Source: a virus
Lineage: Duplodnaviria; Heunggongvirae; Uroviricota; Caudoviricetes
Virus record (IMG/VR): IMGVR_UViG_2548876867_000017
Location: 1-35,219 of that record
Reading direction: 5' to 3' (one strand)
DNA: 35,219 bases
Shown: positions 1 to 35,219 of the stretch, piece by piece
How the letters are laid out: the number at the start of each line of letters is the position of its first letter
How positions within the stretch are numbered: position 1 is the stretch's first letter
Position numbers and translations under genes: made by a program
The notes under the pieces: generated by a model
Told to the model about the DNA's origin: nothing
Databases searched by the model: none
Seen by the model: only the letters and a program-made list of their open reading frames with translations

Positions 1-273
1 ATGAACATCGGCAAAGCAATCATCAACTACGCAGCACGTCGCAACATGGACATTACCTTGATTGGCGATGAGACCGTAGCGTTCTGGGAAGCGGATAACG
101 ATTGTGAATGGATGTTCTCCTACATGATTGGTAATGATGGTTTCCTCCACTTTAAAGGCAATGTGTATCTGCCGCAGGAGATTAAAGAAGAATTACCGGC
201 GTGCATCGATACAGACAAGAAGCTGAAAGAAGTAATCAACTTTATCGCTAAAGAGTTTATCAGCAAGAAGTAA
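1..273 (+). CDS. hypothetical protein (may be 5-prime truncated by window edge)
   Basis: ORF of 90 aa beginning at window position 1; no recognisable motif; co-oriented with downstream small genes. Confidence 0.45.
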   Translation: MNIGKAIINYAARRNMDITLIGDETVAFWEADNDCEWMFSYMIGNDGFLHFKGNVYLPQEIKEELPACIDTDKKLKEVINFIAKEFISKK

Positions 274-285
274 GGCAGCAAAACA

Positions 286-672
286 ATGTTCAATATCATG
301 ATTCGTAAATTTGGTGAGATGACTTTCGAGAAAGCTGGTGTTGCACGTACAGAAGAAGAAGCAATGGCCTTAGTTCTGGTAGCACTGAGATCATCACCTG
401 AGATTATCGACGCTGAATATGTTGCGGCTGAGGGTGAGATTAAAGAGATTAAAGCGGTGGCTAAGGAATTAGGTGTTAAAGGTTTCCGTAAGCTGAAACT
501 ATCCCGCGAGACTTATGTCATTGGACAGCAAGGACAATACCTAGATGAGAATAGCGCGATTGTCCTACTGAATAAGATCACCCGCTATGGTTTCCAGATT
601 GAGCAATATAAAACGTGTTTCGAATTATACGAAAAAGGTTTGCTGGATACTCTGACCATCGTTCGCGCTTAA
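286..672 (+). CDS. hypothetical protein
   Basis: 128 aa ORF, ATG 13 nt after upstream stop, followed by hairpin plus T-run terminator at 687-712. Confidence 0.55.
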   Translation: MFNIMIRKFGEMTFEKAGVARTEEEAMALVLVALRSSPEIIDAEYVAAEGEIKEIKAVAKELGVKGFRKLKLSRETYVIGQQGQYLDENSAIVLLNKITRYGFQIEQYKTCFELYEKGLLDTLTIVRA

Positions 673-686
673 TTAATTTCTAATTT

Positions 687-712
687 GGTGGGTGCAATTC
701 CCACCGCTTTTT
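687..712 (+). terminator. rho-independent terminator
   Basis: GGTGGG-7nt loop-CCCACC stem followed by GCTTTTT, directly after stop of 286..672. Confidence 0.6.
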
Positions 713-729
713 AAACTGGAGAATCAAAC

Positions 730-810
730 ATGTTAGCTTTTATCTCATTCGTGGGAGGTAGTCTCACAACTATGATCAGCCTTTCTTATATTGTCGTTAG
801 TATGGGGTGA
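730..810 (+). CDS. small hydrophobic peptide (26 aa), putative membrane peptide
   Basis: ATG preceded by GGAG about 9 nt upstream; translation MLAFISFVGGSLTTMISLSYIVVSMG is one hydrophobic helix; below the 60 aa cutoff of the ORF track. Confidence 0.3.
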   Translation: MLAFISFVGGSLTTMISLSYIVVSMG

Positions 811-813
811 GCA

Positions 814-939
814 ATGAAACAATTTCATGATGGCATTTCATCTAAGACATTCAAGAAAGAATATAGCGGATTGTGTATTAACTGGATTGATTTGATTGGT
901 GCGGTTGTGTTTGGTCTGGTAATCAGCATCAACTTTTAA
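814..939 (+). CDS. small membrane protein (41 aa)
   Basis: ATG preceded by GGGGTGAG; C-terminal hydrophobic segment WIDLIGAVVFGLVISINF; 3 nt after the previous small ORF. Confidence 0.35.
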   Translation: MKQFHDGISSKTFKKEYSGLCINWIDLIGAVVFGLVISINF

Positions 940-980
940 CGATATAAATATATCGTAATTCATTCAAAGAGGATTCAATT

Positions 981-1322
981 ATGAAAAAGACTATCTACGC
1001 AATTATTGTTTCTGTGTGTGTTGGTGGCATCGGTGGATTTGTTTGTGGGTATGACTATTCCGATACTCAACATCAAGAGACTATCCGGTCAAATAAGGCC
1101 GAGATTAAGGATCTGAATCAGGAGATTAGCCAGTTAGAAAATGCTCTCTCACTCAAAGATAGTGAATATAGCGAGGTTTATGCAGATAAACAAAAATATT
1201 GGAAAGAGAAAGATAATCTCGTTGTTTACGGGATGAAATTGTGTAAGAGCATGAAGGATGAGCGCAGTTGCTTAATGGAACTTGCCCTTAAAGGTAACGT
1301 GACCATCGACTTCAAAGACTAA
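981..1322 (+). CDS. membrane-anchored coiled-coil protein (signal-anchor or spanin-like architecture)
   Basis: RBS AAGAGGA upstream of ATG; N-terminal hydrophobic segment then heptad-like charged region. Confidence 0.55.
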   Translation: MKKTIYAIIVSVCVGGIGGFVCGYDYSDTQHQETIRSNKAEIKDLNQEISQLENALSLKDSEYSEVYADKQKYWKEKDNLVVYGMKLCKSMKDERSCLMELALKGNVTIDFKD

Positions 1323-1353
1323 TTAAATTCTAATAATAAGAGGAAATTCCATT

Positions 1354-1599
1354 ATGAAAAAGATTATCGCTGGTGTTGTTCTTGCTCTGGGTTTGGTTGG
1401 TGCTGCAAGTGCCGAACAATATGTACAGGGTGATAGTGTCAAGCGTGCTGCCGTTGCACCTTCTTTAAATCAACTGTGTACTGAATTAGCACAGGTTGCC
1501 GGAGTTGGTGACGATGACGACTTTATTACTGCGTGTGTATGGAGTCATATCGAGGATATTAATAAACGTGATGCAAAACTAACTGGAAAGAAATATTAA
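1354..1599 (+). CDS. small secreted protein with cleavable signal peptide
   Basis: RBS AAGAGGA; N-terminus MKKIIAGVVLALGLVGAASA-EQ fits a signal peptidase I signal; no lipobox cysteine; two Cys in mature part. Confidence 0.55.
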   Translation: MKKIIAGVVLALGLVGAASAEQYVQGDSVKRAAVAPSLNQLCTELAQVAGVGDDDDFITACVWSHIEDINKRDAKLTGKKY

Positions 1600-1615
1600 T
1601 GACTTACTAACCAAT

Positions 1616-1651
1616 GCCCCTATCGTTATAATACACGGTAGGGGCGTTTTT
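1616..1651 (+). terminator. rho-independent terminator (loop contains TATAAT-like hexamer)
   Basis: GCCCCTA..TAGGGGC stem followed by GTTTTT after the 1354..1599 stop; loop TTATAATACA could double as a -10 element for the recombinase gene. Confidence 0.5.
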
Positions 1652-1664
1652 GTTTGGAAATGGT

Positions 1665-3344
1665 ATGAAAACTAAACTGTATTCGTATATTCGCTTCTCA
1701 TCTATGCGTCAGAATGATGGTTCGAGTTATGAACGGCAAATCAGGATGGCGAGAGAGGTTGCGGCAAAGTATGACCTTGAACTGGTAAATGATTATCAGG
1801 ATCTGGGTGTATCTGCGTTTAAGGGTGCTAACTCTAAAACAGGGGCGCTATCTCGTTTCCTTGATGCAATTGGTAGATCCGTTCCTGTTGGTAGCTGGCT
1901 ATTCATTGAAAACTTGGACCGTTTATCCCGTGCCGATATTGTCAGTGCGCAGGAGTTATTCCTTTCAATAATCCGTAGGGGGATAACCATTGTTACTGGC
2001 ATGGATAACAAGATCTACTCGCTGGATACTGTTACCGCTAACCCGATGGACCTGATGTTCTCCATCCTTTTATTCATCCGTGGTAATGAGGAAAGCCAGA
2101 CTAAGCGCAATCGTACTAACTCAAGCGCACTGATTAAGATTAAAGCCCATCAAGAAAATCCCCAGAATCCGGCAGTGGCAATCGAGGAAGTTGGAAAGAA
2201 TATGTGGTGGACTGATACCACTTCCGGTTATGTGCTGCCTCATCCGGTGTACTTCCCTGTTGTTCAGGAGATTGTGGAATTGCGGAAGAATGGACGTTCA
2301 ACCGCCGAAATACTGGATCACCTTAACGAGACTTATACACCGCCACCAGCGGTTAGCAACAAGAAGCATTCAAAATGGTCACGGGCAATGGTTGAAAGGT
2401 TGTTCCATACCCGCGCTTTGATTGGTATCAAGGAAGTCTCTGTAGATGGTGTTAATTATGAGTTAAAGGATTATTACCCTCGTGTTATTGATGATGCTAC
2501 GTTCTATCACCTTAAGAAAAATATTGGTGCTAGAGCATGGAACTTTGGAGACAAGGAAGAAGTTAAACCGATCCCCCTGCTTAGTGGTATTGGCCTATTG
2601 AAATGTGATCATTGCGGTTGCGCTATGGTTAAAGTGAAGGGAACGAACAAACGTTCTGACCAGTATCGTTATACATGTGATGCGACCCGTTCACGTAGAC
2701 TTGATTGTGAGCATCCAAACTGGAGTTTTCGAGGCGACCAATTAGAGAAAGCTGTATTGCAATTGCTGGCTGATAAAATCTGGATTGCTGAGGACAAGGC
2801 TAATCCGGTTCCGGCGTTGAAAGTACAGGTTGATGAAATATCACGCAAGATTGATAACCTGATTGCCCTTTCTGCTATGACAGGAGCAACGAAGGAGTTA
2901 GCCGATCAGATTACTACCCTCAATAGCGAGCGTGAAACACTCTACAATCAGATCAAGATGGCAGAAGAGGAAATGTATTCTGTGGACTCTCAAGGCTGGG
3001 AGAAGCTCGCAGAATTTGATTTAGAAGATGTTTATAACGAGGAACGACTAAAGGTCCGGTTTAAGATTAAGCAAGCTCTAAAGCGGATCGGGTGTAGCAG
3101 GATTGACAGAAACAAAAACTTGTTTGTACTGGAATACATCGATGGAAAAACCCAGAGAGTTGTAATAGAAAATTCAAGAGGAACGAGGAAAGGCCGGATC
3201 TTCATTGATTTGAAAACTATCAATGATAGGCAGATTCTGGAGAGCAACGGGCTTGTTCTGCATCCATGTTTAGACATGCTGACAGATAAGAACTGGAAAC
3301 CAGAAGAGGAAATACCAGGTCCATTACAGGAATTTGGAATTTAA
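1665..3344 (+). CDS. large serine recombinase (integrase/resolvase family)
   Basis: N-terminal catalytic motif YSYIRFSSMRQ with conserved Ser, DRLSR motif, Cys-rich zinc-ribbon segment (CDHCGC..CDATRSRRLDCEH), C-terminal coiled coil; start moved from TTG 1650 to ATG 1665. Confidence 0.85.
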   Translation: MKTKLYSYIRFSSMRQNDGSSYERQIRMAREVAAKYDLELVNDYQDLGVSAFKGANSKTGALSRFLDAIGRSVPVGSWLFIENLDRLSRADIVSAQELFLSIIRRGITIVTGMDNKIYSLDTVTANPMDLMFSILLFIRGNEESQTKRNRTNSSALIKIKAHQENPQNPAVAIEEVGKNMWWTDTTSGYVLPHPVYFPVVQEIVELRKNGRSTAEILDHLNETYTPPPAVSNKKHSKWSRAMVERLFHTRALIGIKEVSVDGVNYELKDYYPRVIDDATFYHLKKNIGARAWNFGDKEEVKPIPLLSGIGLLKCDHCGCAMVKVKGTNKRSDQYRYTCDATRSRRLDCEHPNWSFRGDQLEKAVLQLLADKIWIAEDKANPVPALKVQVDEISRKIDNLIALSAMTGATKELADQITTLNSERETLYNQIKMAEEEMYSVDSQGWEKLAEFDLEDVYNEERLKVRFKIKQALKRIGCSRIDRNKNLFVLEYIDGKTQRVVIENSRGTRKGRIFIDLKTINDRQILESNGLVLHPCLDMLTDKNWKPEEEIPGPLQEFGI

Positions 3345-3382
3345 GCGGCCTAAATCGACGTATAACGAGCTAAAACAGTTAA

Positions 3383-3405
3383 GGGGTACATCCGTACCCC
3401 TTTTT
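3383..3405. terminator. hairpin terminator between convergent genes
   Basis: GGGGTAC-ATCC-GTACCCC perfect hairpin followed by TTTTT on plus strand, between recombinase stop and stop of 3418..4416. Confidence 0.6.
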
Positions 3406-3417
3406 AATTTAATTGTA

Positions 3418-4416
3418 TTAAAGAGCCTCTAAAGGGCTTAAATCGAGTTCTAAGTCTTCCGGTGTTAAATCAGCTAACGGTGCATTCATCCACTGCGATA
3501 AATCTCGTTCTATGTCTTCATCACTAATGTAGTTGTTCAGATTGATTGCGTTGGTATCATCAAAATACATTGGCTTAGATGGGTTGGTGTGGATGTATTC
3601 ATTGATGAATGATTTAACATCTTTCAGCTTGCTAATCGGTAGCGTTTCTGTGAATCCGCTATTCATTACCTTACGTGGGATTTTCTTGCCCTGAATATTC
3701 TTTTTAATCCCCATTTCTAAATCACCAGCTTTCCATCCAATGTTAAACAAATGTGAGCATTCAAAGGTGATTTTCTCGCTGGTGTGCTTCTGGTGTTCTC
3801 TTACCCGTTGCATCGGATCTTTGCGAGTGGTAATTCCATATTTGAAAAACTTCTCGCCAACACGAATTAGATAAAAGTGCATAGGGCGCTGTGCAAACTT
3901 GTTTCTGATAACCTGTTTTCTACCATTCTGAATTGATTTAAGTACACCCCTAACCAAAGGGCATGTTAACCCGCCTTGTCTGCGGTTATTGTGTAAATCA
4001 CCTTTCTTGTGAATCTTTCCGTGGCACTTACAACGAAGAATTAGTTTAGTGTCAACACCCTGATAAGGTTCAGCCAGACCTAACACATCCCACCCTATCG
4101 GCTTGTAGAACTTGCGAGCGTTTTCTAAGTGTTCTTCTTCGGTAAATCTAAACTTCTTCTTAGGCGGTGATACTCTATCTTTGCCAGTAAACTGACCAGT
4201 TAGAACATGACTAATACATGGCGTTTTAACCTTTCCGTTAACTTCTATGCAAACTTTGGTGTTCTGGAATGGTTTCTTTACAGGAAGCACAAAACCACTG
4301 TATAACCACCCATGCACTTGACAAACTTTAATGATTCTGGTTTCATATTCGACCGGAGGGGTCGCACGTTTGCTTTTTGCGGTAAATTCGATATCCTTTG
4401 CTAAAGTAGTATTCAT
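3418..4416 (-). CDS. putative homing endonuclease-like protein with GIY-YIG-related (T5orf172-like) motif
   Basis: Internal segment HFYLIRVGEKFFKYGITTRKDPMQRVREH resembles the T5orf172/GIY-YIG-like signature; Cys/His cluster CKCHGKIHKKGDLH; RBS GAGGA upstream. Confidence 0.45.
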   Translation of the reverse strand: MNTTLAKDIEFTAKSKRATPPVEYETRIIKVCQVHGWLYSGFVLPVKKPFQNTKVCIEVNGKVKTPCISHVLTGQFTGKDRVSPPKKKFRFTEEEHLENARKFYKPIGWDVLGLAEPYQGVDTKLILRCKCHGKIHKKGDLHNNRRQGGLTCPLVRGVLKSIQNGRKQVIRNKFAQRPMHFYLIRVGEKFFKYGITTRKDPMQRVREHQKHTSEKITFECSHLFNIGWKAGDLEMGIKKNIQGKKIPRKVMNSGFTETLPISKLKDVKSFINEYIHTNPSKPMYFDDTNAINLNNYISDEDIERDLSQWMNAPLADLTPEDLELDLSPLEAL

Positions 4417-4462
4417 AGTAGTGAATCCTCAATAAAATAATATTCACTACTATTTATAAGAA

Positions 4463-4834
4463 TTAATTATTGTAGTTTTGGAAACCAGTAAGATCACAAA
4501 ATGAATCAGTGTCATGTGCTGGGGAACGGTGTTCTGCCTCATCCGAGAAAATGTTGGCAACCGGAGATTCCACTTTAACTTCCGGTGCTTCTTCAACATC
4601 TGACTTGACTTCTTCGACCACTGGTTCAACTGCTGGAGATTCTTCTTTTGCTTCTTCAATGACGATCTCAGGTTCTTTCATTGCTTCAACCAGAGACGGA
4701 TCAACTTCGTCGAATACCACTTTATCATCTGCGGTGTATTTGTCTATAATGAAAAAATGGTCAGAAATATAGCTAACGTCGCCAGCATATTCTAACAAAA
4801 AAGCGCCCACCAGAGGCGCTTTAATTTTATCCAT
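4463..4834 (-). CDS. hypothetical acidic protein (start uncertain)
   Basis: ORF-track TTG start at 4864 overlaps the upstream gene; ATG at 4834 overlaps the upstream stop (ATGGATAA), consistent with translational coupling; C-terminal half very acidic. Confidence 0.35.
   Translation of the reverse strand: MDKIKAPLVGAFLLEYAGDVSYISDHFFIIDKYTADDKVVFDEVDPSLVEAMKEPEIVIEEAKEESPAVEPVVEEVKSDVEEAPEVKVESPVANIFSDEAEHRSPAHDTDSFCDLTGFQNYNN
4797..4820 (-). terminator. candidate intrinsic terminator or attenuator after peptidase gene
   Basis: AGCGCC-loop-GGCGCT hairpin followed on minus strand by a T-run, just downstream of the 4827 stop; lies inside the next ORF, so may attenuate rather than terminate. 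Confidence 0.35.
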
Positions 4835-5180
4835 TCCACCGTGATTTTTTTGATCTGGAATCAATATGCGTAAAGGTTTTATATTTTCCTAAGCCGTATT
4901 GAGTAGGATATTTCCCATCAAGATAAGCATGAACAATATCAGGCGAGACACCCTTGATAACAATGTCAGCCGCGCGGCCTCGAACGTGATAGCTATTGGC
5001 TGCCCCGCCTACATTCTTGTTATGAGTCGGGCAACGGTTGCCACTGTTAATAATCACTGGTTTACCGAAGTGCTCTCGTACATCCTCAAGAATCACCAGT
5101 AATTCAGCGTCGATTGTATCATAATCACATTTTCCGCATTTACATTTAAATTCCTTGCGAGAAAAATGCTTACTTAACAT
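4827..5180 (-). CDS. peptidase M15-family cell-wall hydrolase (candidate endolysin)
   Basis: Motifs YHVRGRAADI and THID typical of zinc D-Ala-D-Ala carboxypeptidase-like M15 peptidases; RBS AAGGGGG. Confidence 0.6.
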   Translation of the reverse strand: MLSKHFSRKEFKCKCGKCDYDTIDAELLVILEDVREHFGKPVIINSGNRCPTHNKNVGGAANSYHVRGRAADIVIKGVSPDIVHAYLDGKYPTQYGLGKYKTFTHIDSRSKKSRWNG

Positions 5181-5189
5181 ATTACCCCC

Positions 5190-5537
5190 TTAGATCATTT
5201 CGAAGATATAACCAATAAAGCGCATACCCTTGATATAATAAGGAGCAGTGCCTACACACACCGCGCGTGCATCGCCCAGACAGTTAAAGCTATAAGGATT
5301 AACCACATCAACTTCTTGTCCTACACGAAAACGATACTTAGGACGTTTAGCCAATGTAGCGACACAAAACACGGTCCCTTTTTCATGATCGCGGATACAT
5401 TCTTTATATTGTTTATGTTTAACTCTCTTCGCCTCAAAATCATGTGTCATAGATTCTGGGCTAATGCCATTAATAAAAATACCGGAAAGCTGATCGACCG
5501 GATAAGTAGGAAATTCAGTGAAAATATTTTTAGCCAT
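5190..5537 (-). CDS. hypothetical protein
   Basis: 115 aa ORF with RBS GGGGGT; tightly packed in the leftward operon. Confidence 0.55.
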   Translation of the reverse strand: MAKNIFTEFPTYPVDQLSGIFINGISPESMTHDFEAKRVKHKQYKECIRDHEKGTVFCVATLAKRPKYRFRVGQEVDVVNPYSFNCLGDARAVCVGTAPYYIKGMRFIGYIFEMI

Positions 5538-5575
5538 GTTATACCCCCATAAGTTTCTATGAGGGTATTTATGGA

Positions 5576-6259
5576 TTAAACGTATTTCATGCGCGATTTA
5601 ATGTGCTTATTGATGTTTTCAAGCATCATTGCTTCGTTGCTTTCCCACGATCCTAGCGTCGAATAACGAGTAGAAATTTTATCCGATTTAACGGCAACAA
5701 TTCGCTTGCTCTGTTTCTGTATGCGTTTCTCTAAGCGACGTTTTGCCACCGCCGATCCATTCCTAGCGCGTTTGGTTCGGGATTTCTTAGGCTTGTACTT
5801 CTTCATGATAAAAGTCCCTTCCTTGTTCTCTACCTTGATGAAGTTGCCGTTTTCGAGGTTACGCATCATCTTACCGCCTTTGATGGCCTTAATGTTCCCG
5901 TGGGCGTCTAAGACCTTGCCGTTAGCGATTGGAACTAGCTTATTGATTTTGCCACCATCGAAATAGTGTTTCAGATAGTCATCCTGACTGCCGATCTTCT
6001 TGTCCTTATCCCTTGCGCCCTTGATGAAGATTTGGTGTCTCGTCCCTGATCGGTTCTTGTAGTTGGTATTACCTACAGCTTGCTGAGTCCAGCGAGTAGG
6101 TCTATCAACATTCTTGTTAATCTTCTTCTGGAGTGCTCTGGAAGCAAAGATCGCCCCTTCCCCTAGTGCCCTTTCGAATGTATCGGTTGCCTTTTCAGAC
6201 CATTGCCGTAACGCTTTCTTAGTCCTTAGAGCGTTTCGTTTATTGGTACTGGTTGCCAT
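5576..6259 (-). CDS. hypothetical highly basic protein
   Basis: 227 aa, Lys/Arg rich at both ends; RBS AGGGGG; stop abuts the upstream gene. Confidence 0.55.
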   Translation of the reverse strand: MATSTNKRNALRTKKALRQWSEKATDTFERALGEGAIFASRALQKKINKNVDRPTRWTQQAVGNTNYKNRSGTRHQIFIKGARDKDKKIGSQDDYLKHYFDGGKINKLVPIANGKVLDAHGNIKAIKGGKMMRNLENGNFIKVENKEGTFIMKKYKPKKSRTKRARNGSAVAKRRLEKRIQKQSKRIVAVKSDKISTRYSTLGSWESNEAMMLENINKHIKSRMKYV

Positions 6260-6260
6260 G

Positions 6261-6431
6261 TTAGCCCCCTAATAACGAAAAGACCCCCGCCAGTGTCCTT
6301 AGCAATTGTTCATCCACGGTCATAGCCGGGAGTTCAAGCCCAAAGGACGTTAGCAGAGGTCTAATAGCTACGTTATAAGTGAGGGCGACAATCAAGAGAT
6401 AACCAAAATATTTCTTAAGTTTATTCTTCAT
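6261..6431 (-). CDS. small single-pass membrane protein (holin candidate)
   Basis: Start moved to internal ATG at 6431 with RBS AAGGGGTG; 56 aa with one hydrophobic helix. Confidence 0.4.
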   Translation of the reverse strand: MKNKLKKYFGYLLIVALTYNVAIRPLLTSFGLELPAMTVDEQLLRTLAGVFSLLGG

Positions 6432-6450
6432 ATATTCACCCCTTTTATTA

Positions 6451-6729
6451 TTATTTTTGTCTGAGTAAATCGATAACTTGGTCAAATTTAGCGTCCATCG
6501 CAACCACTTTCTTCTCTATACCGTGTAGTGTTTGTTCCATTTGGTAAACACGTTCGGCAATCTGAGTATGGTTATTCTGCATCGTCTCAAACTTCTGGTT
6601 TAACAATGCGTCGCTGGATTCCAATTTAGATAACCTATTTTCTGTTGCTAATTGATTTCGGTGGAGTCTCCAAAGCCCACCGCAAATTAAGGCGATAACA
6701 CCGATACCGCCATATATAATTTCAGTCAT
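6451..6729 (-). CDS. membrane-anchored coiled-coil protein (i-spanin-like or lysis-associated)
   Basis: N-terminal TM segment IIYGGIGVIALICGGLW followed by predicted coiled coil; position next to holin-like and peptidase genes. Confidence 0.4.
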   Translation of the reverse strand: MTEIIYGGIGVIALICGGLWRLHRNQLATENRLSKLESSDALLNQKFETMQNNHTQIAERVYQMEQTLHGIEKKVVAMDAKFDQVIDLLRQK

Positions 6730-6782
6730 TACGCCCCCGATATTTTTATATAGTTTAATGGCAAAATTATTTAGATAAAAAT

Positions 6783-6816
6783 AATCCCGCCTAACTCAAA
6801 AGAATTAAGCGGGATT
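6783..6816 (-). terminator. intrinsic terminator after tail tip gene
   Basis: AATCCCGC..GCGGGATT 8 bp stem followed on minus strand by ATTTTTAT, directly after the 6835 stop. Confidence 0.5.
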
Positions 6817-6834
6817 AATTATTAGAATTAAATT

Positions 6835-9800
6835 TTAAGAAACAGAAATACCAGTCGCGGCTTTCTTAGTTACCATTACCGTTAGATCGCTGATATATGC
6901 ACTTGGGTTATAGTTGTTAACGCCCTTACAGTAAACTTCAAAAGTCATTGTTACTGCCCCGTGTCCGGCTGGCATGTCAATAACTCCACTGTACATACAG
7001 CCAGAAGTTGCAGTGCGATCATATAGAACACCACCATTTTTCTTAACGATTAGTCGGCAAGTATCCCAATGATCGCTACTTTCGCCACGACGAACAGACC
7101 CGTTATGATGAATCGCTGGAATCACTATTTGGCGATCGAATGGATGATCATCTTCGACCCTTACAGTGATTGCACCATCAGGCCAGTTTGGTTGGCGATG
7201 CGGGAAACTCCTACCAACCACTTTCACGAAGTCACCACGCACCTGATTAGCATCAAGCATACCCAAAATGCGGCAACTTGAATTAATCGTTACGTTGTTC
7301 ATTTCGCCGGAATCAGCCACCAAATGACCACGAATATTAGCGTGTCTAAAATGGCAAGTGCCATCTTTGCCAATATACCATCCATCGTTACCATTCCAGT
7401 TATAAGACTGGATATAGTTACCAATTTTAGCATTATCGATAGAGCCATCAATAATATGACCTGTTCCGATCTGTGCGTGCTGGATGTGAGCACCGTTAAT
7501 CTGGGCTGTGCCGATCTTAGCCGTAGTGATACTAGCATCACTAATCTGGGCGGTTCCGATCGCTGCATTACGAATCATTGCATTATCGAGATAAACCTTG
7601 TTATCTTCGATACCAAACGGACAAACTTCTGATCCGTCTTGTGGAGCCACCGCGATTTTATCAGCCGTAAAGATGATTCTCGTCGGTTGTGCTGGATCGT
7701 TGGTTGCGCTCATATGAATACCAGCCACGCGACCATCTGCATTAACTGCCAGATTATATTTGCTGTTAATGGTTCCCTTCAAAGCATCGATTTTTACATC
7801 TGCTTCCTGATTCACACCAGCAATCTTGCCATCCATTTCTACCCGAACTTGATCAATCTTACTTGCGCTTGCTGCCTCACTGGTAGCAATTGCTTGTTTC
7901 AGGGTAGTAGCGGATGCGCTAACTTCTTTGGTGATATCGCCTTTCAGTTCAGCTTTAACCTGATCAATCTTAGTTGCGCTGGCTTGCTCACTGGTAGCAA
8001 TCAGACTCTTGAGAGTATCGGCTGAGGCTTGGACCGTCTGCCCTGTCTCGGTAGTAATCTGTTTATGCATTGCATCAATCTTAGCATCGGCATTAGCGCC
8101 AGCTTGAGCAATAGCATCCGCGATGGTTTCATCTAAGCGATCTTGTAAACCGATCAGGTCTTCCAGTGCTTCTTTGTCCTGATCGTCCCAACTAATGGTA
8201 GATTTCATTTGCATGAAATACGGTTCGGACCAAACAGCATCATCCATACCGAAAATATCGTAGTGAGCACCACGGATATAATAATCACCGTCAGCAATAT
8301 CAAAGGAAGTATGGCTAACACTATTCGTGCTTACTGCCCTTGCATCTGAGAAAGTGTTATCGGTTGCATACTGGATGATTGACCCTGCATAGTCATGTTC
8401 TACGTCATCCGCCCAGCTAACAAACGCAGTATTAAAGCCACCACGCGCACTAAAACCTTTCATTGGCTTATGCTGTGGGTTAATAGCCACTAAACGCGCT
8501 GGGGCGCTTACAGAGTTGTTATAACCCTTAGCGGATACTTCTACCGTCAATTCACGGGAAAGGCCGTTAAACTGGTTCATATCGAGCGTATAGGTCCATG
8601 ATTCAGGATCGCGGGTACGGTACTGAATAGACTTACCAGCCTTGTTAGTTACCTTGATAATGTAGGCTTCAAACAGGTCACTAAACTTGTTAGCTTCATC
8701 GTTGATCATCACATCTAATTGTTGCTGATTGTCCCATTCAATAATCAGATCGTTGCCTTCGAAAGTACCAGGTGAACTACCCTGATTTTTGATTCGAATA
8801 ACCGGAGTCGGCAATTCATAGGTAACAGTAGGATTCTGGTTAACCAGTTCCACCCATTCGGAACGAGCAATAATACCGAAAGCACAAACGCGGTAATCGT
8901 AGGAGCGATCTTTTGCCAGTGCATTGATATTGAAAATTTGCTGTGAAGTCTGTCCCAGCTTAATCCAGTTAGGTGATCCACTCACACGATAATCAATCTG
9001 GAAACCGTAGCGGTTGAAATCTTCCGGTGCATCCCATGTCAAAGTTACGTTTTTACCGTGGATTGTCTCACCAGTTGCCTTAATTCTGAAATTAGTCGGT
9101 TTCTGTACTGTCATTGAATCCGGTAAACCAGTAGGTCTATTGTCTGGAGTCGCCGCATAGTTCAGGTCAGTATAAACCTGAGAATTATATTCTGTGGCGG
9201 TGATCGTCATCATCCCAGCAATACCAGAATCAATAGAACGATCAATTGCAGTAATACGCCAAAGTGAATTATTCAGTTTTAATTCATCATAGGTTACGCT
9301 AATAACATCCCAAACTTCGGCAGTGAATGCGTCAGTAGTCATAAAGCTGATAACCTGAGTGATACGAGATTTATTTCGTTCAATACTCGCGAGTTTATCA
9401 ATCTGGGCTTTAGACTTAACAAAACGATATTCAATATCTTTAGCGATAATTCGACCATCTTGACGAATAGTAGCATCGTTTTCAGCATCAGCCGGATAAC
9501 GTAGCATTTGCTCTGAATAGTCGATTGATGGTTCTTGATACATCGCGTTAATGGTATTGAAATAACCGTTAGTGCCACCTGTTTTCAGTGATACCTTACC
9601 CATCATGATATTGTCTTCATTGAAGGTATGCTTAACAATATCAGGAGCATCCAGTTTCAGAGTAATACGTCCAAAGGATTCGAACATTACCCCGCCGAAA
9701 GTCTGCATAAGACTGGTCAAGTTCTCTTTAAAGCTGGCGTTCGGATCACATGCACCGTTTGAATGTAGGTCCATCTGTCGTACTTGTTTACGTACTTTCA

Positions 9801-10581
9801 GGAATGAATCAACGTTAATGTTTTCAATTGGTACGGATAAGCCATATTTTTCATTTGTTAGGTAGTGGAAAATCTGATCCACGCCGTTAGTGCTAGCCTC
9901 AATAGCATTGGTTTCGAGGTTACGGATTTTTAAGCCCATAACATCTACTGCCACTTGGCTATTTGGCTGGAGAATATCAACACCAGCAGCCAAAGATTTA
10001 TCGTCACGACGTAACACAATACACATGGTTGCAATGCCGTTACCCTGATACCGATCATCCCAATCAGCGCCCAAATGATGTTTAGCTAAATCCAATGCGG
10101 TGTTAGGATTTTTACCAGTGCGAAACTCGACTTCTAAAACTTTGCGATACTCGTCTTTAATGTTTCCTTTATCGAGAATGCCATCACGAATTGTCATATT
10201 CTGGCTAATGAGAACGTTTTTATTATCGATGTGCAGTGCTTTAAAGTGATCGATCTCACCTTCGGCAATAGCAAAAATTTGTACCAGTTTGTTATTTTCA
10301 CGCTGTGAAATTGCTTTGTAAACGCAGATTGCACCCGTGCGGGTAGTACCGAAAAGAACGGGTAATACTGTCTTAGGATCGTTTGATGTTCCTAGTGTCA
10401 CCGCATTATCTGGGCTTTGTACTTTCGGTGTTTTTGGTGCGCCTACAGTGGAAGCGATCAAGGTCATTGCACCAGCAGCCATACCGATAGCGACTGCGGT
10501 CATAACAGAAAATGTTGCGGCTGCCGCCATCCCCGCCGAAGCACCAGCGATCACCGCGCCTACCAATACTTCAAATCCCAT
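6835..10581 (-). CDS. central tail fiber / host specificity protein (lambda gpJ-like) with gpI-like N-terminal segment
   Basis: 1248 aa; C-terminus (DDHPFDRQIVIPAI, VIDMPAGHGAVTMTFEV, ends ATGISVS) matches the lambda J receptor-binding domain as I recall it; N-terminal Gly/Ala hydrophobic stretch plus LPVLFG resembles gpI C-terminus; TAATG overlap with upstream gene. Confidence 0.8.
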   Translation of the reverse strand: MGFEVLVGAVIAGASAGMAAAATFSVMTAVAIGMAAGAMTLIASTVGAPKTPKVQSPDNAVTLGTSNDPKTVLPVLFGTTRTGAICVYKAISQRENNKLVQIFAIAEGEIDHFKALHIDNKNVLISQNMTIRDGILDKGNIKDEYRKVLEVEFRTGKNPNTALDLAKHHLGADWDDRYQGNGIATMCIVLRRDDKSLAAGVDILQPNSQVAVDVMGLKIRNLETNAIEASTNGVDQIFHYLTNEKYGLSVPIENINVDSFLKVRKQVRQMDLHSNGACDPNASFKENLTSLMQTFGGVMFESFGRITLKLDAPDIVKHTFNEDNIMMGKVSLKTGGTNGYFNTINAMYQEPSIDYSEQMLRYPADAENDATIRQDGRIIAKDIEYRFVKSKAQIDKLASIERNKSRITQVISFMTTDAFTAEVWDVISVTYDELKLNNSLWRITAIDRSIDSGIAGMMTITATEYNSQVYTDLNYAATPDNRPTGLPDSMTVQKPTNFRIKATGETIHGKNVTLTWDAPEDFNRYGFQIDYRVSGSPNWIKLGQTSQQIFNINALAKDRSYDYRVCAFGIIARSEWVELVNQNPTVTYELPTPVIRIKNQGSSPGTFEGNDLIIEWDNQQQLDVMINDEANKFSDLFEAYIIKVTNKAGKSIQYRTRDPESWTYTLDMNQFNGLSRELTVEVSAKGYNNSVSAPARLVAINPQHKPMKGFSARGGFNTAFVSWADDVEHDYAGSIIQYATDNTFSDARAVSTNSVSHTSFDIADGDYYIRGAHYDIFGMDDAVWSEPYFMQMKSTISWDDQDKEALEDLIGLQDRLDETIADAIAQAGANADAKIDAMHKQITTETGQTVQASADTLKSLIATSEQASATKIDQVKAELKGDITKEVSASATTLKQAIATSEAASASKIDQVRVEMDGKIAGVNQEADVKIDALKGTINSKYNLAVNADGRVAGIHMSATNDPAQPTRIIFTADKIAVAPQDGSEVCPFGIEDNKVYLDNAMIRNAAIGTAQISDASITTAKIGTAQINGAHIQHAQIGTGHIIDGSIDNAKIGNYIQSYNWNGNDGWYIGKDGTCHFRHANIRGHLVADSGEMNNVTINSSCRILGMLDANQVRGDFVKVVGRSFPHRQPNWPDGAITVRVEDDHPFDRQIVIPAIHHNGSVRRGESSDHWDTCRLIVKKNGGVLYDRTATSGCMYSGVIDMPAGHGAVTMTFEVYCKGVNNYNPSAYISDLTVMVTKKAATGISVS

Positions 10582-11000
10582 TATTCACCCCCGAATCTAT
10601 AAACTTGTTCATAGTCAATGTCTGAAACAGGAATGGTCATCCAGATACCATCTTCTTCAACGAGGCCATAACCGGAATAATGAGGAACTACGGAATAATA
10701 TTTGCGGTTTCCTAATTTGTGGGCTGTGACCAGTAAGTCGCCGTCCTGTAAATCATCAGTGACTAATTTGAAATGTTTCTTAATTGGTTGAAGGATATTT
10801 GAATACCCGCTTAATTCTTTGCAGATTTTCAAGCCTTCTTCTTTAGTTGAATATTTTTTATAAAGAGAATTATATAGGTCAGTACCAGCGAGAATATCGA
10901 TGATCTTACATGCAATTAGATTGCAATCATTCTCGCCTTGAACGAACTCCTGACCTATTAAAGAATTGATGTAATCGGTGATAAGCCTAGTTTTTAGCAT
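10581..11000 (-). CDS. tail assembly protein, NlpC/P60-like (gpK-like)
   Basis: Start moved to ATG 11000 with RBS GGAGGT; Cys motif GENDCNLIACKI and downstream His resemble an NlpC/P60 fold; position just upstream of the J-like gene. Confidence 0.45.
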   Translation of the reverse strand: MLKTRLITDYINSLIGQEFVQGENDCNLIACKIIDILAGTDLYNSLYKKYSTKEEGLKICKELSGYSNILQPIKKHFKLVTDDLQDGDLLVTAHKLGNRKYYSVVPHYSGYGLVEEDGIWMTIPVSDIDYEQVYRFGGE

Positions 11001-11046
11001 GTTGAATACCTCCATGCTGTTATTTACTAGGCTTAGGGAGAAGGGA

Positions 11047-11817
11047 TTATTTCTTGAAGTCTTCGTACATTCTACGAAGGTTGTATTTTGGATGGCCTAA
11101 GCTAACCATGATTTGGCTCAATTTAACTGCGCCAGGTTTGCCGTTTTCAATCCACACACGACGGATTTCATCGTAATGCTGCCAACAGCCTTGACCTTTA
11201 GCAATGCGTATAGAATGTGTATATTTCTTGGTAGAGCTTTCTGGTCGCTTACGCCCTAGATGTGCTTTTCTAATCTTTTCGCGTGTTTCTTCTGATACAG
11301 GTTTACCATAACGGGGGTTATTTTCTCCACGAGAAGCAGCGGATAATTTAGCTAATATTTCTGGGTTGGTTATTTTCTTCCCTTTCATTGCACTAGGTTT
11401 ACCATAGCGATGGTTCTTTTCACCCATTCGAGATGCCGACATTTTAGCTCTAGATTCCGGTGTATGTTTTCTTCCGTAAAAAGGATGATTTTCACCACCA
11501 TCAAAACCACCGACACCACCAGGAGCAATATTAAGACATACACCACGCCCCCATTTTTCGCGTGCTGCCTCCACTAACAGAATTTCACATTCAAACGCTT
11601 CCTCGGCAGTATCAAACAATTTTGAGCGAACAACTTCAAATTCATATATCGGGGTTTCTGATTCTTTATTTTTACGCTTCATCATTTTAATAACTTTACC
11701 CGACCCCACATATCCATCATCTAGATTTGTAGTTGTTCTTTTTCCGACGTAATGATAGATTTTACCAGAGCGATTAGATTTAATAGTGGTGTGATAAACG
11801 TAATGGAATTTTTGCAT
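11047..11817 (-). CDS. GIY-YIG homing endonuclease with NUMOD3-type repeats
   Basis: N-terminal YVYH..GKIYHYVGK GIY-YIG-like motif; repeated NHPFYGRKHTPESRAKMS and NPRYGKPVSEETREKIRKAH modules typical of Seg/I-TevI-type endonucleases. Confidence 0.75.
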   Translation of the reverse strand: MQKFHYVYHTTIKSNRSGKIYHYVGKRTTTNLDDGYVGSGKVIKMMKRKNKESETPIYEFEVVRSKLFDTAEEAFECEILLVEAAREKWGRGVCLNIAPGGVGGFDGGENHPFYGRKHTPESRAKMSASRMGEKNHRYGKPSAMKGKKITNPEILAKLSAASRGENNPRYGKPVSEETREKIRKAHLGRKRPESSTKKYTHSIRIAKGQGCWQHYDEIRRVWIENGKPGAVKLSQIMVSLGHPKYNLRRMYEDFKK

Positions 11818-11891
11818 ATAGGAAAGCCCTCAAAAATAAAGAATCTCTCCTATATTTATTGAGGGCTTTAGTGTGCCATTTAGTTTCAGTA

Positions 11892-12545
11892 TTACTTTTT
11901 AGACGAGTGCCAGCGGCTTTCGCTATTCCACTTCCCGGCACGAGAGAAGAATAGATCGTTCTCGTTTCCGGCATAAGATCGGTGGATACCATCGGAGGCA
12001 TGACTACGAGCGTTTTTATCTAGAACTTCCCAGATACTATTAAGCTGAAATTCTGATTCGTTTTTACACTCATCATCTTCATGTTCGATGTTAATCCCGA
12101 TGGAATCGACTACCCCACGGAAAACAGGGTAAGTGGTTTCAACCTTGCCCGTGTTAGGGTTCAGGAACACCATTTCGATTTTCACATCTGATTTATCGAA
12201 TTGCTTATTACGAATCAGGGTAATGTATTCTTCGCGAACGTTAGAAACGGTTACGTTAATCCCGTTGTTGTTGATCTCCTTCTCTTCGGTATTCGATGAG
12301 ATTTGAAGAAAATCACCCGTTGCAAGATACGTAAATCCGTTATAGTCCAAATCGAAATACCCATCTGTAAGCCGTAGAACGTCCCCTGACGCGGTTACTA
12401 CTTCGATAATGTGAAACATCGATCCAGTGGAGAAAAGCTGCGGTAGAGTCAATCTAGACACATTCTGACCTGTCTGGTCGTTGTATACCTCGATGAAGTC
12501 CAGATTAGTGCATAGTTTGCTGAATGATTCCTGAATAGTTGCCAT
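11892..12545 (-). CDS. minor tail protein
   Basis: 217 aa; start overlaps upstream stop (TAATG); located between tape measure and tip genes. Confidence 0.5.
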   Translation of the reverse strand: MATIQESFSKLCTNLDFIEVYNDQTGQNVSRLTLPQLFSTGSMFHIIEVVTASGDVLRLTDGYFDLDYNGFTYLATGDFLQISSNTEEKEINNNGINVTVSNVREEYITLIRNKQFDKSDVKIEMVFLNPNTGKVETTYPVFRGVVDSIGINIEHEDDECKNESEFQLNSIWEVLDKNARSHASDGIHRSYAGNENDLFFSRAGKWNSESRWHSSKK

Positions 12546-13105
12546 TATACATTCTCCACTAATTCAAATTTCATCTTGCCGATCTGGGCGATCTTCCAAT
12601 CGATGTTTTCAGTTTTGAGAACAAATTCACCTTCTACGTTCTGATACTTGATCACCTCACCCGCCAGGACGTTCTGACGCAAGTTAGGGAAGAGTTTCAT
12701 TTCGCCACCTGATTTCACGTCTTCGGTGATCGTGTAGATTTTCTTGTGGTTCTCAAACTGGATGATAGTTCCCGCTTTCAGTGTTCCGGTGAAGTTGGAG
12801 AGTCTTACCTTACGCCCACCGCGAGCAGTACCAGCAGCAGCCGTTACCATCTGGCGTACATCACCTGTATATTTTGAAAAGTAAGACAGTGGCACATTGA
12901 AAGGACGACCAAAAAGGTGACGTGCTACAAATTCTTTTACTTCGTTAATATCCTGAGCCATGAAATTAGCTGTAAATTCTGCTTCATAAAAATGGATGCC
13001 AGTAAAGCGACGCTGGAACTTACCGGAGATAGATTGCGCCTTGAAGAAAGGCTGTTTTGATTTAAGAGTAAAATCTGTGATTTTAATATTTTTGGATTTG
13101 AACAT
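12545..13105 (-). CDS. minor tail protein (distal tail / gpM-like position)
   Basis: 186 aa immediately downstream of tape measure gene; RBS GGGGG embedded in upstream hairpin. Confidence 0.5.
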   Translation of the reverse strand: MFKSKNIKITDFTLKSKQPFFKAQSISGKFQRRFTGIHFYEAEFTANFMAQDINEVKEFVARHLFGRPFNVPLSYFSKYTGDVRQMVTAAAGTARGGRKVRLSNFTGTLKAGTIIQFENHKKIYTITEDVKSGGEMKLFPNLRQNVLAGEVIKYQNVEGEFVLKTENIDWKIAQIGKMKFELVENV

Positions 13106-13110
13106 AGAAA

Positions 13111-13150
13111 AGCCCCCATAGTTTTATGATTATTTATCACTATGGGGGCT
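13111..13150 (-). promoter_or_regulatory. GC-rich hairpin sequestering the RBS of the downstream tail gene
   Basis: 10 bp stem AGCCCCCATA / TATGGGGGCT with about 20 nt loop between tape measure stop (13156) and next start (13105); the 3-prime arm contains the GGGGG Shine-Dalgarno. Confidence 0.45.
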
Positions 13151-13155
13151 TTTAA

Positions 13156-15585
13156 TTACATCTTACGACGCTGAACGTCTTCTATCGCCTGAGCAACAAA
13201 CTTAGCGTGACGTTTGATAGCATCCATGACCATCTTGTCTGAGCTATTAACGTTGCCGTTAATGTTCAAAGGCGCATTAACTTCAATCGGCTGAGAGTTA
13301 CCACCGCCTGATTTTTGAGCCGCAAGGAAGTCTTTCAAATCACCGTTAGTACGCTGATCAACTACTCGTTCACCCTTATCAAGCAACCATGTACCCTCAC
13401 GAGGGATATTATCGATACCATCATGAGCCATACCGCTAACGTTAGTAGACTTGATGTTTGCGATGTTCCCCATGTTCTGAGAAACAGCCAATGCAGCAGC
13501 AGCGATTTTTTGACCTGTGGTTACGTTGGTCGGATCGTTCCATGCATCGGTAGCAGCCGTCCACATGTTCACCGTCGCTTGTCCGATAGAGAATGCTTTA
13601 TGAGCATTGAAAGCCATCTGCATAGCTTTAGTGTTTTCCTGCCCGAAGAGAGTCATTGCAGCAGCAAAACCGCCGTACATATCATCAGCTATTGACTGGC
13701 GAGCATCAGCATATTTCTTCTCAATTGCAGCCATTCGTTTTTGATGGTTTTCATTGAGTTTTTCTAATTCTTCCATCCGTTTAGCCGGATCGGTGATCCC
13801 ATCAATCTTGAGTTTATCGGTCTTATAATCTTGTTCCGCTTCCGATTTCTCTTTATCGATTGCATTAAATTTAGCAAACGGATTATTTGAGTCTTGATAA
13901 TCATAACCACTAGTTAATTGATTGGTTTTATAACCATCCATTCCCTGTAAAGAATTTTCAATCTGAGAATAGTTTTGCTCGGTATCGTTCACACGACGCA
14001 TATATTCTTCGTAGGAGATAGCTTTACCATCAAGTAACCGTTTATGGCTTTCTAGCTCGTTGTCCCTGATTTGTTGCAATTGTGTTAAAGCATTCAGAGC
14101 ATCAATCGGATCAGCACCCAACATCATTTTATAAACGTTTTCAGTATTCTGATCGATTAGCGCCTGGCGTTTCGCGGCTGCGTCTTCCTGAGAGATTAAG
14201 CCCAGAGCTAACGCGTCGTTCACATCTTTTAAGCTGTTTTGCAACTGGCTATTTTGAGAAGTGATAGACGCTGCAACTTGCCCTTGCAATTTAACATCAA
14301 GTGCATTCAGTCGCTTGATTGCATCCTCGCGTGCTTTCTGTGCTTTTTCTGCGGCTTCCTTAGCCTTTTTAGCTGCCTCTTCCGCTTTCTTTTTGGCTTC
14401 TTCCTCGGCTTTCTTCTCGTTGCCAGACTTACCCAATGAAGCTGGTCGAGTTGGTGTAGTCGGGATAGTCAAATCACGGTTAGGATCTGCCTTGCGGGTT
14501 AGATGTTCCCCGTTATCGACAACAATCAGAGAGCCATTTTTCTTATAAGAATCACCAAAACGTTTCTTAAATCCTTCAACATCAAAGCCAGCAGTACGAG
14601 GATCAACACCAGCACCACGGATCGCGGCCTTTTCCCAATCTGCCAGATTATTCCAACGCTTTTCTTTATTGTACTTGTCAATAATCTTTTGAGCGTCTTT
14701 ATGGTTGGCGTTAAGAATACCGCCAGTTGCGGTCTTGCCTTCTTTATTCAGTCGGTCTAATGCCCTGAATAGAGAACTCTTTTCCCAATCAATATTAAAC
14801 CATTCAAATAACCAGTTTAAGCTATCAACCAAAGGACCAGTAATGGTCATGCCGACACCTTTCAGGTTATTTTCCAGCTTATTGATATTTTGAGAAAATT
14901 TATCATATTTTTTAGCGTTTTCTTCGGTGACGTTAACAGATTGATTCTGAATAGCGATCATCGCCTCTTGAGCACTATTATATTTCTCAAGCTGGCTGGT
15001 CATATGGCTTGAATCACTGGCTAAAGATTCCATCATGAACTTGATTTCAGCCATTGATTTTCCGGCTTTCTTCATGTCATAGAACACTTGGATCGCCGCT
15101 TTCATACCACCTTGCGGATCGGTCATGAAGTGAGCATAGTTTTCTAACTTAAGGCCAACCGATTCTAAATCATCGGCAATACCACCACCGTTAGCCCATG
15201 CATCACCCATCTTGTCTAAGGTGTCTTTGTTGATATCACCAAATTTTTCAACTGTTAAGCCAGTGCCAGAAAATTCCTTTTCCAGTCTTTGAAGGGATTC
15301 AATCGATAGTCCGGTCGCCTTAGATACTTCTGAATACTGTTTAACGTATTCCGCGCCAGCTTTAGCGGCTGCAAAAACTGCGGTCGCAACTAAGCCGATA
15401 CCACCAGCAGCCAAACCAGCAGAGCCAGCGATCCCACGAAGAGATCCAGTCAAACCAGACAAACCACCGCCAAAATCGATATTACTTGCCTTTTCAGACA
15501 AACTATCTAGAAGGTTAGCGGCTTCATTGGTACTTCTCCTTAGACCTTTATTATCCCCTTCTATTGTTACTATATGTTTTGTCAT
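13156..15585 (-). CDS. tail tape measure protein
   Basis: 809 aa, long alpha-helical/coiled-coil regions, Lys/Glu/Ala-rich segment, Gly-rich N-terminal segment; follows G/T chaperone pair; RBS AAGGGG. Confidence 0.85.
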   Translation of the reverse strand: MTKHIVTIEGDNKGLRRSTNEAANLLDSLSEKASNIDFGGGLSGLTGSLRGIAGSAGLAAGGIGLVATAVFAAAKAGAEYVKQYSEVSKATGLSIESLQRLEKEFSGTGLTVEKFGDINKDTLDKMGDAWANGGGIADDLESVGLKLENYAHFMTDPQGGMKAAIQVFYDMKKAGKSMAEIKFMMESLASDSSHMTSQLEKYNSAQEAMIAIQNQSVNVTEENAKKYDKFSQNINKLENNLKGVGMTITGPLVDSLNWLFEWFNIDWEKSSLFRALDRLNKEGKTATGGILNANHKDAQKIIDKYNKEKRWNNLADWEKAAIRGAGVDPRTAGFDVEGFKKRFGDSYKKNGSLIVVDNGEHLTRKADPNRDLTIPTTPTRPASLGKSGNEKKAEEEAKKKAEEAAKKAKEAAEKAQKAREDAIKRLNALDVKLQGQVAASITSQNSQLQNSLKDVNDALALGLISQEDAAAKRQALIDQNTENVYKMMLGADPIDALNALTQLQQIRDNELESHKRLLDGKAISYEEYMRRVNDTEQNYSQIENSLQGMDGYKTNQLTSGYDYQDSNNPFAKFNAIDKEKSEAEQDYKTDKLKIDGITDPAKRMEELEKLNENHQKRMAAIEKKYADARQSIADDMYGGFAAAMTLFGQENTKAMQMAFNAHKAFSIGQATVNMWTAATDAWNDPTNVTTGQKIAAAALAVSQNMGNIANIKSTNVSGMAHDGIDNIPREGTWLLDKGERVVDQRTNGDLKDFLAAQKSGGGNSQPIEVNAPLNINGNVNSSDKMVMDAIKRHAKFVAQAIEDVQRRKM

Positions 15586-15596
15586 AAATTACCCCT

Positions 15597-15938
15597 TTAA
15601 CCGCTTCTGAGTTTCTCAAGCAAAGATGGATCAAACATGTTCAGCATTGCCGCTTTACGTTCTTCTTCTTTCTTGCGTGCAATTTCTTCCAGTTCTTCTT
15701 TAGTTTTAAAGAGTTTTTCTTCTCTAATTAATTGGAATTGGCTAGGCTTGAGTTTGCGTGCAGTTTCGCGTGTCATTCCTTGCGACGTCATATACATGGA
15801 ATATTGCAACATCGCATTCTGCATATCATGAAACGCGGGGCTTTGTGGTTCTAAGTAGGTGTCGAAAATGTATAACTTCCAAAACAGAGTGATTGGCATA
15901 TTATCCATTTCATCTTTACTAAGCCCCGATCTCATCAT
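15597..15938 (-). CDS. tail assembly chaperone T segment (probably expressed as G-T fusion by -1 frameshift)
   Basis: In -1 frame relative to upstream chaperone ORF; frame is open from 15983; no convincing RBS before its own ATG. Confidence 0.55.
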   Translation of the reverse strand: MMRSGLSKDEMDNMPITLFWKLYIFDTYLEPQSPAFHDMQNAMLQYSMYMTSQGMTRETARKLKPSQFQLIREEKLFKTKEELEEIARKKEEERKAAMLNMFDPSLLEKLRSG

Positions 15939-15967
15939 TTGCCGGAAATAGAAATTCAGAAGCGGGT

Positions 15968-16276
15968 TTACTTTACCTCGTTTTCAATTACCGCCGCATC
16001 TTGCATCAATGACGCTTGAGCAACCAAACCGATTAATTCACTTCGGACGTTAGTATACAGTGCCTTAACTTGTTCAATAGATTCAAATACTGGCTTACCA
16101 TCTTCATCTTCAATACAACGAAGAATCGAACGTTCATCACGGTCTTCTTTATCGGTATTGAAAACATGTTCATTAAATTCTTTTACTGACATAGGGCGAG
16201 CATAGAACGTAAATCCACCGATGGTTACAGATTCGCGTTTCGGAGAGAGTGCGGCTAACATTTCATTAATATTCAT
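15968..16276 (-). CDS. tail assembly chaperone (gpG-like)
   Basis: 102 aa acidic protein between tail tube and tape measure genes; RBS AAGAGGAAA. Confidence 0.65.
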   Translation of the reverse strand: MNINEMLAALSPKRESVTIGGFTFYARPMSVKEFNEHVFNTDKEDRDERSILRCIEDEDGKPVFESIEQVKALYTNVRSELIGLVAQASLMQDAAVIENEVK

Positions 16277-16330
16277 TCTTGTTTCCTCTTAAGTTAATTA
16301 GATATGTTTATTTAGAATTGGAAACAAAAA

Positions 16331-16350
16331 AGCCACCCCGAAGGATGGCT
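16331..16350 (-). terminator. intrinsic terminator after tail tube gene
   Basis: Hairpin with UUCG loop on the minus-strand transcript followed by a run of six U, 8 nt after the 16359 stop. Confidence 0.6.
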
Positions 16351-16358
16351 AGAGAATA

Positions 16359-16829
16359 TTAGACTTTCTGGAAAACAGCTTGTTTAACCGGAGCACCATC
16401 TACTACAAAGGTGAAGGTACGGCCTACTACAGCATCCTCACCACCAGTCATGGTAGTTTTAGACAGGAAGCCGTTATAAGCGATATGTACACCAGATTTT
16501 TTCGTAGCGTCGATGTAGTAAGCAATTTTAAGCTGTACGCGCTTACCGTCTTCGGTTGCTTTAATCAGTTTTTCGTGTACTTCGTTACCCGGCATGTAGT
16601 TGATCGAAAGTTCGATATCCGGTACAGACATACGACCAACCAGCTTACGGTTATACGGACCACCGAAGTTAGGAACATCGACAGTAGAACGTTCTACACC
16701 AGTTTCCGGGAAAGCCGCACATTCTGGAATTTCCAGATAGGTTTCAGCATCAAGGTCTTTATTGCTTACGTCTTCTTGCAGAAACAGACCAACGAGGCCA
16801 CCAGAAAAAATATCAAATTTAGTAGTCAT
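16359..16829 (-). CDS. major tail tube protein (lambda gpV N-domain-like)
   Basis: 156 aa; segment LSINYMPGNE..KRVQLKIAYY resembles the gpV tube-domain pattern; strong codon bias; directly upstream of G/T chaperones. Confidence 0.65.
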   Translation of the reverse strand: MTTKFDIFSGGLVGLFLQEDVSNKDLDAETYLEIPECAAFPETGVERSTVDVPNFGGPYNRKLVGRMSVPDIELSINYMPGNEVHEKLIKATEDGKRVQLKIAYYIDATKKSGVHIAYNGFLSKTTMTGGEDAVVGRTFTFVVDGAPVKQAVFQKV

Positions 16830-16883
16830 TATTCTTTTCCTTCTATTTTAAACAATAGGGCACATACCCGTAATTCTATTTAT

Positions 16884-17186
16884 TTAGCGGTTGCTCAAAC
16901 GTCTATAACGAAGATGAGCGATCCCTCGATTTGTGCTAACTGTAATTACTGCCCCTTGCGGTGCAATACAAGAATGAATCTGTCCCCAATCATGACCCTT
17001 ATGGCTTCCAGAAACACAAAAACCATGAATAAACAATTCAGAGTCACCACCGCCACCACCGGAAGAATGAGCACAGAATGAAATAGTCCCGAAAGCGTCG
17101 GCTGTCCAACCGTTAGGAATATCAAACCATCCTTGATTTGCTTTACCCGCCCTATTCCCCAAAGCGCCATCTACCCAAAATGCCAT
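16884..17186 (-). CDS. glycine-rich small protein, paralog 3 of a tandem triplet
   Basis: 100 aa; shares WFDIPNGW motif and Gly-rich core with the two upstream ORFs; RBS AGGAG; start overlaps upstream stop. Confidence 0.55.
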   Translation of the reverse strand: MAFWVDGALGNRAGKANQGWFDIPNGWTADAFGTISFCAHSSGGGGGDSELFIHGFCVSGSHKGHDWGQIHSCIAPQGAVITVSTNRGIAHLRYRRLSNR

Positions 17187-17491
17187 TAGTGCATTCTCCT
17201 GAATTTGAAATAATGCAAACTACCTTTACCCAATGTAAAGCTAACGGTAGCACCAGCGCCAACTAAAGAACTAGCACCCCAACTCCCAGCATCACCAGCA
17301 TGATGGCCTGATTCAATCAATCCATTTACAGCCAATTCAGAATCAAGATCACCAGCACCGTTAATGGCTTCCATATGAGCAAAGACAATTCCGCATGAGT
17401 CAGTAACCCAACCGTTTGGGATATCAAAATATCCACCATTAGCCCAAATACTAATAGCATTAGACATTCTTTGATTTATCCATCCAGCCAT
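17186..17491 (-). CDS. glycine-rich small protein, paralog 2
   Basis: 101 aa; YFDIPNGW motif, Gly-rich, C-terminal YFKF; RBS GGAG. Confidence 0.55.
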   Translation of the reverse strand: MAGWINQRMSNAISIWANGGYFDIPNGWVTDSCGIVFAHMEAINGAGDLDSELAVNGLIESGHHAGDAGSWGASSLVGAGATVSFTLGKGSLHYFKFRRMH

Positions 17492-17493
17492 AA

Positions 17494-17790
17494 TTAAAAC
17501 TCCATGAATTTAAAATATTCAATACCACCATCACCGCCGTGTCCACAGGTGACAGTACAGCCAGCAGGAACAAAGGCATTTATAGTAGATCCCCAATTAT
17601 TCCCACCACGACGACGAGCAACGGTCAAACCATCTACGTTAATCACACCATCAGCCCATCCACCGCCAGCATTATGACGCATGACAGCGACACCAGCGCG
17701 AGCAGTACCATAGCCGTTAGGAATATCAAATACATGCCATTTTAAAGCATCGATTTTAGTATTAATTTCACTACTTACCCAATATCCCAT
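17494..17790 (-). CDS. glycine-rich small protein, paralog 1
   Basis: 98 aa; VFDIPNGY motif, Gly-rich, C-terminal YFKF; RBS AAGGA. Confidence 0.55.
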   Translation of the reverse strand: MGYWVSSEINTKIDALKWHVFDIPNGYGTARAGVAVMRHNAGGGWADGVINVDGLTVARRRGGNNWGSTINAFVPAGCTVTCGHGGDGGIEYFKFMEF

Positions 17791-17828
17791 ATAAGAATCC
17801 TTAGCGGAGATTTCTCCCCGCTTTCCAA

Positions 17829-20800
17829 TTACCCTAATTTAGCTTCAATTGCAGCAAGACGTTCACGAAGAAGTTTATTTTCTTCGCTCATTTCTTGGAC
17901 CGCTTTAATTAAAAGCGCGTTCACTGCGGAGTTTGAAATTGTTAAAATTTCTTCTGGGTTATCAAGACCACCAATTTTTGCGGTTTTAACAGCTTCCGGT
18001 AATACCTCTTGTAAATCCTGTGCGATAATACCAATCTCATGACCTATAACTTCTCGGTCATTAAGAGATTTAACTTTATCGTAGGTTTTAACTTTGAGTT
18101 TATTTACCTTATCCACCGCATTTTCTTCGTAATCTTCAACATTAATTTTCAGACGACCATCGGAACGAATATAAACATCGTTAAAGTTACCATTACCAGG
18201 AGAATAGAAAGTACCATCATGATGGAACTCGAATACAGCTTGAGGATGACCAGCCGCTGGCGATGCCTCCGCAGACCCAACACGAATAATTGCTTGCCCC
18301 CAATTTTGAGGAACACGACGCATACCAAAATCGACGGCAGTTGTATACCCTTGATTGGTGATTAAACTTCTTCCTTTAATAATTGGATAATAGCTATCTG
18401 GTCCAACATAGCCATGATCGACGAATATTGGCGCTTCTAAGCCCCATTGATCACCCCAACCTCCAGATTGGCTAGCAGTCCAACGTTCACCATGAACATA
18501 GAATCGAACGTTATTGACATGGGTCATTTCGACGCCTTTTGGACTTAGCGCGATATCCCCCGCGTTTGTAATGTTTACAGCAGCATTAGTAGCATAACTA
18601 TAGAACGCTAATCCATTATCAGCACCACCTTTACCGATATACCAGTTGTTATTATCGGCACAAGTACCCAGCAAATATATAGACGAATCGCCACTTTCGG
18701 CATTCATGATGATTGCATCAGATCCGCGATTAACTTTCAGTTTACCAAAGAAGGAGTTTTTAATGGTATTATCGCCTAATCGTTCAAATTCAGCTAAAAA
18801 TCCTTTTGAGTCACGAAGACTTAAAACGTTATTTCGACCTGTATTGCTTGCCCCCCAATGGACAAGTTCCATATAGTCCATAGATTGACGAGAACCAGCT
18901 TTAAAGAAAAGGTTGTCTTCAAGACGGGTACTACCATCAATTCCCAAATGCAAACAACGAGCAGTTTCAGTGCCACCTAAATCTAATCCACCTTCGGCGA
19001 AATCATAACTGAATGGTCTACGACTATTCCACGGTCCAAAGGAATCACCGAGATCTGTGGTAAGAATATGGAAACCAACACCATCATTTCTAAAAATTAA
19101 GCCATAATTGCCACCTTTAACAGCCAAACGAGCATTTTCAGATAATGCAACTTCGCTATTCATTACGATTTTCTGGCCTTTACCGCCAGTAATATGCAAT
19201 TCACCGTTTTCGATCAAGTTTATCGAGTTTTGACCGTTGTCGTTCCACCAAATAAAATCTTTGGTTGTTCCATCACCAAAACCAAACCAACCATTACGAA
19301 CATCTTGTCCAGTGCGATAATCCATGAAATTAAAATGGCTTGATTCGTTTGGTCCTCGACGAATATCAATACCAGAATTTCCACCAACACCACCATCCAA
19401 TGTTAATTTCTTGACATGTAACCCGGATGTTACTGTCAGCAATAATTCCTGGTTTGTATCTTCGTATCCAGTAGCAAGACGATATGCGTTATCATCAACT
19501 GTCTCATGCCAGATTGTAGCTGGTGCACAACTACGGAAGCGACGCAACATCTTTTTAGCATTTGTCGGTTGTTCGTTTAAATGCTCAATATCATATTGGC
19601 CTTGATGATTGCCAGCAAAATTTAACGTCCCACGGTTGCTAAAGTTATTGAACGATGAAATGTTAAGAGCATCAAAAATTTCATCTGCAACAGGTTTTTC
19701 ACCACCCAGATATTCAGGAGTATCCAACAGGTTTAAAGAAACACCACCGGAAGAAACTTGATATTCTGCTAAAACAAATCCTGTATGTGCACCGTAGTAA
19801 GCGTAAAGATCGTAATTATCACCATCGGTAGGAATTGCACAAAAATGTTGTTCGTGATACCAGATGCTATAATAAGCATTGAATACAACACCTTTCGGGC
19901 TATTGTTGCCGCATCGAATCACCAGTTCGATAATATTGGCTTGTCCATTCTGTCCGACGTTATAACCGTTGCCACCAACTAAGCGGATCTTAGCACTACG
20001 ACCGTGTTGCTGTGGCAGTGTTAAACTACCGAGTTTAAACCAACCGCCCTCGATCCCAAAATTAAGCGTCTTCTGGAACAGTCGGTCAATTTCTGCTTTC
20101 GAATATGCGCCAATTTCAGCCGGAGTAGGTTTATCACCTTCGTGATACATGCGGTGAGAATATGACAAGTTACCCAATTCATCGTAGCCGTATGTTTTTA
20201 CAGTCGGAACAACGTTAGAACCATATGTAAAATCAAAACCGCGAGAATGATTTAGACCGCTAGGATGTGGCACATGCAAAGCTAATGCCAAATGACCATC
20301 CATATCATTAGTACGGAATGCACCAAAATAATCAAGGTTACGCGCACTTGGATCATCAAAATAGTTTGCGGTCTTAGACAGCAAATAGCCATCAGTGTAA
20401 GTGTTTACGTGCTTTTTGATGTACTTGCCATCAGCAGATCCATCGGCTGCATCAATACGGCTTTCTAAGCGTGCCAGTTCGGAATCAGTGTAAGACTTGT
20501 TATTGTCAACTTTGCTATGAATTGCTGTATTTTTGGCCTCAACATCACGGGTTAATGCTGCGACGTTATCCGCTGCCTCCTGCTTATTGGCTGCAATCAC
20601 ACCAGCAAGATGATTGTAAGTGTCGGTTAACTGATTTCCCGCATAGGTTTTATTTGCTGCGATAGTGCGGTCAGTTTCTGCCTTAATCAAATCAACCTTG
20701 TCATTAATTGCTTTGTGATTGCTTGCGATGGTTGCATCAGTACGGGATTTAATATCATCAACTTTTTTATTGATGCGGGTGTCCAGTTCCTGTGTTGCTA

Positions 20801-21239
20801 CAGCAGCCGCATTTTTATTAGCATTGATAGTATCCGACAATTCAGCTTTAACACCAGCAAGGTCGGAAGCAGCTTTATTTTTATTGGCATCGATTGTCGC
20901 GTCGGTTTCGCGTTTAATTACATCAACTTTATTGTTAATTTCTGCGTGATTTGCTGCGATAGTAGAATCAGTAGTTTGTTTAATTTCATCTACTTTAGCG
21001 TGAATATTGCGGTCATTTACTACAATTGTGCTATCCAGTTCTTTTTTATTAGCATCAACTTTAGATTCTAGTGCCGCGTGAGTTTCAGGAGAAACAGAGA
21101 TTTGAACTACTTCATGATCTCGGTCTTTGGTAAAAATAACATGGTCTTTAAGGTTGATTGCTACCTCACCGACCTGTAATTGTTCCGGCGTTGGTTTTTT
21201 GCCAGAAACATTAGTTCGTTTAAATTGGATTGATTGCAT
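17829..21239 (-). CDS. side tail fiber protein with C-terminal intramolecular chaperone (peptidase S74-like) domain
   Basis: 1136 aa; N-terminal periodic KVDxIKxxTDxTIxANK repeats; C-terminal about 110 aa (SDGRLKINVEDYEENAVDKV...LRERLAAIEAKLG) matches the auto-cleaving chaperone domain of endosialidase / T5 L-shaped fiber type; RBS GAGGTG. Confidence 0.85.
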   Translation of the reverse strand: MQSIQFKRTNVSGKKPTPEQLQVGEVAINLKDHVIFTKDRDHEVVQISVSPETHAALESKVDANKKELDSTIVVNDRNIHAKVDEIKQTTDSTIAANHAEINNKVDVIKRETDATIDANKNKAASDLAGVKAELSDTINANKNAAAVATQELDTRINKKVDDIKSRTDATIASNHKAINDKVDLIKAETDRTIAANKTYAGNQLTDTYNHLAGVIAANKQEAADNVAALTRDVEAKNTAIHSKVDNNKSYTDSELARLESRIDAADGSADGKYIKKHVNTYTDGYLLSKTANYFDDPSARNLDYFGAFRTNDMDGHLALALHVPHPSGLNHSRGFDFTYGSNVVPTVKTYGYDELGNLSYSHRMYHEGDKPTPAEIGAYSKAEIDRLFQKTLNFGIEGGWFKLGSLTLPQQHGRSAKIRLVGGNGYNVGQNGQANIIELVIRCGNNSPKGVVFNAYYSIWYHEQHFCAIPTDGDNYDLYAYYGAHTGFVLAEYQVSSGGVSLNLLDTPEYLGGEKPVADEIFDALNISSFNNFSNRGTLNFAGNHQGQYDIEHLNEQPTNAKKMLRRFRSCAPATIWHETVDDNAYRLATGYEDTNQELLLTVTSGLHVKKLTLDGGVGGNSGIDIRRGPNESSHFNFMDYRTGQDVRNGWFGFGDGTTKDFIWWNDNGQNSINLIENGELHITGGKGQKIVMNSEVALSENARLAVKGGNYGLIFRNDGVGFHILTTDLGDSFGPWNSRRPFSYDFAEGGLDLGGTETARCLHLGIDGSTRLEDNLFFKAGSRQSMDYMELVHWGASNTGRNNVLSLRDSKGFLAEFERLGDNTIKNSFFGKLKVNRGSDAIIMNAESGDSSIYLLGTCADNNNWYIGKGGADNGLAFYSYATNAAVNITNAGDIALSPKGVEMTHVNNVRFYVHGERWTASQSGGWGDQWGLEAPIFVDHGYVGPDSYYPIIKGRSLITNQGYTTAVDFGMRRVPQNWGQAIIRVGSAEASPAAGHPQAVFEFHHDGTFYSPGNGNFNDVYIRSDGRLKINVEDYEENAVDKVNKLKVKTYDKVKSLNDREVIGHEIGIIAQDLQEVLPEAVKTAKIGGLDNPEEILTISNSAVNALLIKAVQEMSEENKLLRERLAAIEAKLG
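17832..18164 (-). other. predicted self-cleaving intramolecular chaperone domain of the tail fiber
   Basis: Begins at the conserved Ser of RSDGRLK (Ser codon at 18162-18164); expected to be removed after fiber trimerisation. Confidence 0.6.
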
Positions 21240-21267
21240 CTAATCACCTCACATAAAACAGGAATAA

Positions 21268-21285
21268 GGGAGGCGTTAACCTCCC
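21268..21285 (-). terminator. hairpin (candidate terminator) upstream of fiber gene
   Basis: GGGAGG-CGTTAA-CCTCCC hairpin between the 21313 stop and fiber start; moderately U-rich tail on minus strand. Confidence 0.4.
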
Positions 21286-21312
21286 CGCGTCATGTTTTAT
21301 TTAGAGAAGCAA

Positions 21313-22146
21313 TCAGTATTCCCCGAAATCGATCCGGTCATGGATAGAAACGGCTTCAATCTCGGCTGGTGTCGGTTTTTCTTCCGTGGAATACACTTTC
21401 ACCCATCCAGAATTACCGTCTTTCTGGACTGTGCGAACTCGTAAACGTGGTGCGCCGGAAGCGGTGCAAGTTAATTGCCATCCACCATCTTCATTAGGTT
21501 GAACGTGAATTAGTGAAGTATCAGCACTAAATGGGTTAGATGCGCTCGATCCCTGATAAGTTACGAAACGGTTTCCGGCTAATGCTTCGCTATCAATCGG
21601 ACCCGTGAATGGATTTACACCAGCACCCAAACCAAAATCACCTTGACGTAAGATCCGGCCTTCGGTAGCAATACCGCGATCTAGAATCCCGCCATCAGGT
21701 TCTAATTTAAACTCGATTGTAGTAACTTTGTTATCACCGGATTTTGTTTTATGTGACGAGACATAAGCGTCAAAAATGACGTAGTAACCTGTGTTAGCAG
21801 CACTATAGCCAGAGTTCACAACATAGAACATACGAAAGCGTAAAGGAGTTTTATCATTCACCGCTTTCATCAACATGTCTTGATGTTCGTCATCCAGAAC
21901 ACGGTTTACTACTAACGTAGTTGATTCAAGTTTACGATAGCCAGCAAGTTTACCCGTAGCGTCCTGATCATACTCTTCTAACGTCTGGATCTCTGTGGAT
22001 TCGGTTAGCGTAGGGAATGCTGCGACGTTCTCGATAGGACTAAATGCAGGATCGAAAAAGTCCGGCTGGTTATCCACCATAGTAGACACGGAGACTTCAA
22101 CATGCGACCCCGTGAAAATGTCTAAGTTATCTTGTGTAATATTCAT
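21313..22146 (-). CDS. structural protein with fiber-like KPTPAEI motif
   Basis: 277 aa; C-terminal EEKPTPAEIEAVS resembles GDKPTPAEIGAYS in the tail fiber; RBS AAGGGGT. Confidence 0.5.
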   Translation of the reverse strand: MNITQDNLDIFTGSHVEVSVSTMVDNQPDFFDPAFSPIENVAAFPTLTESTEIQTLEEYDQDATGKLAGYRKLESTTLVVNRVLDDEHQDMLMKAVNDKTPLRFRMFYVVNSGYSAANTGYYVIFDAYVSSHKTKSGDNKVTTIEFKLEPDGGILDRGIATEGRILRQGDFGLGAGVNPFTGPIDSEALAGNRFVTYQGSSASNPFSADTSLIHVQPNEDGGWQLTCTASGAPRLRVRTVQKDGNSGWVKVYSTEEKPTPAEIEAVSIHDRIDFGEY

Positions 22147-22155
22147 TATTACCCC

Positions 22156-22578
22156 TTAAAAACGCGCTACATAAGAAAATTTAAGGCTAAGTGTCCCAAC
22201 GATACCCCCATCACTAGAATCATCGTCATAATCGGTATTAGAAGCTACTGGAGTGATATCTGAAATAGAGAAGCCCAAATCTTTAAAACGTGGGTTATCC
22301 GGCTGAATCTGGATTATCTGGCAAATACCCTCATGAATTTTTGTTTCATGAATCTGAGAATATAATTGCATTTCGATAACGCATTCAGCTTGCATTGCAT
22401 TACCACCACGGACCCTATTGTAAGTCTCATTCATTCCGGTAATCCAACAAACCACGTCATCACTAAAGCCTTGCTGAGTTTGTTCTACGTTTAAAGCCAG
22501 ACCTAAATCTTGTTCGATAATATCCTGCAAGGCGCGTTTGATTTTCAGTCTAGGCATATTATTAACGGTAGCGAGCAT
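22156..22578 (-). CDS. hypothetical head-tail joining protein
   Basis: Start moved to ATG 22578 with RBS AGGGGG 7 nt upstream (ORF-track start 22659 overlaps upstream gene by 98 nt). Confidence 0.45.
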   Translation of the reverse strand: MLATVNNMPRLKIKRALQDIIEQDLGLALNVEQTQQGFSDDVVCWITGMNETYNRVRGGNAMQAECVIEMQLYSQIHETKIHEGICQIIQIQPDNPRFKDLGFSISDITPVASNTDYDDDSSDGGIVGTLSLKFSYVARF

Positions 22579-22852
22579 GTGTACCCCCTGCACGAGCAAT
22601 AAAGCAATCAGAAGTATTATCACCATTGCGCTTAACGTATTGAACTTTGAAGCGTTCACCGTCTACAATGACAACATCACCCTGATTTAAGTCTCCCTCA
22701 CGACAAAATAGAAATTCTGATTCTGTAATTACCCCTTGTTCGTCGGTAGTAGTAATTTCATGGTAAGCACGAATTGATTTACCACCTTCCACCGAAAATA
22801 CAGGAGCACTTTTAAACATTCTTGATAATTGTGATTCTGATAATTTGAACAT
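22562..22852 (-). CDS. hypothetical head completion / neck protein
   Basis: 96 aa; first gene after the capsid terminator; RBS AAGGGGG. Confidence 0.45.
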   Translation of the reverse strand: MFKLSESQLSRMFKSAPVFSVEGGKSIRAYHEITTTDEQGVITESEFLFCREGDLNQGDVVIVDGERFKVQYVKRNGDNTSDCFIARAGGTHARYR

Positions 22853-22882
22853 AGTTACCCCCTTTATGGAGTATTTACATAC

Positions 22883-22908
22883 AAAAAAGCCCCACCGTTA
22901 GGCAGGGC
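22883..22908 (-). terminator. intrinsic terminator after major capsid gene
   Basis: 8 bp stem with tetraloop followed on the minus-strand transcript by six U. Confidence 0.6.
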
Positions 22909-23043
22909 TAATTATTATTCTTTAGTTTTACGCTGTTTTTTAGCTGTGGCTTTCGCCTTAACCGTCTGGGATTCTTCTTCCGGTTCAGGAATCAGATTTT
23001 CTTCCCCCAAATCGGGGGAAGGTTCAGATGGTTCTACAGGAGT

Positions 23044-25050
23044 TCATTCAGCGGAGATGTGAAGAACTTTCAGCGCTTCCGGCTGGGTTACAACGTAATC
23101 CAGATCTACCCAGATACGCGGAACGATAGCAGACTGTGCGCGGTAGGTAGTGTCATCAATGTCAAGTTCCAGACCACCCCATTCACCGATGGTAATAGCG
23201 TCGAACGATCCCAGAACGATGTGGTCTACCGGAATAACACCAGAAGTAACTACGTCGTAACCAGCCAGTTTACCGTTTTCGATGATATAACCGGAAACGC
23301 CGTTATCTTTCAGGGTAGATTCCAGTTCAGCAGCAGTTGCACCGCTCATCGCAAACTTGATCGCCTGAGCAGGAACGCCAGCGTCCGTGAGCTTTGCAAT
23401 CTCCTTGAGGAAGTCTTTATAAGAGAAAGCAGCTTTCTTCTCTACGCGACCAGCATCTACCAGTTGTTTAATCACACCAGCCGGACCACGAGCATTTTCT
23501 TTGTCGGACAGAATCAGTTGTTCCAGTTTGATGCGAACAGCCTGGTTAATGTGATCAGTGATCAGGGTAGCGATGCCGGGTACGGTCTTGAGGCTAGCTC
23601 TGCTGATCGGATTCCCACCAGCAAACGTCTTAGGAGCCATTTTCACGTTTGCAAATTCAGCTTTACCTTCCGGCGCAGCACCGTTTTCATCAACGAAGCC
23701 GAAAGATTCAACGCTGGAAGCGGTCATTTTAGGAATAGCGGTCGGTGAAGTCAGACCAGACAGGACTTTCACACCAAGACGACCCAGAACGGATTCCGGC
23801 AACAGCATCGCTACATAGGAATCATTCAGCAGTTTTTCGTCGGTTACAGCGGTCAGAGTAGCTTTGGTGTTACCATCAGCAGCAGCACGCATAGCAGCAG
23901 TCGGAACGAATACAGAGCCACCGCGAGCAGCACGACCACGCTGCATAGTTGCAGTAGCAGCCATTGCAGAAAACTCGGCTTCGTGAGCACCCAGAGCTTC
24001 ACCATCTACCAGAGAGCGAATTACGTTGTTCAGGTCAAAAGTTTTTTCCATTTTAGAGTCCTTAATTTGTTGTTCGTTATTACGTTGAGCATTGGTAATG
24101 TTATTTAGTGCCTTAGTGCGGAATGCTTCCGGCGTCATATCTTTAATTGCCAATGCGCGTTCTAATTCTTCGTCGTTAATATTTAACTCACGAGCGATTG
24201 CTCGGATTTCTTCTTCGTCTTCTTCGGAACGTTCAGCCACTTCTTCGATTTTTTCTTCTTCAACCGGAGCAGCTTCACGTTCTTCTTTTACTTCTTCTGT
24301 TTCCCGAACAGTTGAACTATCATCATCAACACTTTCAGGATGTTCAGCGTCTTTTCCGTCTTCGAGATTTTCATCTTCTTTATTCTCTTCAACTTGGCGC
24401 TCTTGAGTTTCTTCTACTTCCGATTCTTTATTTTCTTCTACCGGAGTTTCTTCAACCTGAGCGGATTCTTGTTCTTCTTTGATTTCTTCAATTTGTTCTT
24501 TAGTCATATCGCGTTTAGCCTCCAAATTAACTGTGATAGTATTTAGAGAGCGATTTAAACCGACCGAATCGTCCGCCGGGACCGTAACAAAACTTAATTC
24601 GAAAGGAACAAACTTAGTAACAATCAATTGTCCTTTGGCATAATCGATGTGATATTCTTTAATGTCATAGCCGACAGAAATTTTTTCCATCGTACCTTCA
24701 ATGACCTTATTACGAATATCATTAGCCAAAGTGCCATGCTTAGAGAATCTAACGGTCGCACGGCCTACTTTATCCGCATCGATTCGAGCGTTACAAACGA
24801 CACCTAAATGATTATCGAAATTATGATTAAACAGCAACGGAGCGTTATTATTCAGACGAGACAGATCAACCGCTTCCGGTGTATGTATCAGAATTTCATC
24901 TAATACCACCATTTCTTGATTTTGCTCATCCCAGAATTGGCGCTGATAAGGCTGTTCACTGGAGAAAGCAATTTCAAATTCGTATTGATCGTTATGCCCT
25001 TCGTTAATAACTCCACCGTAACCGTTAAGTTCGCGGCGAAATTTAAGCAT
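23044..25050 (-). CDS. fused prohead protease - scaffold-like linker - major capsid protein (HK97 fold)
   Basis: 668 aa; N-terminus has HK97-type protease motifs (APLLFNHNFDNHLGVV, ISVGYDI, ELSFVTVPADDSV); acidic Glu-rich middle; C-terminal about 350 aa with capsid-like pattern and strong codon bias; RBS AAAGGTGA. Confidence 0.8.
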   Translation of the reverse strand: MLKFRRELNGYGGVINEGHNDQYEFEIAFSSEQPYQRQFWDEQNQEMVVLDEILIHTPEAVDLSRLNNNAPLLFNHNFDNHLGVVCNARIDADKVGRATVRFSKHGTLANDIRNKVIEGTMEKISVGYDIKEYHIDYAKGQLIVTKFVPFELSFVTVPADDSVGLNRSLNTITVNLEAKRDMTKEQIEEIKEEQESAQVEETPVEENKESEVEETQERQVEENKEDENLEDGKDAEHPESVDDDSSTVRETEEVKEEREAAPVEEEKIEEVAERSEEDEEEIRAIARELNINDEELERALAIKDMTPEAFRTKALNNITNAQRNNEQQIKDSKMEKTFDLNNVIRSLVDGEALGAHEAEFSAMAATATMQRGRAARGGSVFVPTAAMRAAADGNTKATLTAVTDEKLLNDSYVAMLLPESVLGRLGVKVLSGLTSPTAIPKMTASSVESFGFVDENGAAPEGKAEFANVKMAPKTFAGGNPISRASLKTVPGIATLITDHINQAVRIKLEQLILSDKENARGPAGVIKQLVDAGRVEKKAAFSYKDFLKEIAKLTDAGVPAQAIKFAMSGATAAELESTLKDNGVSGYIIENGKLAGYDVVTSGVIPVDHIVLGSFDAITIGEWGGLELDIDDTTYRAQSAIVPRIWVDLDYVVTQPEALKVLHISAE

Positions 25051-25095
25051 TTAATCACCTTTAATTAATTGGGGGCATTGCGCCCCCGTTGGTTA

Positions 25096-26607
25096 TTAGG
25101 GATCGGTTTGAGAAGGGTTATCCTTGCTCTCACCATTAACGATAATATTTAGTGCGCTCTTTTCGGCTTGAATCTCTGAGAATACTTTTTCAGGATCATC
25201 ACCACGTTCCAAAATAACGGCAGTACGTGATTTAAGTCCTTTATCAATTAAAGCAATCTCGGCGTTTACGTCTTTAATTGGATCGACGGATTCAAAACGC
25301 GGACGAATAATAGTAGTGTTATCGATAATATGCGGAATTGCAGTAATACGAATCGGAACAATACCACGCGCGGAATAATGGCGTAGATATGCTTCGAAAA
25401 TTGGCAATACCACTGTTTCAATTAATTTGTTTTGCAGTGCTTTAACGCGCGTTCTTTGAAGTAATTCGCCGTAGCGTGCAGCGCTGTAATTTATTTGGCT
25501 AGTATCGCCAGTTAAGCCCTGATTGAACACGCCAAGACCCATTGCTATGCTAGTGAACATACCAGCGTTAAATGAATTGAAATCATCGCCGCTTTGCGTG
25601 GATTGAATACTCTTGATCGTTGCCCCTTCCGGCAATTCCTGAATAGTACCCGGCGCGAAATCGTGAATAACTTCCGGCGCTTGATATTGTTCATCATCTT
25701 CACCAGTATCAAAATCGTCACCAGAATCTTTCGGACGCTCGATGAACGCCATGCTACTAGCTGAAATTCGTTTCTGGATCAGGACCGCTTCGCGGAATGC
25801 GTCTTGATGTGCGATATCCTTAATCACTGGCAGGAAGTCGGTCACGCCGCGCAAACTTTCGGCGCACAAGGGCTGATAGTAATGACACACTTGAGAAGCA
25901 TCTACGCGATAGTTATCACCTGTGTAGGTTTGAGTCAGTAGGTTGATTTTACGAAACCAGTATGCTACGGGCTTCATTGTTTCCACGTCATACTCCACAC
26001 CTTGATATATCGCACGTTCTTTGCTTACTTCACGGTTTAGCGACCAGTCGCACTTATCAGCAGACAGGATGGAAACATTTAACTCATTGTTTTCTTTGGT
26101 TAAAACGATGAAGCACTCACCACCCATAACGCGCTCACGTTCAGCCATCACCAGCAGTTCACGGAAGTTAAAACGACCATTGCGGGAGAAGCGTTTAGCA
26201 TTCTGCGCCCACTTCCAGAAAGCATTCTCGATCTGCTTATTCAGTGCGGTATCAAGTTTGCCATTTGATTTAACGATTGATGGCTTCGGATCTAGGCCAG
26301 TGCCGACCACCATATCGGTGATGTATTGCGTGTAGCGACTGCCTACGGAAGTGTTTAAGGCCAGAGTACGACCCTGATCATAAAGGCGCTTACCATTCGA
26401 TTTGAGAGCCTTATTGAAGGTTCCTGTAATGGTATCTTGTTGAAGCGATCCATCAATGCGATCACCAACCAGTCCTAAACTACGAGTCGCCAGAGATTTC
26501 TGGTATTTTTCTATAGATTTGTCGATAAAGATTTTTTGTTGTTGCTGGCGGTGATTAGTTTTAACTGGAGTTTCTACCGCCTTATTGCGTCGAAAAAGAT
26601 TAAACAT
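25096..26607 (-). CDS. portal protein (lambda gpB-like)
   Basis: 503 aa between terminase and capsid genes; C-terminal region recalls lambda-family portals; RBS AAGGGG. Confidence 0.8.
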   Translation of the reverse strand: MFNLFRRNKAVETPVKTNHRQQQQKIFIDKSIEKYQKSLATRSLGLVGDRIDGSLQQDTITGTFNKALKSNGKRLYDQGRTLALNTSVGSRYTQYITDMVVGTGLDPKPSIVKSNGKLDTALNKQIENAFWKWAQNAKRFSRNGRFNFRELLVMAERERVMGGECFIVLTKENNELNVSILSADKCDWSLNREVSKERAIYQGVEYDVETMKPVAYWFRKINLLTQTYTGDNYRVDASQVCHYYQPLCAESLRGVTDFLPVIKDIAHQDAFREAVLIQKRISASSMAFIERPKDSGDDFDTGEDDEQYQAPEVIHDFAPGTIQELPEGATIKSIQSTQSGDDFNSFNAGMFTSIAMGLGVFNQGLTGDTSQINYSAARYGELLQRTRVKALQNKLIETVVLPIFEAYLRHYSARGIVPIRITAIPHIIDNTTIIRPRFESVDPIKDVNAEIALIDKGLKSRTAVILERGDDPEKVFSEIQAEKSALNIIVNGESKDNPSQTDP

Positions 26608-26617
26608 GATTTACCCC

Positions 26618-27112
26618 TTATCGCGTAAGACGTAATTTGATATTTTTAATCGGGCTAATTCCCTGTTTACGTCGTTCGGCTTGAATTAATTTTGATAACT
26701 GACGTTCATAATCGACTTTTAGAGTCTGGAGAACAGCCAATGACTCATAGGCGAAAGTATTCCCTTTCACGGTCATTTGAGATAATGCGGCTTCGTCCCC
26801 AGATAAACGAGAAAAGATGACTTGTTCCAAAATGGCGATAGTTTCCCGCAGATATTCTTTTTTGGATTGTTTGGCGAATACTGGCAAAACAGTTAATTCC
26901 TGCATTGATACCAGTTCATCATCCAAAGTTATTACGATGGTATATTTACCTTCGGCAAAATCTAAGGTTTTAATCTCATGATTAGCCGGAGTATCATCAA
27001 CCTGATAAATGATACCTTTACTATTTCCTACCTGAATTGTTACACCCTCTTCATTCGCCAGCGTGATTTTTTCGCCTTTCCGAATTACTAAGGGAATTAG
27101 TTCTAAACTCAT
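26618..27112 (-). CDS. hypothetical head-associated protein
   Basis: 164 aa between large terminase and portal; RBS AAGGGGT. Confidence 0.5.
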   Translation of the reverse strand: MSLELIPLVIRKGEKITLANEEGVTIQVGNSKGIIYQVDDTPANHEIKTLDFAEGKYTIVITLDDELVSMQELTVLPVFAKQSKKEYLRETIAILEQVIFSRLSGDEAALSQMTVKGNTFAYESLAVLQTLKVDYERQLSKLIQAERRKQGISPIKNIKLRLTR

Positions 27113-27184
27113 AATTACCCCTTATTTAATTGTTATTGGATTAACAATATTTAGGAGTAAGCCGCCCCGAAGGACGGCGAGTTA

Positions 27185-29089
27185 TTAGAACGATGTTACC
27201 CAGCTACGGCCTCTATTTGGGCGTCTGACGATGTTTTGACGTTGTGGTCGTGTGATTGGCTTAGTTTCTTCTATTTGCTCGTTAGATTGCGATTTAGGAG
27301 CTTTTACGGGTTCTTCGACAACACGGTTTAAGCTGTCTTTCATTGCAATGAGTTTATCCCATGACATTTTTGAAAGGACGTAGCGAGAAGCCGCTGTAGC
27401 ATACACGGCGCAGTCGAGCGCCTCGTTCCTAACGCCTGGGTTCTTTACCCATCTCACGCCAGTAGTAGTACGCTTGACAGATTCACTTAAAAGCTGATCG
27501 AGATAATCATCAGGAACGGTGTCTGATATTTCTAAGGCAATATGAGGATTATCTTTCAGGTTCCTAGCCAACATTTCACGAAATGCAGTTTTACCCACGT
27601 TAACACCCAACATAAGCAATTCATGACCACCTGTGCGGGTAGGTTTAACCGGAATGATCGGAGCGTTACCAGCAGAACTACCTTTGATAGCGTGTAAGTT
27701 CTTCCACTTGCCGCAAATACGGTATCCAGCTTGAGTGAATCGACCGTTCGATGTATCAAGGAAGCTGGCGAGCATAGGAACACGATCACCCGATACAGTA
27801 GTAAATTTGGTTTTATGGAAGTTGATTAATCTATCCCATACAGGTGATTCATATCGTTCACAGTTATGATCGTAAAAGCTGCGGTGATCCAGAATATAAA
27901 TCTTATCCTTTGCCACGCCCATGATCGTAGTTTCTGCGCGATCTAATTGCTGGTCAGTACCCGCACACAAGAAAATCACGTCATCAGGGATATTCTCGAT
28001 AGAAACATCTGTTTTGAGTTGTTCCAGTTCATTTGCTTCTACTGCCGTGTCCTGATCGTCGTATACCTTGCCTAACACGGTGTTAAAAAAGGATTGTAAA
28101 TCAAAGGATTGCCACGCATGACTAAAATCAACCACACAAGCGCGGATCGTACTGAAAGGTGAATACAGACGACTGATCCAGAATCCTGCTACTTCACTTT
28201 CACGGGTTGCTCTCCACTCGCCTTGCGCTACTGCCCTGATTCGTTCCCCTTCTGTCCATGCGTTCTTACAGTGGGGGCAAATATAACGAGCGGTATCAGG
28301 ATCGGGTAAGTTCTTACCATCAATGTTACGCCATTCAAATTGAACGTTTTCCCACTCGATCACCTGGTGTTCCCCGCAATGAGGACACGGAACAAAAAAC
28401 ATACGCATATCACTTGATAACCATTGCTGGTTAATGATTCCCAGCTTATTGGTTGGGGTACTAGAAACAATCAATCGAGCTTCATCACCAAAGGTAGTTA
28501 AACGGTTTGCAGTTAGTGCCACCGGACAACCTTCTTCGGTGATTGTTGCTGCGTCGCATTCGTCTACAATCCCTAACTTGGCAGTACGCCCACGCAAACT
28601 TGAAGGACTGGTCAAAGAAACCATGTAAAGGAAATGGTTTGTTTTTAGCTGAATCTGGTTATTGTTGTTTACCGCATTACGATCATTCTTATCTGTTACC
28701 ACTTCCTGTAATGCCGGACATGCTTCAATAGAAGGACGGATCTTAGTATTCAAGTACATAGCCACTTCTTTAGCGGTACTTTGCCCGATAATGATATTGC
28801 ACGGATCGTTTGCCATCTGGTTAAACATGATCCCTGACATGATGGTCGTCTTTCCGATCTGCGCACTCGTACAAAAAACGTACTTCTTTTTCTTCTCAAG
28901 GAAAGGAGCATCAATCATGCCTTTCTGAAATGACAGTAATTTAACTTTATCCCCAGCACGAGGACCATCGACTAGCGTTAGATTCGCTTCGCACCATTCA
29001 GAAGGAAGGAGCTTAGGCGGTGGCGTAATATATTTGGCTGCATTTTTAAGAATCTTTTTTAATTTTGCCTTATTAGAAATCAGTTTCAT
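27185..29089 (-). CDS. terminase large subunit (lambda gpA-like)
   Basis: 634 aa; motifs [28 protein letters not shown] and [14 protein letters not shown] correspond to lambda gpA segments as I recall them; Walker A-like AQIGKT; RBS GAGGG. Confidence 0.85.
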
Positions 29090-29176
29090 GTAATTACCCT
29101 CATTACGAAATATGAAGGTATTTATTAAGTTGTTGATTTTTTGATAAATACGGGTATTAAGATTTAAGGGGGTTGT

Positions 29177-29782
29177 ATGCTAATTGATCAGCAACAAAGA
29201 GATGAATTAGAATTAGCCTTTTCTTGTTGTACCGATCATGAATATCGTTTGCCAGTTAAGCACCATCACAAGAAGACTGATTACACAACATCTGGCTTTA
29301 GTCGTGAGGAAGCTAAACAGATTTTAATCGAGTTGTATCGCGATCATGGGTATACCGATATTCATAACTTCTTTAAGAAGCATCGCACATCACAGACAGA
29401 GTTTCAGCGAGTCCGTGAGTGGTTTGATTTTGACATTAAGCGATTCTATCGAGTAGATGACGGTCCTATCTATCGGTTGCAGTGGAAGCCGATCCGAGAA
29501 GTGCTTAAACAGAAGAGATTGAATCATGCCATTACACGCTATCGTAATGTGGCTTTCAAGAAAGGCTATGGTGATACAAGGGAATTGTTTGTAGAACTCG
29601 CTAACGTGCGATATAGCCATTATTACAGGAATCCTAAAGAGTTCTTCGAAGTGCTGCGCAAGGTTGATATAAGTCGGGGTACATACTATTCACGGTTGAA
29701 GAAGTACGGGATTAAGGCAGAGTTTTTTATGTCAGTTGACGATGGAGAACTTTTTCCGATAAAATGTAAGTCCTCTAAATAA
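29177..29782 (+). CDS. protein with C-terminal resolvase/transposase-type HTH motif (putative transcription regulator)
   Basis: 201 aa; C-terminal [16 protein letters not shown] fits the HTH_7/HTH_23 pattern; RBS AAGGGGG; divergent from the terminase operon. Confidence 0.5.
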
Positions 29783-29816
29783 AGGTGAACATTCACTTTA
29801 ATTTGGAGAAATGACT

Positions 29817-30044
29817 ATGACTACTAAAGCTACTCGCGGTCGTCCTGCCCGTTTTAACGCTGAACAGATGGCTGATATTGCCTACGCTTATTATACAGCG
29901 GATCGTGGTAAGGAAGCGAAAGAACAGATTCTTAGTGAACATGGGATCTCAATCGCCCAATTCTATAAGAATATGAAGAAGTTAGACATTAAATTCTATG
30001 TTCAGATCGGTGATGGTCAGATCGTAGAAGCAACAGGTTTTTGA
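29817..30044 (+). CDS. small HTH protein (paralog family with 33212..33391)
   Basis: Start taken at second ATG (better SD spacing); RGRPARF..ADIAYAYY..ISIAQFYKNMKKLDIKFYVQI parallels the 33212 product. Confidence 0.5.
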   Translation: MTTKATRGRPARFNAEQMADIAYAYYTADRGKEAKEQILSEHGISIAQFYKNMKKLDIKFYVQIGDGQIVEATGF

Positions 30045-30052
30045 TTCTCTTT

Positions 30053-30076
30053 GCCACTCTTCGGAGTGGCTTTTTT
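30053..30076 (+). terminator. rho-independent terminator
   Basis: GCCACTC-TTCG-GAGTGGC hairpin followed by TTTTTT after stop of 29817..30044. Confidence 0.7.
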
Positions 30077-30091
30077 GTATCTGTAGGTATG

Positions 30092-30115
30092 AAAAAGCCC
30101 CACACTAGGCGAGGC
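30092..30115 (-). terminator. intrinsic terminator for the leftward Rha-like operon
   Basis: Hairpin GCCTCGCC..GTGGGGC on minus strand followed by UUUUU, just after the 30125 stop. Confidence 0.5.
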
Positions 30116-30124
30116 TAAAAATTA

Positions 30125-30955
30125 TTACAGTCCGAAGACTTCCAGTGATCCAACATTCTGACGGAGACGTTCAGCCGCTTTATTTTGAATCAGAATAGTG
30201 TTGTTCGGCTTAGGAAGATTCAGAGTTGCTTTTTGTTCTTCTTCCAAAACACCCAATTCAACCAGCACCGGAAGCACATCAACAGTAAACTCAAGTTGGT
30301 AGTGAGCATTCATGCGGCAGAAAGAGAGAGAAGAATCATTAGCAACATACCCACACGGCTTGTTATTTTCATCATAGACGCGCTCGATGTATCCAGCAGT
30401 ACGTAAGGCCGTCAGTGCTTCTTTAACCTTCGTAGCGCCCTTTTTAGCGCCTAACAGACGGGTCATTGAATGGCTATCTACAGACTTACGAACATGAAGT
30501 TCAATCAGTTGTTTGTTTTCGCGAGTTTTCTTTAACGCCAGTTCGATCCAGTCTGTTTCTTCAAAGTGTTCATATGGATTAACCGGAACATTAGCTTTCC
30601 CTTCTTTCATCAAACGCCATTCTTTAGCAATTTTGAAGCGAAGCGGTGCATCGTATCCCATAACCAGAGTATTACAGAGATCTTCGTCCAGTTCATACAT
30701 CGGGCGAGATTGATTATTCTTATCAAAATATGAAGATTCTACAAAATACCCCAGCGCAAAATTGCGCCCGGCTAATTCGCTTCCTTTTTCAAGAGAATCA
30801 ATCATGCGACGAAAATCACGCATAACATCCTTATGATTCTTTCCGGTCAATTCAGCAATCTGACGGGTAGACATGGTCAGCGGTTTGGTGTTATCAACAA
30901 CCAGAGACACGGAAGCAGTTTTAACAGCAGTATTCATAGTAGTAACAGTATTCAT
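30125..30955 (-). CDS. Rha-family / antirepressor-like regulatory protein
   Basis: N-terminal TMSTRQIAELTGKNHKDVMRDFRRMID fits the Rha/ORF6N DNA-binding pattern; 276 aa; RBS AAGGGG. Confidence 0.55.
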   Translation of the reverse strand: MNTVTTMNTAVKTASVSLVVDNTKPLTMSTRQIAELTGKNHKDVMRDFRRMIDSLEKGSELAGRNFALGYFVESSYFDKNNQSRPMYELDEDLCNTLVMGYDAPLRFKIAKEWRLMKEGKANVPVNPYEHFEETDWIELALKKTRENKQLIELHVRKSVDSHSMTRLLGAKKGATKVKEALTALRTAGYIERVYDENNKPCGYVANDSSLSFCRMNAHYQLEFTVDVLPVLVELGVLEEEQKATLNLPKPNNTILIQNKAAERLRQNVGSLEVFGL

Positions 30956-31044
30956 AGTAAAAATTCCCCTTAAACGGTTTAGTGATTTGGTCCTCCTAGT
31001 TCCGGCAGCATCACCGGAACATTTTTATTTATGATAGAAATTTA

Positions 31045-31377
31045 TTACCAATCGATTTCTACTTGGTCTTCTTCATAATAAGGAATCGCATATTCATAAC
31101 GCCAATTTTCGATGATTTCACGTTCTTCATTAGTAAGAAGGTGATTGTTAACTGGAGTCGCATTGTGATTACCAGCTTCGAATTGCTCGCGAACTTCCAG
31201 CATTGCATGAATACCAGTTAAGGTCATCAGATCAAACGGAACATGCATACTACGGGAGATAGTTTCACGGGATACGCCCCAATCATTTTCTACATGGCTA
31301 GGGGTTACAGAAACGGTTTTGCCGGAGATTTTAACAGTCCAGTCATACAGGGATTTAGTGATGGTAAATTCTTTCAT
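31045..31377 (-). CDS. hypothetical protein
   Basis: 110 aa; RBS AAGAGGA; first gene after the leftward promoter at about 31434-31462. Confidence 0.55.
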   Translation of the reverse strand: MKEFTITKSLYDWTVKISGKTVSVTPSHVENDWGVSRETISRSMHVPFDLMTLTGIHAMLEVREQFEAGNHNATPVNNHLLTNEEREIIENWRYEYAIPYYEEDQVEIDW

Positions 31378-31433
31378 GTTACATCCTCTTTACAAATCTA
31401 GGTCAAATATAATAAAAGTTGTCAAGTGCGATA

Positions 31434-31462
31434 ATCATAAAAAAGTCATAAATTTTTGTCAA
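31434..31462 (-). promoter_or_regulatory. sigma70-like promoter driving leftward genes
   Basis: On minus strand TTGACA (31462..31457), 17 bp spacer, TATGAT (31439..31434); the -35 is half of a TGTCAA-6nt-TTGACA inverted repeat. Confidence 0.5.
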
Positions 31463-31497
31463 TATACCTTGACAAGACGCCAAAGGGTTGACCTAAC

Positions 31498-31947
31498 TTA
31501 CAGCATATCTAAGCCTTCATCGTAACCGTAGAAGCCACCGTGAGAAGAGAAAGCGATTGGTGCGTAGTCTTCGTCTTCCTCATCTTGTTCTGGGGCTTCC
31601 TGAGCGGTTTCTTTACCGTAATTAAACATTGCTTCATCCAGTTCACGAAGAGTCAAGAAGCTACCCAGGTCAATGTCACCGGAACGGACTTGAAACGGCA
31701 GATCATCACGAACAATAATTGCTGGAATATCGTTGTATTGAAGACGACCCTCATCAGTAAAACAGTCGATGATCACAGTAGGACGACCATTTCGTTTTAA
31801 AGCGTAGAAAGCAGTTGAGTAGTTGGAGTCTTCGGAATGACGAATGATGTTATAACCACGATGAGCGAAAACTTCTAGCATATGGAAGTTACCATAGTTT
31901 TCAGAGTCCAGACCCAGAAGTACGAAAGGAGTTTTAGTATTGATCAT
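31498..31947 (-). CDS. hypothetical protein with acidic C-terminal region
   Basis: Start moved to ATG 31947 (MINTKTPF) with RBS AGAGGA; conserved upstream box shared with gene 3418..4416. Confidence 0.55.
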   Translation of the reverse strand: MINTKTPFVLLGLDSENYGNFHMLEVFAHRGYNIIRHSEDSNYSTAFYALKRNGRPTVIIDCFTDEGRLQYNDIPAIIVRDDLPFQVRSGDIDLGSFLTLRELDEAMFNYGKETAQEAPEQDEEDEDYAPIAFSSHGGFYGYDEGLDML

Positions 31948-32524
31948 AGTGGTATCCTCTAAAAGAAAGTGAATCAAGTAAGTTCACTATTATTTATAAA
32001 GAGAAAATTCTTGTTATTATGAAAGGTGATTGTATTCAGTCGGGCAAAGCCCTCCTTCATGATTTGATTAAATCATCATCAAAACGAAGAAGTATCTTTA
32101 GAATATAAGAATCTTTCTTTTGGAGAAATAATAATCAGGAAGCAATTTAGCAACCGAAGGTTGCAATCCCGAAGGGATACCAATACCTTTCTAGAAAGTG
32201 ATTGTTACTCACTTCGTTCGTTTACTAGAATCAGTTAGTAACTAGTATTAAATCCCTTTCTAAGAAAATCCTTTCAAAAGCGAGTGAACGCCGTAGGCGT
32301 GAACGTGAGCGAAGCGAACTATCCAATCCCTTTCGAATCCTGCTTGCAGGTCTTAGAAGGTGTTGATGGGCGCTTCGCGCACGGCTACGCCGTATTCTTT
32401 TTGCGAGATCTTTCTTGAACGTAGTGAGAGAAAACGAGCAAAAAGGAGAACGTTAGTTCGAATTTTATATTCTATGGTCTGTGGGGTGAAATGTCTTTCA
32501 AGATCATACGCTTATGAGATTGAA

Positions 32525-32648
32525 GTGTAGGGTTAGTGTAGGTGTGTAGGTTTCATAGTGTAGGTTTGAGGGTGTTATAGTGTAGGTTTACTGACTAGTG
32601 TAGTGTAGGCCAATCCCTTTAAAGCGTAGGTTTGTAGTGTAGGTTTTT
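32525..32648. repeat. iteron-like array of about 8 copies of (A)GTGTAGGTTT
   Basis: Direct repeats at about 32525, 32536, 32544, 32558, 32580, 32603, 32626, 32637, spaced 8-23 bp, in an ORF-free region and followed by an AT-rich tract. Confidence 0.6.
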
Positions 32649-32751
32649 CATCAAAAATTTTGATAGAAAATTCTTGTATATTATTTAACCGGAAAATCAC
32701 CAAAAATCGCTGTAAATGTATGATTTAAAAAGAATTATCAAAAGGTCGCCG

Positions 32752-32760
32752 TGCTATAAT
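32752..32760 (+). promoter_or_regulatory. extended -10 promoter element (TGcTATAAT)
   Basis: TGCTATAAT at 32752-32760 in AT-rich region upstream of rightward genes; weak -35. Confidence 0.4.
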
Positions 32761-32840
32761 AGGTTATAAAGGTTGATAATCGTTATCCGCCATTTTCACA
32801 CAAAAATTTTGATAGTCATTTCTCGCTTAGGTCAAGTGCA

Positions 32841-32869
32841 TTGACAACTGTCAAGGATTATTTTATACT
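32841..32869 (+). promoter_or_regulatory. near-consensus sigma70 promoter for rightward genes
   Basis: TTGACA (32841-32846), 17 bp spacer, TATACT (32864-32869); -35 is part of palindrome TTGACA-AC-TGTCAA. Confidence 0.6.
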
Positions 32870-33211
32870 TTTTCTCATTGGTAGGGGTTGAAATTTTCGA
32901 AACAATCCCCATATTGATGATAAACAAGATTTTTTCGTGTATAAATACATGCATGAAATGATTGTTCACTTCTGAAAATCCCCTGATTCACTGTTAACAC
33001 ACACAGCACTGGTTAAACACACAGTGCTTTTTCGATTGAATAATGTACGAATTGATTAATTATTAATCTTCTCTTTAGCAATTCGTGCTCCCACTGATCA
33101 GATATACAGTGGTTTTGCAGGGTTTTCTGAAATGACTTTTATAAATAGAAGTATCGAGGGCGAAAAGCTCTTTTTATTGTCCTTATTAATCCACATTTGA
33201 GGAATCTACTT

Positions 33212-33391
33212 ATGGCTAGACCTGTTAAGTTTACTCGTGAAATGATTGTTGATATTGCTAAACGCTTTTATGGCGATACTGAACGAGGCGGCGAGAATTT
33301 CTTTAAGAAGGAAGGAATTGATAGAAGCGGATTCTATAAGCTAATGAAGAAATACGAAATTCAGATAAAGATTAACGTTCAAGTTTGTTAA
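33212..33391 (+). CDS. small HTH protein (paralog of 29817..30044)
   Basis: Start at ATG 33212 with RBS GAGGAA; ARPVKF..VDIAKRFYG..IDRSGFYKLMKKYEIQIKINVQ parallels the 29817 product. Confidence 0.5.
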   Translation: MARPVKFTREMIVDIAKRFYGDTERGGENFFKKEGIDRSGFYKLMKKYEIQIKINVQVC

Positions 33392-33433
33392 TCCACTTTC
33401 ACTGAGAATTATACGATGGCTTTAAAAATAAAA

Positions 33434-33461
33434 AGCCTCCCTTGTTGCAGCAAAGGAGGCT
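33434..33461 (-). terminator. minus-oriented intrinsic terminator inside rightward gene block
   Basis: AGCCTCC..GGAGGCT hairpin preceded on plus strand by an A-run (U-run on minus transcript); no T-run on plus side. Confidence 0.4.
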
Positions 33462-33507
33462 TGAAATGAACAATTAAAACTAACACAGCATTCAGGAGTA
33501 TTTATAA

Positions 33508-34503
33508 ATGAAAAATTCTAAGCGCATCACCTTCAACCTGTTTATTAAATCCAACGGCAAACTGAACATTACCGTCATGGAAGGTAAAGCAAGCAAACAA
33601 GACAAATCCTTTGAAGTAGTATCCGGTAAGACTCTGACCGAAATGCGTCAGAATGCTGGCATCAAAGACGGTGCTGAATGGCAGATCACTAACCGTTTCG
33701 ACAAACGTCACGTTAAACCTACACTGGTAGAAGGTGAATCCGTTTATTGCTTCGCTCGTGCTGTTAAAGCCGATGAAACTTACTATCTCGCTGTTGTTAA
33801 AACTGCTTCCGGCTTCCGTGCTGTAATGCATCACAAGAGCAAGCGTAACGAATACGGCGTAGAGACCCAGGAAGTCGCAAAACGCTTCCGTACTGTTGCT
33901 ACCGAATCCACTGTAAAGGATGTTTCTGGTACTGTTAACACCGTTAAAGGCGGTTCCTTCTACAACCACGCATTACAGGTTACTTCCTCCTTCTTCTGCA
34001 AAAAAGAAGCACAGAAAGAAGTTGCTCCGGTAGTAGTTGAAGAAGTTAAAGAAGAAGTTGCAGTGGTTGAATCTTCCGAAGTTGAAGCACTGAAAGCACG
34101 CATTGCTGAACTGGAAGCTGAAAACGCATCTCTGAAAGCTGAACTGGCAGCACAGGAAACCACTTTCGAAGTAGCAGCGGTTGAAGTTGAAGCAGTTGAA
34201 GAAAAATCCATTGATGAAGAACTGGAAGAACTCCTTAACTATCGCTGGGGTAACGGTGAAGAAGTAGAACAAGAAGTTGCTCCGGTAGTTGTTCCGGTTG
34301 AAGTTGAAGAAGAATCCGCACCAGTTACCAACTTTGAAACACTGCGCAATAACTTTATGGCTAAATTCAAAACTAGCTGGGAAGATACCGAAGAAGAACA
34401 AGAAGAGATTGATGTAAACGAAGACGAGATCCGCGAAGCACACATGGCACTTCATGACGCTATCTACGACACCAACTACAGCGCCTACGCATACGCAGCT
34501 TAA
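33508..34503 (+). CDS. highly expressed acidic protein with repeat-rich coiled-coil C-terminal half
   Basis: 331 aa; RBS AGGAG; strong bias to highly-expressed E. coli-type codons; basic N-terminal domain, then repeated EVAPVVV(E/P)VE(E) units and leucine-zipper-like EALKARIAELEAENASLKAEL. Confidence 0.6.
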   Translation: MKNSKRITFNLFIKSNGKLNITVMEGKASKQDKSFEVVSGKTLTEMRQNAGIKDGAEWQITNRFDKRHVKPTLVEGESVYCFARAVKADETYYLAVVKTASGFRAVMHHKSKRNEYGVETQEVAKRFRTVATESTVKDVSGTVNTVKGGSFYNHALQVTSSFFCKKEAQKEVAPVVVEEVKEEVAVVESSEVEALKARIAELEAENASLKAELAAQETTFEVAAVEVEAVEEKSIDEELEELLNYRWGNGEEVEQEVAPVVVPVEVEEESAPVTNFETLRNNFMAKFKTSWEDTEEEQEEIDVNEDEIREAHMALHDAIYDTNYSAYAYAA

Positions 34504-34518
34504 TAGAGGGGTGAATCT

Positions 34519-34761
34519 ATGATGAATCAAAACAAAGAATTTCTGGGTAATCTGATGTTAGAAATTACCAAAATGAAAGAAAGAATGGTAGCGATGGAAT
34601 CAGAGATTAAAACTCTTAAAGCTGATAATAAGGCGTTGAGAAAGTCCTTAAAGCTGATTGATGAGACTAATGCGGTTATGATGGATCATGTATTCCCTGA
34701 GTGGCGAAATGAAACTAAACCTACACAACATAAGAAACTTACACTTCGAATTGTTGCATAA
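34519..34761 (+). CDS. small coiled-coil protein
   Basis: 80 aa; RBS GAGGGG; heptad-like pattern. Confidence 0.5.
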   Translation: MMNQNKEFLGNLMLEITKMKERMVAMESEIKTLKADNKALRKSLKLIDETNAVMMDHVFPEWRNETKPTQHKKLTLRIVA

Positions 34762-34766
34762 AAAAA

Positions 34767-34784
34767 GGGACTCCGAAGAGTCCC
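34767..34784. terminator. hairpin terminator (orientation ambiguous)
   Basis: GGGACTC-CGAA-GAGTCCC perfect hairpin just after the 34761 stop; A-run upstream, partly T-rich downstream. Confidence 0.5.
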
Positions 34785-34869
34785 TAGTAAGTTTAGGTTA
34801 GGTTTGCACAACAAAGATGAGGTTATAATGAACATAATGCTACATTATTCTTTAAAGCCAGAAAAATAA

Positions 34870-34886
34870 CCGCCCCTTCGGGGCGG
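34870..34886 (-). terminator. minus-oriented intrinsic terminator
   Basis: CCGCCCC-TTC-GGGGCGG hairpin with A-run on the plus-strand 5-prime side; downstream of the small minus-strand ORF at the window edge. Confidence 0.45.
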
Positions 34887-35045
34887 GAGGATTAATACTC
34901 AATCTATACTTGTTATGTTTTTATGTTGTATAGATCCTGACTATGAAAACACTGTACTGGATGTGTGTTTTTATGGCTTTTAATCGGGAATCCTCAAAGA
35001 AGATCCCCTGTTAATAACCATAAGGAGAAAAGGCAGATTACACTA

Positions 35046-35219
35046 TTATTTAGTATCCTTTTTACAGCAACTAAAAAGAATAAACAAAAAGAAGCATACC
35101 CAGCCGTAAGGCGTACCGATTAGAAATTTGAAAAACACCACCAGCGATATAAAAATCAATTTAATGCCAGCGACGATAGTCAAAAACAGCAGAGTAGCAA
35201 AGTAGACAAAAAGATCCAT
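35046..35219 (-). CDS. small hydrophobic membrane protein (possibly truncated at window edge)
   Basis: Minus-strand ATG at 35219; translation MDLFVYFATLLFLTIVAGIKLIFISLVVFFKFLIGTPYGWVCFFLFILFSCCKKDTK has two hydrophobic helices; below ORF-track cutoff. Confidence 0.3.
   Translation of the reverse strand: MDLFVYFATLLFLTIVAGIKLIFISLVVFFKFLIGTPYGWVCFFLFILFSCCKKDTK

Follow-up and report, generated by a model that had tools for sequence, protein, structure and literature searches.

In the window, by which we mean the whole stretch of DNA that was analysed (35,219 nucleotides), the left end carries a gene for a large serine recombinase (LSR) of the integrase type, which is very probably the element's own integrase. 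Most of a ~37-kb siphovirus-like prophage is contained in the window, and this prophage belongs to an undescribed family of temperate E. coli phages. In our best explanation, to which we assign a probability of roughly 0.85, the LSR is the integrase of this temperate phage and inserts it at a site in ycdX, its specificity lies in its DNA-binding domains, partly exchangeable cargo separates attP from int, and a putative promoter spans the attP crossover. The attB, the attP, and the integrase are now defined for a widespread E. coli phage family, and nothing in the integrase and prophage results overturns current understanding.

The genes between attP and int form a rightward string, in which a terminator follows ORF1 and ORF2, a second follows the four small genes, and a third follows int. 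The features of the left end, in window coordinates, are:

1 to 273, plus strand: ORF1 (90 aa), the first gene inside the left end of the prophage, variable cargo.
286 to 672, plus strand: ORF2 (128 aa), cytoplasmic.
686 to 706, plus strand: terminator-like hairpin with T-run after ORF2 (-11.4 kcal/mol, z -2.9).
730 to 810, plus strand: ORF for a 26-aa hydrophobic peptide, with a GGAG ribosome-binding site.
814 to 939, plus strand: 41-aa ORF with a C-terminal transmembrane segment.
981 to 1322, plus strand: 113-aa signal-anchored coiled-coil protein.
1354 to 1599, plus strand: 81-aa secreted protein, signal peptide 1-20 ending ASA/EQ (the slash marks the cleavage point).
1613 to 1648, plus strand: strong intrinsic-terminator hairpin, 14-bp stem and T-run (-23.4 kcal/mol, z -4.2).
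1665 to 3344, plus strand: LSR (559 aa), taken as the prophage integrase.
3381 to 3402, both strands: bidirectional terminator (-14.5 and -15.0 kcal/mol on the two strands).

All of the ORFs from which the sequence-only reading started are present (730-810, 814-939, 981-1322, 1354-1599, and a long ORF at 1650-3344). Its description of a serine recombinase with zinc ribbon and coiled coil also holds, but the length of 560 aa probably does not; the ATG at 1665 is the most likely true start, because RefSeq and all homologues use it, and the protein most likely has 559 aa. Pfam detects the Resolvase domain (PF00239; E 9.5e-15, 55.4 bits against a cut-off of 23.3), as well as Recombinase (PF07508; E 3.8e-09, 37.2 bits) and Zn_ribbon_recom (PF13408; E 2.4e-10, 41.1 bits), both above their curated cut-offs. 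Among 24 diverse homologues, the catalytic residues R10, Q16, D85, R86, and R89 and the zinc-ribbon cysteines C314, C317, C338, and C348 are invariant, and S12 is conserved in at least 90%. A single-sequence search of the PDB for a homologue of solved structure gave no match; in a profile search of the PDB, residues ~369-459 match designed and natural coiled coils (E 2e-7 to 8e-3). The rough domain limits are ~1-140 for the catalytic domain, ~175-300 for the recombinase domain, ~305-360 for the zinc ribbon, and ~365-460 for the coiled coil, with a C-terminal extension up to residue 559.

When bacterial genomes were searched for the segment as an integrated prophage with attL and attR, copies were found. 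The prophage region occurs in 57-60 of 5426 complete E. coli genomes (about 1%), always in the chromosome, and these copies, bounded by attL and attR, bear out the assignment of the recombinase to the integrase type. The family also occurs in Shigella, Salmonella, and E. fergusonii. An integrase had been thought to sit uneasily beside a streamlined virion and lysis module, but there is no such tension, as the remainder of the window is the genome of a temperate phage. Searches of INPHARED by megablast, blastn, and tblastn returned no close relative and no virion isolate of the family; the matches were limited to short mosaic stretches of T4-like genes and to a capsid protein at 45% identity. 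Rfam gave no hit at or above a family's gathering score across the window, and literature searches found no paper that ties ycdX, hicB, or codB to a serine-integrase prophage.

The attachment sites were read from the strain UTME-9, in which the element sits between the two halves of ycdX. Alignment with the intact, empty ycdX of K-12, which equals the joined flanks of the insertion, gives the exact junctions. FXCREC043 and KSC64 share this junction, as does FDAARGOS_1267, where it lies in a ycdX allele that is 91% identical to that of K-12 and has diverged beside the junction. The K-12 attB and the deduced attP coincide in a block of exactly two bases, TT, and the best dyad axis of attP (14 of 22 positions) falls on this core. 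A shared 2-bp core on a dyad axis is a signature of LSRs. The deduced attP reads ...GGGTTGACTACATTCGGG-TT-GCCAAATATCATGTACCCAC..., and the attB in ycdX reads ...CATATTTGGGA-TT-TCCGGGATGGC...; the latter lies at about nt 400 of 738, in a motif coding for HPGNPKY. Because the window has no flanks, its own target is taken to be ycdX from the UTME-9 enzyme, which is 99.8% identical to the LSR of the window. The LSR would recombine attP with the ycdX attB, with exchange at the 2-bp TT.

The window does not include the crossover, which maps 42 bp to the left of position 1 and ~1.7 kb upstream of int. An attP had instead been suggested for one of the two hairpin-containing intergenic regions beside the recombinase gene (1600-1664 or 3345-3417). 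Hairpins are indeed present in both (1613-1648 and 3381-3402), but their anatomy is that of intrinsic terminators and the real junctions are elsewhere, so neither region can be attP. The joined attP sequence had no exact match in IMG/VR, in JGI metagenome contigs, or among GTDB representatives (one genome per species). Little weight attaches to this negative result, since the relatives in IMG/VR are prophage calls that were cut back to gene starts. Excision and activity of the prophage are inferred, as neither a joined-attP molecule nor a virion isolate was found.

Between attP and int lie both conserved and exchangeable genes. ORF1 matches phrog_6147 (no function assigned; E 4.8e-33) and is absent from loci L005, L006, L008, and L009. 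ORF2 matches phrog_14908 (no function assigned; E 9.4e-19), is present in 8/8 aligned copies and annotated in most others checked, and is conceivably a candidate for a recombination directionality factor (RDF), which is pure inference. The block from 282 to 995 is 91-98% identical in 7/7 loci compared. Within it, the 26-aa and 41-aa ORFs are both intact in 8/8 loci, and the changes among these eight copies are mostly at third codon positions or conservative: in the 26-aa ORF, four of the five variable sites are at codon position 3 and the amino-acid changes are M/I and I/L, and the 41-aa ORF has an in-frame 3-nt indel in L007. PGAP annotates the 41-aa ORF in one genome, FDAARGOS_1267 (WP_274540528.1). 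The 113-aa gene forms a cassette (window ~996-1325) that L001, L004, and L014 carry and that L005-L009 and L016 lack; copies of a 31-bp repeat flank it (965-995 and ~1335-1365). Behind the signal peptide of the 81-aa protein, an unrelated 117-aa domain replaces the mature domain in some relatives.

A hydrophobicity scan upholds the claim that the four small genes upstream of int all encode membrane or signal segments, as a single 17-residue segment of strong hydrophobicity (Kyte-Doolittle 1.7-2.35) is present in each product. Nearly the whole 26-aa peptide is hydrophobic (best segment 1.72), and the 41-aa product has a hydrophobic C-terminus (2.18). For the 113-aa protein, which has a conserved C-terminal cysteine pair (C88/C97), the AF2 model predicts an N-terminal anchor and a helix at 28-89 (pLDDT 66.7); for the mature part of the 81-aa protein, AF2 predicts a helical hairpin with C42 and C61. 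The 113-aa protein is an ORFan restricted to this prophage family, and a search of 5.8 billion proteins found homologues of it and of the 81-aa protein only within the family. Searches of the small proteins against Pfam, PHROGs, NCBIfam, and PADLOC gave no match at a curated cut-off or with a convincing E-value; weak matches of the 113-aa protein (Rz-like spanin, E 0.0024; DUF7491; DRT-associated) are attributable to its coiled coil. Foldseek found no match with E <1 to the AF2 models of the 81- and 113-aa proteins (pLDDT 67-68) in the PDB or BFVD, and neither family nor fold searches revealed homology of the small proteins to known exclusion proteins. A spanin pair of the 113- and 81-aa proteins was considered and rejected, as a lipobox is missing from the 81-aa protein and most relatives do not carry the 113-aa gene.

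The four small genes had been read as moron cargo of the integrase. This stands in part: the 113-aa cassette and the 81-aa mature domain vary, as does ORF1, and these three are exchangeable accessory genes, putatively directed at the envelope. The 26-aa and 41-aa ORFs, together with ORF2, are not morons, because they are conserved in all eight aligned copies.

The transcription signals bear on the same question. The hairpin at 686-706 is conserved in all loci compared. The hairpin at 1613-1648 ends 17 nt before the int ATG and holds a TATAAT in its loop (1627-1632); the conserved int block begins at ~1616, even where the upstream cargo differs. The terminator at 3381-3402 separates int from a convergent 332-aa endonuclease-like ORF (3418-4416, minus strand). 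A consensus scan found no sigma-70-like promoter of at least 9/12 upstream of the small genes, bar a weak one inside the 26-aa ORF, and no sigma-70 match of at least 10/12 on the plus strand of window positions 1-4000. The expression of the small genes from the prophage that a moron layout implies was thus not borne out, as the consensus scan placed no sigma-70-like promoter in front of them; from the pairing of own promoter and terminator that characterizes morons, the terminators were found (686-706 and 1613-1648) and the promoter was not.

A putative promoter close to the sigma-70 consensus, TTGACT-17 nt-TATCAT, straddles the crossover of attP a short way ahead of ORF1. With 10/12 consensus positions and a 17-nt spacer, it is present in all three attP types, a conservation that is not fully separable from that of recombinase binding. 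Both hexamers lie in the non-symmetric parts of attP, as read directly from the sequence, and sigma-70 matches of this quality have a density of 0.057 per kb on each strand of the window. The attL sites reach at most 8/12 of the promoter consensus, and attR has no such promoter. Because the promoter spans the crossover, it would be intact only in unintegrated DNA and would be split by integration. Transcription of the gene string as far as int would in that case take place chiefly once the phage has infected a cell or has excised, and the two terminators between the attP promoter and int would weaken it. With the crossover inside the spacer of the int/cargo promoter, integration may dismantle its own promoter, which may constitute a self-limiting, state-sensing circuit. 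We know of no description of such a circuit for serine-integrase phages; if true, the split promoter would be a simple way for a phage to sense its integration state. A GC-rich terminator-like hairpin with a T-run, read by eye, precedes the -35 hexamer at attP.

Among the alternatives, the one with the most in its favor, to which we give somewhat less than an even chance, holds that the small ORFs serve early or late phage functions at the envelope while infection or induction is under way, or that the mini-ORFs encode toxic membrane peptides, rather than exclusion or receptor-masking morons. It would account for the terminator upstream of the small genes and the missing promoter in front of them, for a sole good promoter that is intact only in unintegrated DNA, and for the 26- and 41-aa ORFs, whose conservation in 8/8 aligned copies marks them as non-accessory. 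It fits less well with the 113-aa gene and the 81-aa mature domain, which are dispensable or swappable in the pattern of accessory conflict genes, and the spanin-like match of the 113-aa protein comes without a lipoprotein partner in a gene absent from most relatives.

Sister prophages insert into hicB or codB, and the comparison of their enzymes points to the determinants of target choice. Twenty-six alignment columns separate the ycdX set of LSRs from the hicB set; 23 of these lie in aa 196-353, none in the catalytic domain, and none in the coiled coil, which is nearly invariant between the two types. The N-terminal domain is mosaic among relatives and is not related to target. The attP is essentially unchanged between target classes, with ycdX-type and hicB-type sites being indistinguishable. 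Across the 4 ycdX and 8 hicB loci with readable junctions, the association of target and enzyme type is perfect, and 3 further hicB junctions from IMG/VR agree with it. Given this correlation, the recombinase and zinc-ribbon domains would set target choice.

It could be argued that the ycdX-type and hicB-type enzymes are equal in specificity and use primary and secondary sites, with the association reflecting lineage history. The indistinguishable attP sites would suit this, as would the resemblance of the ycdX and hicB attB sites, which have 21/46 positions and an inner ATTnGG-type motif in common. We nevertheless regard it as improbable, as the association is without exception, holds despite mosaic N-terminal domains and shuffled cargo, and involves separating residues confined to the DNA-binding domains; in addition, two lysogens hold two family members at once, a ycdX-type and a hicB-type, each at its own site.

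A joint reading can be put forward tentatively, and we consider it possible rather than probable: the family represents a natural retargeting series of one serine integrase, combined with an attP crossover inside the int/cargo promoter spacer. In this series, enzymes 87-93% identical may use one attP with an attB in either ycdX or hicB, joined by a codB enzyme at ~74% identity, and the attB switch may be carried by ~23 substitutions limited to the recombinase and zinc-ribbon domains. Studies of how such enzymes read attB, and attempts to retarget them, could make direct use of this set, in which near-identical proteins serve three natural chromosomal targets, attP stays the same, and the candidate specificity residues are few. 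To our knowledge, few serine integrases native to E. coli have been characterized. Insertion in ycdX, in the antitoxin gene hicB, or in codB may also alter the phenotype of the host.

Also improbable, slightly more so than equal specificity of the two enzyme types, is that the element is a decaying or domesticated prophage, with the LSR and cargo as relics and a mostly vertical spread in E. coli. Such decay would agree with the lack of an isolate or an attP-bearing circle and with the IS1, IS3, or ISVsa5 insertions, split endonuclease ORF, or truncated int of some copies. In opposition, int is full length in 54/57 E. coli genomes with catalytic residues intact, the packaging, head, tail, and lysis modules are complete, three targets are in use, and the double lysogens each carry two family members. 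The sources of the carriers are pigs, humans, chickens, a cat, and a frog, spread over several continents, and the exchange of cargo and mosaic N-terminal domains implies ongoing recombination among active phages.

Very improbable is that the LSR acts as a resolvase, an invertase, or in an accessory role, as may be the case for YbcK-type proteins, and that some other, unrecognised enzyme integrates the element: although, among phage proteins, those most similar to it are YbcK-like ones from lambdoid phages (~32% identity) and attP is 1.7 kb from its gene rather than adjacent, the annotations of the three full prophage copies that were inspected list no second integrase or recombinase, the junctions show the 2-bp core and dyad symmetry of LSR sites, and substitutions in its DNA-binding domains track the target in every locus with a readable junction.

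As an integrase, the LSR resembles phiC31 Int, Bxb1 gp35, TP901-1 Int, A118/LI Int, and SPbeta SprA in its order of catalytic domain, recombinase domain, and zinc ribbon with inserted coiled coil, and a profile search of the PDB finds the phiC31 and TP901-1 integrases. Prophage integration at short att sites with an imperfect dyad and a 2-bp non-palindromic crossover is likewise shared with phage serine integrases. It differs from them in being very distant in sequence (profile E only 9e-11 over the catalytic domain), in having an extra ~100-aa C-terminal extension, in its gamma-proteobacterial host, and in an attP that lies 1.7 kb from int with six ORFs between them and no identified RDF. In sequenced phages, the closest proteins are the YbcK-type recombinases of lambdoid phages and the DLP12 prophage, which have the same three domains at 31-32% identity over 82% of the protein. 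Lambdoid phages bearing YbcK also carry a tyrosine Int, and we know of no integrase role shown for YbcK; unlike YbcK, the LSR is the sole annotated recombinase of its element, and the att sites fit it.

Morons and superinfection-exclusion genes beside integrases include HK97 gp15, P22 SieA, T5 Llp, and phage Cor. Like these, the genes described here lie at the end of a prophage, encode small proteins of the membrane or periplasm, and differ between close relatives by presence or absence and by allelic replacement. They are unlike them in having no sequence or fold relationship to these proteins and no detected promoter of their own; moreover, conservation sets two of the four small ORFs apart from accessory genes.

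The interruption of ycdX recalls the prophages of active lysogeny (SPbeta in spsM via SprA/SprB; Listeria phi10403S in comK), as a serine-integrase prophage splits a host gene at a conserved motif and precise excision would restore ycdX. SPbeta is an intragenic serine-integrase prophage in spsM (PMC5499854). In contrast to SPbeta, no SprB-like RDF was identified beside int, and excision here is not known to be coupled to host physiology. The attP promoter finds its nearest parallel in ICEKp1, ICEclc, and ICEEc1: once excised, these elements transcribe int from a promoter located at their opposite end, across the junction of the joined ends, and a stem-loop that resembles a terminator in the 5' region of int damps transcription (PMC13023037). 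Here too, to judge from sequence alone, the joint of attP lies within a predicted promoter, and there is a terminator ahead of int. Whereas those elements have tyrosine integrases and, when integrated, a host tRNA promoter, the present element is a phage with an LSR, and the promoter itself would be cut at the crossover.

The window encodes, at its left end on the plus strand, a predicted large serine recombinase (LSR; gene int). Every ORF named by the sequence-only reading was recovered on the plus strand, and two others, ORF1 and ORF2, precede them.

Features at the left end of the window
1-273, plus strand: ORF1, 90 aa
286-672, plus strand: ORF2, 128 aa
686-706: third terminator-like hairpin, after ORF2
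730-810, plus strand: 26-aa ORF
814-939, plus strand: 41-aa ORF
981-1322, plus strand: 113-aa ORF
1354-1599, plus strand: 81-aa ORF
1613-1648: hairpin, 14-bp stem followed by TTTTTGTTT (-23.4 kcal/mol, z -4.2), ending 17 nt before the int ATG
1650 (TTG, mechanical ORF list) to 3344, plus strand: long ORF, the LSR
3381-3402: hairpin, GC-rich stem of 9 bp with a T-run on each strand, located where int and the endonuclease-like gene converge

RefSeq annotation of near-identical copies and all homologues place the LSR start at ATG 1665, giving 559 aa. The protein contains the Resolvase, Recombinase, and Zn_ribbon_recom domains, each above the curated Pfam cut-off, and is assigned to phrog_95, an 'integrase' family (PHROGs, E 1e-63). 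In an alignment of 24 homologues with identities down to 28%, residues R10, Q16, D85, R86, and R89 and the four zinc-ribbon cysteines are invariant, while the serine nucleophile S12 is almost invariant. A profile built from this alignment retrieves the phiC31 and TP901-1 integrases from PDB, with residues ~369-459 matching coiled coils; the single sequence finds no match there. Because of the Pfam domains, the conserved residues, and the profile matches, together with the empty single-sequence search, the LSR is judged at the sequence level to be an intact but divergent large serine recombinase. It presents every sequence-level hallmark of that family, and its catalysis and directionality are predicted. 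The LSR is distant from every characterised serine integrase, and its nearest relatives among sequenced phages are the YbcK-like proteins of lambdoid phages (~32% identity). Homologues are common in Escherichia, Shigella, Salmonella, E. fergusonii, and Edwardsiella, and in every source they are labelled 'recombinase family protein' and nothing more.

In E. coli UTME-9, an element of ~37.2 kb whose LSR is 99.8% identical to that of the window separates the C-terminal from the N-terminal half of ycdX. Alignment of both junctions with the intact ycdX of K-12 yielded the attachment sites.

Attachment sites of the ycdX-type prophage
attB (K-12 ycdX): ...CATATTTGGGA-TT-TCCGGGATGG...
attL (UTME-9): ...TTTGGGA-TT-GCCAAATATCATGTACCCAC...
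attR (UTME-9): ...GACTACATTCGGG-TT-TCCGGGATGG...
attP (deduced, 50 bp): TTTTGGGTTGACTACATTCGGGTTGCCAAATATCATGTACCCACAATAAC

At the exchange point, TT are the sole bases common to attB and the deduced attP, and attP has its best dyad axis precisely there, with 14 of 22 mirrored positions matching. Serine integrases characteristically use short, imperfectly symmetric sites with a 2-bp non-palindromic core. The sites that the predicted integrase would recombine thus show the anatomy of the large serine recombinase family, and the earlier call of an integrase-type serine recombinase is borne out. The same ycdX junction occurs in FXCREC043 and KSC64; in FDAARGOS_1267 it falls in a ycdX allele with 91% identity to K-12 that has diverged beside the junction. 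The crossover is located 42 bp to the left of window position 1, which is the ATG of the first prophage gene, as in other IMG/VR prophage calls of the family. Therefore, no att half-site lies inside the window, from which ~2.2 kb of the right end of the prophage is also missing. The sequence-only reading had placed attP in the hairpin-containing intergenic regions 1600-1664 or 3345-3417, and this placement is wrong: the hairpins at 1613-1648 and 3381-3402 are both terminators, and the real junctions lie elsewhere.

Elsewhere, the window encodes the terminase, portal, fused protease-capsid protein, major tail protein, tape measure, J-like tip protein, long side fibre, M15 endolysin, and an Ant/Rha-type regulator. 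Nucleotide searches of INPHARED found no close relative among sequenced phages, only short T4-like patches, and the best capsid match there is 45% identical. Of 5426 complete E. coli genomes, 60 carry window positions 1-4480 at 91-98% identity, in every case on the chromosome, and 57 of these 60 have the LSR gene. Integrated copies with attL and attR, the check that the earlier reading had proposed, were thus found in complete genomes such as UTME-9. The annotations of the full copies in UTME-9, DEC5A, and KSC64 include no tyrosine integrase, no transposase-like integrase, and no second serine recombinase. Decay is clear in some copies through IS insertions or a truncated int. The int region is matched at two places each in UTME-9 (NZ_CP157110.1), where one copy lies in ycdX, and in BS74R-D (NZ_CP063332.1), where one copy lies in hicB and the second has a ycdX-class int (97.8% identity). 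Since joined attP DNA was not found in IMG/VR, JGI metagenome contigs, or GTDB representative genomes and no isolate of the phage exists, we infer excision and infectivity from the intact genes, the three targets, the double lysogens, and the mosaic exchange between copies. No recombination directionality factor was identified; the conserved ORF2, encoded upstream of int in the same orientation, is a lead for this role and no more.

Sister prophages with the gene order of the window occupy two other targets, namely hicB in BS74R-D, DEC5A, PE15, ETEC1738, C325, and three IMG/VR contigs, and codB in 39EVA and 06-00048. All three insertions interrupt coding sequence, at ~nt 400 of 738 in ycdX, ~nt 300 of 417 in hicB, and ~nt 360 of 1260 in codB. 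Relative to the LSR of the window, the hicB-type enzymes are 87-93% identical and the codB-type enzymes ~74%. In an alignment of 11 sequences, 26 columns divide the ycdX from the hicB enzymes; 23 lie in residues 196-353, which comprise the recombinase domain and zinc ribbon, three lie in residues 484-509, and both the coiled coil and the catalytic domain are free of them. Two versions of the catalytic domain occur, shuffled without regard to target. Between the ycdX and hicB types, the attP arms cannot be told apart: the P arm is identical in UTME-9 and DEC5A, and the P' arm variants are common to both classes. The ycdX and hicB attB sites share 21 of 46 positions. Enzyme class and site are perfectly associated in all loci with a readable junction. 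This pattern suggests that substitutions in the recombinase and zinc-ribbon domains cause the change of target. Literature searches returned no paper linking ycdX, hicB, or codB with a serine-integrase prophage. One point of interest in this family is that it offers a natural series of near-identical integrases with differing attB and an unchanged attP. In hicB-type loci such as DEC5A, the hicA toxin gene and the N-terminal part of hicB remain intact beside attR, and interruption of the antitoxin gene hicB might alter toxin-antitoxin regulation.

The region between attP and int is partly conserved and partly exchanged. Seven loci match the window at 91-98% identity over the block 282-995, which spans ORF2 with its terminator and both mini-ORFs (26 and 41 aa), while ORF1 is absent from four loci. 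Both mini-ORFs are intact in 8 of 8 copies, each is preceded by a ribosome-binding site, and the 41-aa ORF is annotated by PGAP in one genome. Their variable sites, small in number, are largely third codon positions or M/I, I/L, and V/I changes, and one copy bears an in-frame 3-nt deletion, a pattern indicative of coding sequence. The gene for the 113-aa protein forms an insertion/deletion cassette between 31-bp repeats, which consist of ribosome-binding-site and start regions resembling one another; some copies of the ycdX type and of the hicB type carry this gene, and other copies lack it. The 81-aa gene retains its signal peptide in DEC5A, PE15, and 06-00048, where an unrelated 117-aa domain substitutes for the mature part, and in FDAARGOS_1267 a 348-aa protein with CapR and T5orf172-like domains takes the place of both genes. 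Hydropathy supports a single membrane or signal segment for every one of the four small products and shows none for either ORF1 or ORF2. The first reading was correct in the membrane or secreted character that it gave the LSR neighbours. The 113- and 81-aa proteins each contain a conserved cysteine pair, a pattern compatible with export to the periplasm; they have no homologues beyond this prophage family and no family or fold match. A role of the small genes in superinfection exclusion or receptor masking, as originally claimed, exceeds this evidence; it is a fair guess based on location and polymorphism, and we regard it as somewhat less likely than not.

The interval 3418-4826, from int to the endolysin gene, is a second variable cargo slot, holding a 332-aa endonuclease-like ORF and an inh-like ORF in the window, GIY-YIG or NUMOD3 nucleases or IS1 in some relatives, and a CapR-domain protein with a UvsW-like DEAD-box helicase in others. 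Positions 4480-4737, which match the inh prohead-protease-inhibitor gene, and ~17500-20400, which match the distal long-tail-fibre region inside the 1136-aa fibre ORF (17829-21239), are 80-96% identical in DNA sequence to virulent T4-like phages (Krischvirus, Tequatrovirus, and relatives). Together with a UvsW-like helicase in the KSC64 sister copy, these similarities suggest that genes have moved between T-even phages and a temperate siphophage. The final gene ahead of attR in UTME-9 (13807-14586 of L002, the right end of that prophage, outside the window) encodes a 259-aa protein matching Pfam LprI (E 1.2e-05), a lysozyme-inhibitor family; if exported as other members of the family are, it would place envelope-directed cargo at both prophage ends. 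Within 31978-33507, 1.5 kb without an ORF of at least 70 aa and likewise unannotated in RefSeq copies, five to six iteron-like copies of TAGTGTAGGTTT with 11/22-nt spacing, especially at 32534-32646, could be a replication origin or operator array. A 91-nt tRNA-Lys(ttt) called by ARAGORN at 22301-22391 (plus strand) amid minus-strand ORFs, where Rfam gives nothing at gathering score, is probably spurious.

Conservation of the int block begins at ~1616, also in relatives with other upstream cargo; therefore, the hairpin at 1613-1648 is part of the int module. Its loop contains a perfect TATAAT (1627-1632) with a -35 hexamer of only 3/6, which could be a weak int promoter starting inside the hairpin 3' arm. 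On the plus strand of window positions 1-4000, no sigma-70-like site reaches at least 10/12 consensus positions, and the sole 9/12 site is internal to the 26-aa ORF. In the deduced attP, the sequence TTGACT-ACATTCGGG-TT-GCCAAA-TATCAT is a 10/12 match with a 17-nt spacer within which the crossover falls. A spacer of 17 nt is optimal. The -10 hexamer is 30 nt upstream of the ORF1 ATG and is followed by a GAGGGGG ribosome-binding site, and a terminator-like GC-rich hairpin with a T-run, noted by eye with no tool score, lies just 5' of the -35 hexamer. This geometry is kept in the hicB-type attP, some copies of which have a perfect TATAAT as the -10, and in the much more divergent codB-type attP (TTGACC-17-TATCAT), while attL sites reach at most 8/12 and attR has no match. 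Across the window, the frequency of equally good matches is 0.057 per kb per strand, which gives a probability of roughly 0.003 for one in the ~60 bp before ORF1.

From the attP match, its kept geometry, and the weaker attL and attR, it is proposed that the ORF1-to-int string would be driven by a promoter present only in unintegrated DNA, that integration would dismantle it, and that two terminators would restrict transcription reaching int. Conservation of the hexamers is not fully separable from conservation for recombinase binding; as read from the sequence, they occupy non-symmetric stretches of attP (-15 to -10 and +7 to +12), and only two to three of six mirror positions match. The model also gives no account of int expression for excision. 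We assign this possible split promoter, the further point of interest in the element, a probability of about 0.4. Among described systems, the state-dependent switching of int promoters in ICEKp1, ICEclc, and ICEEc1 comes closest to it; there, too, a terminator-like stem-loop precedes int (PMC13023037).

Follow-up and report, generated by a model that had tools for sequence, protein, structure and literature searches.

T4-type late-promoter-like boxes and a start-codon hairpin in an Escherichia coli prophage lacking a detectable gp55 gene

The stretch of DNA analysed here (the window; 35,219 nucleotides) is a complete E. coli prophage of about 35 kb, inserted in hicB and unrelated to T4. Its gene set comprises a serine integrase, a lambda-like (gpA) terminase, a portal, an HK97-type capsid, and tail and lysis genes; the hicB insertion, the serine integrase, and the lambda-like terminase rule out that the window is itself a T4-like phage. 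About 40% of the genes have no recognisable function, two of which are covered by structure models, and no known RNA family was found in the window. The family is carried by about 1% of complete E. coli genomes, O55:H7 DEC5A and porcine ETEC isolates being among the E. coli carriers, and is also found in Salmonella, Shigella, and Proteus, with E. coli, Salmonella, and Proteus copies (L-numbered contigs and DEC5A) serving as the relatives compared here. No isolated phage of the family was found among 50,697 records, and the sole place with a related virion module is DCP80, a scrambled T4-like assembly. DCP80 was considered as a true hybrid phage and rejected; because its T4 genes are duplicated and scrambled, and T4 virion genes are also present in the record, it is most likely a mixed assembly and may simply be a contaminated lysate.

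Two leftward genes of the prophage share a short upstream box. The first is a 332-aa gene (3418..4416, minus strand) for a putative T5orf172/GIY-YIG-like nuclease, where the minus strand reads CTTATAAATAGTAGTGAATATTATTTTATTGAGGATTCACTACT-ATG, and where the box TATAAATA (4451..4458, minus strand) lies 34 nt before the ATG at 4416-4414 and continues as GTAGTGAAT. The second is a 149-aa gene (31498..31947, minus strand), where the minus strand reads TTTATAAATAATAGTGAACTTACTTGATTCACTTTCTTTTAGAGGATACCACT-ATG, and where the box, again TATAAATA (31991..31998, minus strand), lies 43 nt before the ATG at 31947-31945 and continues as ATAGTGAAC. The first-pass annotation had reported a recurrence with 17/18 identity at these genes, and this holds, as the plus-strand sequence TTCACTA[C/T]TATTTATAA matches at 17 of 18 positions and AGTGAATC is found in both copies. 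At both genes the box is lengthened to TATAAATA-RTAGTGA, and each gene forms a unit of predicted promoter, gene, and terminator. For the nuclease gene, the cassette is closed by a bidirectional hairpin terminator (3381..3402, acting on either strand) between it and the integrase gene, while a terminator upstream of the cassette, after the endolysin gene (4800..4822, minus strand), should limit read-through into it. A related box had also been noted before the large terminase gene, which leads the virion-gene block, and it does belong to the same class: AATAAATA (29119..29126, minus strand) lies 30 nt before the ATG at 29089 and is identical in Proteus, in Salmonella, and in a divergent E. coli relative.

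The 332-aa protein matches PHROG 681, 'endonuclease' (E 4e-20), and has distant tblastn matches to T5 ORF172-type and Krischvirus proteins (24-35% identity), with no Pfam or NCBIfam domain found above threshold. Its orthologs in E. coli, Salmonella, and Proteus are 48-85% identical and occupy a fixed site flanked by the integrase and lysis genes, and some E. coli copies lack the gene, apparently by deletion; the sporadic, mobile distribution expected of a free-standing homing endonuclease is not what is seen. The possibility that the nuclease cassette is a recent T4-like import that brought its promoter along was rejected, as the gene belongs to the family's old and conserved set. Nor do the Krischvirus nuclease homologues share the box, with that of JK32 having none and that of Whisky having a sigma-70-type early promoter. 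The 149-aa protein consists of a small alpha/beta domain and a disordered acidic tail, and belongs to a very diverse family. It was considered as a gp33-like or known defence protein and set aside, since it gave no match and its model has neither a sigma-like nor a gp33-like fold.

While both copies of the box are real, they are not special to the two genes at which they were first noticed, as about 12 genes or operons are preceded by such a box. On the plus strand, TATAAATA at 943..950 lies 30 nt before a 113-aa membrane-anchored gene (981-1322) and is kept in L003, L004, L005, and L136. On the minus strand, CATAAATA at 5566..5573 precedes gene 5190-5537 and is kept in L135 and L136, AATAAATA at 11853..11860 lies within a hairpin before a NUMOD3 homing-endonuclease-like gene (11047-11817), GATAAATA at 13131..13138 forms part of the loop of a terminator-like hairpin that has the Shine-Dalgarno of gene 12545-13105 in its 3′ arm, and AATAAATA at 16877..16884 lies 47 nt before the tail-tube gene (16359-16829). 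Beyond the terminase box, GATAAATA at 29143..29150 (plus strand) precedes the divergent 201-aa gene (29177-29782), where relatives have TATAAATA or GATAAATA; CATAAATA at 31026..31033 (minus strand) precedes a Rha-family gene (30125-30955); and TATAAATA at 33140..33147 (plus strand) precedes a 59-aa gene (33212-33391), with a GC hairpin and T-run directly after. A further TATAAATA at 32940..32947 (plus strand) may give a short RNA, as it is followed about 55 nt on by a hairpin and T-run, the hairpin being one seen by eye at about 33004-33032 and not called by the terminator scan. Finally, TATAAATA at 33499..33506 (minus strand) is followed by a terminator at 33462-33433, with both box and terminator kept in L053, L084, and L104, and RNA from this box would run antisense to the leader at the 5′ end of gene 33508-34503. 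Most multi-gene blocks are preceded by a NATAAATA box. The terminase/virion block has one at its head, and so do the small right-arm genes, two nuclease genes, and several virion genes at internal positions.

Whether so AT-rich a motif exceeds its expected frequency was a fair question for the first-pass annotation to raise, and here the raw 8-mer count is marginal, while position and orientation are strongly non-random. The exact 8-mer TATAAATA occurs 6 times against 2.8 expected, a marginal enrichment given that 5 of 100 shuffles reach 6, and with one mismatch allowed there is no enrichment (51 observed, 59 expected). The 7-mer ATAAATA occurs 13 times on both strands, as six exact TATAAATA and seven NATAAATA copies, and all 13 fall in non-coding DNA, which makes up 10.5% of the window. 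Within the 31.7 kb of coding sequence it is absent from either strand where 3.2 copies are expected from synonymous-codon shuffles (9/300 reach 0), a modest depletion equalled in about 3% of shuffles; this depletion from genes fits a promoter for which the short box alone suffices. Moreover, 11 of the 13 are sense-oriented and lie 16-85 nt before a start codon, compared with 1.2 expected, a number that none of 2000 dinucleotide shuffles reaches. The non-coding share in relatives is 14/14 in DEC5A, 10/10 in L133, 3/3 in L136, 10/12 in L132, and 9/14 in L131.

Conservation follows the box itself. The terminase, 201-aa, 149-aa, 59-aa, and nuclease genes retain their boxes in E. coli, Salmonella, and Proteus alike, with flanks that have diverged. 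In relatives with the orthologous nuclease gene, the first copy reads (N)ATAAATA[GA]TAGTGA in L002, L005, L134, and L136 and CTAAATAATAGTGA in L135, while the second is kept as TATAAATA[AC]TAGTG in L053, L084, L104, L131, L132, and L133. Chance or AT-richness as the origin of the boxes is ruled out by position, orientation, and conservation, the raw count alone being only marginal. A scan of viral contigs for TATAAATARTAGTGA returned mostly chance matches in AT-rich DNA, and brought in the relatives L053, L084, and L104.

The annotation had also argued, from the lack of a good -35, that the box is no ordinary promoter, and the wider comparison bears this out. Sequences upstream of the boxes differ between sites and between relatives, a -35 is not conserved, and a sigma-70 consensus scan matches, among all boxes, only the one at 31998, and weakly (9/12), with none at 4458 or at the others in 1-17500. 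Promoters of the familiar kind are nonetheless present in the element: the integrase gene has a clear TTACTA-17-TATAAT upstream, and predicted sigma-70-type early promoters with palindromes lie at 31434-31462 and 32841-32869, with the 59-aa gene downstream of one. The integrase promoter and the two operator-like promoters look like ordinary sigma-70 promoters, and the flagged box is very probably a promoter element of a different class. It is nevertheless conceivable, though we consider it unlikely, that the boxes are unusual sigma-70 promoters working on the -10 region alone, and that the two flagged genes are accessory genes expressed during lysogeny. Here, TATAAATA-RT would offer AATAAT or AATAGT, with A at -11 and T at -7, and the RT is conserved in this subclass; the box at 31998 lies within ATAACA-17-AATAAT (9/12), the same site reads TAGACA-16-AATAAT by eye in L053, L104, and L133, and the arrangement of each flagged gene as its own promoter-gene-terminator unit would suit such a role. 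However, it is NATAAATA that is conserved rather than a shifted hexamer, TATAAA itself has no T at -7, and most boxes are followed by bases that provide no T there (CC at TerL, CG at 29143, TA at 943, GA at 33140, and GA at 16877). In addition, the box at 4458 has no usable -35, while the genuine sigma-70 promoters of the element have TATAAT or TTGACA, and such an origin would explain neither why the 7-mer is kept out of genes nor why it stands ahead of the virion block.

The start of the nuclease gene holds a second feature, a perfect 12-bp inverted repeat on the minus strand. Its 5′ arm, ATAGTAGTGAAT (4442..4453), overlaps the last 3 bases of the box, its 3′ arm, ATTCACTACTAT (4415..4426), ends at the AU of the start codon, and the Shine-Dalgarno GAGGA lies in the loop. 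Read-through RNA of this gene folds at -15.2 kcal/mol (z -3.5, with 0/200 shuffles as good), compared with -2.9 kcal/mol for RNA starting 6 nt after the box. The L136 ortholog keeps the helix through two changes, one from G-C to A-U and the other from G-C to G.U, and hairpins of the nuclease orthologs in L136, L134, and L135 have z of -2.0 to -3.2. Comparable folds occur at other boxed genes: gene 5190-5537 has a hairpin of -17.8 kcal/mol (z -4.5) that covers the Shine-Dalgarno and contains the expected transcript start within its 5′ arm, and hairpins of -21.7 kcal/mol (z -5.3) and -21.6 kcal/mol (z -5.1) lie at genes 11047-11817 and 12545-13105, respectively. At these four genes the hairpin geometry agrees with a transcript beginning about 6 nt past the box. 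At the 149-aa gene, by comparison, folding does not exceed that of shuffled sequence (z -0.8; +1.0 and -1.0 in relatives) and the GTGAA/TTCAC pairing is lost in relatives, with a short complementarity persisting between the bases that follow the box and those that precede the AUG.

These patterns bear on the proposal that the GTGAAT/ATTCAC repeat is a possible operator. A palindromic operator would be expected to have conserved half-sites at fixed spacing. At the nuclease gene, the repeat belongs to the 12-bp hairpin, which would arise only in read-through RNA. The spacing between the arms of this hairpin varies among relatives, with a loop of about 10 to 15 nt, and the G-C to A-U change is compensatory; the G.U pair in L136 likewise speaks for RNA pairing. 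At the 149-aa gene, the 5′ half-site changes from GTGAA to GTGTA without compensation, and the repeat that had been suggested as a possible operator is not maintained there. What speaks for an operator is that three or four different genes of the family have RTAGTGA directly behind the box, often with a TCACTA partner nearby, and that I-TevI provides a precedent by binding an operator that overlaps its own late promoter (PMC2988022). That box and repeat serve mainly as an operator, whether for a helix-turn-helix paralogue or for the nuclease as an I-TevI-like autorepressor, we regard as very improbable, although an operator could coexist with a promoter and is to that extent compatible with the other readings. 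The repeat looks like a translational mask, not an operator.

A promoter class with these properties has been described, and it was this identity that the earlier annotation missed while recognising the box as promoter-like. The T4-type late promoter has a NATAAATA consensus at -13 to -6 with a variable first base, and occurs as CTAAATA in Aeh1 (PMC1524935). It depends on gp55 and gp33 (PMC3014915), and there is precedent for its combination with hairpin masking (PMC2988022; PMC3014915). Late genes of the Krischvirus ECD7 have TATAAATA, AATAAATA, GATAAATA, or CATAAATA 23-60 nt before the ATG, often just after a terminator, and in 50 kb of the ECD7 late region all 8 copies of TATAAATA fall on the late strand, leaving 0 for the opposite one. 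The prophage presents a like picture. We propose that the prophage box is the core NATAAATA of a T4-type late promoter without a -35 element, and that transcription would start about 6 nt after it. At gene 3418-4416 this start would fall inside the 5′ arm of the 12-bp hairpin, so that read-through RNA would be masked at the AUG and only box-initiated RNA would be translated, as in T4 gene e, I-TevI, segB, and mobE. The start site, the factor reading the box, and the biological consequence are what we infer from these arrangements.

If the box is a late promoter of this type, it needs a reader, and a gp55 homologue was not found in the window (tblastn with ECD7 gp55, best E-value 0.08). A search of about 25 proteins, with several small virion-block genes lying outside it, likewise gave no sigma-factor match in PHROG, Pfam, or NCBIfam. 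The family does, in turn, contain DNA of T4-like phages. An internal fragment of inh (4480..4737, minus strand) is 95-96% identical in DNA to that of T4-like (Krischvirus) phages and ends 22 nt before the nuclease-gene box, and its presence beside this gene is recent. In other lineages the same slot holds homologues of UvsW (73-80% aa), Inh (50%), or Hoc (58%); a gp37 tail-fibre region is 83-94.5% identical to T4-like phages; and a 29-bp terminator is identical to one after ECD7 hoc. Judged by these matches, the prophage family is one that has exchanged DNA with T4-like phages repeatedly and recently. Tail-fibre exchange is common between unrelated phages and is no proof of dependence.

Because no gp55 homologue was detected and such exchange has been repeated, the most likely reader would be gp55 of a superinfecting T4-like phage, acting on host RNA polymerase with gp33 and the gp45 clamp. 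The boxed genes would then fire in the late phase of that phage, possibly as a defence, as a means of escape for the element, or as both. The reading we favour, tentatively and with confidence that stays short of even, is that the sigma factor comes from a superinfecting T4-like phage. As a rule, T4-like phages silence or degrade the DNA of their host, which would be an obstacle to the expression of prophage genes; Krischvirus DNA, with its ordinary cytosine, would escape this. The element resembles a complete temperate phage, and as such could make its own late factor.

The alternative is that the same late-type NATAAATA promoter is read by a sigma-like protein or activator that the prophage makes as an autonomous temperate phage, its likeness to T4 late promoters being due to descent or convergence. 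We hold this to be possible but doubtful. In its gene content the element has all that an independent life cycle requires, it carries sigma-70-type early promoters with palindromes, one with the 59-aa gene behind it, and many of its genes are of unknown function. Candidates for such a factor include the 59-aa and 201-aa helix-turn-helix paralogues, the 149-aa acidic protein, and 74-77-aa and ~320-aa proteins. The first-pass annotation had rightly recognised the helix-turn-helix paralogues: the 59-aa protein (33212-33391) is paralogous to both halves of the 201-aa protein (29177-29782; BLASTP E-values 2e-6 and 0.003), and the two proteins are conserved throughout the family. The 201-aa protein was examined as a hidden sigma factor and rejected, since its model (pLDDT 71) has no significant match among solved structures, and no sigma-like, activator, or other recognisable fold was found in it. 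Set against an own factor are the search that found no gp55 homologue and the failure of both the 201-aa and 149-aa models to match any solved sigma factor or activator. Furthermore, nearly all conserved genes except the integrase lie behind a box, so that an own factor would have to start its own synthesis, and the Rha and 110-aa genes, which lie behind a sigma-70 promoter, are absent from the Proteus relative. An own factor also leaves the repeated capture of T4 hoc, inh, and uvsW DNA without an explanation.

To our knowledge, the T4-type late promoter has been regarded as a signal private to those T4-like phages that make gp55. The presence of this signal, and of the hairpin logic that goes with it, all through an unrelated integrated phage in which a gp55 gene is not detectable leaves two possibilities. 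Either there is a second, unrecognised route that directs E. coli RNA polymerase to NATAAATA, or a prophage already in the cell takes its cue from the transcription programme of a virulent invader. The latter, if true, would be a new route for anti-phage defence or for exploitation of an invading phage, and could also explain the trade of tail-fibre and head genes between prophage and T4-like genomes. In its fullest form, which is speculative and which we would not expect to hold in its entirety, the family has placed its virion, lysis, and nuclease genes under the control of the late sigma factor of virulent T4-like phages, staying silent until the late phase of an invader and then using its transcription machinery. 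The invader's recombination-driven replication would perhaps also be used, via the homology provided by captured hoc, inh, uvsW, and gp37 sequences, and the outcome would be cutting of invader DNA, early lysis, or self-packaging. Such an element would be a temperate parasite or predator of T4-like phages, for which literature searches found no counterpart in the T4 group.

An analogy to such a lifestyle, and no more than an analogy, would be found in P4 with P2 (Ogr, Delta), PLE with ICP1, and PICIs with their helpers, where an integrated element likewise responds to the transcription factor of another phage, and carries nucleases and helper-derived genes. In contrast to the prophage, these satellites have no full virion gene set and use activator-dependent sigma-70 promoters, and literature searches found no T4-like helper system, nor a prophage or satellite with T4 late promoters. 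The nuclease gene resembles T5orf172/GIY-YIG-like free-standing homing endonucleases in its distant match, its late-type promoter, and its position adjoining a truncated T4 inh, but is conserved at a fixed position rather than being a sporadic insert. Hairpin control in T4 (gene e, soc, I-TevI, I-TevII, I-TevIII, segB) and Aeh1 (mobE) also has the late promoter in or at the 5′ arm and the 3′ arm over the ribosome-binding site or AUG, includes genes of homing-endonuclease type, and makes late transcripts alone translatable. Here, however, the source of read-through RNA would be the virion and lysis block of the prophage itself rather than early or middle units as in T4, and the hairpin is not significant at the 149-aa gene. 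The late promoters of the Straboviridae (T4, RB49, ECD7) are alike in having an 8-bp core with a variable first base and CTAAATA variants, no -35, and a box that precedes the start codon by 23-77 nt, often directly behind a terminator. They stand 5′ of virion and lysis genes, and in the prophage the boxes stand before terminase, tail-tube, tail, and lysis-region genes, whereas the prophage box belongs to a 35-kb temperate, integrase-bearing element without a detectable gp55 gene.

The window, 35,219 bases long, is a complete prophage, and 62 of 5,426 complete E. coli genomes carry this element at 90-96% identity. In the O55:H7 strain DEC5A it measures about 35.3 kb and interrupts the hicB gene. 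At the DNA level, the phage collection searched held no record similar to the window except for patches of T4-like DNA. The element has a G+C content of about 41%, a serine integrase gene on the plus strand (1650-3344) and a long minus-strand block that begins with a lambda-type (gpA) large terminase gene (27185-29089), continues through portal, protease-capsid, tail-tube, tape-measure, tail-tip and tail-fibre genes and ends with an M15 endolysin gene (4827-5180); its right arm consists of small genes with no assigned function. About eight iteron-like GTGTAGGTTT repeats near 32520-32650, within a 1.26-kb stretch (31948-33211) that holds no convincing ORF, may mark a replication origin. ARAGORN called a 91-nt tRNA-Lys(TTT) at 22301-22391 on the plus strand, opposite a virion gene (22156-22659), with no Rfam match in support; it is probably a false call.

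Two copies of a short box, at 4451-4458 and 31991-31998 on the minus strand, precede genes 3418-4416 and 31498-31947, and suggested to the first-pass annotation a phage-specific or activator-dependent promoter. The copies are as it described, with 17 of 18 positions identical over TTCACTA[C/T]TATTTATAA and AGTGAATC in both, and the related box that it placed before the terminase is real (AATAAATA, 29119-29126, minus strand). Frequency gives weak evidence, as the 8-mer occurs six times against 2.8 expected and shows no excess once one mismatch is allowed, while position gives strong evidence. All 13 copies of the 7-mer core ATAAATA, on both strands, fall in non-coding DNA, which makes up 10.5% of the window; the 31.7 kb of coding sequence contains none, against 3.2 predicted from synonymous-codon shuffles (zero in 9 of 300), and among the 21 A5T2 permutations ATAAATA ranks last there in frequency. 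Eleven of the 13 are sense-oriented and lie 16-85 nt upstream of a start codon, where 1.2 are expected and none of 2000 shuffles reaches 11, and antisense copies in those same stretches number just two. The genes so preceded, named by start coordinate, are 981, 3418, 5190, 11047, 12545, 16359 (tail tube), 27185 (terminase), 29177, 30125 (Rha family), 31498 and 33212, with the near-variants TCTAAATA and TGTAAATA upstream of five additional genes. The remaining two boxes, at 32940 (plus) and 33506 (minus), each lead into a hairpin and T-run with no gene (32940-33032 and 33506-33433), and may yield short RNAs of roughly 60-80 nt. RNA from 33506-33433 would run antisense to gene 33508-34503 over its leader and ribosome-binding site; relatives keep this arrangement.

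Relatives were drawn from IMG/VR contigs (L053, L084, L104), from homologues of the 201-aa protein of gene 29177-29782 (L131, Proteus columbae; L132, Salmonella; L133, a divergent E. coli) and from homologues of the 332-aa product of gene 3418-4416 (L134-L136). Gene order is the same in all relatives compared, and boxes are retained at homologous sites while the flanking sequence drifts. The terminase gene has AATAAATA upstream in all four lineages, the 201-aa gene GATAAATA or TATAAATA, the 149-aa gene (31498-31947) TATAAATA[AC]TAGTG, the 332-aa nuclease gene (N)ATAAATA[GA]TAGTGA, with CTAAATA in one Salmonella copy, and the 59-aa gene (33212-33391) TATAAATA or CATAAATA with a GC hairpin and T-run behind it. 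The relatives likewise confine the 7-mer to non-coding DNA. At the 59-aa gene (33140-33172, with its counterparts in L131-L133), no more than about 10 nt separate the box from this short hairpin and T-run in any lineage, an odd position for a terminator.

The late promoters of T4-like phages share the consensus NATAAATA and have no -35 element. The T4 core lies at -13 to -6, the first base is variable in RB49, KVP40 and S-PM2, and CTAAATA is used by Aeh1 (PMC1524935); T4 late promoters are read by host polymerase equipped with gp55, a phage sigma factor, alongside gp33 and the gp45 clamp (PMC3014915). Twelve genes of Krischvirus ECD7 (gp9, gp15, gp18, gp20, gp22, gp23, gp24, inh, uvsW, uvsW.1, gp51 and alt) have TATAAATA, AATAAATA, GATAAATA or CATAAATA 23-60 nt upstream of the ATG, often right behind a terminator, and in a 50-kb stretch of ECD7 TATAAATA occurs eight times on the late strand and never on the opposite one. 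The prophage sites closely match these in appearance. They are unlike sigma-70 promoters, having TATAAA without T at -7 and no conserved -35, and a sigma-70 consensus scan matched only the box at 31998, weakly. Ordinary sigma-70 promoters of the element lie elsewhere: the integrase gene has TTACTA-17-TATAAT, kept in relatives, and TTGACA-type promoters with TTGACAA/TTGTCAA palindromes (31434-31462 and 32841-32869) comprise TTGACA-17-TATGAT (31434-31470, minus) and TTGACA-17-TATACT (32830-32869, plus). NATAAATA therefore forms a promoter class apart, and its reading by sigma-70 is improbable, even if the hexamer AATART may allow it for the flagged subclass, TATAAATA-RT. Because sequence, placement, conservation and hairpin geometry agree, a promoter of T4 late type is well supported, though not proven. 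The two palindrome-overlapping promoters look like repressor-controlled early promoters; no repressor gene was identified. Before the integrase gene, a hairpin and T-run (1613-1648) hold a perfect TATAAT in the loop with TTACTA 17 nt upstream, the promoter-inside-hairpin layout of gene 12545 with a sigma-70 hexamer in place of the box, kept in L134-L136. Across the structural region (1-17500), sigma-70-like consensus matches number 30, below the shuffled 42 ± 6.7.

T4-like DNA is found at several places in the element. Just upstream of the flagged box of the nuclease gene, 4480-4737 matches an internal stretch of Krischvirus inh at 95% identity, and relative L002 has a longer inh piece at 96% identity. 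In this slot between endolysin and nuclease genes, each lineage holds a different piece of the T4-like hoc-inh-uvsW neighbourhood (window 4417-4834; L002 2600-3700; L005 2500-6100; L134 5450-6000; L135 3700-6000; L136 4800-6000), genes that adjoin one another in ECD7. Other lineages have an Inh homologue (Proteus, 50% at the amino acid level) or a Hoc fragment (58%), and another type has a full UvsW homologue (73-80%) with a small T5orf172-like nuclease. The nuclease cassette, bounded by terminators at 4822-4800 and 3402-3381, is gone from some E. coli copies (L003, L004), seemingly by deletion, with a 65-aa fusion ORF in its place. A region at 16.9-20.4 kb (about 16869-20377), taking in three genes of about 100 aa and much of the tail-fibre gene (17829-21239), has 83-94.5% DNA identity to the gp37 distal long-tail-fibre region of T4-like phages, Krischvirus KFS-EC among them; the terminator after the tail-tube gene (16322-16350) is identical in 29 of 29 bases to the post-hoc terminator of ECD7 (L130 32956-32984); and 32063-32137 is about 80% identical to an intergenic element repeated twice in ECD7 (31530-31602 and 31679-31753). 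The tail-fibre protein of L133 has a Gp34_trimer domain. Among phage records, only PQ671644, 'Escherichia phage DCP80' (L137-L139), carries a related virion module; its terminase shares 44% protein identity with that of the prophage, with synteny over about 22 kb and 12 of 12 ATAAATA copies on the coding strand. This siphovirus-like module, distant kin of the prophage, is rich in TATAAATA boxes and is attached to T4-like segments that are duplicated and rearranged. Labelled a complete Gaprivervirus genome in the public record, PQ671644 appears to be a scrambled T4-like assembly with rIIA and gp46/47 duplicated and its own gp23 and gp18, most likely two phages of one lysate joined in assembly.

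No gp55 homologue was detected in the window. Together with three further points, this leads us to rank first, as a plausible but far from assured reading, that the box is read by gp55 of a superinfecting T4-like phage: a box stands before almost all conserved genes other than that of the integrase, exchange of DNA with T4-like phages has been repeated and recent, and the phage collection holds no isolated phage of this family. Krischvirus DNA has unmodified cytosine, which would permit transcription of prophage DNA late in infection. An unrecognised factor encoded in the element is a somewhat less likely yet quite plausible reader of the box; the element otherwise appears self-sufficient, and many of its proteins have no assigned function.

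The 332-aa putative nuclease is an old and fixed constituent of this family of prophages, its orthologs showing 48-85% identity across E. coli, Salmonella and Proteus. It distantly matches T5orf172/GIY-YIG-like endonucleases (PHROG 681, E 4e-20), at 24-35% identity to T5 and Krischvirus proteins. The 149-aa product has a small alpha/beta domain and a disordered acidic tail ending ...DYAPIxFSS...GLDML; family and structure comparisons gave no match. Its family is unusually diverse, far above its neighbours (76 clusters at 90% identity, mostly E. coli and Shigella), with the tail motif invariant (proteins P0050-P0125). The nuclease, too, has a C-terminal tail rich in acidic residues and leucine (EDLELDLSPLEAL). 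Gene 11047-11817, located within the tail gene block, encodes a NUMOD3 domain, typical of GIY-YIG homing endonucleases, and has its own AATAAATA box and a strong hairpin over its Shine-Dalgarno sequence.

The GTGAAT/ATTCAC repeat, proposed by the first-pass annotation as a possible operator, does exist at gene 3418-4416, as the centre of a perfect 12-bp repeat (ATAGTAGTGAAT...ATTCACTACTAT) that runs from the last three bases of the box to the AU of the AUG, with the Shine-Dalgarno sequence in its 15-nt loop. Folding RNA that includes the box gives -15.2 kcal/mol (z -3.5; none of 200 shuffles is as stable), against -2.9 kcal/mol for RNA beginning 6 nt past it. Orthologs have a helix at the same place with a different sequence: in L136, AUAAUAGUGAAU/AUUUACUAUUAU, one G-C has become A-U and one G.U; L134 has a 9+2-bp helix; and in L135 the region upstream of the box pairs with the Shine-Dalgarno sequence. 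At the 149-aa gene, the GTGAA/TTCAC pairing gave no stable fold and no conservation in the window and relatives. As spacing varies, a G.U pair occurs and this last pairing is not conserved, a fixed operator is disfavoured; a protein might conceivably bind the recurring RTAGTGA motif. The hairpin design of gene 3418-4416 recurs at three further genes: gene 11047, encoding the NUMOD3 protein (box within the stem; -21.7 kcal/mol, z -5.3), gene 12545 (box in the loop of a terminator-like hairpin, Shine-Dalgarno sequence in the 3′ arm; z -5.1) and gene 5190 (expected transcript start within the 5′ arm; z -4.5).

No description of a prophage or satellite with T4-type late promoters turned up in a literature search, and there is some chance, though not a large one, that the finding points to a temperate element dependent on T4-like phages, a kind of dependence that would be new. 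Promoter type and hairpin control are each known; the genome in which they occur is the unexpected part. The hairpin design is that of T4 gene e, soc, I-TevI, I-TevII, I-TevIII and segB, and of mobE of Aeh1, where read-through RNA is masked and RNA from the late promoter is translated (PMC2988022, PMC3014915).

Follow-up and report, generated by a model that had tools for sequence, protein, structure and literature searches.

The tip gene analysed here encodes, with a probability of about 80%, the trimeric tail-tip protein of an E. coli siphovirus that is temperate and non-lambdoid and is present as a prophage, a protein that combines a gpI-like module, a pb3-like hub with FN3 domains, and a J-type fibre and receptor-binding domain (RBD) as a mosaic. 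Domain homologies, gene order, the architecture common to the family, the cassette exchange of the RBD and the E. coli host were demonstrated. The window, which is the whole stretch of 35,219 nucleotides that was analysed, carries the gene on its minus strand, where an ATG starts an open reading frame with the bounds 6835–10581 exactly (ORF list); the plus-strand translation of this interval was riddled with stops. In the sequence TAATG the tip-gene start overlaps with the stop codon of the DUF6950 gene upstream of it, the two genes being translationally coupled, and GGGGGTGA forms the Shine-Dalgarno sequence at the tip-gene start. RefSeq already annotates the gene as a tail tip protein, proteins of 94–98% identity in E. 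coli genomes being named "phage tail tip protein". The prophage was chromosomal in 55 of the 5426 complete E. coli genomes, and it adjoins a truncated hicB in O55:H7 DEC5A. The features of the gene and its neighbours are collected in Table 1.

Table 1. Coordinates in the window of the tip gene, the segments of its product and the neighbouring features.
Feature	Position	Strand	Basis or remark
Tail-tip (J-like / megatron-like) gene, complete	6835..10581	minus	1248 aa plus stop codon; ORF list, translation
Gly/Ala-rich hydrophobic segment, aa 1–47	10441..10581	minus	corresponds to gpI H1/H2 helices; putative membrane-penetration module
gpI-like plug and beta-strand segment (APKTPKVQSPDN...LPVLFGTTRTG), aa 48–98	10288..10440	minus	BLASTP, shuffles, profile
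Hub body, T5 pb3-like, weak Phage-tail_3 match, aa 99–490	9112..10287	minus	profile A2 vs PDB
Three tandem FN3-like beta-sandwich domains, aa 491–795	8197..9111	minus	AlphaFold, Foldseek, PDB profile
Alpha-helical shaft with KID repeats, aa 796–945	7747..8196	minus	AlphaFold helices from aa 800
Central straight fibre (beta-prism), aa 946–1095	7297..7746	minus	four 15-residue IGTAQI-type repeats
Junction motif NVTINSSCRILGMLDANQVRGD, then Ig-like RBD of lambda gpJ family, aa 1096–1248	6838..7296	minus	PF12421
Hairpin (AATCCCGC...GCGGGATT) and T-run, putative intrinsic terminator	6775..6816	minus	directly past tip-gene stop; read from sequence
DUF6950 protein, 144 aa	10581..11015	minus	PF22262 E 3.2e-12; position of lambda gpK and RcGTA g14
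Separate hub protein, 217 aa, DUF2163 "attachment domain"	11892..12545	minus	PF09931, phrog_2048, PGAP
Distal tail protein, 186 aa	12545..13105	minus	phrog_1302 E 1.4e-16; weak T5 pb9 B-domain match
Tape measure protein, 809 aa	13156..15585	minus	phrog_13674 E 1.3e-66

The C-terminal domain belongs to the lambda gpJ RBD family (Ig_GpJ_C). The Pfam model PF12421 matched aa 1132–1248 (E 1.5e-34; 119.4 bits, cut-off 26.2), BLASTP aligned aa 1073–1247 with lambda J 952–1131 at 41% identity across 180 aa (E 2e-34), and phmmer matched the solved gpJ RBDs in the PDB at E-values from 1e-33 to 4e-44, including A8 gpJ (9wca, E 3.7e-44) and lambda gpJ (E 3e-34). The sequence-only reading had described a gpJ-like stretch of about 110 residues; the likeness was confirmed and, since the gpJ alignment spans 180 aa, it is longer than first claimed (∼153–180 residues). 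The domain lies at the extreme C-terminus, past the beta-prism fibre and a conserved junction. This junction (NVTI..C.I.G.L.A..I.GD) and the ending KK..GI[ST][IV] are common to lambda, phi21, A8, 434, WGPS6 and VT1-Sakai, and the junction motif is the site that has been used to engineer chimeras (PMC11338833). Identity breaks between body and RBD among family members, which marks the RBD as a cassette exchanged among prophages of this family: Salmonella homologues were 74–86% identical to the tip protein in the body and 19–25% at the C-terminus, while P0065 was 84–88% identical in the body and 98–100% in the RBD. The phage also encodes a T4 gp37-like side fibre, which may dominate host range.

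The porin to which this domain would attach was considered through RBD identities counted over the stretch between the conserved NVTI motif and the C-terminal end. The window RBD was 43.1% identical to lambda and 51.3% to phi21, both LamB users, 47.4% to A8 gpJ and 49.3% to 434, both OmpC users, and 48.0% and 57.5% to WGPS6 and VT1-Sakai, respectively. Lambda is therefore its most distant characterised relative. The two LamB users lambda and phi21 share only 49.7% identity, the WGPS6 RBD is 96.9% identical to that of 434, and VT1-Sakai is 64% identical to A8, 68.6% to phi21 and 43% to lambda. OmpC is the receptor of phage 434 (PMC11101478) and of phi330, the closest relative of which is WGPS6 (PMC12502783), and it is used by A8 and 1A2 in a lamB-deleted host (PMC11338833). 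The identity matrix does not separate LamB binders from OmpC binders, and within the Ig_GpJ_C family similarity does not track receptor use. The RBDs of phi21, A8/1A2, 434 and phi330/WGPS6 belong to the same family, are 47–51% identical to that of the window and have the same junction; they sit on lambda-type J hubs, whereas the window RBD sits on a pb3-like hub and falls outside their sub-clades. Its clade is nearest to the uncharacterised VT1-Sakai/PPompW type.

The sequence-only reading had named LamB as the receptor, and this prediction was not upheld. That the domain specifically binds maltoporin, making the phage LamB-dependent as lambda is, draws on the membership of lambda J in the same Pfam family (41–43% identity), on an identity to phi21 marginally above that to A8 and 434, and on a loop at aa ∼1160–1172 that is short and of lambda-like length. 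We nevertheless consider it doubtful, given that no characterised homologue is more distant than lambda, that the best PDB match is the OmpC-using A8 gpJ (154 bits versus 117–121 for lambda), that phi21 and A8 differ in receptor at 81.6% RBD identity, that a single J mutation gives phi21 the use of OmpC (PMC11336670), and that the receptor of the nearest clade, the VT1-Sakai type, is uncharacterised. Binding to OmpC or another general porin (e.g., OmpF) instead of LamB is a reasonable candidate, although we would put it at somewhat short of even odds. Most characterised non-lambda members (A8, 1A2, 434 and phi330) use OmpC (PMC11338833, PMC11101478, PMC12502783), A8 is the top-scoring solved homologue, and the VT1-Sakai clade is far closer to A8 than to lambda; on the other hand, no OmpC binder reaches 50% identity, and the same clade is closer still to the LamB-using phi21. 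The sequence thus supports docking on a trimeric porin rather than on LamB specifically, and the choice among LamB, OmpC or another porin is not readable from the tip-protein sequence.

The opposite end of the protein, aa 1–∼100, shares homology with the C-terminal half of gpI in lambda, in agreement with the earlier remark that the first ∼90 residues resemble that part of gpI. BLASTP aligned aa 48–107 with gpI 156–223 (35% identity, E 1e-6). A Smith-Waterman comparison of aa 1–100 with gpI 101–223 scored 87, a value reached by 0/500 shuffles (34.6 ± 5.7), and a profile built from 12 family N-termini and searched against the PDB sequence set matched gpI 116–220 (E 2e-7, 97 profile positions). 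Within this profile match, the hydrophobic segment of aa 1–47 aligned to gpI 116–155; its Kyte-Doolittle mean was 1.4–1.8 in 19-residue windows starting at aa 1–31 (spanning aa 1–49). The features of the gpI C-half, namely two hydrophobic helices, a plug and gpJ-docking strands, are matched in sequence. A membrane-penetration role has been proposed for the lambda H1/H2 helices (PMC11101478), and roles in lambda have been described for the gpI plug and helices (PMC11101478, PMC10721106). The same profile matched T5 pb3 262–313 in the PDB sequence set (E 9e-8), a post-plug motif corresponding to aa ∼71–122 of the tip protein and directly following the T5 plug hairpin (residues 230–238; PMC10038345). 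AlphaFold left the region unstructured (pLDDT <50 for aa 1–84, ∼23 at the N-terminus).

Two doubts about this N-terminal module were weighed. The gpI likeness might be a mere composition effect of the Gly/Ala-rich hydrophobic stretch: aa 1–47 is of low complexity, the BLASTP alignment covered only aa 48–107, a single-sequence phmmer search against the PDB gave E 0.23, and stand-alone gpI was absent from the results of the library-wide search with aa 1–115. This explanation is hardly credible, as the non-hydrophobic portion by itself (aa 46–100 versus gpI 151–223) scored 64 against 21.8 ± 4.3 for shuffles (0/1000, z ∼9.8), the profile match to gpI extends over 97 positions, and T5 pb3 was matched as well, in its equivalent segment, which is non-hydrophobic. 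The other doubt concerns origin. The sequence-only reading had suggested an I-J gene fusion, and its collinearity stood, the tip protein being aligned in order with gpI(C-half) and gpJ; a fusion of lambda genes did not. A recent lambda-type I + J fusion in a lambdoid lineage would account for that order and fits the adjacency of lambda I and J, and a marginal match of aa 91–200 to J 1–120 (score 38; shuffles 24.7 ± 4.3, with 8/500 reaching 38) also points this way. It is very improbable all the same, because the ubiquitin-like domain is absent, the hub is pb3-like, and the module stood at the protein N-terminus in all 14 relatives of aa 1–115 found among 1.8 billion representative proteins, most of which are of ∼650–1600 aa. 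PF06805 (Lambda_tail_I, ubiquitin-like), which spans only gpI residues 14–97, had no match in aa 1–140 even at E up to 10, and no I-like ORF was found elsewhere between the tape-measure and tip genes (window ORFs; Pfam, PHROG). The N-terminal architecture is common to relatives of 30–60% identity, including Vibrio, Pelagibacter and Roseobacter phages, and the neighbouring genes are not homologues of lambda M/L/K. The tip protein is thus probably not the product of a recent lambda-gene fusion. A plug-bearing N-terminus on the same chain is the norm for this lineage, the RcGTA megatron and T5 pb3 would be precedents for plug and hub in one chain, and the relation to the split gpI/gpJ may be fusion or fission, in either direction.

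The hub is most like T5 pb3 and was not detectably J-like in the PDB profile search. The hub profile A2 matched pb3 of DT57C (E 2.1e-16) and T5 (E 3.3e-16), with aa 273–689 aligned to pb3 527–943, and lambda J was missing among its PDB matches; hhalign of the hub (aa ∼100–800) with lambda J was weak at 7.8% probability. Pfam PF13550 matched under its cut-off (E 7e-4). Foldseek also placed T5 and DT57C pb3 on top (E 3e-15 and 3e-17), with TM-scores of just 0.15–0.18 because the AlphaFold hub model is poor, being of low confidence with pLDDT <50 for aa 296–411. The fibronectin-like segments noted earlier in the central region were recovered as three strand-rich domains in the AlphaFold model (aa 496–580, 595–700 and 711–792; pLDDT 70–90), and Foldseek matched triple-FN3 fragments at E ∼1e-13 to 1e-14; FN3 profile matches were obtained in the PDB for this region, and the Pfam fn3 match was sub-threshold (E 0.0028).

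Beyond these domains, similarity to lambdoid J starts at aa ∼845–950, PHROG tail-fibre families match starting from aa 821 and 887, and Phage_Tail_Tip (PF09327) matches aa 931–1028 (E 3.5e-18). The periodic repeats that had been noticed are present, KID occurring at aa 834, 871, 908 and 930, and IG[TN]x at aa 1008, 1023, 1038 and 1053 with a period of exactly 15 residues; no tandem repeat was found at the DNA level behind the protein repeats.

The genes follow the order tape measure, distal tail protein (Dit), hub (PF09931), homing endonuclease, DUF6950 and tip protein (Pfam, PHROG). The 217-aa hub protein was borderline for PF09931 (26.5 bits versus a cut-off of 26), matched the phrog_2048 tail protein at E 1.6e-27 and is named "DUF2163 domain-containing protein" by PGAP. 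The DUF6950 protein had no Pfam match to a JAB domain; weak hints suggest a relation to papain-like or NlpC/P60 proteins, with Peptidase_C39 at E 0.13 and lambda gpK matching DUF6950 at E 0.067.

The protein was compared with known systems. Lambda gpJ (8IYK, 8XCJ) likewise runs from a helical shaft through a beta-prism to an Ig-like RBD (PF09327 and PF12421) and also carries FN3 domains between hub and fibre, but it has no significant sequence likeness to the hub, it matches Pfam FNIII-A_GpJ, Ig_J and Ig_J_second, which the tip protein does not, and the gpI-like N-terminal module is missing from it. In lambda, the homologous residues gpI 116–220 (H1, H2, the plug and strands augmenting gpJ sheets; PMC11101478, PMC10721106) belong to a separate polypeptide that includes the ubiquitin-like domain and is encoded between K and J, whereas here they form the start of the 1248-aa ORF. 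The pb3 proteins of T5 and DT57C (7ZHJ, 8HQZ) are the closest solved hub homologues by sequence, and in both systems FN3 domains follow the hub. However, the pb3 chain includes hub domain I, the counterpart here being the separate 217-aa gene; the match begins past the pb3 plug, from residue 262 onward; pb3 ends past two FN3 domains, while the tip protein has three and then a fibre and RBD; and the T5 fibre pb4 and the receptor-binding pb5 (binds FhuA) are separate proteins, which are united here in one chain. RcGTA (hub g13, peptidase g14, megatron g15) shows the matching order of Dit, DUF2163 hub, small protein and large tip protein. Its megatron, for which an iris domain role has been described, starts with a hydrophobic segment for channel closing or penetration (PMC7296036), to which the hydrophobic N-terminus of the tip protein may correspond; it has a fibre-binding domain and no J-type central fibre or RBD. 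No sequence match between megatron and tip protein was found in PDB searches, so the likeness to RcGTA is supported by gene order and by the borderline PF09931 assignment of the hub.

From these likenesses we infer how the tip may operate, as well as the receptor class. The gpI-like N-terminal module would probably lie within the tip lumen, blocking the tape-measure protein and DNA, and, as in RcGTA, the separate 217-aa hub protein would provide the remaining hub domain. The most probable docking partner of the RBD trimer is a trimeric porin of the outer membrane, of the LamB, OmpC or OmpF class. The analogy of lambda and T5 suggests that docking would pass an opening signal up the fibre, and the module would probably become inserted in the outer membrane upon tip opening. 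More tentatively, the protein could be a single-chain equivalent of gpI(C-half) and gpJ that works without the gpI ubiquitin-like domain and a JAB gpK, with an RBD clade that might recognise an unmapped porin or porin variant; we regard this as unlikely, though worth stating. If it were true, the lambda Ubl/JAB pair would be a dispensable assembly accessory, and the plug/penetration module the conserved core.

The overall significance is modest. At the sequence level, the findings connect lambda gpI with the plug region of T5 pb3 and with the N-terminal ends of long siphovirus tip proteins, which form a large family; this lends support to the proposal, made on structural grounds, that gpL, gpI and gpJ(N) jointly correspond to T5 pb3 (PMC10721106). 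They add a caution for receptor prediction, in that Ig_GpJ_C membership at ∼40–50% identity does not pinpoint the porin. They further show that E. coli prophages with a non-lambdoid tail chassis acquire the lambda-J-type fibre and RBD by cassette exchange, and new RBD variants at the known graft junction could help to retarget lambda-based delivery vectors.

The tip gene is a single open reading frame of 1248 codons; on translation, the plus strand across the same interval was closed by stops. Its ATG overlaps the stop codon of the upstream gene (TAATG) and lies just after GGGGGTGA, and a GC-rich hairpin with a T-run is located 3' of its own stop codon. The tip gene is the last gene of a siphovirus tail operon. 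Genes for terminase, portal, a fused protease-capsid protein, tail-tube proteins and a long side fibre are found upstream; on the downstream side, a large serine recombinase and an endolysin are encoded. The locations of the features are listed in the table.

Coordinates of the tip gene and of other features in the window
Feature	Coordinates	Strand	Remarks
Small genes just downstream of the tip gene	5576-6259; 6451-6729	minus	
Tip gene	6835-10581	minus	1248 aa
Helical shaft of the tip protein	7747-8196		aa 834-945
DUF6950 protein	10581-11015		gpK-position gene, directly before tip gene
NUMOD3 homing endonuclease	11047-11817	minus	phrog_314, E 5e-32
Hub protein (217 aa)	11892-12545		DUF2163/PF09931 attachment domain
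Distal tail protein	12545-13105		tail operon
Tape measure	13156-15585		tail operon
Tail (tube) protein gene	16359-16829	minus	phrog_158
Side tail fibre (1136 aa)	17829-21239	minus	extending to ~17524
Tail (tube) protein gene	21313-22146	minus	phrog_158
tRNA-Lys(UUU) call	22301-22391	plus	ARAGORN, 91 nt
Major head protein (668 aa)	23044-25050	minus	
Region without ORF of at least 70 aa	~31977-33500		~1.5 kb

Within the tail-tip operon, the homing-endonuclease gene separates the hub and DUF6950 genes, and it is present in the prophage of E. coli O55:H7 DEC5A too. Of the two small genes 3' of the tip gene, one encodes a 227-aa product that weakly matches a 'minor tail protein' family (phrog_1924, E 3.7e-4), the other a 92-aa coiled-coil protein; by analogy with what other siphoviruses encode downstream of J, a role in exclusion or as tip accessories is possible for both.

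The sequence-only reading had described a gpI-like N-terminus, a lambda-J-like C-terminus and, between them, fibronectin-like segments with KID and IGTAQI-type repeats, and each of these elements was borne out. BLASTP aligned aa 48-107 with residues 156-223 of lambda gpI (35% identity, E 1e-6), and no shuffled control reached the gpI score, either for aa 1-100 (0/500) or for the non-hydrophobic aa 46-100 (0/1000). A profile (A1) built from 12 N-termini of the family matched lambda gpI 116-220 (E 2e-7) as well as T5 pb3 262-313 (E 9e-8), a segment directly after the T5 plug hairpin (PMC10038345). At the level of sequence, the gpI likeness is thus confirmed as homology that goes beyond shared composition. 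The ubiquitin-like domain was absent from the tip protein; as Pfam Lambda_tail_I models this domain only, the Pfam gpI test is uninformative for the relevant part. The DUF6950 protein had no JAB-domain match in Pfam, which parallels the missing ubiquitin-like domain, and we infer a joint loss of both. Neither the DUF6950 protein nor the hub protein gave a useful match in sequence searches of the PDB. The corresponding half of lambda gpI comprises a pair of hydrophobic helices, a plug within the tip lumen and strands augmenting the gpJ sheets; in its proposed mode of action, it drops when the tip opens and becomes inserted in the outer membrane (PMC11101478, PMC10721106).

The order of the modules had also suggested an I-J gene fusion. 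This is real as collinearity, the chain being collinear with gpI(C-half)+J, but the architecture is lineage-wide and already precedented. A phmmer search with aa 1-115 against 1.8 billion representatives detected no stand-alone gpI, with N-terminal matches in other tail proteins only; gpI was reached only by the family profile, single-sequence phmmer being insufficient. All 14 representatives found carried the module at their own N-terminus, most of them being ~650-1600 aa long, and more remote homologues from phages of Vibrio, Pelagibacter, Roseobacter and Providencia aligned from ~residue 25-76 as well, which makes the arrangement ancestral to this lineage. RcGTA has a similar order of hub, small protein and then a megatron with an N-terminal iris/penetration domain (PMC7296036); the megatron itself was not matched by sequence in PDB profile searches. 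T5 likewise holds plug and hub in one chain, and Xiao et al. earlier proposed that gpL, gpI and gpJ(N) together correspond to pb3 (PMC10721106).

By sequence profile, the tip protein hub was closest to pb3 of T5 and DT57C (E ~2e-16), and lambda gpJ was not among the matches of that search. Homology of the hub to lambda J is not claimed, as the hhalign comparison with the aa 1-830 profile was collinear but weak (probability 7.8%, E 0.0044). The AlphaFold model of aa 1-830, built from an 8-sequence alignment, had a mean pLDDT of 57.5, with the hub and N-terminus unusable. Its sole trustworthy region comprised three beta-sandwich domains at ~aa 496-795 (pLDDT 70-90), which matched triple-FN3 fragments. 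The KID motif occurred four times in the helical stretch and the IGTAQI-type motifs followed an exact 15-residue period; Tandem Repeats Finder detected no DNA-level repeat beneath either periodicity. The helical shaft also contains a protein-level duplication of ~37 residues, TLKSLIATSEQASATKIDQVKAEL and TLKQAIATSEAASASKIDQVRVEM. Family members P0003-P0095 can be grouped by length, the classes spanning 1211 to 1258 aa, and shaft length may vary with repeat copy number among them.

Towards the C-terminus, Pfam detected Phage_Tail_Tip at aa 931-1028 and Ig_GpJ_C at aa 1132-1248 (E 1.5e-34), and BLASTP gave 41% identity to lambda J over 180 residues. The best PDB sequence matches of the tip protein were the solved gpJ RBD structures. 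Alignments with lambdoid J proteins started only at ~residue 845-950, and the PHROG assignments likewise divided the protein, one family covering the N-terminal aa 20-785 and lambda-J-like fibre families starting at aa 821 or 887. Across the prophage family, the identities of body and tip were decoupled: in Salmonella homologues, which lacked PF12421, body identity was 74-86% against 19-25% at the C-terminus; for P0096 and P0097 it was 72-86%, with 46-52% for the RBD; and for P0065 the corresponding values were 84-88% and 98-100%. The breakpoint at ~residue 1070-1096 is the same conserved junction used in engineering gpJ chimeras, with residue 964 as its equivalent in lambda J (PMC11338833). 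Judged from these identities, the RBD is a cassette exchanged within the prophage family.

The lambda likeness had led to a prediction of LamB binding, and this was not supported by the sequence. The RBD, aligned from the NVTI junction to the C-terminus, was 57.5% identical to that of VT1-Sakai (no receptor assigned), 51.3% to phi21 and 43.1% to lambda (both LamB), 49.3% to 434 and 47.4% to A8 gpJ (both OmpC), and 48.0% to WGPS6, the closest relative of phi330, whose receptor is OmpC. The phi21 and A8 domains are 81.6% identical, yet one uses LamB and the other OmpC, and lambda and phi21, both using LamB, are only 49.7% identical. Similarity within this RBD family is no predictor of receptor use. 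A single J mutation opens OmpC to phi21, and further mutations open OmpF (PMC11336670); A8 and 1A2 deliver via OmpC in lamB-deleted cells (PMC11338833); and OmpC use is conferred by 434 J (PMC11101478). OmpC is also required by phi330, and the RBDs of lambda, 434 and phi330 share 35-40% identity despite their different receptors (PMC12502783). The LamB contacts of lambda are described at the level of loops L1-L4 (PMC11101478). A trimeric porin is the prediction that can be defended, with LamB and OmpC both live candidates and OmpC slightly ahead.

Megablast of the tip gene against 50,697 phage records returned nothing at the DNA level, and for the remainder of the window the matches were confined to T4-like fibre genes. 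Proteins 94-98% identical to the tip protein are commonly encoded in E. coli assemblies, and the gene was found in 55 of 5426 complete E. coli genomes (80-98% nucleotide identity), always on the chromosome. The whole element in DEC5A, where RefSeq names the gene product 'phage tail tip protein', adjoins a truncated hicB that neighbours ydcR; the carriers include DEC5A (NZ_CP038394, ~2.72-2.75 Mb) and FDAARGOS_946. These chromosomal copies and the DEC5A locus identify the host as E. coli and the element as a temperate prophage. In the DEC5A record (L003, 29501-29620), the prophage end abuts the truncated hicB antitoxin gene, with a 559-aa serine recombinase close to that end, and hicB appears to be the integration site of the element and to be disrupted by it. 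The GC content of the element is ~42%; the mEpimmI phage group was rejected as a source, having a GC content of 46% and no DNA match.

Among phage-database proteins, the nearest relative of the tip protein lies in Escherichia phage DCP80 (L002, PQ671644.1, 18679-22437), with 38.6% identity over aa 29-1119 and a different C-terminus. The 141-kb DCP80 record, assigned to Straboviridae/Gaprivervirus, contains motA and endonuclease VII as well. To find a siphovirus-type tip protein in such a T4-like record is odd, and the explanation could be a misclassified record, an assembly that is chimeric or a phage that is truly unusual. The distal part of the side fibre matched T4-type gp37 families (phrog_1699, E 5e-128), and ~2.1 kb showed 94.5% nucleotide identity to the long tail fibre distal subunit and adjacent hypothetical gene of the T4-like phage KFS-EC. 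This similarity suggests that virulent T-even phages and this temperate prophage exchanged DNA recently, and the side fibre may dominate host range. On either side of the side-fibre gene lies one of the two genes matching the major tail (tube) protein family, so that the fibre gene is inserted between the head/tube and tube/chaperone genes. The first ~346 residues of the major head protein also matched a 'major head and protease' family, suggesting a fused protease/scaffold-capsid gene. The tRNA-Lys call is antisense to a coding region and, from its length and position, looks like a false positive. The ORF-free region coincides with the 2-kb block in which the GC content of the window is lowest (32001-34000, 38%), and no Rfam family was detected there at the gathering threshold.

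A working sequence of events can be proposed in which the RBD trimer would dock on a porin trimer and the signal would travel via the beta-prism and helical shaft. Next would come a rearrangement of the FN3 strings and the opening swing of the hub domains, then release of the N-terminal plug and entry of its hydrophobic helices into the outer membrane, with the tape measure and DNA leaving last. All of these putative steps are borrowed from lambda and T5 structures, the tip protein's own evidence being its domain homologies. The tip protein is of modest specialist interest.

Follow-up and report, generated by a model that had tools for sequence, protein, structure and literature searches.

We propose that the 845-bp segment at positions 11047-11891 of the window, the 35,219-nucleotide stretch of viral DNA analysed here as a whole, is very probably a cassette without a promoter that carries a free-standing homing endonuclease gene of the T4 Seg type (GIY-YIG plus NUMOD3), lodged where the tail hub gene of a temperate E. 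coli phage ends. The insertion is polymorphic among relatives at a single exact site, and one endonuclease allele is found nearly unchanged in many flank backgrounds.

Genomic context

The window, with a G+C content of about 41%, represents a temperate prophage of E. coli that encodes a large serine recombinase (serine integrase), and its other genes include a gpA-type terminase, a protease-capsid fusion and a gp34-like fibre. The same element adjoins the csg/ycdY region in the E. coli chromosome. A megablast search of GenBank phages with positions 10000-13200 gave no match, and by tblastn a related hub gene was found in only one GenBank phage, DCP80. The genes of the tail operon and the parts of the insertion locus are as follows.

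13156-15585, minus strand: tape measure gene
12545-13105, minus strand: distal tail protein (Dit) gene
11892-12545, minus strand: tail hub gene (Phage_phiJL001_Gp84_N / DUF2163, 217 aa), the host gene upstream of the insert
11892-11915, minus strand: last hub codons at the left junction, TGGCACTCGTCTAAAAAGTAA as against TGGCATTCATCGAAGAAATAA in empty sites, the differences being synonymous
11047-11891, minus strand: the insert, a mobile cassette of 845 bp with a 74-nt 5' leader, hairpin and endonuclease ORF, absent from most relatives
11047-11817, minus strand: endonuclease ORF with ATG start, 256 aa, stop codon 11047-11049 included
11001-11046, minus strand: right junction, the unchanged hub-DUF6950 intergenic leader (TCCCTTCTCCCTAAGCC...GGAGG), nearly invariant in all alleles
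10581-11015, minus strand: DUF6950 tail protein gene, the host gene downstream, with its likely start ATG at 11000 preceded by GGAGG
6835-10581, minus strand: tail-tip protein gene, 1248 aa

Occupied and empty sites

A search with the hub protein yielded 36 IMG/VR loci, 29 of which are close relatives with both flanks kept, and depending on the relative the distance from the hub stop codon to TCCCTTCTCCC is either 0 bp or 845-848 bp. The site is empty in 25 of the 29 near-identical relatives, where the hub stop is followed directly by TCCCTTCTCCCTAAGCC and the DUF6950 start, and occupied in the other four, where that exact point holds 845 or 848 additional bases. The tail module occurs in 56 of 5,426 complete E. 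coli genomes; six of these carry the insert and about 50 are empty. The insert is also missing from the more distant relatives DCP80 and L034/L035. The first-pass annotation had claimed that the gene interrupts an otherwise contiguous series of tail genes and that alignment to relatives would reveal endonuclease-free alleles, and both expectations are borne out by these empty sites.

The empty-site junction is ...TGGCATTCATCGAAGAAATAA/TCCCTTCTCCCTAAGCC... (the slash marking the junction), in codons ...TGG CAT TCA TCG AAG AAA TAA/TCCCTTCTCCC. The occupied site reads ...TGG CAC TCG TCT AAA AAG TAA, followed by the 845 bp that end ...GAC TTC AAG AAA TAA/TCCCTTCTCCC. Carriers leave the end of the hub protein unchanged through synonymous codons, and the last endonuclease codons, AAG AAA TAA (K K stop), duplicate the original hub end of the empty alleles, so that the endonuclease stop codon (AAGAAATAA) stands exactly at their hub stop position. 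A 9-nt quasi-repeat brackets the insert (left AAAAAGTAA, right AAGAAATAA) and its boundaries can therefore slide by up to about 9 nt. The junction is identical, clean and without scar in 24 of the 25 empty sites, and a pure insertion between TCTAA and GAAATAA yields the occupied allele from the empty-site variant TCTAAGAAATAA. The leader at 11001-11046 is likely the downstream half of the homing site. A different junction is seen in one empty locus, L028, where TCTAAAAAGTAATAATCCC is the product expected of excision between TAATA and AAATA and is possibly the scar of a deletion, and thereby of loss.

Transposon-type terminal inverted repeats and a target-site duplication are absent at the insert, the 9-nt quasi-direct repeat being the only repetition there. 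The insert has no Rfam or group I intron match (Rfam, E<=1), and the neighbouring ORFs are intact. The endonuclease gene is thus free-standing, as had been annotated, in an insert that is intergenic at the end of the hub gene and not within an intron or intein.

The cassette leader

Upstream of the endonuclease ATG the insert carries the following elements.

11868-11879, minus strand: mini-ORF ATG GCA CAC TAA, the stop of which overlaps the 5' base of the hairpin; RTGGCA is invariant in all alleles
11823-11869, minus strand: conserved 47-nt hairpin of the cassette leader, with an outer stem of 11 perfect bp and an imperfect inner helix
11827-11831, minus strand: Shine-Dalgarno-like GAGGG, read from the sequence, within the hairpin's 3' arm and 9 nt ahead of the ATG

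The perfect 11-nt arms of the hairpin (11823-11833 and 11859-11869; AAAGCCCTCAA / TTGAGGGCTTT) lie 25 nt apart, and the element as a whole can pair along a nearly unbroken stem of 20 bp, at -23.5 kcal/mol (z -4.0 to -4.6), a stability that none of 200 shuffles equalled. Every allele has the hairpin (-23.5 to -26 kcal/mol, z -3.9 to -5.9), with one stem pair changing in a compensatory manner between G-C, A-U and C-G across three sequence types and the rest of the outer stem invariant. With G-U pairs contributing, folding of the sense strand is 3-9 kcal/mol more favourable than that of the antisense strand, and a role at the RNA level on the tail transcript is therefore indicated. An inverted repeat at 11824-11866 with a loop of about 23 nt had been reported at first pass, correctly to within 2-3 nt (11823-11869, 25 nt). 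It was also said to flank the gene, which has to be corrected, as the repeat lies wholly inside the insert, 22 nt from the left junction.

Promoter prediction gave no sigma-70-like candidate ahead of the endonuclease gene. The conserved TGGCA was dismissed as a -35 element on account of its variable distance from any -10-like hexamer, its sigma-54 reading has the spacing off by one base, and a T4-style late promoter inside the hairpin was rejected with the absence of TATAAATA. We also rejected the idea that GAAACTAAATGGCA in the leader is a pseudo-target or operator, since its resemblance to hub positions -31 to -17 is not significant (shuffle p 0.56, 0.17 and 0.013). A terminator-like hairpin on the '+' strand at 11058-11082 is antisense to the sole gene there, is of a kind expected at chance frequency, and was dismissed.

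GAGGG is the sole Shine-Dalgarno-like sequence at a usable distance from the endonuclease ATG, and all alleles conserve, within the 3' arm, both the motif and its distance to the start codon. The gene's own Shine-Dalgarno sequence, as first annotated, does exist, but it lies hidden within the hairpin's 3' arm. The repeat had been suggested either to limit expression or to mark the insertion boundary; with the Shine-Dalgarno sequence buried the former is the better suggestion, and an internal conserved hairpin is not a boundary marker. Our analysis gives an even chance that the conserved leader hairpin masks the Shine-Dalgarno sequence and keeps endonuclease translation low. The hairpin ends 5 nt before the endonuclease ATG and starts 22 nt past the hub stop, and should therefore be too far away for terminating ribosomes to open. 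At the Dit hairpin the upstream stop codon is only 2 nt from the stem, which ribosomes should open, and from this difference we infer that repression is favoured at the endonuclease. Strong hairpins nonetheless cover the start regions of Dit (13108-13153) and of DUF6950 (10982-11035, native), both of them essential, so that a hairpin need not mean repression.

It is somewhat unlikely, though to be taken seriously, that the hairpin is mainly an intrinsic terminator or attenuator, or a stabiliser of the mRNA 3' end, which was brought in with the cassette and is not a translational mask. In outline the hairpin does look like a terminator, as an A-tract precedes its G+C stem and a U-rich stretch follows it (UUUUCUUCU in the alleles of Salmonella type, where the likeness is strongest, and UUUCCUAU in the window); terminator-like hairpins occur elsewhere in the late operon, after the capsid, tail-tube, tape-measure and J genes, and the distant empty-site relative L034 has one right after the hub gene. 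A consensus terminator scan of the window, however, did not flag the leader hairpin, and a strong terminator at this point would starve DUF6950, the tail-tip protein and later genes of transcript. Furthermore, the Shine-Dalgarno sequence and its spacing to the ATG are conserved in the 3' arm, and a pure terminator needs neither. The two roles are not mutually exclusive, and a hairpin that masks the Shine-Dalgarno sequence may additionally act as a partial terminator.

Improbable, in our judgement, is an arrangement in which the cassette is wired into a structure-based relay of translational coupling along the tail operon. In such a relay the mini-ORF, through the ribosomes on it, would control whether the endonuclease is translated, and the DUF6950 hairpin would be opened by ribosomes ending the endonuclease ORF. 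Were this true, expression of an essential tail protein would depend on the translation of a selfish gene, an addiction-like state that would explain long retention of the endonuclease gene at the site.

Sequence and predicted fold of the protein

The 256-residue protein divides into the following regions.

11503-11817, minus strand: Seg-type GIY-YIG catalytic domain, residues 1-105
11218-11502, minus strand: three NUMOD3 DNA-binding repeats, residues 106-200, the most variable and mosaic part among alleles
11047-11217, minus strand: helical C-terminal domain, residues 201-256, aligning with the C-terminal end of a homing-endonuclease profile and present as two variant types among alleles

NUMOD3 (PF07460) matches the protein over three stretches (E 1.1e-21; 76.9 bits against a gathering cut-off of 20.4), and the NUMOD3 call of the first-pass annotation is upheld by these three repeats. 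Its GIY-YIG call holds as well, though the protein has no match to Pfam GIY-YIG (PF01541) even at E<=10; distant homologues of the endonuclease do carry PF01541. The call is supported by PHROG 314, 'homing endonuclease' (E 5e-32), by PADLOC HEase models that separately match the N-domain (3.8e-12), the NUMOD3 region and the C-terminal 45 residues, and by blastp against a 9-sequence T4 database, in which SegC, SegE and SegB are 35-39% identical to it over their catalytic domains (E 4e-15 to 2e-11). The motif NLDDGYVGSG is common to the endonuclease and T4 SegA-E. By hhalign, a profile of the Seg-like N-domain aligns with the canonical GIY-YIG profile at a probability of 97.4% (E 1e-11).

Residues Y8, Y23, G25, E78 and N96 are invariant (Y8, Y23 and G25 across 27 homologues). 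The counterparts of GIY and YIG are YVY (residues 6-8) and YHYVG (residues 21-25), which in the AF2 model lie on strands E4-14 and E20-29, and by hhalign E78 and N96 align with the profile columns of the catalytic Glu (I-TevI E75) and Asn (N90). The canonical R-x3-H segment (I-TevI R27) aligns to a gap or to the NLDDGY segment, a layout shared by the T4 Seg proteins, most of which are reported to be active. The Seg-like set has R or H at position 27, at a spacing different from that of the canonical Arg. The AlphaFold model (pLDDT 84-93, about 90, over residues 1-90) gives the N-domain the alpha/beta fold of GIY-YIG enzymes. Foldseek against the PDB ranked I-TevI first, not significantly (E 0.27); phmmer of the protein against PDB sequences returned noise only, and the Seg-like N-domain profile found no PDB match by sequence. 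A profile search matched the I-TevI DNA-binding domain 1I3J (E 0.012), and in NCBIfam there was only a sub-threshold match, 'group I intron endonuclease', over the NUMOD3 region. Placement of the protein in the Seg branch of the GIY-YIG homing endonucleases is supported by both its sequence and its predicted fold.

Variation among carriers

Homologues at 90, 79, 77, 75, 63 and 53% amino acid identity, from E. coli, Salmonella and read-archive assemblies, all sit between hub and DUF6950, and a further homologue, at 35%, lies outside this site in another phage setting. Purifying selection acts on the gene: comparisons of alleles give a dN/dS of 0.04-0.34 overall, and of the three regions the catalytic domain is the most strongly constrained, with a dN of 0.05 at a dS of about 1.6 (dN/dS about 0.03). 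Alleles are mosaic, since between the window and the carrier locus L015 the catalytic domain is near-identical (dS 0.015) and the NUMOD3 region is saturated.

These data bear on a reading that we hold to be decidedly improbable, in which the protein binds DNA in an accessory or regulatory role, or is an endonuclease that has been domesticated and no longer homes, and owes its patchy distribution to ordinary recombination among mosaic prophages in the manner of a 'moron'. Its RefSeq name, 'NUMOD3 domain-containing DNA-binding protein', the missing Pfam GIY-YIG match, the non-alignable canonical Arg and the visibly mosaic flanks of the prophage are all compatible with it, and a DNA-binding role has a precedent in I-TevI, which is also an autorepressor (PMC2988022). 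The N-domain is nevertheless the most constrained of the three regions and keeps the Seg catalytic motifs and fold, and alleles down to 53% identity occupy the same nucleotide position, as is predicted by a homing site and not by free recombination of cargo. The comparison with morons also fails in structure. Morons typically have their own promoter and a downstream terminator, whereas here no promoter is predicted and the hairpin lies upstream.

Nine loci encode exactly the protein of the window. Their flanks fall into 7 haplotypes on the left and 6 on the right, and the stretch in which all are identical extends from about -78 to about +28. Mean pairwise synonymous differences among them are 11.5 in the hub gene, 3.4 in DUF6950 and 0.22 in the endonuclease gene; as these loci were picked by exact protein identity, only the contrast at synonymous sites is free of that bias. 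The nearest flank neighbours of carrier loci are often empty-site loci, and within each flank haplotype group most alleles are empty. Within -900 to +700 the sole site perfectly associated with the insert is -7; from there association weakens with distance, on the hub side alone, until about -52. An immunity substitution at a distance was dismissed, as no site besides this hub-end linkage is associated within -900 to +700. The Salmonella carrier L060 retains AAGAAATAA at its hub end, and the change at -7 is therefore not a universal mark of immunity. The presence of one allele in at least 7 flank haplotypes, together with the graded linkage, fits homing, and ordinary recombination would be a possible route as well. 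Frameshifted endonuclease copies with 1-nt deletions occur in three assemblies, which are of short reads and in which the deletions could be errors. Empty sites, selected intact genes and degenerate copies together fit the expected cycle of invasion, decay and loss.

That the endonuclease gene is instead ancestral at this site and never mobile, all empty alleles being deletions, is highly improbable: alleles at the site have diverged to synonymous saturation, the L028 empty site resembles a deletion scar and the frameshifted copies suggest decay in progress, but against these stand the scar-free junctions and the carrier allele given by a pure 845-bp insertion, the majority of empty alleles in every flank haplotype group, the distant relatives DCP80 and L034/L035 without the gene, and the one allele that is 30-50 times less diverse than its flanks at synonymous sites, which requires recent horizontal movement.

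Discussion

We propose a model for the maintenance and spread of the cassette. During lytic growth the late tail transcript would read through the cassette and little enzyme would be made. When an endonuclease-free relative is present in the same cell, either as a co-resident prophage or as a co-infecting phage, it would be cut at or near the junction between the hub stop and the DUF6950 leader. Repair by recombination from the carrier genome would then transfer the cassette along with some tens of bp of adjoining sequence. Carriers themselves would be protected, their site being split by the insertion and their last hub codons recoded. Against the model stands that the right junction of carriers still reproduces the empty site from -9 onward. 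Free-standing endonucleases of T4 often cut far from their own insertion site (PMC2988022), and the junction may therefore not be the site of cleavage. Homologous recombination between mosaic prophages could be an alternative route by which one allele enters many backgrounds.

The element belongs to a known kind of mobile gene, of which it is a clear but ordinary new example that brings no new mechanism. Homing endonucleases have been best studied in virulent T-even phages, and the present locus offers a clean natural case, with a defined empty site, in a temperate prophage family of E. coli and Salmonella. It is also a resource, comprising diverged intact alleles with swapped DNA-binding modules and a near-identical catalytic domain, as well as decayed copies. 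Sequenced host strains exist for both the carrier state, as in ETEC1703, and the empty state, as in E. coli ETEC4085 and PE15, so that homing, target choice and control by the hairpin are directly testable in E. coli. Furthermore, the uninformative database name of the protein can be corrected, and the cassette can serve as a marker for recombination between resident prophages.

Relation to other homing endonucleases

The closest known systems are SegA-SegG of T4, free-standing GIY-YIG homing endonucleases that spread by 'intronless homing'. As in these, the N-terminal domain here carries the (K/T)H(S/T)T-NLDDGY(M/V)GSG variant of the GIY-YIG motif, the gene is free-standing, has conserved genes on both sides and shares their orientation, and its presence varies among otherwise collinear relatives. 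The genes segC, segF and segG are promoter-less cassettes (PMC2988022), as is the one described here. The host differs, being a temperate siphovirus-type prophage of E. coli and Salmonella with a serine integrase, whereas T4 is a virulent T-even phage, and unlike the T4 set the cassette sits in the late tail operon. The protein is also longer than the T4 Seg enzymes (256 aa as against 140-224 aa), with three NUMOD3 repeats and a distinct C-terminal domain. In this it resembles I-TevI, encoded in the intron of T4 td, which likewise combines a modular catalytic domain, a NUMOD3-type linker and a C-terminal DNA-binding domain. Unlike I-TevI, the gene here is not intron-borne, the two proteins are no more than about 13-17% identical, and the Arg27/His31 region of I-TevI has no alignable counterpart in the protein. 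Our search of the literature found no description of this element in prophages.

Hairpins that sequester the ribosome binding site have been described for I-TevI, I-TevII, I-TevIII, T4 segB and Aeh1 mobE (PMC2988022), and the leader hairpin is like them in forming a stable stem just 5' of the start codon with the Shine-Dalgarno sequence in its 3' arm. In the T4 case a late promoter within the structure gives rise to unmasked transcripts, whereas none is evident in the hairpin here. Finally, given the similar hairpins at the essential Dit and DUF6950 genes, the device may have been borrowed from the host phage rather than being specific to the endonuclease.

Hairpins at gene starts in the tail operon

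Two perfect inverted repeats lie at gene starts in the tail operon of the window:

13108-13153, minus strand: 15-bp perfect inverted repeat, AAAAGCCCCCATAGT / ACTATGGGGGCTTTT, between the tape measure and distal tail protein (Dit) genes
10982-11035, minus strand: 10-bp perfect inverted repeat, TAAGCCTAGT / ACTAGGCTTA, DUF6950 start region

The Dit-start stem, with a folding energy of -26.3 kcal/mol (z -5.6), is separated from the tape-measure stop codon by 2 nt and is followed, after another 2 nt, by the Dit ATG, and its 3′ arm contains a G-run. This hairpin and the leader hairpin of the GIY-YIG endonuclease gene are of one design, which suggests structure-dependent translational coupling within the tail operon. 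The repeat at the DUF6950 start (-20.1 kcal/mol, z -4.2) encloses a GGAGG together with both candidate DUF6950 ATGs, begins 11 nt past the cassette insertion point and is found in occupied as well as empty alleles. It could be a piece of the homing site or, alternatively, a coupling device.

An invariant element is located in the leader of the endonuclease cassette:

11868-11879, minus strand: AA[A/G]TGGCA, cassette leader

The same element is present in the leaders of the related loci L015, L046-L049 and L060. If it serves as a start codon, the mini-ORF that follows has a length of 3 codons (window), 7 codons (L015 and L060) or 15 codons (L046-L049), and its end always falls within the leader hairpin. 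In L046-L048 the ATG of the mini-ORF is replaced by GTG, by which a start codon is retained.

Terminator-like stems and base composition

U-tailed, terminator-like hairpins follow three genes that look like members of a single late operon:

22888-22909, minus strand: after the capsid gene
16331-16350, minus strand: after the tail-tube gene
6782-6817, minus strand: after the tail-tip gene

The position of these hairpins within the operon suggests that late transcription is under attenuation or read-through control. The scan also called a plus-strand terminator at 11058-11082, a 10-bp stem (CTTCGTA...TACGAAG) in the 30 nt with which the endonuclease ORF ends. The sole gene there runs antisense to this call, and the stem is probably due to chance. 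G+C content peaks locally at 0.51 in 23001-24000, inside the 668-aa protease-capsid fusion ORF, against about 0.41 elsewhere.

Probable module exchange and possible loss of the endonuclease

Mosaic endonuclease alleles are carried by L015/L016, L058, L062, L046, L049 and L060. Alleles with almost the same catalytic domain (dS 0.015-0.13) can be saturated in the NUMOD3 repeats and C-terminal domain, or have a second sequence type (WKYYDEF...) there, a pattern that indicates module exchange, in which DNA-binding modules would have been swapped between alleles occupying one site. The empty-site allele L028 (6640-6665) retains, at its junction TCTAAAAAGTAATAATCCC, the recoded form of the hub end that carrier alleles typically have, and 3 extra nt. 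This junction fits a deletion of the cassette between TAATA and AAATA, and may be a trace left by loss of the endonuclease.

Three further loci have endonuclease genes split by single-base deletions:

L063, 2001-2773: deletion at nt 266
L064, 505-1277: deletion at nt 266
L065, 2001-2767: deletion at about nt 463 in the numbering of the L058 allele

These may be decaying copies, and as all three are short-read assemblies the deletions are possibly sequencing errors.

Integrase-side cargo and a related phage module

The cargo adjacent to the serine integrase varies by prophage copy. In E. coli ETEC1703 (L066, 10978-14366) it comprises a 391-aa 'GIY-YIG nuclease family protein' and a DEAD/DEAH helicase, whereas in the window (3418-4864) the 332-aa and 133-aa ORFs have no Pfam match, the sole PADLOC match of the former being a very weak one to PD-Lambda-1.

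Among GenBank phages, a related tape-measure/Dit/hub/DUF6950/tip module occurs only in Escherichia phage DCP80 (L001, PQ671644.1, 9477-26121). The 141-kb record, in which the DUF6950 homologue is unannotated, is classed under Straboviridae, which is odd given the siphovirus-type tail module. The DCP80 module is free of the endonuclease, and its hub shares 43.5% amino acid identity with that of the window.

What the first reader, a model, noticed from the sequence alone, without database searches (positions are those of the whole stretch)
15938..15986. Candidate programmed -1 frameshift joining the two tail assembly chaperone ORFs
The 15597..15938 ORF is in the -1 frame relative to the chaperone 15968..16276, and the frame is open from 15983, overlapping the last four codons of the upstream gene. 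It has no convincing SD before its own ATG. The last two codons of the upstream ORF form G-GTA-AAG (minus strand 15977..15971), where an A-site AAG to AAA slip would give GGT-AAA and continue into the T frame, as in lambda G/GT. The heptamer is not canonical X-XXY-YYZ, so efficiency is uncertain.
Basis: inference. Interest (0 to 1): 0.45.

Follow-up and report, generated by a model that had tools for sequence, protein, structure and literature searches.

The report
Tail chaperone G/GT frameshift, non-canonical site
Two small tail-assembly chaperone genes of an E. coli prophage are almost certainly joined by a lambda-style -1 ribosomal frameshift, at an unusual slip site (GTA AAG followed directly by the stop codon) that genome annotation pipelines miss; it is a new example of a well-known mechanism.

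Summary
On the minus strand a 102-codon tail assembly chaperone gene (16276..15968) is followed by a T-like ORF in the -1 frame. That frame is open from 15983, and G_GTA_AAG (15977..15971) sits directly before the stop TAA.

Comparison with about 40 related prophages (E. coli, Salmonella, Providencia, Edwardsiella) supports the frameshift reading:
- The 30 nt between the G stop and the first T-frame ATG evolve as coding sequence in the T frame. Synonymous:nonsynonymous codon changes are 781:223 there, against 70:779 and 110:722 in the other two frames.
- That ATG has no Shine-Dalgarno sequence in any of the seven members tested.
- The only sequence shared in the 16-nt overlap is GTA AAG plus the stop.
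- More distant relatives carry canonical heptamers at or within two codons of this position: T_TTA_AAG, aligned exactly, and A_AAA_AAG, within two codons.
- T-family members hit Pfam Phage_tail_T (best E = 1.4e-16).

No downstream RNA structure or conserved upstream SD-like element was found. The likely mechanism is a single tRNA-Lys slip from AAG to AAA, possibly helped by the adjacent stop codon, at low efficiency. The fusion has not been shown experimentally. RefSeq annotates the two ORFs as separate hypothetical proteins. Verdict: a new member of a known kind, of modest interest.

The parts
15968..16276 (-). G-like tail assembly chaperone gene (102 aa; stop TAA at 15970..15968)
   Evidence: ORF. 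phrog_344 'tail assembly chaperone' E = 2.9e-8. PF16459 Phage_TAC_13 E = 1.6e-4, below the curated cut-off. Across the family, 6 of 11 members hit PF16459 and 2 distant members hit PF06222 at 3.3e-29. Strong SD, AAGAGGAAACAAGAATG, -6.0 kcal/mol.
15971..15977 (-). Proposed shift site G_GTA_AAG. The functional core is A_AAG at 15974..15971, where tRNA-Lys slips from AAG to AAA.
   Evidence: Read. GTAAAG is invariant in all 24 unique family sequences. It is the only element shared in the overlap between the window and L115, L116 and L121. It aligns with T_TTA_AAG of phage DCP80.
15968..15970 (-). G stop codon TAA directly 3' of the slip codon; a possible 'shifty stop' stimulator
   Evidence: The stop directly follows AAG in 23 of 24 unique family sequences. 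This includes L021, where a 3-nt insertion gives AAG TAG TAA. In 13 of 26 distant homologous loci with a canonical heptamer, the heptamer is also directly followed by the stop.
15968..15983 (-). 16-nt overlap of the G frame and the open -1 (T) frame; the shift must happen here
   Evidence: The same 16-nt overlap is present in nearly all family members.
15939..15971 (-). T-frame codons VNPLLNFYFRQ upstream of the first ATG; translated only if ribosomes enter from G
   Evidence: Synonymous:nonsynonymous codon changes are 781:223 in the T frame, against 70:779 and 110:722 in the other two frames. Minimum substitutions by T-frame codon position are 3/4/10. The peptide GKVNP(L/F)LxFY(F/Y)RQ is conserved in E. 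coli, Salmonella, Providencia and Edwardsiella.
15597..15938 (-). T-like segment from its first ATG to the stop (113 aa). It is proposed to be made as the C-terminal part of a 226-aa GT fusion.
   Evidence: PF06223 Phage_tail_T E = 3.4e-4 for the window protein. 8 of 13 family members hit it, best 1.4e-16. No SD upstream.
13156..15585 (-). Tape measure protein gene (809 aa) immediately downstream
   Evidence: phrog_13674 E = 1.3e-66.
16359..16829 (-). Major tail (tube) protein gene immediately upstream
   Evidence: phrog_158 E = 1.6e-19. RefSeq calls the homologue 'phage tail tube protein'.

Best explanation
This is the G/GT tail-assembly-chaperone pair of a lambda-like siphovirus tail module in an E. 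coli prophage.

Most ribosomes translate G (102 aa) and terminate at TAA 15970..15968. A minority shift to the -1 frame at GUA_AAG (15976..15971). There the single E. coli tRNA-Lys (anticodon mnm5s2UUU) un-pairs from AAG and re-pairs with the overlapping AAA. The next codon read is GUA (Val), and translation continues through VNPLLNFYFRQMM... to give a GT fusion of about 226 aa.

By analogy with lambda, the G part would bind the tape measure protein and the T part would recruit the major tail protein, with GT needed in small amounts relative to G.

The site is a hexanucleotide/tetranucleotide type (NNA_AAG), not a full X_XXY_YYZ heptamer. No RNA structure or conserved SD-like stimulator was found. 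The stop codon in the A site, which is slow to decode, is the most likely aid: P-site slippage while the A site is empty, then capture by Val-tRNA.

Shown here: anatomy, homology, and conservation and coding selection in the T frame upstream of any start codon. Inferred: the exact tRNA event, the role of the stop codon, and the efficiency.
For: 1. Synteny and homology. Gene order is major tail protein, G, T, tape measure. G hits TAC families. The T family hits Pfam Phage_tail_T, the lambda gpT family, in 8 of 13 members, best 1.4e-16.

2. Frame relation. T is in the -1 frame in all 31 relatives where a G/T pair was resolved, out of 32 loci examined, and in 10 further E. coli, Salmonella, Providencia and Edwardsiella loci.

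3. Translation upstream of the ATG. In the 30 nt between the G stop and the first T-frame ATG, codon changes are 781 synonymous to 223 nonsynonymous in the T frame, against 70:779 and 110:722 in the other frames. Third positions carry 10 of 17 minimum substitutions. No ATG, GTG or TTG is conserved in the T frame upstream. The codon at 15959..15957 is CTG, TTG, TTA or CTA in different members.

4. No SD at the T ATG in 7 diverged members (-2.2 to +1.9 kcal/mol). G scores -6.0 to -8.6 in all 7. The tape measure start scores -6.0 to -9.1 in the 5 members where it was correctly located.

5. Site mapping. The overlap is 16 nt. Across diverged members only GTA AAG TAA is shared (window GAG, L121 GCG, L115 TCG, L116 GAA before it).

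6. Distant homologues carry canonical heptamers at or within two codons of the same place. DCP80 has T_TTA_AAG, aligned codon for codon. Buttiauxella, Atlantibacter and others have A_AAA_AAG, giving a KKV junction against GKV here.

7. L021 has a 3-nt insertion (one extra Val) just after the site. It keeps both the adjacent stop and the T frame.

8. Literature. A_AAG is the most shift-prone tetramer in E. coli (PMC4066793). NNA_AAG hexamers are used by IS1222 and occur in B. subtilis cdd. Lambda G/GT needs a ratio of about 30:1 (PMC5009743).
Against: - There is no protein-level evidence.
- The P-site codon GUA cannot re-pair well with GGU, or with AGU in Providencia.
- In reporter assays, bare Z_ZZN tetramers without a stimulator were barely above background (0.147% against 0.112%; PMC4066793). 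No downstream structure is predicted here (z-scores +1.2 and +1.7 against shuffles; consensus fold -1.7 kcal/mol). Efficiency could therefore be well below lambda's few percent.
- The SD-like GAGG just upstream is not conserved. It is also too close for the spacing known to stimulate -1 shifts (my own knowledge of dnaX and prfB).
- The Edwardsiella tarda member has lost the adjacent stop and has a T-frame ATG overlapping the new G stop (TGATG). That is a layout typical of translational coupling.
- Conservation of GTAAAG is partly confounded by dual coding in the overlap.
Confidence: 0.82

Rival explanations
1. T is made only as a separate 113-aa protein from its own ATG (15938). Ribosomes would reinitiate there after terminating at the G stop 30 nt upstream (translational coupling), with no frameshift.
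For: Every family member has at least one ATG at this spot. In the E. tarda member a T-frame ATG overlaps the G stop as TGATG, a classic coupling layout. All public annotations call T as a separate ORF.
Against: The ATG has no SD in 7 diverged members. The 10 codons upstream of it are under purifying selection in the T frame, 781:223 synonymous:nonsynonymous. The position of the ATG is not fixed: the first Met is Ile in L115, and the second is Leu in L116 and L121. Annotated start sites vary, giving products of 62 to 123 aa. Homologous systems (Pfam Phage_tail_T, lambda) make T only as a GT fusion (PMC5009743).
Confidence: 0.08
2. The frameshift happens in the overlap but at a different site. 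The candidate is T_GAA_AAC (15986..15980), with tRNA-Asn slipping from AAC to AAA.
For: GAAAAC lies inside the shift window of this phage. It is invariant in the close relatives.
Against: It is absent from L115 (GAA GAA TCG), L116 (GAG CAA GAA) and L121 (GAA GAA GCG), which keep the same G/T layout. E. coli tRNA-Asn supports only double-slippage events (PMC5009743), and GAA to UGA re-pairing in the P site is poor. A shift there would have to be read through a rare CGA codon.
Confidence: 0.03
3. T-frame translation starts at a non-ATG codon upstream of 15938 (CTG at 15959..15957), perhaps using GAGG (15979..15976) as an SD.
For: The codon is CTG in the window, and TTG in L007-type members, L115 and L120.
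Against: It is TTA in Providencia and CTA in Salmonella, and neither is a start codon. GAGG is 16 nt upstream, which is too far, and it is not conserved. The codons upstream of this position (K V N P L) are still conserved as peptide.
Confidence: 0.03
4. The T-like ORF is a decaying remnant, or its conservation reflects a DNA or RNA element and not translation.
For: Pfam hits for the window's own proteins are below the curated cut-offs.
Against: Codon periodicity and purifying selection hold throughout T (substitutions 20/10/45 by codon position after the ATG). The ORF is intact in all 41 family sequences analysed. There is no RNA structure signal.
Confidence: 0.01

Closest known systems
Bacteriophage lambda G/GT tail assembly chaperone -1 frameshift (Levin, Hendrix and Casjens 1993; Xu, Hendrix and Duda 2004, 2013, 2014; as summarised in PMC5009743)
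   Same: Two small ORFs lie between the major tail protein and tape measure genes. The second is in the -1 frame, overlaps the 3' end of the first and lacks its own SD. The T domain is homologous to Pfam Phage_tail_T. The slip codon is AAG, read by tRNA-Lys. No RNA stimulator is found.
   Different: Lambda's site is G_GGA_AAG (from my own knowledge; the review lists G_GGA_AAG as highly shift-prone in E. coli). There the P-site tRNA-Gly can re-pair. Here the site is G_GTA_AAG, one base different, or A_GTA_AAG in Providencia, so only the tRNA-Lys half is slippery. The G stop codon follows immediately. G belongs to the Phage_TAC_13-like group, not to lambda's own Phage_TAC_1 family.
Hexanucleotide/tetranucleotide -1 frameshift sites NNA_AAG: IS1222 G_CGA_AAG and B. 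subtilis cdd A_CGA_AAG (PMC5009743; Licznar et al. 2003, cited there)
   Same: A single tRNA-Lys slips on A_AAG with a non-re-pairing 5' codon. According to the review, efficiency depends on the wobble properties of the tRNA that reads the 5' codon.
   Different: The 5' codon is GUA (tRNA-Val) and not CGA. No SD-like or structural stimulator was found here. The biological context is a phage tail chaperone, not a transposase.
dnaX-type A_AAA_AAG and A_AAA_AAC tail-chaperone slip sites in related prophages (Buttiauxella L035, Atlantibacter L033/L034, Gilliamella L041, Chromobacterium L039, and others)
   Same: The tape measure proteins are homologous. The slip site sits at or within two codons of the same point in the T-frame alignment (KKV against GKV). 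It is often directly followed by the G stop.
   Different: Those relatives keep the full heptamer. The window's family has lost the first, P-site half.

Membership tests
Lambda-like G/GT tail assembly chaperone with programmed -1 frameshift | Two adjacent small ORFs between the major tail protein gene and the tape measure gene | tested here: met
   Order on the minus strand is MTP 16829..16359, G 16276..15968, T 15938..15597, TMP 15585..13156.
Lambda-like G/GT tail assembly chaperone with programmed -1 frameshift | The second ORF is in the -1 frame, open across the 3' end of the first, and this is conserved in relatives | tested here: met
   The overlap is 16 nt. The -1 relation holds in all 31 relatives where a G/T pair was resolved (32 loci examined) and in 10 further loci.
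Lambda-like G/GT tail assembly chaperone with programmed -1 frameshift | A slippery sequence X_XXY_YYZ in the overlap, in the G frame | tested here: inconclusive
   There is no canonical heptamer. G_GTA_AAG holds only the A_AAG tetramer, which is a recognised minimal -1 site in E. coli (PMC4066793, PMC5009743). Canonical heptamers are present at the corresponding place in distant homologues.
Lambda-like G/GT tail assembly chaperone with programmed -1 frameshift | The first ORF is homologous to a tail assembly chaperone family | tested here: met
   phrog_344 E = 2.9e-8. PF16459 hits 6 of 11 family members, best 1e-5. The window's own score of 22.4 bits is below the cut-off of 28.8.
Lambda-like G/GT tail assembly chaperone with programmed -1 frameshift | The second ORF is homologous to gpT (Pfam PF06223 Phage_tail_T) | tested here: met
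   The window protein scores E = 3.4e-4 (21.4 bits, cut-off 25.9). 8 of 13 aligned family members hit it, best 1.4e-16.
Lambda-like G/GT tail assembly chaperone with programmed -1 frameshift | T-frame sequence upstream of any start codon is translated (evolves as coding sequence) | tested here: met
   Synonymous:nonsynonymous is 781:223 in the T frame, against 70:779 and 110:722 in the other frames.
Lambda-like G/GT tail assembly chaperone with programmed -1 frameshift | A GT fusion protein is produced at a low ratio to G and is required for tail assembly | not testable with these tools
   This needs proteomics, a reporter assay or genetics.
Stimulated -1 PRF (dnaX or IS3 type) | A downstream hairpin or pseudoknot, or an upstream SD-like element at 6-17 nt | tested here: not met
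   Folds are no more stable than shuffled sequence (z +1.21 and +1.68). The consensus structure is -1.7 kcal/mol with little covariation support: 2 of 11 predicted pairs show a compensatory change. GAGG lies 2 nt upstream and is not conserved.

The most novel reading that the evidence does not exclude
The invariant arrangement 'A_AAG immediately followed by the G stop codon' may define a stop-dependent class of -1 frameshift in tail chaperones. The same arrangement is seen with full heptamers in half of the distant homologues. In this class the peptidyl-tRNA-Lys would slip in the P site while the stop codon waits in the A site. The G:GT ratio would then be set by competition between release factor and Val-tRNA, not by an RNA structure. 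This would make tail assembly sensitive to host termination efficiency and to tRNA-Lys modification.
Probability: 0.3. Interest if true: 0.5.

Novelty: new member of a known kind. Interest (0 to 1): 0.3.

Why it matters
The practical value is for annotation. This prophage family occurs in about 1% of complete E. coli genomes (51 of 5426) and also in Salmonella, Providencia, Proteus and Edwardsiella. RefSeq lists G and T as two unrelated 'hypothetical proteins' with inconsistent T start sites, and none of the 68 T homologues in a 5.8-billion-protein collection is a fusion. Recognising the GT fusion corrects the gene model.

The site also shows that motif-based frameshift predictors that need XXXYYYZ-like patterns will miss sites reduced to NNA_AAG plus a stop.

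Mechanistically, it would be a natural case of a tail-chaperone frameshift relying on one slippery tRNA and an adjacent stop codon. It would be a convenient system for testing 'shifty stop' -1 frameshifting in E. coli. It does not change what is known about tail assembly.

Tried and rejected
- Nucleotide searches of the phage collection with the G/T region found nothing useful. tblastn with T found only phage DCP80.
- The search for homologous proteins with the full 226-aa fusion returned no hit at all. The T ORF alone returned 68 hits. I treat as uninformative, not as evidence against a fusion.
- I looked for a downstream stimulatory RNA structure with two single-sequence folds and one alignment fold and found none.
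- An upstream SD-like stimulator is rejected. GAGG at 15979..15976 is not conserved and is too close to the site.
- The alternative slip site GAA_AAC is rejected because it is not conserved.
- A non-ATG start at CTG 15959 is rejected because it is TTA or CTA in relatives.
- Transcriptional slippage is rejected because the A run is only 3 nt long.
- A PDB profile search with the T family gave only spurious hits to designed repeat proteins.
- A literature search for GGUAAAG or G_GUA_AAG as a reported frameshift site found nothing relevant. Licznar et al. 2003, which measured the NNA_AAG hexamers, is not held in the library, so I could not look up a value for GUA_AAG.
- Three encoding-contig look-ups found no record (one Edwardsiella, one Salmonella and one Proteus protein).

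Full report
**1. What is in the sequence**

On the minus strand the window carries a siphovirus-type tail module:
- major tail (tube) protein gene, 16829..16359 (phrog_158, E = 1.6e-19);
- a 102-codon ORF, 16276..15968;
- a 113-codon ORF, 15938..15597;
- an 809-codon tape measure gene, 15585..13156 (phrog_13674, E = 1.3e-66).

The first small ORF matches tail assembly chaperone families (phrog_344, E = 2.9e-8; PF16459, E = 1.6e-4, below cut-off). The second matches lambda's 'Minor tail protein T' (PF06223, E = 3.4e-4, below cut-off).

G ends ...ATT GAA AAC GAG GTA AAG TAA, with the stop at 15970..15968. The -1 frame reads TGA(15986..15984) AAA CGA GGT AAA GTA AAC CCG CTT CTG AAT TTC TAT TTC CGG CAA ATG(15938).

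**2. Where it comes from**

The region has no close match among deposited phages. It is a prophage found in 51 of 5426 complete E. coli genomes. It also occurs in 31 IMG/VR contigs of about 35 kb. T homologues occur in Salmonella, Providencia, Proteus and Edwardsiella.

RefSeq annotates G and T as separate 'hypothetical proteins'. Gene callers place the T start inconsistently, giving products of 62-123 aa. None of the 68 T homologues is a fusion-length protein.

**3. Evidence that the T frame is translated from upstream of its ATG**

I aligned 41 family sequences (24 unique) around the junction. In the 30 nt between the G stop and the first T-frame ATG, the minimum number of substitutions by T-frame codon position is 3/4/10. 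Summed over all pairs of unique sequences, codon changes are 781 synonymous to 223 nonsynonymous in the T frame. In the two other frames the counts are 70:779 and 110:722.

The peptide GKVNP(L/F)LxFY(F/Y)RQ is conserved from E. coli to Providencia and Edwardsiella, although the DNA differs at many third positions.

No start codon is conserved in this stretch. The one candidate (CTG in the window, TTG in some members) is TTA in Providencia and CTA in Salmonella.

The ATG itself has no Shine-Dalgarno sequence in any of seven diverged members (-2.2 to +1.9 kcal/mol against the anti-SD). The mean for random positions is -1.75. G scores -6.0 to -8.6 in all seven. The tape measure start scores -6.0 to -9.1 in the five members where my script located it correctly. 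The Met position is also not fixed (RQMM, RQML, RQIM).

One relative (L021) has a 3-nt insertion directly after the site: GAG GTA AAG TAG TAA ACC. It keeps both a stop right after AAG and the T frame.

Ribosomes must therefore enter the T frame from G, within the 16-nt overlap.

**4. Mapping the site**

In close relatives a 31-nt block, GTAATTGAAAACGAGGTAAAGTAAACCCGCT, is invariant. Because of the L021 gap, only the 19 columns 15991..15973 are scored, and that is the only invariant run of 18 or more columns in a 1.6-kb alignment.

The diverged members are more informative:
- L121/L122 (Salmonella): GAA GAA GCG GTA AAG TAA
- L115 (E. coli): GAA GAA TCG GTA AAG TAA
- L116 (Providencia): GAG CAA GAA GTA AAG TAA
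- L120: AAA GAG GTA AAG TAA

Only GTA AAG plus the stop is shared. The window's GAAAAC and its SD-like GAGG are not. Because Providencia has A_GTA_AAG, re-pairing of the P-site tRNA-Val (GUA to GGU or AGU) cannot be the conserved feature. The conserved slippery element is A_AAG.

**5. Distant homologues**

Loci found through tape-measure homology show what the site descends from. Phage DCP80 has a canonical T_TTA_AAG. Both tblastn and MAFFT align it codon for codon with the window's G_GTA_AAG (FK against GK). Buttiauxella, Atlantibacter, Gilliamella, Zophobihabitans and an IMG/VR contig have A_AAA_AAG. Their junction peptide KKV lies at or within two codons of the window's GKV.

Of 33 loci with a -1 G/T pair next to the tape measure gene, 26 have a canonical in-frame heptamer in the overlap. 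In 13 of those it is directly followed by the G stop, for example GAA AAA AAG TAA and GTA AAA AAC TAA.

The window's family thus keeps the A-site half of the heptamer and the adjacent stop, but has lost the P-site half. Eight of 13 T-family members hit PF06223, best E = 1.4e-16. G-family members hit PF16459 (6 of 11) or PF06222 (2 of 11, 3.3e-29). This settles homology with lambda-type G and T.

**6. Stimulators**

None was found. The 81 nt and 91 nt around and after the site fold no better than shuffled sequence (z = +1.21 and +1.68). The alignment fold gives -1.7 kcal/mol, and only 2 of its 11 predicted pairs show a compensatory change.

**7. Mechanism**

According to the Atkins et al. review (PMC5009743):
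- the minimal -1 site is a Z_ZZN tetramer;
- A_AAG is the classic case in E. coli, because its only tRNA-Lys pairs weakly with AAG;
- NNA_AAG hexamers operate in IS1222 and in B. subtilis cdd;
- their efficiency rises with the wobble capacity of the tRNA that reads the 5' codon.

Sharma et al. (PMC4066793) rank A_AAG first among tetramers: 5.6% with a pseudoknot, but only about 0.15% without a stimulator. They list G_GGA_AAG among the best heptamers.

My reading is a single tRNA-Lys slip from AAG to AAA. Because the stop is so consistently adjacent, I think it most likely occurs with peptidyl-tRNA-Lys in the P site and UAA unread in the A site, followed by decoding of GUA. The tRNA event and the role of the stop are inferences. 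The E. tarda member lacks the adjacent stop (AAG AAA ACC CGC TCT TGA) and has a T-frame ATG in a TGATG overlap. The stop is therefore not indispensable, or that phage uses coupling as well. Efficiency is probably low. That would fit a chaperone needed at roughly 1:30 in lambda (PMC5009743).

**8. Comparison and novelty**

It works like lambda G/GT, and it meets every membership criterion I could test except a canonical heptamer. The slip site resembles the IS1222/cdd hexanucleotide class. I found no paper that reports G_GUA_AAG as a frameshift site. This is a new, unannotated member of a very well-known kind, with a degenerate slip signal. Interest is modest: it is useful for annotation and as a natural test case for stop-adjacent -1 slippage, but it is not surprising to a specialist.

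**9. Confidence**

I put the probability that a GT fusion is made by a -1 shift within 15983..15971 at about 0.82. For the specific A_AAG tRNA-Lys event I put it at about 0.75, and for a stimulatory role of the stop at about 0.4.

Noticed in passing
window 16350..16331 (minus strand): A terminator-like hairpin with a T run (AGCCATCCTTCGGGGTGGCTTTTTTG) lies between the major tail protein gene and G. A similar hairpin sits at the same place in phage DCP80 (L001 about 3615..3640). It may lower expression of G, T and the tape measure protein relative to the tube protein.
   Followed up: partly
L119 1480..1505 (Edwardsiella tarda, PDDV01000006.1): In this family member the stop after AAG is replaced by AAA, so G runs four codons further (K T R S). 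A T-frame ATG overlaps the new stop as TGATG, and the T frame is open for 109 nt upstream. It may be a variant that uses translational coupling as well as, or instead of, the frameshift.
   Followed up: partly
L021 about 2605..2620 (IMGVR_UViG_2778260996_000020): A 3-nt insertion directly after the slip codon gives GAG GTA AAG TAG TAA ACC. It keeps a stop adjacent to AAG and adds one Val in the T frame.
   Followed up: partly
window 17790..16884 (minus strand): Three tandem ORFs of 98, 101 and 100 aa lie between the 1136-aa tail fibre gene and the tube protein gene. They share an FDIPNG(W/Y) motif by eye and look like paralogues. None hits a PHROG family. L115 and L121 have similar small ORFs at this position.
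   Followed up: no
window 11817..11047 (minus strand): A 256-aa ORF inside the tail module matches homing endonuclease families (phrog_314, E = 5.1e-32). It sits between the tail protein genes and the 1248-aa fibre gene.
   Followed up: no
window 22146..21313 (minus strand): A second protein, 277 aa, also matches the major tail protein family phrog_158 (E = 2.4e-10). It lies upstream of the 1136-aa tail fibre gene, so the module encodes two tube-protein-like products.
   Followed up: no
L001 (Escherichia phage DCP80, PQ671644.1, 10097..18342): This 141-kb record is classified as a T4-like Gaprivervirus. It nevertheless carries a siphovirus-type cluster of tube protein, G, T and tape measure genes homologous to the window, all annotated as hypothetical, with a canonical T_TTA_AAG slip site that is not annotated. 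The assembly may be chimeric or the record misclassified.
   Followed up: no
window 11903..11892 (minus strand): The 217-aa tail protein ORF (12545..11892) ends TCT AAA AAG TAA, another A_AAG directly before a stop. Its -1 frame stays open for about 21 codons, running through a terminator-like inverted repeat (AAAGCCCTCA...TGAGGGCTTT). This is probably coincidental.
   Followed up: partly
(tool behaviour): The homology search with the 226-aa fusion found 292 word-sharing candidates but none scoring E <= 0.001. The T part alone found 68 hits, some at 99% identity. The negative result should not be trusted.
   Followed up: no

Follow-up and report, generated by a model that had tools for sequence, protein, structure and literature searches.

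Receptor-binding proteins set the host range of phages, and efforts to predict or engineer host range are aimed mainly at them. For T-even-type fibres, the distal receptor-binding solutions characterised so far are gp38 and the tip of T4-type gp37, and knobs of other kinds are also known, such as P5 of PRD1, which is TNF-like. Small genes directly downstream of a fibre gene can also encode fibre-adjacent chaperones, as do T4 gp38 and the Tfa genes of lambda and Mu, and some fibre assembly chaperones stay bound to the tip. The separately encoded fibre-tip cap is an established arrangement in the form of gp38. In S16 gp38, three tryptophans at the helix apices of the attachment domain fill three equivalent pockets of the gp37 trimer (PMC6851490), and gp38 is a virion adhesin that binds the mature tip (PMC9569957). 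Current receptor prediction is keyed on gp38 and the T4-type gp37 tip (PMC12032242; bioRxiv 10.64898/2026.04.02.716166).

Here we describe a second, unrelated and previously unannotated occupant of the gp38 slot, which consists of three small paralogous genes (A, B and C, together the trio). The window, that is, the whole stretch of 35,219 nucleotides analysed (IMG/VR record IMGVR_UViG_2548876867_000017), is a siphovirus-type E. coli prophage. Its minus strand carries, in order, terminase, portal, a protease-capsid fusion, ORFs of 96 aa and 140/167 aa, and a 277-aa protein with a tail-tube-like N-terminal half; these are followed by a 1136-aa fibre, the trio, a 156-aa tail tube gene and a strong terminator, and then by the G/T tail chaperones, the tape measure, the distal tail protein and a J-like tip. 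The features at and around the trio are as follows.

18165..21239, minus strand: mature part of the fibre (residues 1-1025 of 1136 aa), a gp34/gp37-like shaft and tip with the end …GNGNFNDVYIR; proposed docking partner of the trio
17829..18164, minus strand: C-terminal intramolecular chaperone of the fibre (Peptidase_S74; PF13884, E = 4.6e-14), beginning SDGRLK; release by self-cleavage predicted
17803..17822, minus strand: GC-rich hairpin with an 8-bp stem and a GAAA loop, located after the stop codon of the fibre gene and ahead of the Shine-Dalgarno sequence of ORF A; U-tract absent
17494-17790, minus strand: ORF A, 98 aa, first and most variable paralogue; Trp-tipped N-terminal helix, then C1q/TNF-like jelly roll (both predicted)
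17186-17491, minus strand: ORF B, 101 aa, second paralogue; predicted architecture as in ORF A
16884-17186, minus strand: ORF C, 100 aa, third and most conserved paralogue
16359..16829, minus strand: lambda-type tail tube gene, the next gene in the trio operon (PHROG 158, E = 1.6e-19; Pfam Phage_TTP_12)
16331-16350, after the tail tube gene: strong intrinsic terminator

The fibre has the Pfam domains Gp34_trimer and gp37_trimer and matches PHROG 1699, 'long tail fiber distal subunit'; its cleavage motif reads …NDVYIR|SDGRLK, and its chaperone is alignable to that of S16 gp37 (PDB 6F45). The initial annotation of this DNA had described three minus-strand ORFs of 98, 101 and 100 aa between a fibre gene and a tail tube gene, each with its own Shine-Dalgarno sequence, and all of this was confirmed, with the 1136-aa S74 fibre upstream, the lambda-type tube gene downstream, and AAGGA, GGAG and AGGAG preceding the ATG of A, B and C by 7, 8 and 9 nt, respectively. 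Only 2 nt separate the stop codon of A from the start of B, and the stop of B overlaps the start of C in TAATG. The N-termini (MGYW in A, MAGW in B and MAFW in C), the FDIPNG(Y/W) motif of the trio and the glycine-rich core are as had been reported, with glycine making up 16-18% of the residues of the three proteins, in short loops. A YFKF ending ascribed to two of them was found close to the C-terminus of A (…YFKFMEF) and B (…YFKFRRMH) but not at the very end. Orthologues of ORF B from Salmonella and from metagenomes carry N-terminal extensions ahead of the conserved G-W.

A, B and C can be aligned end to end at 26-35% identity, with W4, FDIPNG and several glycines in common, and Smith-Waterman scores among them were 104-148 versus 32 +/- 6 for 500 shuffles (z = 12.5-19.5). 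When orthologues from seven diverged loci were compared, they grouped by type and not by locus: all A sequences fell into one clean clade, and B and C likewise sorted by type, apart from two long branches. Mean identity was 33-45% within types and 26% between types. This clustering indicates that the triplication predates the divergence of these loci and that the three types have been kept in a fixed order. Between the window and five other loci, dN/dS was 0.04-0.34 for every trio gene (0.07-0.20 for ORF C), which indicates that A, B and C are all expressed proteins under purifying selection. On these sequence comparisons, the three are old paralogues, as the initial annotation had proposed.

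The family is small. A word-indexed search of 5.8 billion proteins returned 38 clusters, which come without exception from E. coli, Shigella or Salmonella and are all labelled 'hypothetical', and an exhaustive HMM search of 1.84 billion representatives gave 18 matches, about 15 of them genuine. On reading, P0048 (2552 aa) and P0056 (1118 aa) proved to be repeat-protein artefacts, and P0053 (2715 aa, with a single matched stretch of 38 residues) is assumed to be another. Among 5,426 complete genomes of E. coli, 22 carry the trio, as do 3 of 50,697 phage records, while its profile had no match in 185,579 species-representative genomes; a one-genome-per-species scan gave no match for the tail tube protein. 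Neither A, B nor C matched a family in Pfam, PHROGs, NCBIfam or PADLOC, matches to CAF17 and phrog_12384 being noise, and searches of the literature on Krischvirus and gp38, UPWr_E1, KFS-EC and C1q-like tail fibres turned up no account of these genes.

At every locus found, on three unrelated phage backbones, the order is S74 fibre, A, B, C. These loci comprise E. coli prophages (L005-L008, L022-L029), a Salmonella prophage (L004), four diverged metagenomic loci (L011, L012, L013-15 and L016/17), and the RB49-like, T4-type Krischvirus myoviruses G37-3, G2248 and UPWr_E1, in which the trio lies between gp37 and the holin region. The gene that follows varies and may be the tail tube gene, the holin region or a second fibre, the last being the case at L013, where an unrelated fibre adjoins the trio downstream. 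A comparison of copy number across genomes, which the initial annotation had suggested, showed that complete diverged loci, even at identities as low as about 25-30%, hold a single copy each of A, B and C in fixed order, with the stop codon of one gene overlapping or adjoining the start of the next. Prophages of the window's family that have no trio also exist, and the fibres of these cap-less relatives have a related tip (72-86% identical). In KFS-EC, recorded as an isolated phage, a deletion has fused A to C with a frameshift, and this broken trio indicates that the genes are not always essential. Judging from KFS-EC and the cap-less relatives, the trio can be dispensable.

AlphaFold2 models built with the family alignment reached a pLDDT of 82.8 for A and 86.1 for B. 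Both consist of an N-terminal helix of low confidence (residues 3-12 in A and 2-13 in B) and a compact beta sandwich of 7-8 strands (pLDDT about 90-97); the low confidence of the helix in monomer models suggests that it needs a partner. W4 marks the start of the helix and is the only conserved residue of the N-terminal segment, although certain diverged orthologues of A and C have L, N, Q, M or Y, in part polar residues, in its place. Structural searches of the models, another comparison suggested at the outset, gave Foldseek matches among the predicted viral structures of BFVD with E = 1.6e-4 to 1e-2 and TM up to 0.70, the named ones mostly annotated tail fibres, C1q-domain or collagen-repeat proteins; the matches include proteins of Edwardsiella phages MSW-3 and eiAU and of Acinetobacter phage Acj61. 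The predicted fold of the trio proteins is probably a C1q/TNF-like jelly roll. Against the Pfam profiles for C1q (PF00386) and TNF (PF00229), A and B had no match at E <= 1 and C gave noise only, and when PDB sequences were searched with the family profile, nothing came back but noise, designed 'Pizza' propeller proteins included. The trio domains are not fused to a stalk and, with about 80 residues and about 8 strands, are smaller than known C1q/TNF heads (C1q A/B/C, C1QL1, collagen VIII NC1, adiponectin, TNF ligands and Bacillus BclA), in which about 130 residues form 10 strands. The C-terminal knobs of phage fibres and spikes share the predicted fold class and the proposed distal receptor-binding role. 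However, they apparently lie within longer fibre polypeptides (170-1034 aa for the targets matched), and a knob inside a long fibre polypeptide would form a homotrimer, whereas the trio is encoded separately and three times over and would need non-covalent docking.

Since the strands of the sandwich alternate in direction, its loops alternate between two poles, and these differ in conservation. One pole holds FDIPNGW (20-27), xNG (53-54) and VPxG (75-78), with an entropy of 0.7-1.4 bits, and the other holds loops 41-44, 64-67 and 87-88, all glycine-rich, with an entropy of about 2.1 bits. From the topology of the models, the conserved pole would adjoin the termini. Near-identical prophages differ mainly around the variable loops, and most of all in A.

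The slot that the trio occupies can hold gp38 instead. The Krischvirus MIZ4 has a 260-aa gp38 of the T2/S16 type, with its glycine-rich motifs, where G37-3, G2248 and UPWr_E1 have the trio, and the complete G37-3 genome and the window both lack a gp38 homologue by tblastn. In E. coli ETEC4085, a member of the prophage family, a gp38 takes up the site of A, B and the 5' portion of C; where the two can be aligned (residues 38-260), it is about 97% identical to gp38 of PP01 (PDB 9v85). The 3' remnant of C lies beside this gp38, fused to the opening codons of a Krischvirus ORF, a recombination scar showing that trio and gp38 were directly exchanged. Both in Krischvirus and in the prophage family, the two are interchangeable at this position.

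Like the trio, gp38 of the T2/S16/RB49 type (PHROG 2056/1121; PDB 6F45, 9v85) is encoded directly after a gp37-type S74 fibre, and both have glycine-rich variable segments on an otherwise conserved scaffold. One gp38 chain of about 260 aa presents three Trp-tipped helices, whereas the three trio chains of about 100 aa have one predicted Trp-tipped helix each. Local motifs are also alike, with PWVGSS, NWASLA and FWISSF in gp38 and YWVSSE, GWINQR and FWVDGA/FWVSSI in the trio. The initial annotation had pointed to the glycine-rich motifs of T-even gp38-type adhesins as a possible link, and this did not hold up: in hhalign, the trio profile was assigned a probability of 0.2% against the gp38 alignment; PHROG 2056/1121 did not match the trio but recovered the prophage gp38 proteins at 1e-109 and 2e-33; and the trio models are ordinary beta sandwiches of predicted C1q/TNF-like type, whereas gp38 combines a beta-helix with a polyglycine-II sandwich. 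With neither sequence homology nor the polyglycine-II fold found, the trio was placed outside the gp38 family.

Fibre comparisons locate the exchanged unit. Over the 200 residues that precede the cleavage motif, the window is 94-97% identical to the gp38-bearing MIZ4 and ETEC4085, but their chaperone domains are only 58% identical to that of the window. For MIZ4 alone the values are 94% for the tip and 58% for the chaperone, and for the trio-bearing G37-3 they are reversed, with 28% for the tip and 91% for the chaperone; trio-bearing loci altogether have chaperones 81-100% identical to that of the window. The cap type hence follows the chaperone and not the tip, which makes the chaperone plus the cap gene or genes the exchanged unit, with a breakpoint at the conserved cleavage motif. 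Across E. coli, Salmonella and Krischvirus, the trio is found with at least three mature tip types whose only common feature is the end …(N/R)D(V/I)YIR, and at the diverged metagenomic trio loci the fibres end in DVQVR, DIMMR, NYFLR or DVYYR. Cap-less fibres have Q or H at the Y position of …DVYIR. As a marker of cap-accepting tips, this tyrosine was rejected because the trio-bearing L011 has …DVQVR, and the C-terminal tail of the chaperone was likewise discarded as an indicator of cap type, given the MIZ4-like tail at the Salmonella trio locus.

As judged from this co-variation, the partner of the trio could be the chaperone itself. An alternative reading builds on it: the trio proteins would act in the infected cell as non-structural assembly factors alongside the S74 chaperone, for instance by shielding the hydrophobic end that cleavage exposes or by aiding trimer registration, and would be absent from the virion. 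Fibre-adjacent chaperones such as T4 gp38 and the Tfa of lambda and Mu (and of P2) offer precedents, being likewise small genes directly downstream of a fibre gene, and the apparent dispensability of the trio in KFS-EC and the cap-less prophages would fit. Nonetheless, we regard this reading as unlikely. The virion adhesin gp38 tracks the chaperone in the same way and yet binds the mature tip, so physical linkage can explain the co-variation of trio and chaperone. Moreover, the fibre already has its own intramolecular chaperone, no match to Tfa/Caudo_TAP or to the T4 gp38 family was obtained for the trio in Pfam, PHROG or NCBIfam, and the predicted knob-type fold with its variable distal loops better fits a surface-exposed binding module.

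A functional tie between the trio and the fibre tip is, in our assessment, probable. The initial annotation had suggested fibre-tip adhesins or accessory factors, and the constant S74 fibre and the gp38 slot lend this strong contextual support, but the cap-less fibres and KFS-EC show that the trio is not universally required. As to the form of the tie, we give about an even chance to a distal cap in which A, B and C, in a ratio of 1:1:1, form a C1q/TNF-like heterotrimer on the cleaved fibre tip and functionally replace the unrelated gp38. This knob was proposed because each chain would have one Trp helix, the conserved paralogues number exactly three, their genes are translationally coupled and proteins of the predicted fold usually form trimers. 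That three paralogues are conserved in one order suggests that the assembly would be threefold, and the three orthogroups, their fixed order and their tight coupling in every complete diverged locus fit an obligate 1:1:1 stoichiometry.

In the proposed mechanism, A, B and C would be structural accessory proteins of the fibre encoded directly upstream, and once the S74 chaperone has cut itself off, an A1B1C1 knob would cap the distal end of the trimeric fibre within the virion. Each chain would contribute one amphipathic N-terminal helix, which starts with M-A/G-aromatic-W (Trp or another hydrophobic residue), and these helices would fill three symmetry-related pockets at the base of the fibre, as the three Trp-tipped helices of gp38 do. 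The conserved pole (FDIPNGW, xNG, VPxG) would point towards the fibre and the adjoining chains, leaving the variable glycine-rich loops of the other pole to make up the surface that binds the receptor. Recombination of the chaperone together with the cap genes between phages would swap trio for gp38 and so change host range. Several observations count against this model, namely the variety of mature tips with which the trio occurs, the co-variation of cap type with the chaperone, the broken trio of KFS-EC and the replacement of W4 in diverged orthologues. A stronger form, to which we incline somewhat less, holds that the trio is an obligate A1B1C1 heterotrimer, the first tip made of three different paralogous chains, and an exchangeable host-range cassette together with the self-cleaving chaperone. 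To our knowledge, no earlier phage receptor-binding tip is built from three different paralogous chains. In this form, gp38 and the trio would reconcile a trimeric fibre with an asymmetric receptor in opposite ways, gp38 with one chain that mimics threefold symmetry and the trio with three chains that break it.

The same slot and fibre linkage would fit equally well if each paralogue formed its own cap, as a homotrimer or monomer, giving virions with mixed tips, several specificities and a broader host range. C1q/TNF-type domains, the fold predicted here, are usually homotrimeric, and among close relatives A is far more variable than B and C, as if A evolved independently. However, separate caps would be expected to vary in copy number and to be shuffled, and what was seen is one A, one B and one C in order at every complete locus; translational coupling also favours equimolar synthesis. 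We therefore hold separate caps to be improbable and prefer the heterotrimeric cap.

It is much more doubtful that the trio is a cargo ('moron') module, merely fibre-adjacent, that serves superinfection exclusion, receptor masking, defence or anti-defence. The receptor-blocking genes llp of T5 and cor do adjoin receptor-binding genes, and the trio family is narrow and unannotated. Nevertheless, A, B and C contain no transmembrane or signal segment (maximum Kyte-Doolittle over 19 residues 0.64-0.90) and no hydrophobic leader or lipobox at their N-termini, and PADLOC returned no match. The trio is also present in the strictly lytic Krischvirus, within the late fibre operon; its predicted fold is that of a fibre knob; and it replaces an adhesin where cargo would be added to one.

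A role as neck, tail-terminator or tail-completion proteins of a siphovirus, which would suit three genes of about 100 aa each directly upstream of a tube gene in a genome with few recognisable connectors (only the 96-aa, 140/167-aa and 277-aa ORFs lie between capsid and fibre), is effectively excluded, as the same genes occur in the long-tail-fibre locus of T4-type myoviruses that own neck genes, the L013 trio lies beside a second fibre and no tube, some prophages of the same family lack the trio, and, in keeping with the initial annotation, no homology to such proteins was found (no adaptor, stopper or terminator family match in Pfam, PHROG or NCBIfam).

The trio is thus most likely a new three-chain fibre-tip knob that helps to decide which bacteria the phage attacks. 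Its genes are carried by the therapeutic-type Krischvirus isolates G37-3, G2248 and UPWr_E1 and are everywhere labelled 'hypothetical protein'. If the trio is an adhesin, it would explain host recognition by Krischviruses that have no gp38, add a compact scaffold of a new kind (about 3 x 100 aa) with which phages could be retargeted, and be a bacterial-virus example of a heterotrimeric C1q/TNF-like head, adding a new form to the separately encoded fibre-tip cap represented by gp38.

The hairpin between the fibre stop codon and ORF A (17803..17822) has a predicted RNA folding energy of -16 kcal/mol (z = -1.97), and in phage G2248 the annotation places a terminator at the equivalent site. The hairpin may act in processing, in stability or in partial termination.

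Comparison of the window with loci L001, L009 and L030-L033 showed that the identity of the S74 chaperone, the C-terminal domain of the fibre protein (window 17829-18164, minus strand), goes with the cassette encoded downstream of it rather than with the mature fibre tip. The chaperone was 81-100% identical to that of the window in loci carrying the trio of paralogous genes A, B and C, 64-69% identical in loci where the T2/S16-type adhesin gp38 occupies the slot, and 53-60% identical in cap-less loci, which have neither. The recombination breakpoint seems to fall at the conserved cleavage motif NDVYIR|SDxRLKIN.

A scar of such exchange, in which a T4-type phage and a siphovirus-type prophage swapped cassettes, is preserved in E. 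coli ETEC4085 (L030, 1530-1860; protein P0029). There the prophage gp38 is followed by a 3' remnant of ORF C that is joined to the opening codons (MVYNI…) of a 79-aa ORF, one that in Krischvirus (RB49-like T4-type myoviruses) comes after the cap slot. The trio is also disrupted in the record of phage KFS-EC (L003, 4838-5267), in which the lone small ORF 3' of gp37 is a deletion fusion joining residues 1 to ~85 of A to the middle of C, followed by a frameshift that leaves the remainder of C in a different frame. This record is the deposited genome of an isolated phage; either the trio is truly broken in it or the assembly contains an error.

A third type of cap within the prophage family is represented by a 168-aa "tail fiber adhesin" (PHROG 1121) in E. 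coli 2017.18.04CC (L031, 1018-1524). Its N-terminus resembles the gp38 attachment region, its C-terminal domain is without glycine-rich motifs, and its gene follows the tube gene instead of preceding it.

In and around the fibre and trio, the window has the following features:
21313-22146, minus strand: 277-aa tube-like protein
17803-17822, minus strand: GC-rich hairpin with no U-tract, separating the stop codon of the fibre gene from ORF A
16359-16829: 156-aa tail tube gene
16331-16350, minus strand: strong intrinsic terminator that immediately follows the tube gene

Both the N-terminal 154 residues of the 277-aa protein and the 156-aa tube gene match PHROG 158 ("major tail protein"), and therefore two tube-like paralogues bracket the fibre and trio cassette. 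Beyond its tube-like part, the 277-aa protein carries a C-terminal extension of ~120 aa, and it might form a ring for fibre attachment. In the trio-bearing Krischvirus phage G2248, the hairpin equivalent to that at 17803-17822 is annotated as a terminator.

Fibre residues ~829-900 (window 18540-18755, minus strand) resemble the tip region of gp17, the tail fibre of phage T7 (E about 1e-3 to PDB 7boz and 4a0t/4a0u), an example of how mosaic the fibre is. Elsewhere, the run of tail-tip genes is interrupted by the inserted gene of a 256-aa homing endonuclease (window 11047-11817, minus strand; PHROG 314, E = 5e-32). In loci L004-L008, from Salmonella and E. coli prophages, a single protein combines prohead protease (Peptidase_S78) and major capsid domains, and the corresponding position here is occupied by a 668-aa gene (window 23044-25050, minus strand).

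Follow-up and report, generated by a model that had tools for sequence, protein, structure and literature searches.

A tail-tube paralogue with a gp36-type end as proposed anchor of a gp37-type side fibre in an E. coli prophage

Gene order around the fibre gene

The window, i.e. the complete stretch of 35,219 nucleotides of virus record IMGVR_UViG_2548876867_000017, is E. coli prophage DNA. The fibre gene has neck genes on one side and the canonical tube gene on the other, a position that a sequence-only reading of this DNA had pointed out, and we found the same order in all relatives examined. The genes of the region are:

16359..16829, minus strand: canonical 156-aa tail tube protein (PHROG 158, E 1.6e-19; Pfam Phage_TTP_12)
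16884..17790, minus strand: three tandem paralogues of ~100 aa, ~30% identical among themselves
17829..21239, minus strand: 1136-aa side tail fibre, gp37-type (PHROG 1699 'long tail fiber distal subunit', E 5e-128)
21267..21286, minus strand: candidate stem-loop in the 73-nt gap between the fibre and 277-aa genes (consensus scan)
21313..22146, minus strand: 277-aa ORF, a chimera of tail-tube paralogue and gp36-type fibre connector, proposed to be a fibre-anchoring ring subunit
22156..22578, minus strand: 140-aa gpU-like tail terminator (AF2 pLDDT 78.9; Foldseek)

The 156-aa tube gene adjoins the G/T chaperone genes, as the canonical tube gene does in every locus examined, and has a terminator-like hairpin on its 3' side. 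Between it and the 277-aa gene lie the fibre gene and three small ORFs, with no extra gene between the 277-aa gene and the fibre gene. The small ORFs are the three ~100-aa paralogues that accompany the fibre 3' end; Krischvirus G37-3 carries this trio, too, behind gp37 and in the position of gp38. Pfam and PHROG searches gave no family match for the three paralogues and no Ig-like family match anywhere in the module.

The 140-aa protein is encoded directly upstream of the 277-aa gene. Its model matches lambda gpU (3fzb, E 3.8e-6) and the lambda tail cap (8iyd_G) in Foldseek, and also T5 p142 and the necks of NF5 and SaPI1. With this upstream protein identified as the gpU-like terminator, the 277-aa protein is not a neck protein.

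The side fibre

The features of the fibre, all on the minus strand, are given from the N-terminus to the C-terminus:

21099..21239, minus strand: aa 1-47, gp37-type N-terminal joint element (T4 gp37 match)
20439..21077, minus strand: aa 55-267, 19 hendecads (self-comparison), predicted alpha-helical coiled coil
20112-20132, minus strand: KPTPAEI motif of a module at aa 268-381, within the distal part
17874..20376, minus strand: aa ~288-1121, cassette common to T-even gp37 (nucleotide identity)
19005-19310, minus strand: gp34-trimerisation-like domain (Pfam Gp34_trimer)
aa ~800-1000: variable tip
17832..18167, minus strand: aa 1025-1136, S74 intramolecular chaperone (PF13884, E 4.6e-14, aa 1026-1085)

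The protein has both the N-terminal gp36-joining segment and the gp37-like shaft of a gp37-type fibre. Its N-terminus is 45% identical to T4 gp37 aa 4-50 (E 4e-12), and in E. coli genomes the N-terminal ~90 aa are the only part retained where the rest has been swapped. We propose, from sequence, that aa 1-47 are the partner of the DFG tail of the 277-aa protein described below. The cassette shares 80-94% nucleotide identity with gp37 of Krischvirus and Tequatrovirus phages, and aa 600-1136 are 94-100% identical in amino acids to KFS-EC gp37. In Pfam the fibre matches S74 and Gp34_trimer. The S74-type chaperone, recognised already from the sequence alone, scores 52.9 bits against a cut-off of 22 for PF13884, resembles the chaperone region of S16 gp37 (6f45) and has an intact Ser/Lys motif, S1026-D-G-R-L-K1031 (S-x4-K); it is predicted to be cut off at S1026.

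The repeats near the N-terminus had been described as about five units of 25-30 aa. They are present and periodic, but consist of 19 uninterrupted units of 11 aa, with self-comparison peaks at offsets 11, 22, 33, 44, 55 and 77; superimposed on these are a super-repeat of 22 aa and a single duplication of 77 aa. Hydrophobicity has its maxima at 11/5, 11/3 and 11/2, and none of 500 shuffles reaches the height of the one at 11/5; the core positions are 3, 7 and 10, and the units contain no proline. The hendecads probably form an alpha-helical, trimeric coiled coil, and they give a weak Apolipoprotein match in Pfam (E 2.5e-4), far under the gathering score.

In the DNA the copies are spaced by 66 nt at just 65-80% identity, and Tandem Repeats Finder reported none. 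The suggested length variation by recombination has one clear case and is rare: an exact in-frame deletion of 165 nt (55 aa, five hendecads) in locus L014, with its borders in two INxKVD repeats. Of the close IMG/VR alleles, 10 out of 11 share one length, and so do all 26 near-full-length E. coli alleles.

The motif KPTP(A)E(I/L) is found, as had been noted, twice in the fibre (KPTPEQL at aa 15, KPTPAEI at aa 370) and once in the C-terminus of the 277-aa protein (KPTPAEI at aa 257); the sole other KPTP that appears when the window is translated in all six frames lies in a non-coding frame. The N-terminal KPTPEQL is a separate element, which belongs to the gp37-type N-terminus. For the other two, BLASTP finds 30% identity over a longer stretch of 81 aa (E 0.001), and by a rough estimate an exact shared 7-mer would arise by chance in proteins of these sizes with a probability of about 6e-4. 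Judged by these sequence comparisons, the common KPTPAEI is no chance match.

A tail-tube domain joined to a gp36-type end

The 277-aa protein belongs to a family found in Enterobacterales prophages, with 47 invariant columns in the family alignment and identities of 39-96%. It is divided as follows:

21673..22146, minus strand: N-terminal domain aa 1-158, lambda gpV-like tail-tube fold (PHROG 158, BLASTP, AF2/Foldseek)
21559..21660, minus strand: invariant glycine-rich stretch aa 163-196, GRILRQGDFGLGAGVNPFTGPIDSEALAGNRFVT (alignment of the 277-aa family)
21316..21579, minus strand: fibre-shaft module and C-terminal joint, aa 190-277 (hhalign, BLASTP)
21358-21378, minus strand: KPTPAEI, within the aa 190-277 module
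21316-21345, minus strand: terminal tail SIHDRIDFGEY, within the aa 190-277 module

The N-terminal domain matches PHROG 158 'major tail protein' (E 2.4e-10), and BLASTP relates the protein to the 156-aa tube protein (E 3e-4). The AF2 model has a pLDDT of 80-90 over aa 15-161 and shows the beta-sandwich, flanking helix and long loop of the tail-tube fold. Its best Foldseek match is lambda gpV (8k36_A, E 2.3e-7), and the YDC107 tail core and the tube proteins of 80alpha and monocin are among the other best matches; over all of these, lambda included, E ranges from 2e-7 to 2e-5. By sequence and model, residues 1-158 and the canonical 156-aa tube protein are paralogues, a relation that the sequence-only reading had not seen. 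A major tube protein is the main polymerising subunit and is encoded directly upstream of G/T; the 277-aa protein does not fit this description. Since that slot is held by the 156-aa protein, the 277-aa protein is taken to be a paralogue and not the major tube protein. The paralogy also accounts for the place of the fibre gene beside the tube gene.

A glycine-rich stretch joins the tube domain to the fibre module. G163, G169, G172, G174, G176, G182, D185, L189, G191, N192 and R193 are invariant in the family alignment, and the stretch is still discernible in distant fused forms; AF2 confidence is low there. In the C-terminal half the AF2 model is poor (pLDDT 30-65), and the assignment is made by profile and sequence comparison. 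The module aligns with the fibre module family in hhalign (88.9% probability, E 2.4e-6, 50 columns) and recurs one to four times within 22 unrelated long fibres.

The last ~30 residues (..KPTPAEIEAVSIHDRIDFGEY-COOH) resemble the C-terminal end of T-even gp36. BLASTP aligns them with the Krischvirus gp36 C-terminus at 46% over 28 aa, end to end (E 3e-5), and hhalign gives 93.1% (E 3.2e-7). The pattern ..KPTxxE/D..AV....DFGx(Y/F)-COOH is present and is followed by a gene with a gp37-type N-terminus. T4 gp36 terminates in ..QDFGYY; the match to T4 itself was made by eye, hhalign having yielded no alignment of the tail to that gp36. Pfam Phage_T4_gp36 (PF03903) has no match in the 277-aa protein, and in BLASTP and hhalign the likeness covers no more than the motif and ~30 C-terminal residues. 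Homology to gp36 does not take in the whole length with the N-terminal part that meets gp35; the N-terminus here is a tube domain. The sequence-only reading had named two observations that together would speak against a fibre-related protein. One, clear homology to another family, is found (the tube proteins), while the other, a chance motif, is not, and the two results together make the 277-aa protein a chimera.

In relatives, the same slot can hold a single protein of 700-1500 aa that combines the tube domain with a whole fibre. Among the 150 best family representatives from a search of 1.84 billion proteins, 96 are longer than 600 aa and have an N-terminal tube domain; 40 of these 96 carry an S74-like motif, and their distal fibre domains are diverse. 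In locus L045 one ORF of 1518 aa comprises the tube domain, a KPTPAAINAV module, the fibre and S74, with neither a DFG tail nor a separate fibre gene, and L055, L056, L058 and L062 resemble it. Among phage records, 1 of 50,697 holds a family member.

We examined 762 adjacent ORF pairs for the two halves of the putative joint. Both the tail and the gp37-type N-terminus are present in 51, the tail alone in one (DCP80, whose partner looks alike by eye), the N-terminus alone in none and neither in 710. Among the 51 are 22 different pairs, falling into about six sequence types, and many of the 51 are close relatives, so the association is partly due to shared descent. In the Proteus locus L005 three pieces are chained via two such joints. 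The gp36-type end, the gp37-type partner and the fused relatives support the earlier suggestion of a fibre-related 277-aa protein, an anchor and not a generic neck protein, and make it more precise.

A proposed fibre-bearing ring and its alternatives

With its gp36-type end and the gp37-type start of the fibre, the gene pair appears to reproduce a gp36/gp37-type joint on a tube-ring domain. From sequence, models and analogy we favour, with fair but far from full confidence, the 277-aa protein as a dedicated tube-paralogue ring that carries the side fibres via this joint. We infer ring formation, copy number and tail position as follows. The N-terminal domains would form a ring within the tail tube, and the C-terminal stubs would assemble in threes, so that a hexameric ring would carry two stub trimers. 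Each of these would hold one fibre trimer non-covalently, DFG tail to gp37-type N-terminus, modelled on the T4 distal rod, (gp36)3-(gp37)3 (PMC5537660). The fibre would continue as hendecad coiled coil and then T-even gp37 cassette, the tip binding the host, and the S74 chaperone would be removed once the fibre is folded. The ring may be tip-proximal, as T5 p140 and the lambda Stf collar suggest by analogy, and the fibre seems too short to reach from neck to tip.

The same joint could instead sit on a ring at the top of the tube, under the terminator, with whisker-like neck fibres; location alone differs, and we consider this improbable. T4 fibritin is a precedent, being anchored at the neck. 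The 277-aa gene directly follows the stopper-like and terminator genes and precedes the tube gene, and its place among neck genes could favour a proximal position, which counts against a tip-proximal one. The fibre, however, bears a T-even receptor-binding distal cassette. Its length is roughly 85 nm (counting 0.15 nm for each of the 213 residues of the coil and adding a gp37-like shaft of ~760 aa) and that of the tail ~120 nm (from the 809-aa tape measure), so that a neck-anchored fibre would fall short of the surface alongside a J-like tip. Known siphophage side fibres also sit at the tube/tip junction (PMC12617516, PMC10038345).

Somewhat less probable still is a decorated major or co-major tube protein, comparable to lambda gpV with its Ig domain or SPP1 gp17.1*, with the long fibre attached elsewhere. 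Decorated tube proteins are common (PMC10038345), and the gpV-like fold with an added C-terminal domain would suit one, full-length gpV (8iyk_D) aligning over 284 columns. This is opposed by the canonical tube protein beside G/T in every genome, in some with its own C-terminal extension of ~100 aa (251-267 aa in all), and by the strict co-occurrence of DFG tail and gp37-type N-terminus. Most family members moreover bear a fibre of 500-1300 aa with S74 or another tip, which is implausible on ~30 rings.

We give little credence to an independent short stub fibre, with the long fibre docked on some other tail protein such as the J-like tip or the distal tail protein. The stub does contain a complete shaft module of a kind repeated in other fibres, but it has no recognisable receptor-binding tip and ends as the gp36 connector does, gp37 following gp36 in T-even phages, and fused relatives run straight from the module into a full fibre. 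That the motif is coincidental and the protein unrelated to the fibre is scarcely credible: the motif is short and P-T-x-x-D/E-I-G-A-like strings are common in many fibres, but the similarity extends beyond it (BLASTP, hhalign), and tube-fibre fusions, strict pairing and conserved synteny already contradict this.

Under the preferred reading, a fibre-bearing tube-paralogue ring, the split at the joint would make distal cassettes likely to be exchangeable with T-even phages while the ring domain stays untouched. We see an even chance that a lambda-like siphophage lineage of Enterobacterales carries its side fibres on a tube paralogue, mostly fused, and split at a portable gp36/gp37-type joint in an E. 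coli/Salmonella/Proteus branch. If so, each hexameric ring made of fused members would bear two trimeric fibres, the joint would be a portable connector common to myoviruses and siphoviruses, and whole distal fibre cassettes would be traded between temperate prophages and virulent T-even phages. In the literature searched we found no description of tube-fibre proteins or of such a side-fibre mounting.

The T-even phages (T4; Krischvirus KFS-EC, G37-3) share three elements with the gene pair: an upstream C-terminus ..KPTPAE(I/V)xAV....IDFG(E/T)(Y/F)-COOH, a downstream fibre N-terminus ..IQFKR(T/S)..G.(K/R)P....GE(L/V)AINL.D..(I/L)(F/L)TKD.., and the gp37 cassette that makes up the distal two thirds of the 1136-aa fibre. 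In those phages gp36 reaches the myovirus baseplate through gp35 and gp34, whereas here the connector appears grafted on a siphovirus tube domain. Lambda (Ur-lambda) likewise combines a J-type central fibre with long, T-even-related side fibres anchored on the tube. Its Stf is, however, self-anchored, twelve of its own N-terminal collar domains wrapping the gpV/gpM junction (PMC12617516); there is no tube paralogue, and the fibre itself has the collar domain of ~94 aa. By description, stf is also set apart by following J, whereas the fibre gene here lies between U-like and V-like genes and its product has a gp37-like N-terminus. Lambda gpV and T5 pb6 also combine a tube domain with an extra C-terminal domain outside the tube, but they are major tube proteins with small globular Ig-like decorations, whereas the gene here is a second one and encodes, after the tube domain, either a trimeric-fibre-type module or an entire fibre.

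The closest analogue of the proposed ring is T5 p140, a tube-protein paralogue that forms a ring at the fibre-anchoring level (PMC10038345) and is, like the 277-aa protein, a duplicated tube-domain protein besides the major tube protein. The T5 ring has the last ring of the tube on one side and the distal tail protein on the other. In T5 an Ig-like dodecameric p132 collar joins p140 to the fibres (pb1, L-shaped); here the module shows no collar gene, its proteins have no sequence similarity with those of T5, and the tube paralogue itself would bear the fibre, covalently as in the fused relatives or by a gp36/gp37-type joint.

The tube domain of the 277-aa protein

The 277-aa protein encoded next to the fibre gene is half tube protein. 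The window is a temperate siphophage of E. coli of about 35 kb, with close relatives in about 55 of 5426 complete E. coli genomes, and its late genes lie on the minus strand in lambda order.

Late genes of the prophage in order, with coordinates for the fibre region
1, minus strand, large terminase
2, minus strand, 164-aa head-tail joining protein
3, minus strand, portal
4, minus strand, protease-capsid fusion
5, minus strand, 96-aa FII-like protein
6, minus strand, 140-aa protein
7, 21313-22146, minus strand, 277-aa protein
8, 17829-21239, minus strand, 1136-aa fibre
9-11, 17494-17790, 17186-17491 and 16884-17186, minus strand, three ORFs of about 100 aa
12, minus strand, 156-aa tube protein
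13-14, minus strand, G/T-like chaperones
15, minus strand, 809-aa tape measure
Last, minus strand, distal tail protein, hub-like protein, DUF6950 protein and J-like tip

Residues 11-154 of the 277-aa protein match PHROG 158, 'major tail protein' (E 2.4e-10), the family to which the 156-aa tube protein also belongs (E 1.6e-19), and the two proteins align directly with BLASTP (E 3e-4). In the AF2 model, obtained with 22 homologues, the N-terminal domain is confident, and among PDB structures it is matched best by the tube proteins of lambda (8k36_A, E 2.3e-7), YDC107, 80alpha and monocin. The model is poor at residues 164-277 and unreliable past 162, so the C-terminal fold is not used for any argument. 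PDB sequence searches with the 277-aa family profile, the 156-aa tube protein and the 140-aa family gave nothing meaningful.

The 277-aa protein is not the tail terminator, as its N-terminal domain matches tube proteins and not terminators, and that role fits its 140-aa neighbour. A model of the 140-aa protein from database homologues (pLDDT 78.9) matches lambda gpU, T5 p142 and the terminators in the NF5, SaPI1 and monocin structures, with E-values of about 1e-6 to 1e-5. Distinct genes for a terminator and for a canonical tube protein are thus both present, and the gene order reads FII-like, U-like, tube paralogue plus fibre module, V-like, G, T, H. This order suggests a tube-gene duplication, with the upstream copy then linked to a fibre.

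Between the tube domain and the fibre module lies a glycine-rich segment (residues 163-196, window 21559-21660), the most conserved stretch of the family (GDFGxGAG....G..D...L.GNRF), where the AF2 confidence is low. It is invariant from E. coli to relatives of 465-482 aa, is recognisable in the fused Pantoea-type proteins, and could be a trimerisation neck or a tube contact.

Several features of the prophage lie outside this region. The insertion site is hicB, split into two pseudogene halves in E. coli PK8568, and a 564-aa serine recombinase adjoins hicB at one prophage end (window 1650-3344). A 256-aa NUMOD3 homing endonuclease (11047-11817, minus strand; PHROG 314, E 5e-32) is encoded between the genes for the hub-like and DUF6950 proteins, an interval without any ORF in the relatives whose locus extends that far. 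A consensus scan, the only method applied here, placed terminator-like stem-loops with T-runs 3' of the capsid gene (22888-22909) and of the 156-aa tube gene (16331-16350), and a weaker stem-loop between the 277-aa gene and the fibre (21267-21286), all on the minus strand. These may tune the product ratio; ribosome-binding sites did not discriminate between expression levels.

A shared module and a proposed gp36/gp37-type joint

The sequence-only reading had noticed a KPTPAEI motif common to the fibre and the 277-aa protein, and this motif proves to be part of a larger shared element. KPTP occurs at residues 15 and 370 of the fibre and at residue 257 of the 277-aa protein; the one other instance in the six-frame translation of the window is in a non-coding frame. 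Residues 193-267 of the 277-aa protein align with fibre residues 300-380 (BLASTP, 30% identity, E 0.001), and the profile of the C-terminal half of the 277-aa family matches that of the fibre module over 50 columns (88.9% probability, E 2.4e-6). The conserved form of the motif across the family alignment is (E/D)KPT(P/A)x(E/D)(I/V)xAV, and the extreme C-terminus after it is strongly conserved as D-x-I-D-F-G-E-Y, with D273 and G275 invariant. The fibre's own KPTPAEI falls within its gp37-like part. Motifs of this kind are present in T4 gp34 (VFDGGNPPQPSDIGAL), in four copies in Krischvirus gp36, and repeatedly in the long family members, so a recurrent shaft module ends with this motif. For the 277-aa protein, the relevant copy is the one followed directly by the DFG tail.

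This tail resembles the end of gp36, the protein that joins gp37 in the T4 distal rod, (gp36)3-(gp37)3 (PMC5537660). In the Krischviruses KFS-EC and G37-3, gp36 ends in ..LYHEGHKPTPAEVGAVPLNAVIDFGTF-COOH and gp37 starts with MADLNRIQFKRTS..GRKP....GELAINLADQ.. Over their last 28 residues, the 277-aa protein and Krischvirus gp36 align end to end with 46% identity (E 3e-5), and comparison of the profiles of the two ends gives 93.1% (E 3.2e-7). The likeness to the T4 gp36 end, ..VIKDSVQDFGYY-COOH, is seen by eye only and is missed by hhalign. On the other side of the joint, fibre residues 1-47 match residues 4-50 of T4 gp37 (45% identity, E 4e-12). A PDB sequence search with Krischvirus gp36 gave nothing meaningful; that with the fibre N-terminus returned only designed beta-trefoils, taken as chance. 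An Mtd_N-type domain at the fibre N-terminus, suggested by a single weak match in a relative (E 0.025), was dropped after the T4 gp37 match.

The pairing of the two ends was examined in all adjacent ORF pairs of the fetched loci, with [ILVM]D[FLA]Gx[FYLIE] as the tail motif.

Adjacent ORF pairs by tail motif and by gp37-type N-terminus of the next ORF
Tail motif yes, gp37-type N-terminus yes: 51 pairs
Tail motif yes, gp37-type N-terminus no: 1 pair (Escherichia phage DCP80; partner of the same type by eye)
Tail motif no, gp37-type N-terminus yes: 0 pairs
Tail motif no, gp37-type N-terminus no: 710 pairs

The paired set comprises 22 distinct pairs that fall into about six sequence types, the counts being inflated by shared descent, and the tail and the gp37-type N-terminus change together across the pairs. 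By sequence, the fibre of a Proteus mirabilis relative (L005, 10001-13516) comes in three pieces with two joints in series: a 275-aa stub ending in ..EEIDFGEF, a 198-aa connector with a gp37-type N-terminus, mostly hendecad coil and the end ..LIMDFGTF, and a 675-aa distal fibre again with a gp37-type N-terminus.

Fused and split forms among the relatives

Relatives in exactly the slot of the 277-aa protein and the fibre were found in 56 IMG/VR loci and several assemblies. In one of these loci, L045, the slot holds a single ORF of 1518 aa made of the tube domain, the module (VYTSEEKPTPAAINAV), a long fibre and a terminal S74 chaperone; both the DFG tail and the separate fibre gene are absent. 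Proteins of the same kind, of 709-1019 aa, occur in L055, L056/L061, L058 and L062, each gene directly followed by a canonical tube protein (149-151 aa).

A search of 1.84 billion cluster representatives identified 278 family members (E ≤ 0.001). Of the 150 best ones, 96 are longer than 600 aa with an N-terminal tube domain (40 of them with an S74-like motif near the end), 16 have 321-600 aa (11 with a DFG-type tail at the end), 12 are plain tube proteins and 22 are ordinary fibres holding one to four copies of the C-terminal module. The distal domains of the long forms include S74, gp37 trimerisation, T4 gp36-like, Phage_tail_C_2 and Collar. Long forms are found in Serratia, Rouxiella, Kluyvera, Leclercia and Pantoea, with no annotation beyond 'tail fibre protein'. 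From this census and the fusions, the usual form is the covalent tube-fibre protein, of which the 277-aa stub with a separate fibre is a split version.

Phages deposited as such contribute little. In 50,697 phage records there is nothing closely matching the structural region that lies upstream of the fibre gene (21200-35219), the distal part of the fibre excepted, and DCP80 is the sole one of these records with a family member, unannotated there. DCP80 (PQ671644.1) is a 141-kb record filed as Gaprivervirus (Straboviridae), whose bases 1-21560 carry a siphophage structural module syntenic with the prophage, with a 699-aa tube-fibre stub protein among its products; this may be a chimeric assembly. 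A family-profile scan of GTDB representative genomes returned zero relatives; the prophage is absent from these species representatives.

The three small ORFs behind the fibre are tandem paralogues, about 30% identical, Gly-rich, with an FDIPNGW motif in common and no match in Pfam, PHROGs or NCBIfam. Krischvirus G37-3 has the same trio after gp37, in the slot held by gp38 in T4, and KFS-EC has one copy after gp37. A tie to the variable tip of the fibre was rejected: in relatives they come and go with the adjacent S74 3' end, a matter of linkage and not of function. The many relatives with other fibre alleles (L019-L042) do not have the trio; between the tube gene and the G-like chaperone gene they carry an ORF of 168 aa (178 aa in L037) that matches no protein of the window.

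The fibre is itself a mosaic. The S74 chaperone recognised earlier is borne out (PF13884, E 4.6e-14, residues 1026-1085, with S1026-DGRL-K1031 intact), a Gp34_trimer-like domain covers residues 644-745, and there are strong PHROG matches to T-even distal fibre families. From residue ~288 to the end, the DNA is 80-94% identical to T-even gp37 genes, and residues 600-1136 (17829-19440) share 94-100% protein identity with gp37 of the virulent Krischvirus KFS-EC (L064:3306-6068). This near-identity indicates that the receptor-binding cassette was exchanged very recently between a T-even phage and this temperate siphophage, i.e. between virulent and temperate phages of E. coli. The tip region (residues ~800-1000) varies between close prophage alleles, and in other E. 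coli prophages only the first ~90 residues of the fibre are retained where the remainder is replaced.

Repeats near the N-terminus do exist, with a period of 11 residues instead of the 25-30 aa first proposed: self-comparison peaks at offsets 11, 22, 33, 44, 55 and 77. Residues 55-267 form 19 hendecads in unbroken register, positions 3, 7 and 10 being hydrophobic or Asn and proline absent. The hydrophobicity profile shows periodicity at harmonics of 11, and its strongest peak lies above all 500 shuffles. The segment looks like a hendecad alpha-helical coiled coil, probably trimeric given the trimeric nature of such fibres. In the DNA the copies are spaced by 66 nt and share 65-80% identity; one duplication of 231 nt shows 71%. 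Tandem Repeats Finder reported no repeat in 17500-22500, as the copies are too diverged in DNA, and protein self-comparison was needed. Length variation by recombination, also proposed earlier, has one clear case: L014, a close relative, lacks exactly 165 nt (55 aa, five hendecads), with the junction between ..AEINN|KVD.. and ..TRINK|KVD.., a signature of recombination between repeat units. However, coil length is constant in 10 of 11 close IMG/VR alleles and in all 26 near-full-length E. coli alleles; other lengths are seen in more distant alleles.

Position on the tail and comparison with known systems

The domain make-up, the homology to the gp36/gp37 ends, the covalent fusions and the strict gene pairing are established from sequence. 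In the mechanism we propose, the 277-aa protein's N-terminal domain would form a ring in the tail tube, the stubs would trimerise to give two per hexamer, and the DFG tail would bind the gp37-type N-terminus of the fibre. The ring would probably lie near the tail tip. This placement draws on the T5 p140 ring, on the position of the Ur-lambda Stf collar, and on a fibre (roughly estimated at ~85 nm) shorter than the tail (~120 nm). A proximal ring is left open, and the 277-aa gene does adjoin the neck genes.

Tube fold, gp36 and gp37 ends, S74 chaperone, hendecad coils and the exchange of fibre cassettes between unrelated phages are each already known. We found no description of their combination, or of tube-domain-fibre proteins or fusions, in the literature searched, the fibre atlas paper included, which is no proof of novelty; the case for the combination is built on sequence evidence. 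The gp36/gp37-type joint appears outside T-even phages, which would make it portable, and offers a natural break point for host-range engineering. It also allows the partner of an orphan fibre to be sought by sequence, as a DFGx(F/Y) C-terminus and then an IQFKR..GE.AIN N-terminus.

Side-fibre anchoring in lambdoid and other siphophages outside T5 is known for very few cases, the reference points being the T5 collar and the Ur-lambda Stf collar. In T5, the tube paralogue p140 forms a ring, placed between the last ring of the tube and the distal tail protein, that bears the fibre collar; the T5 authors consider p140/p132 confined to T5-like phages and conclude that lambdoid fibre anchoring must differ (PMC10038345). 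In Ur-lambda, the Stf collar lies at the gpV/gpM junction and is made by the fibre itself (PMC12617516), whereas in the prophage a tube paralogue is the proposed fibre base. Such a base would be a third anchoring solution, and it predicts one special ring with fibres in multiples of two.
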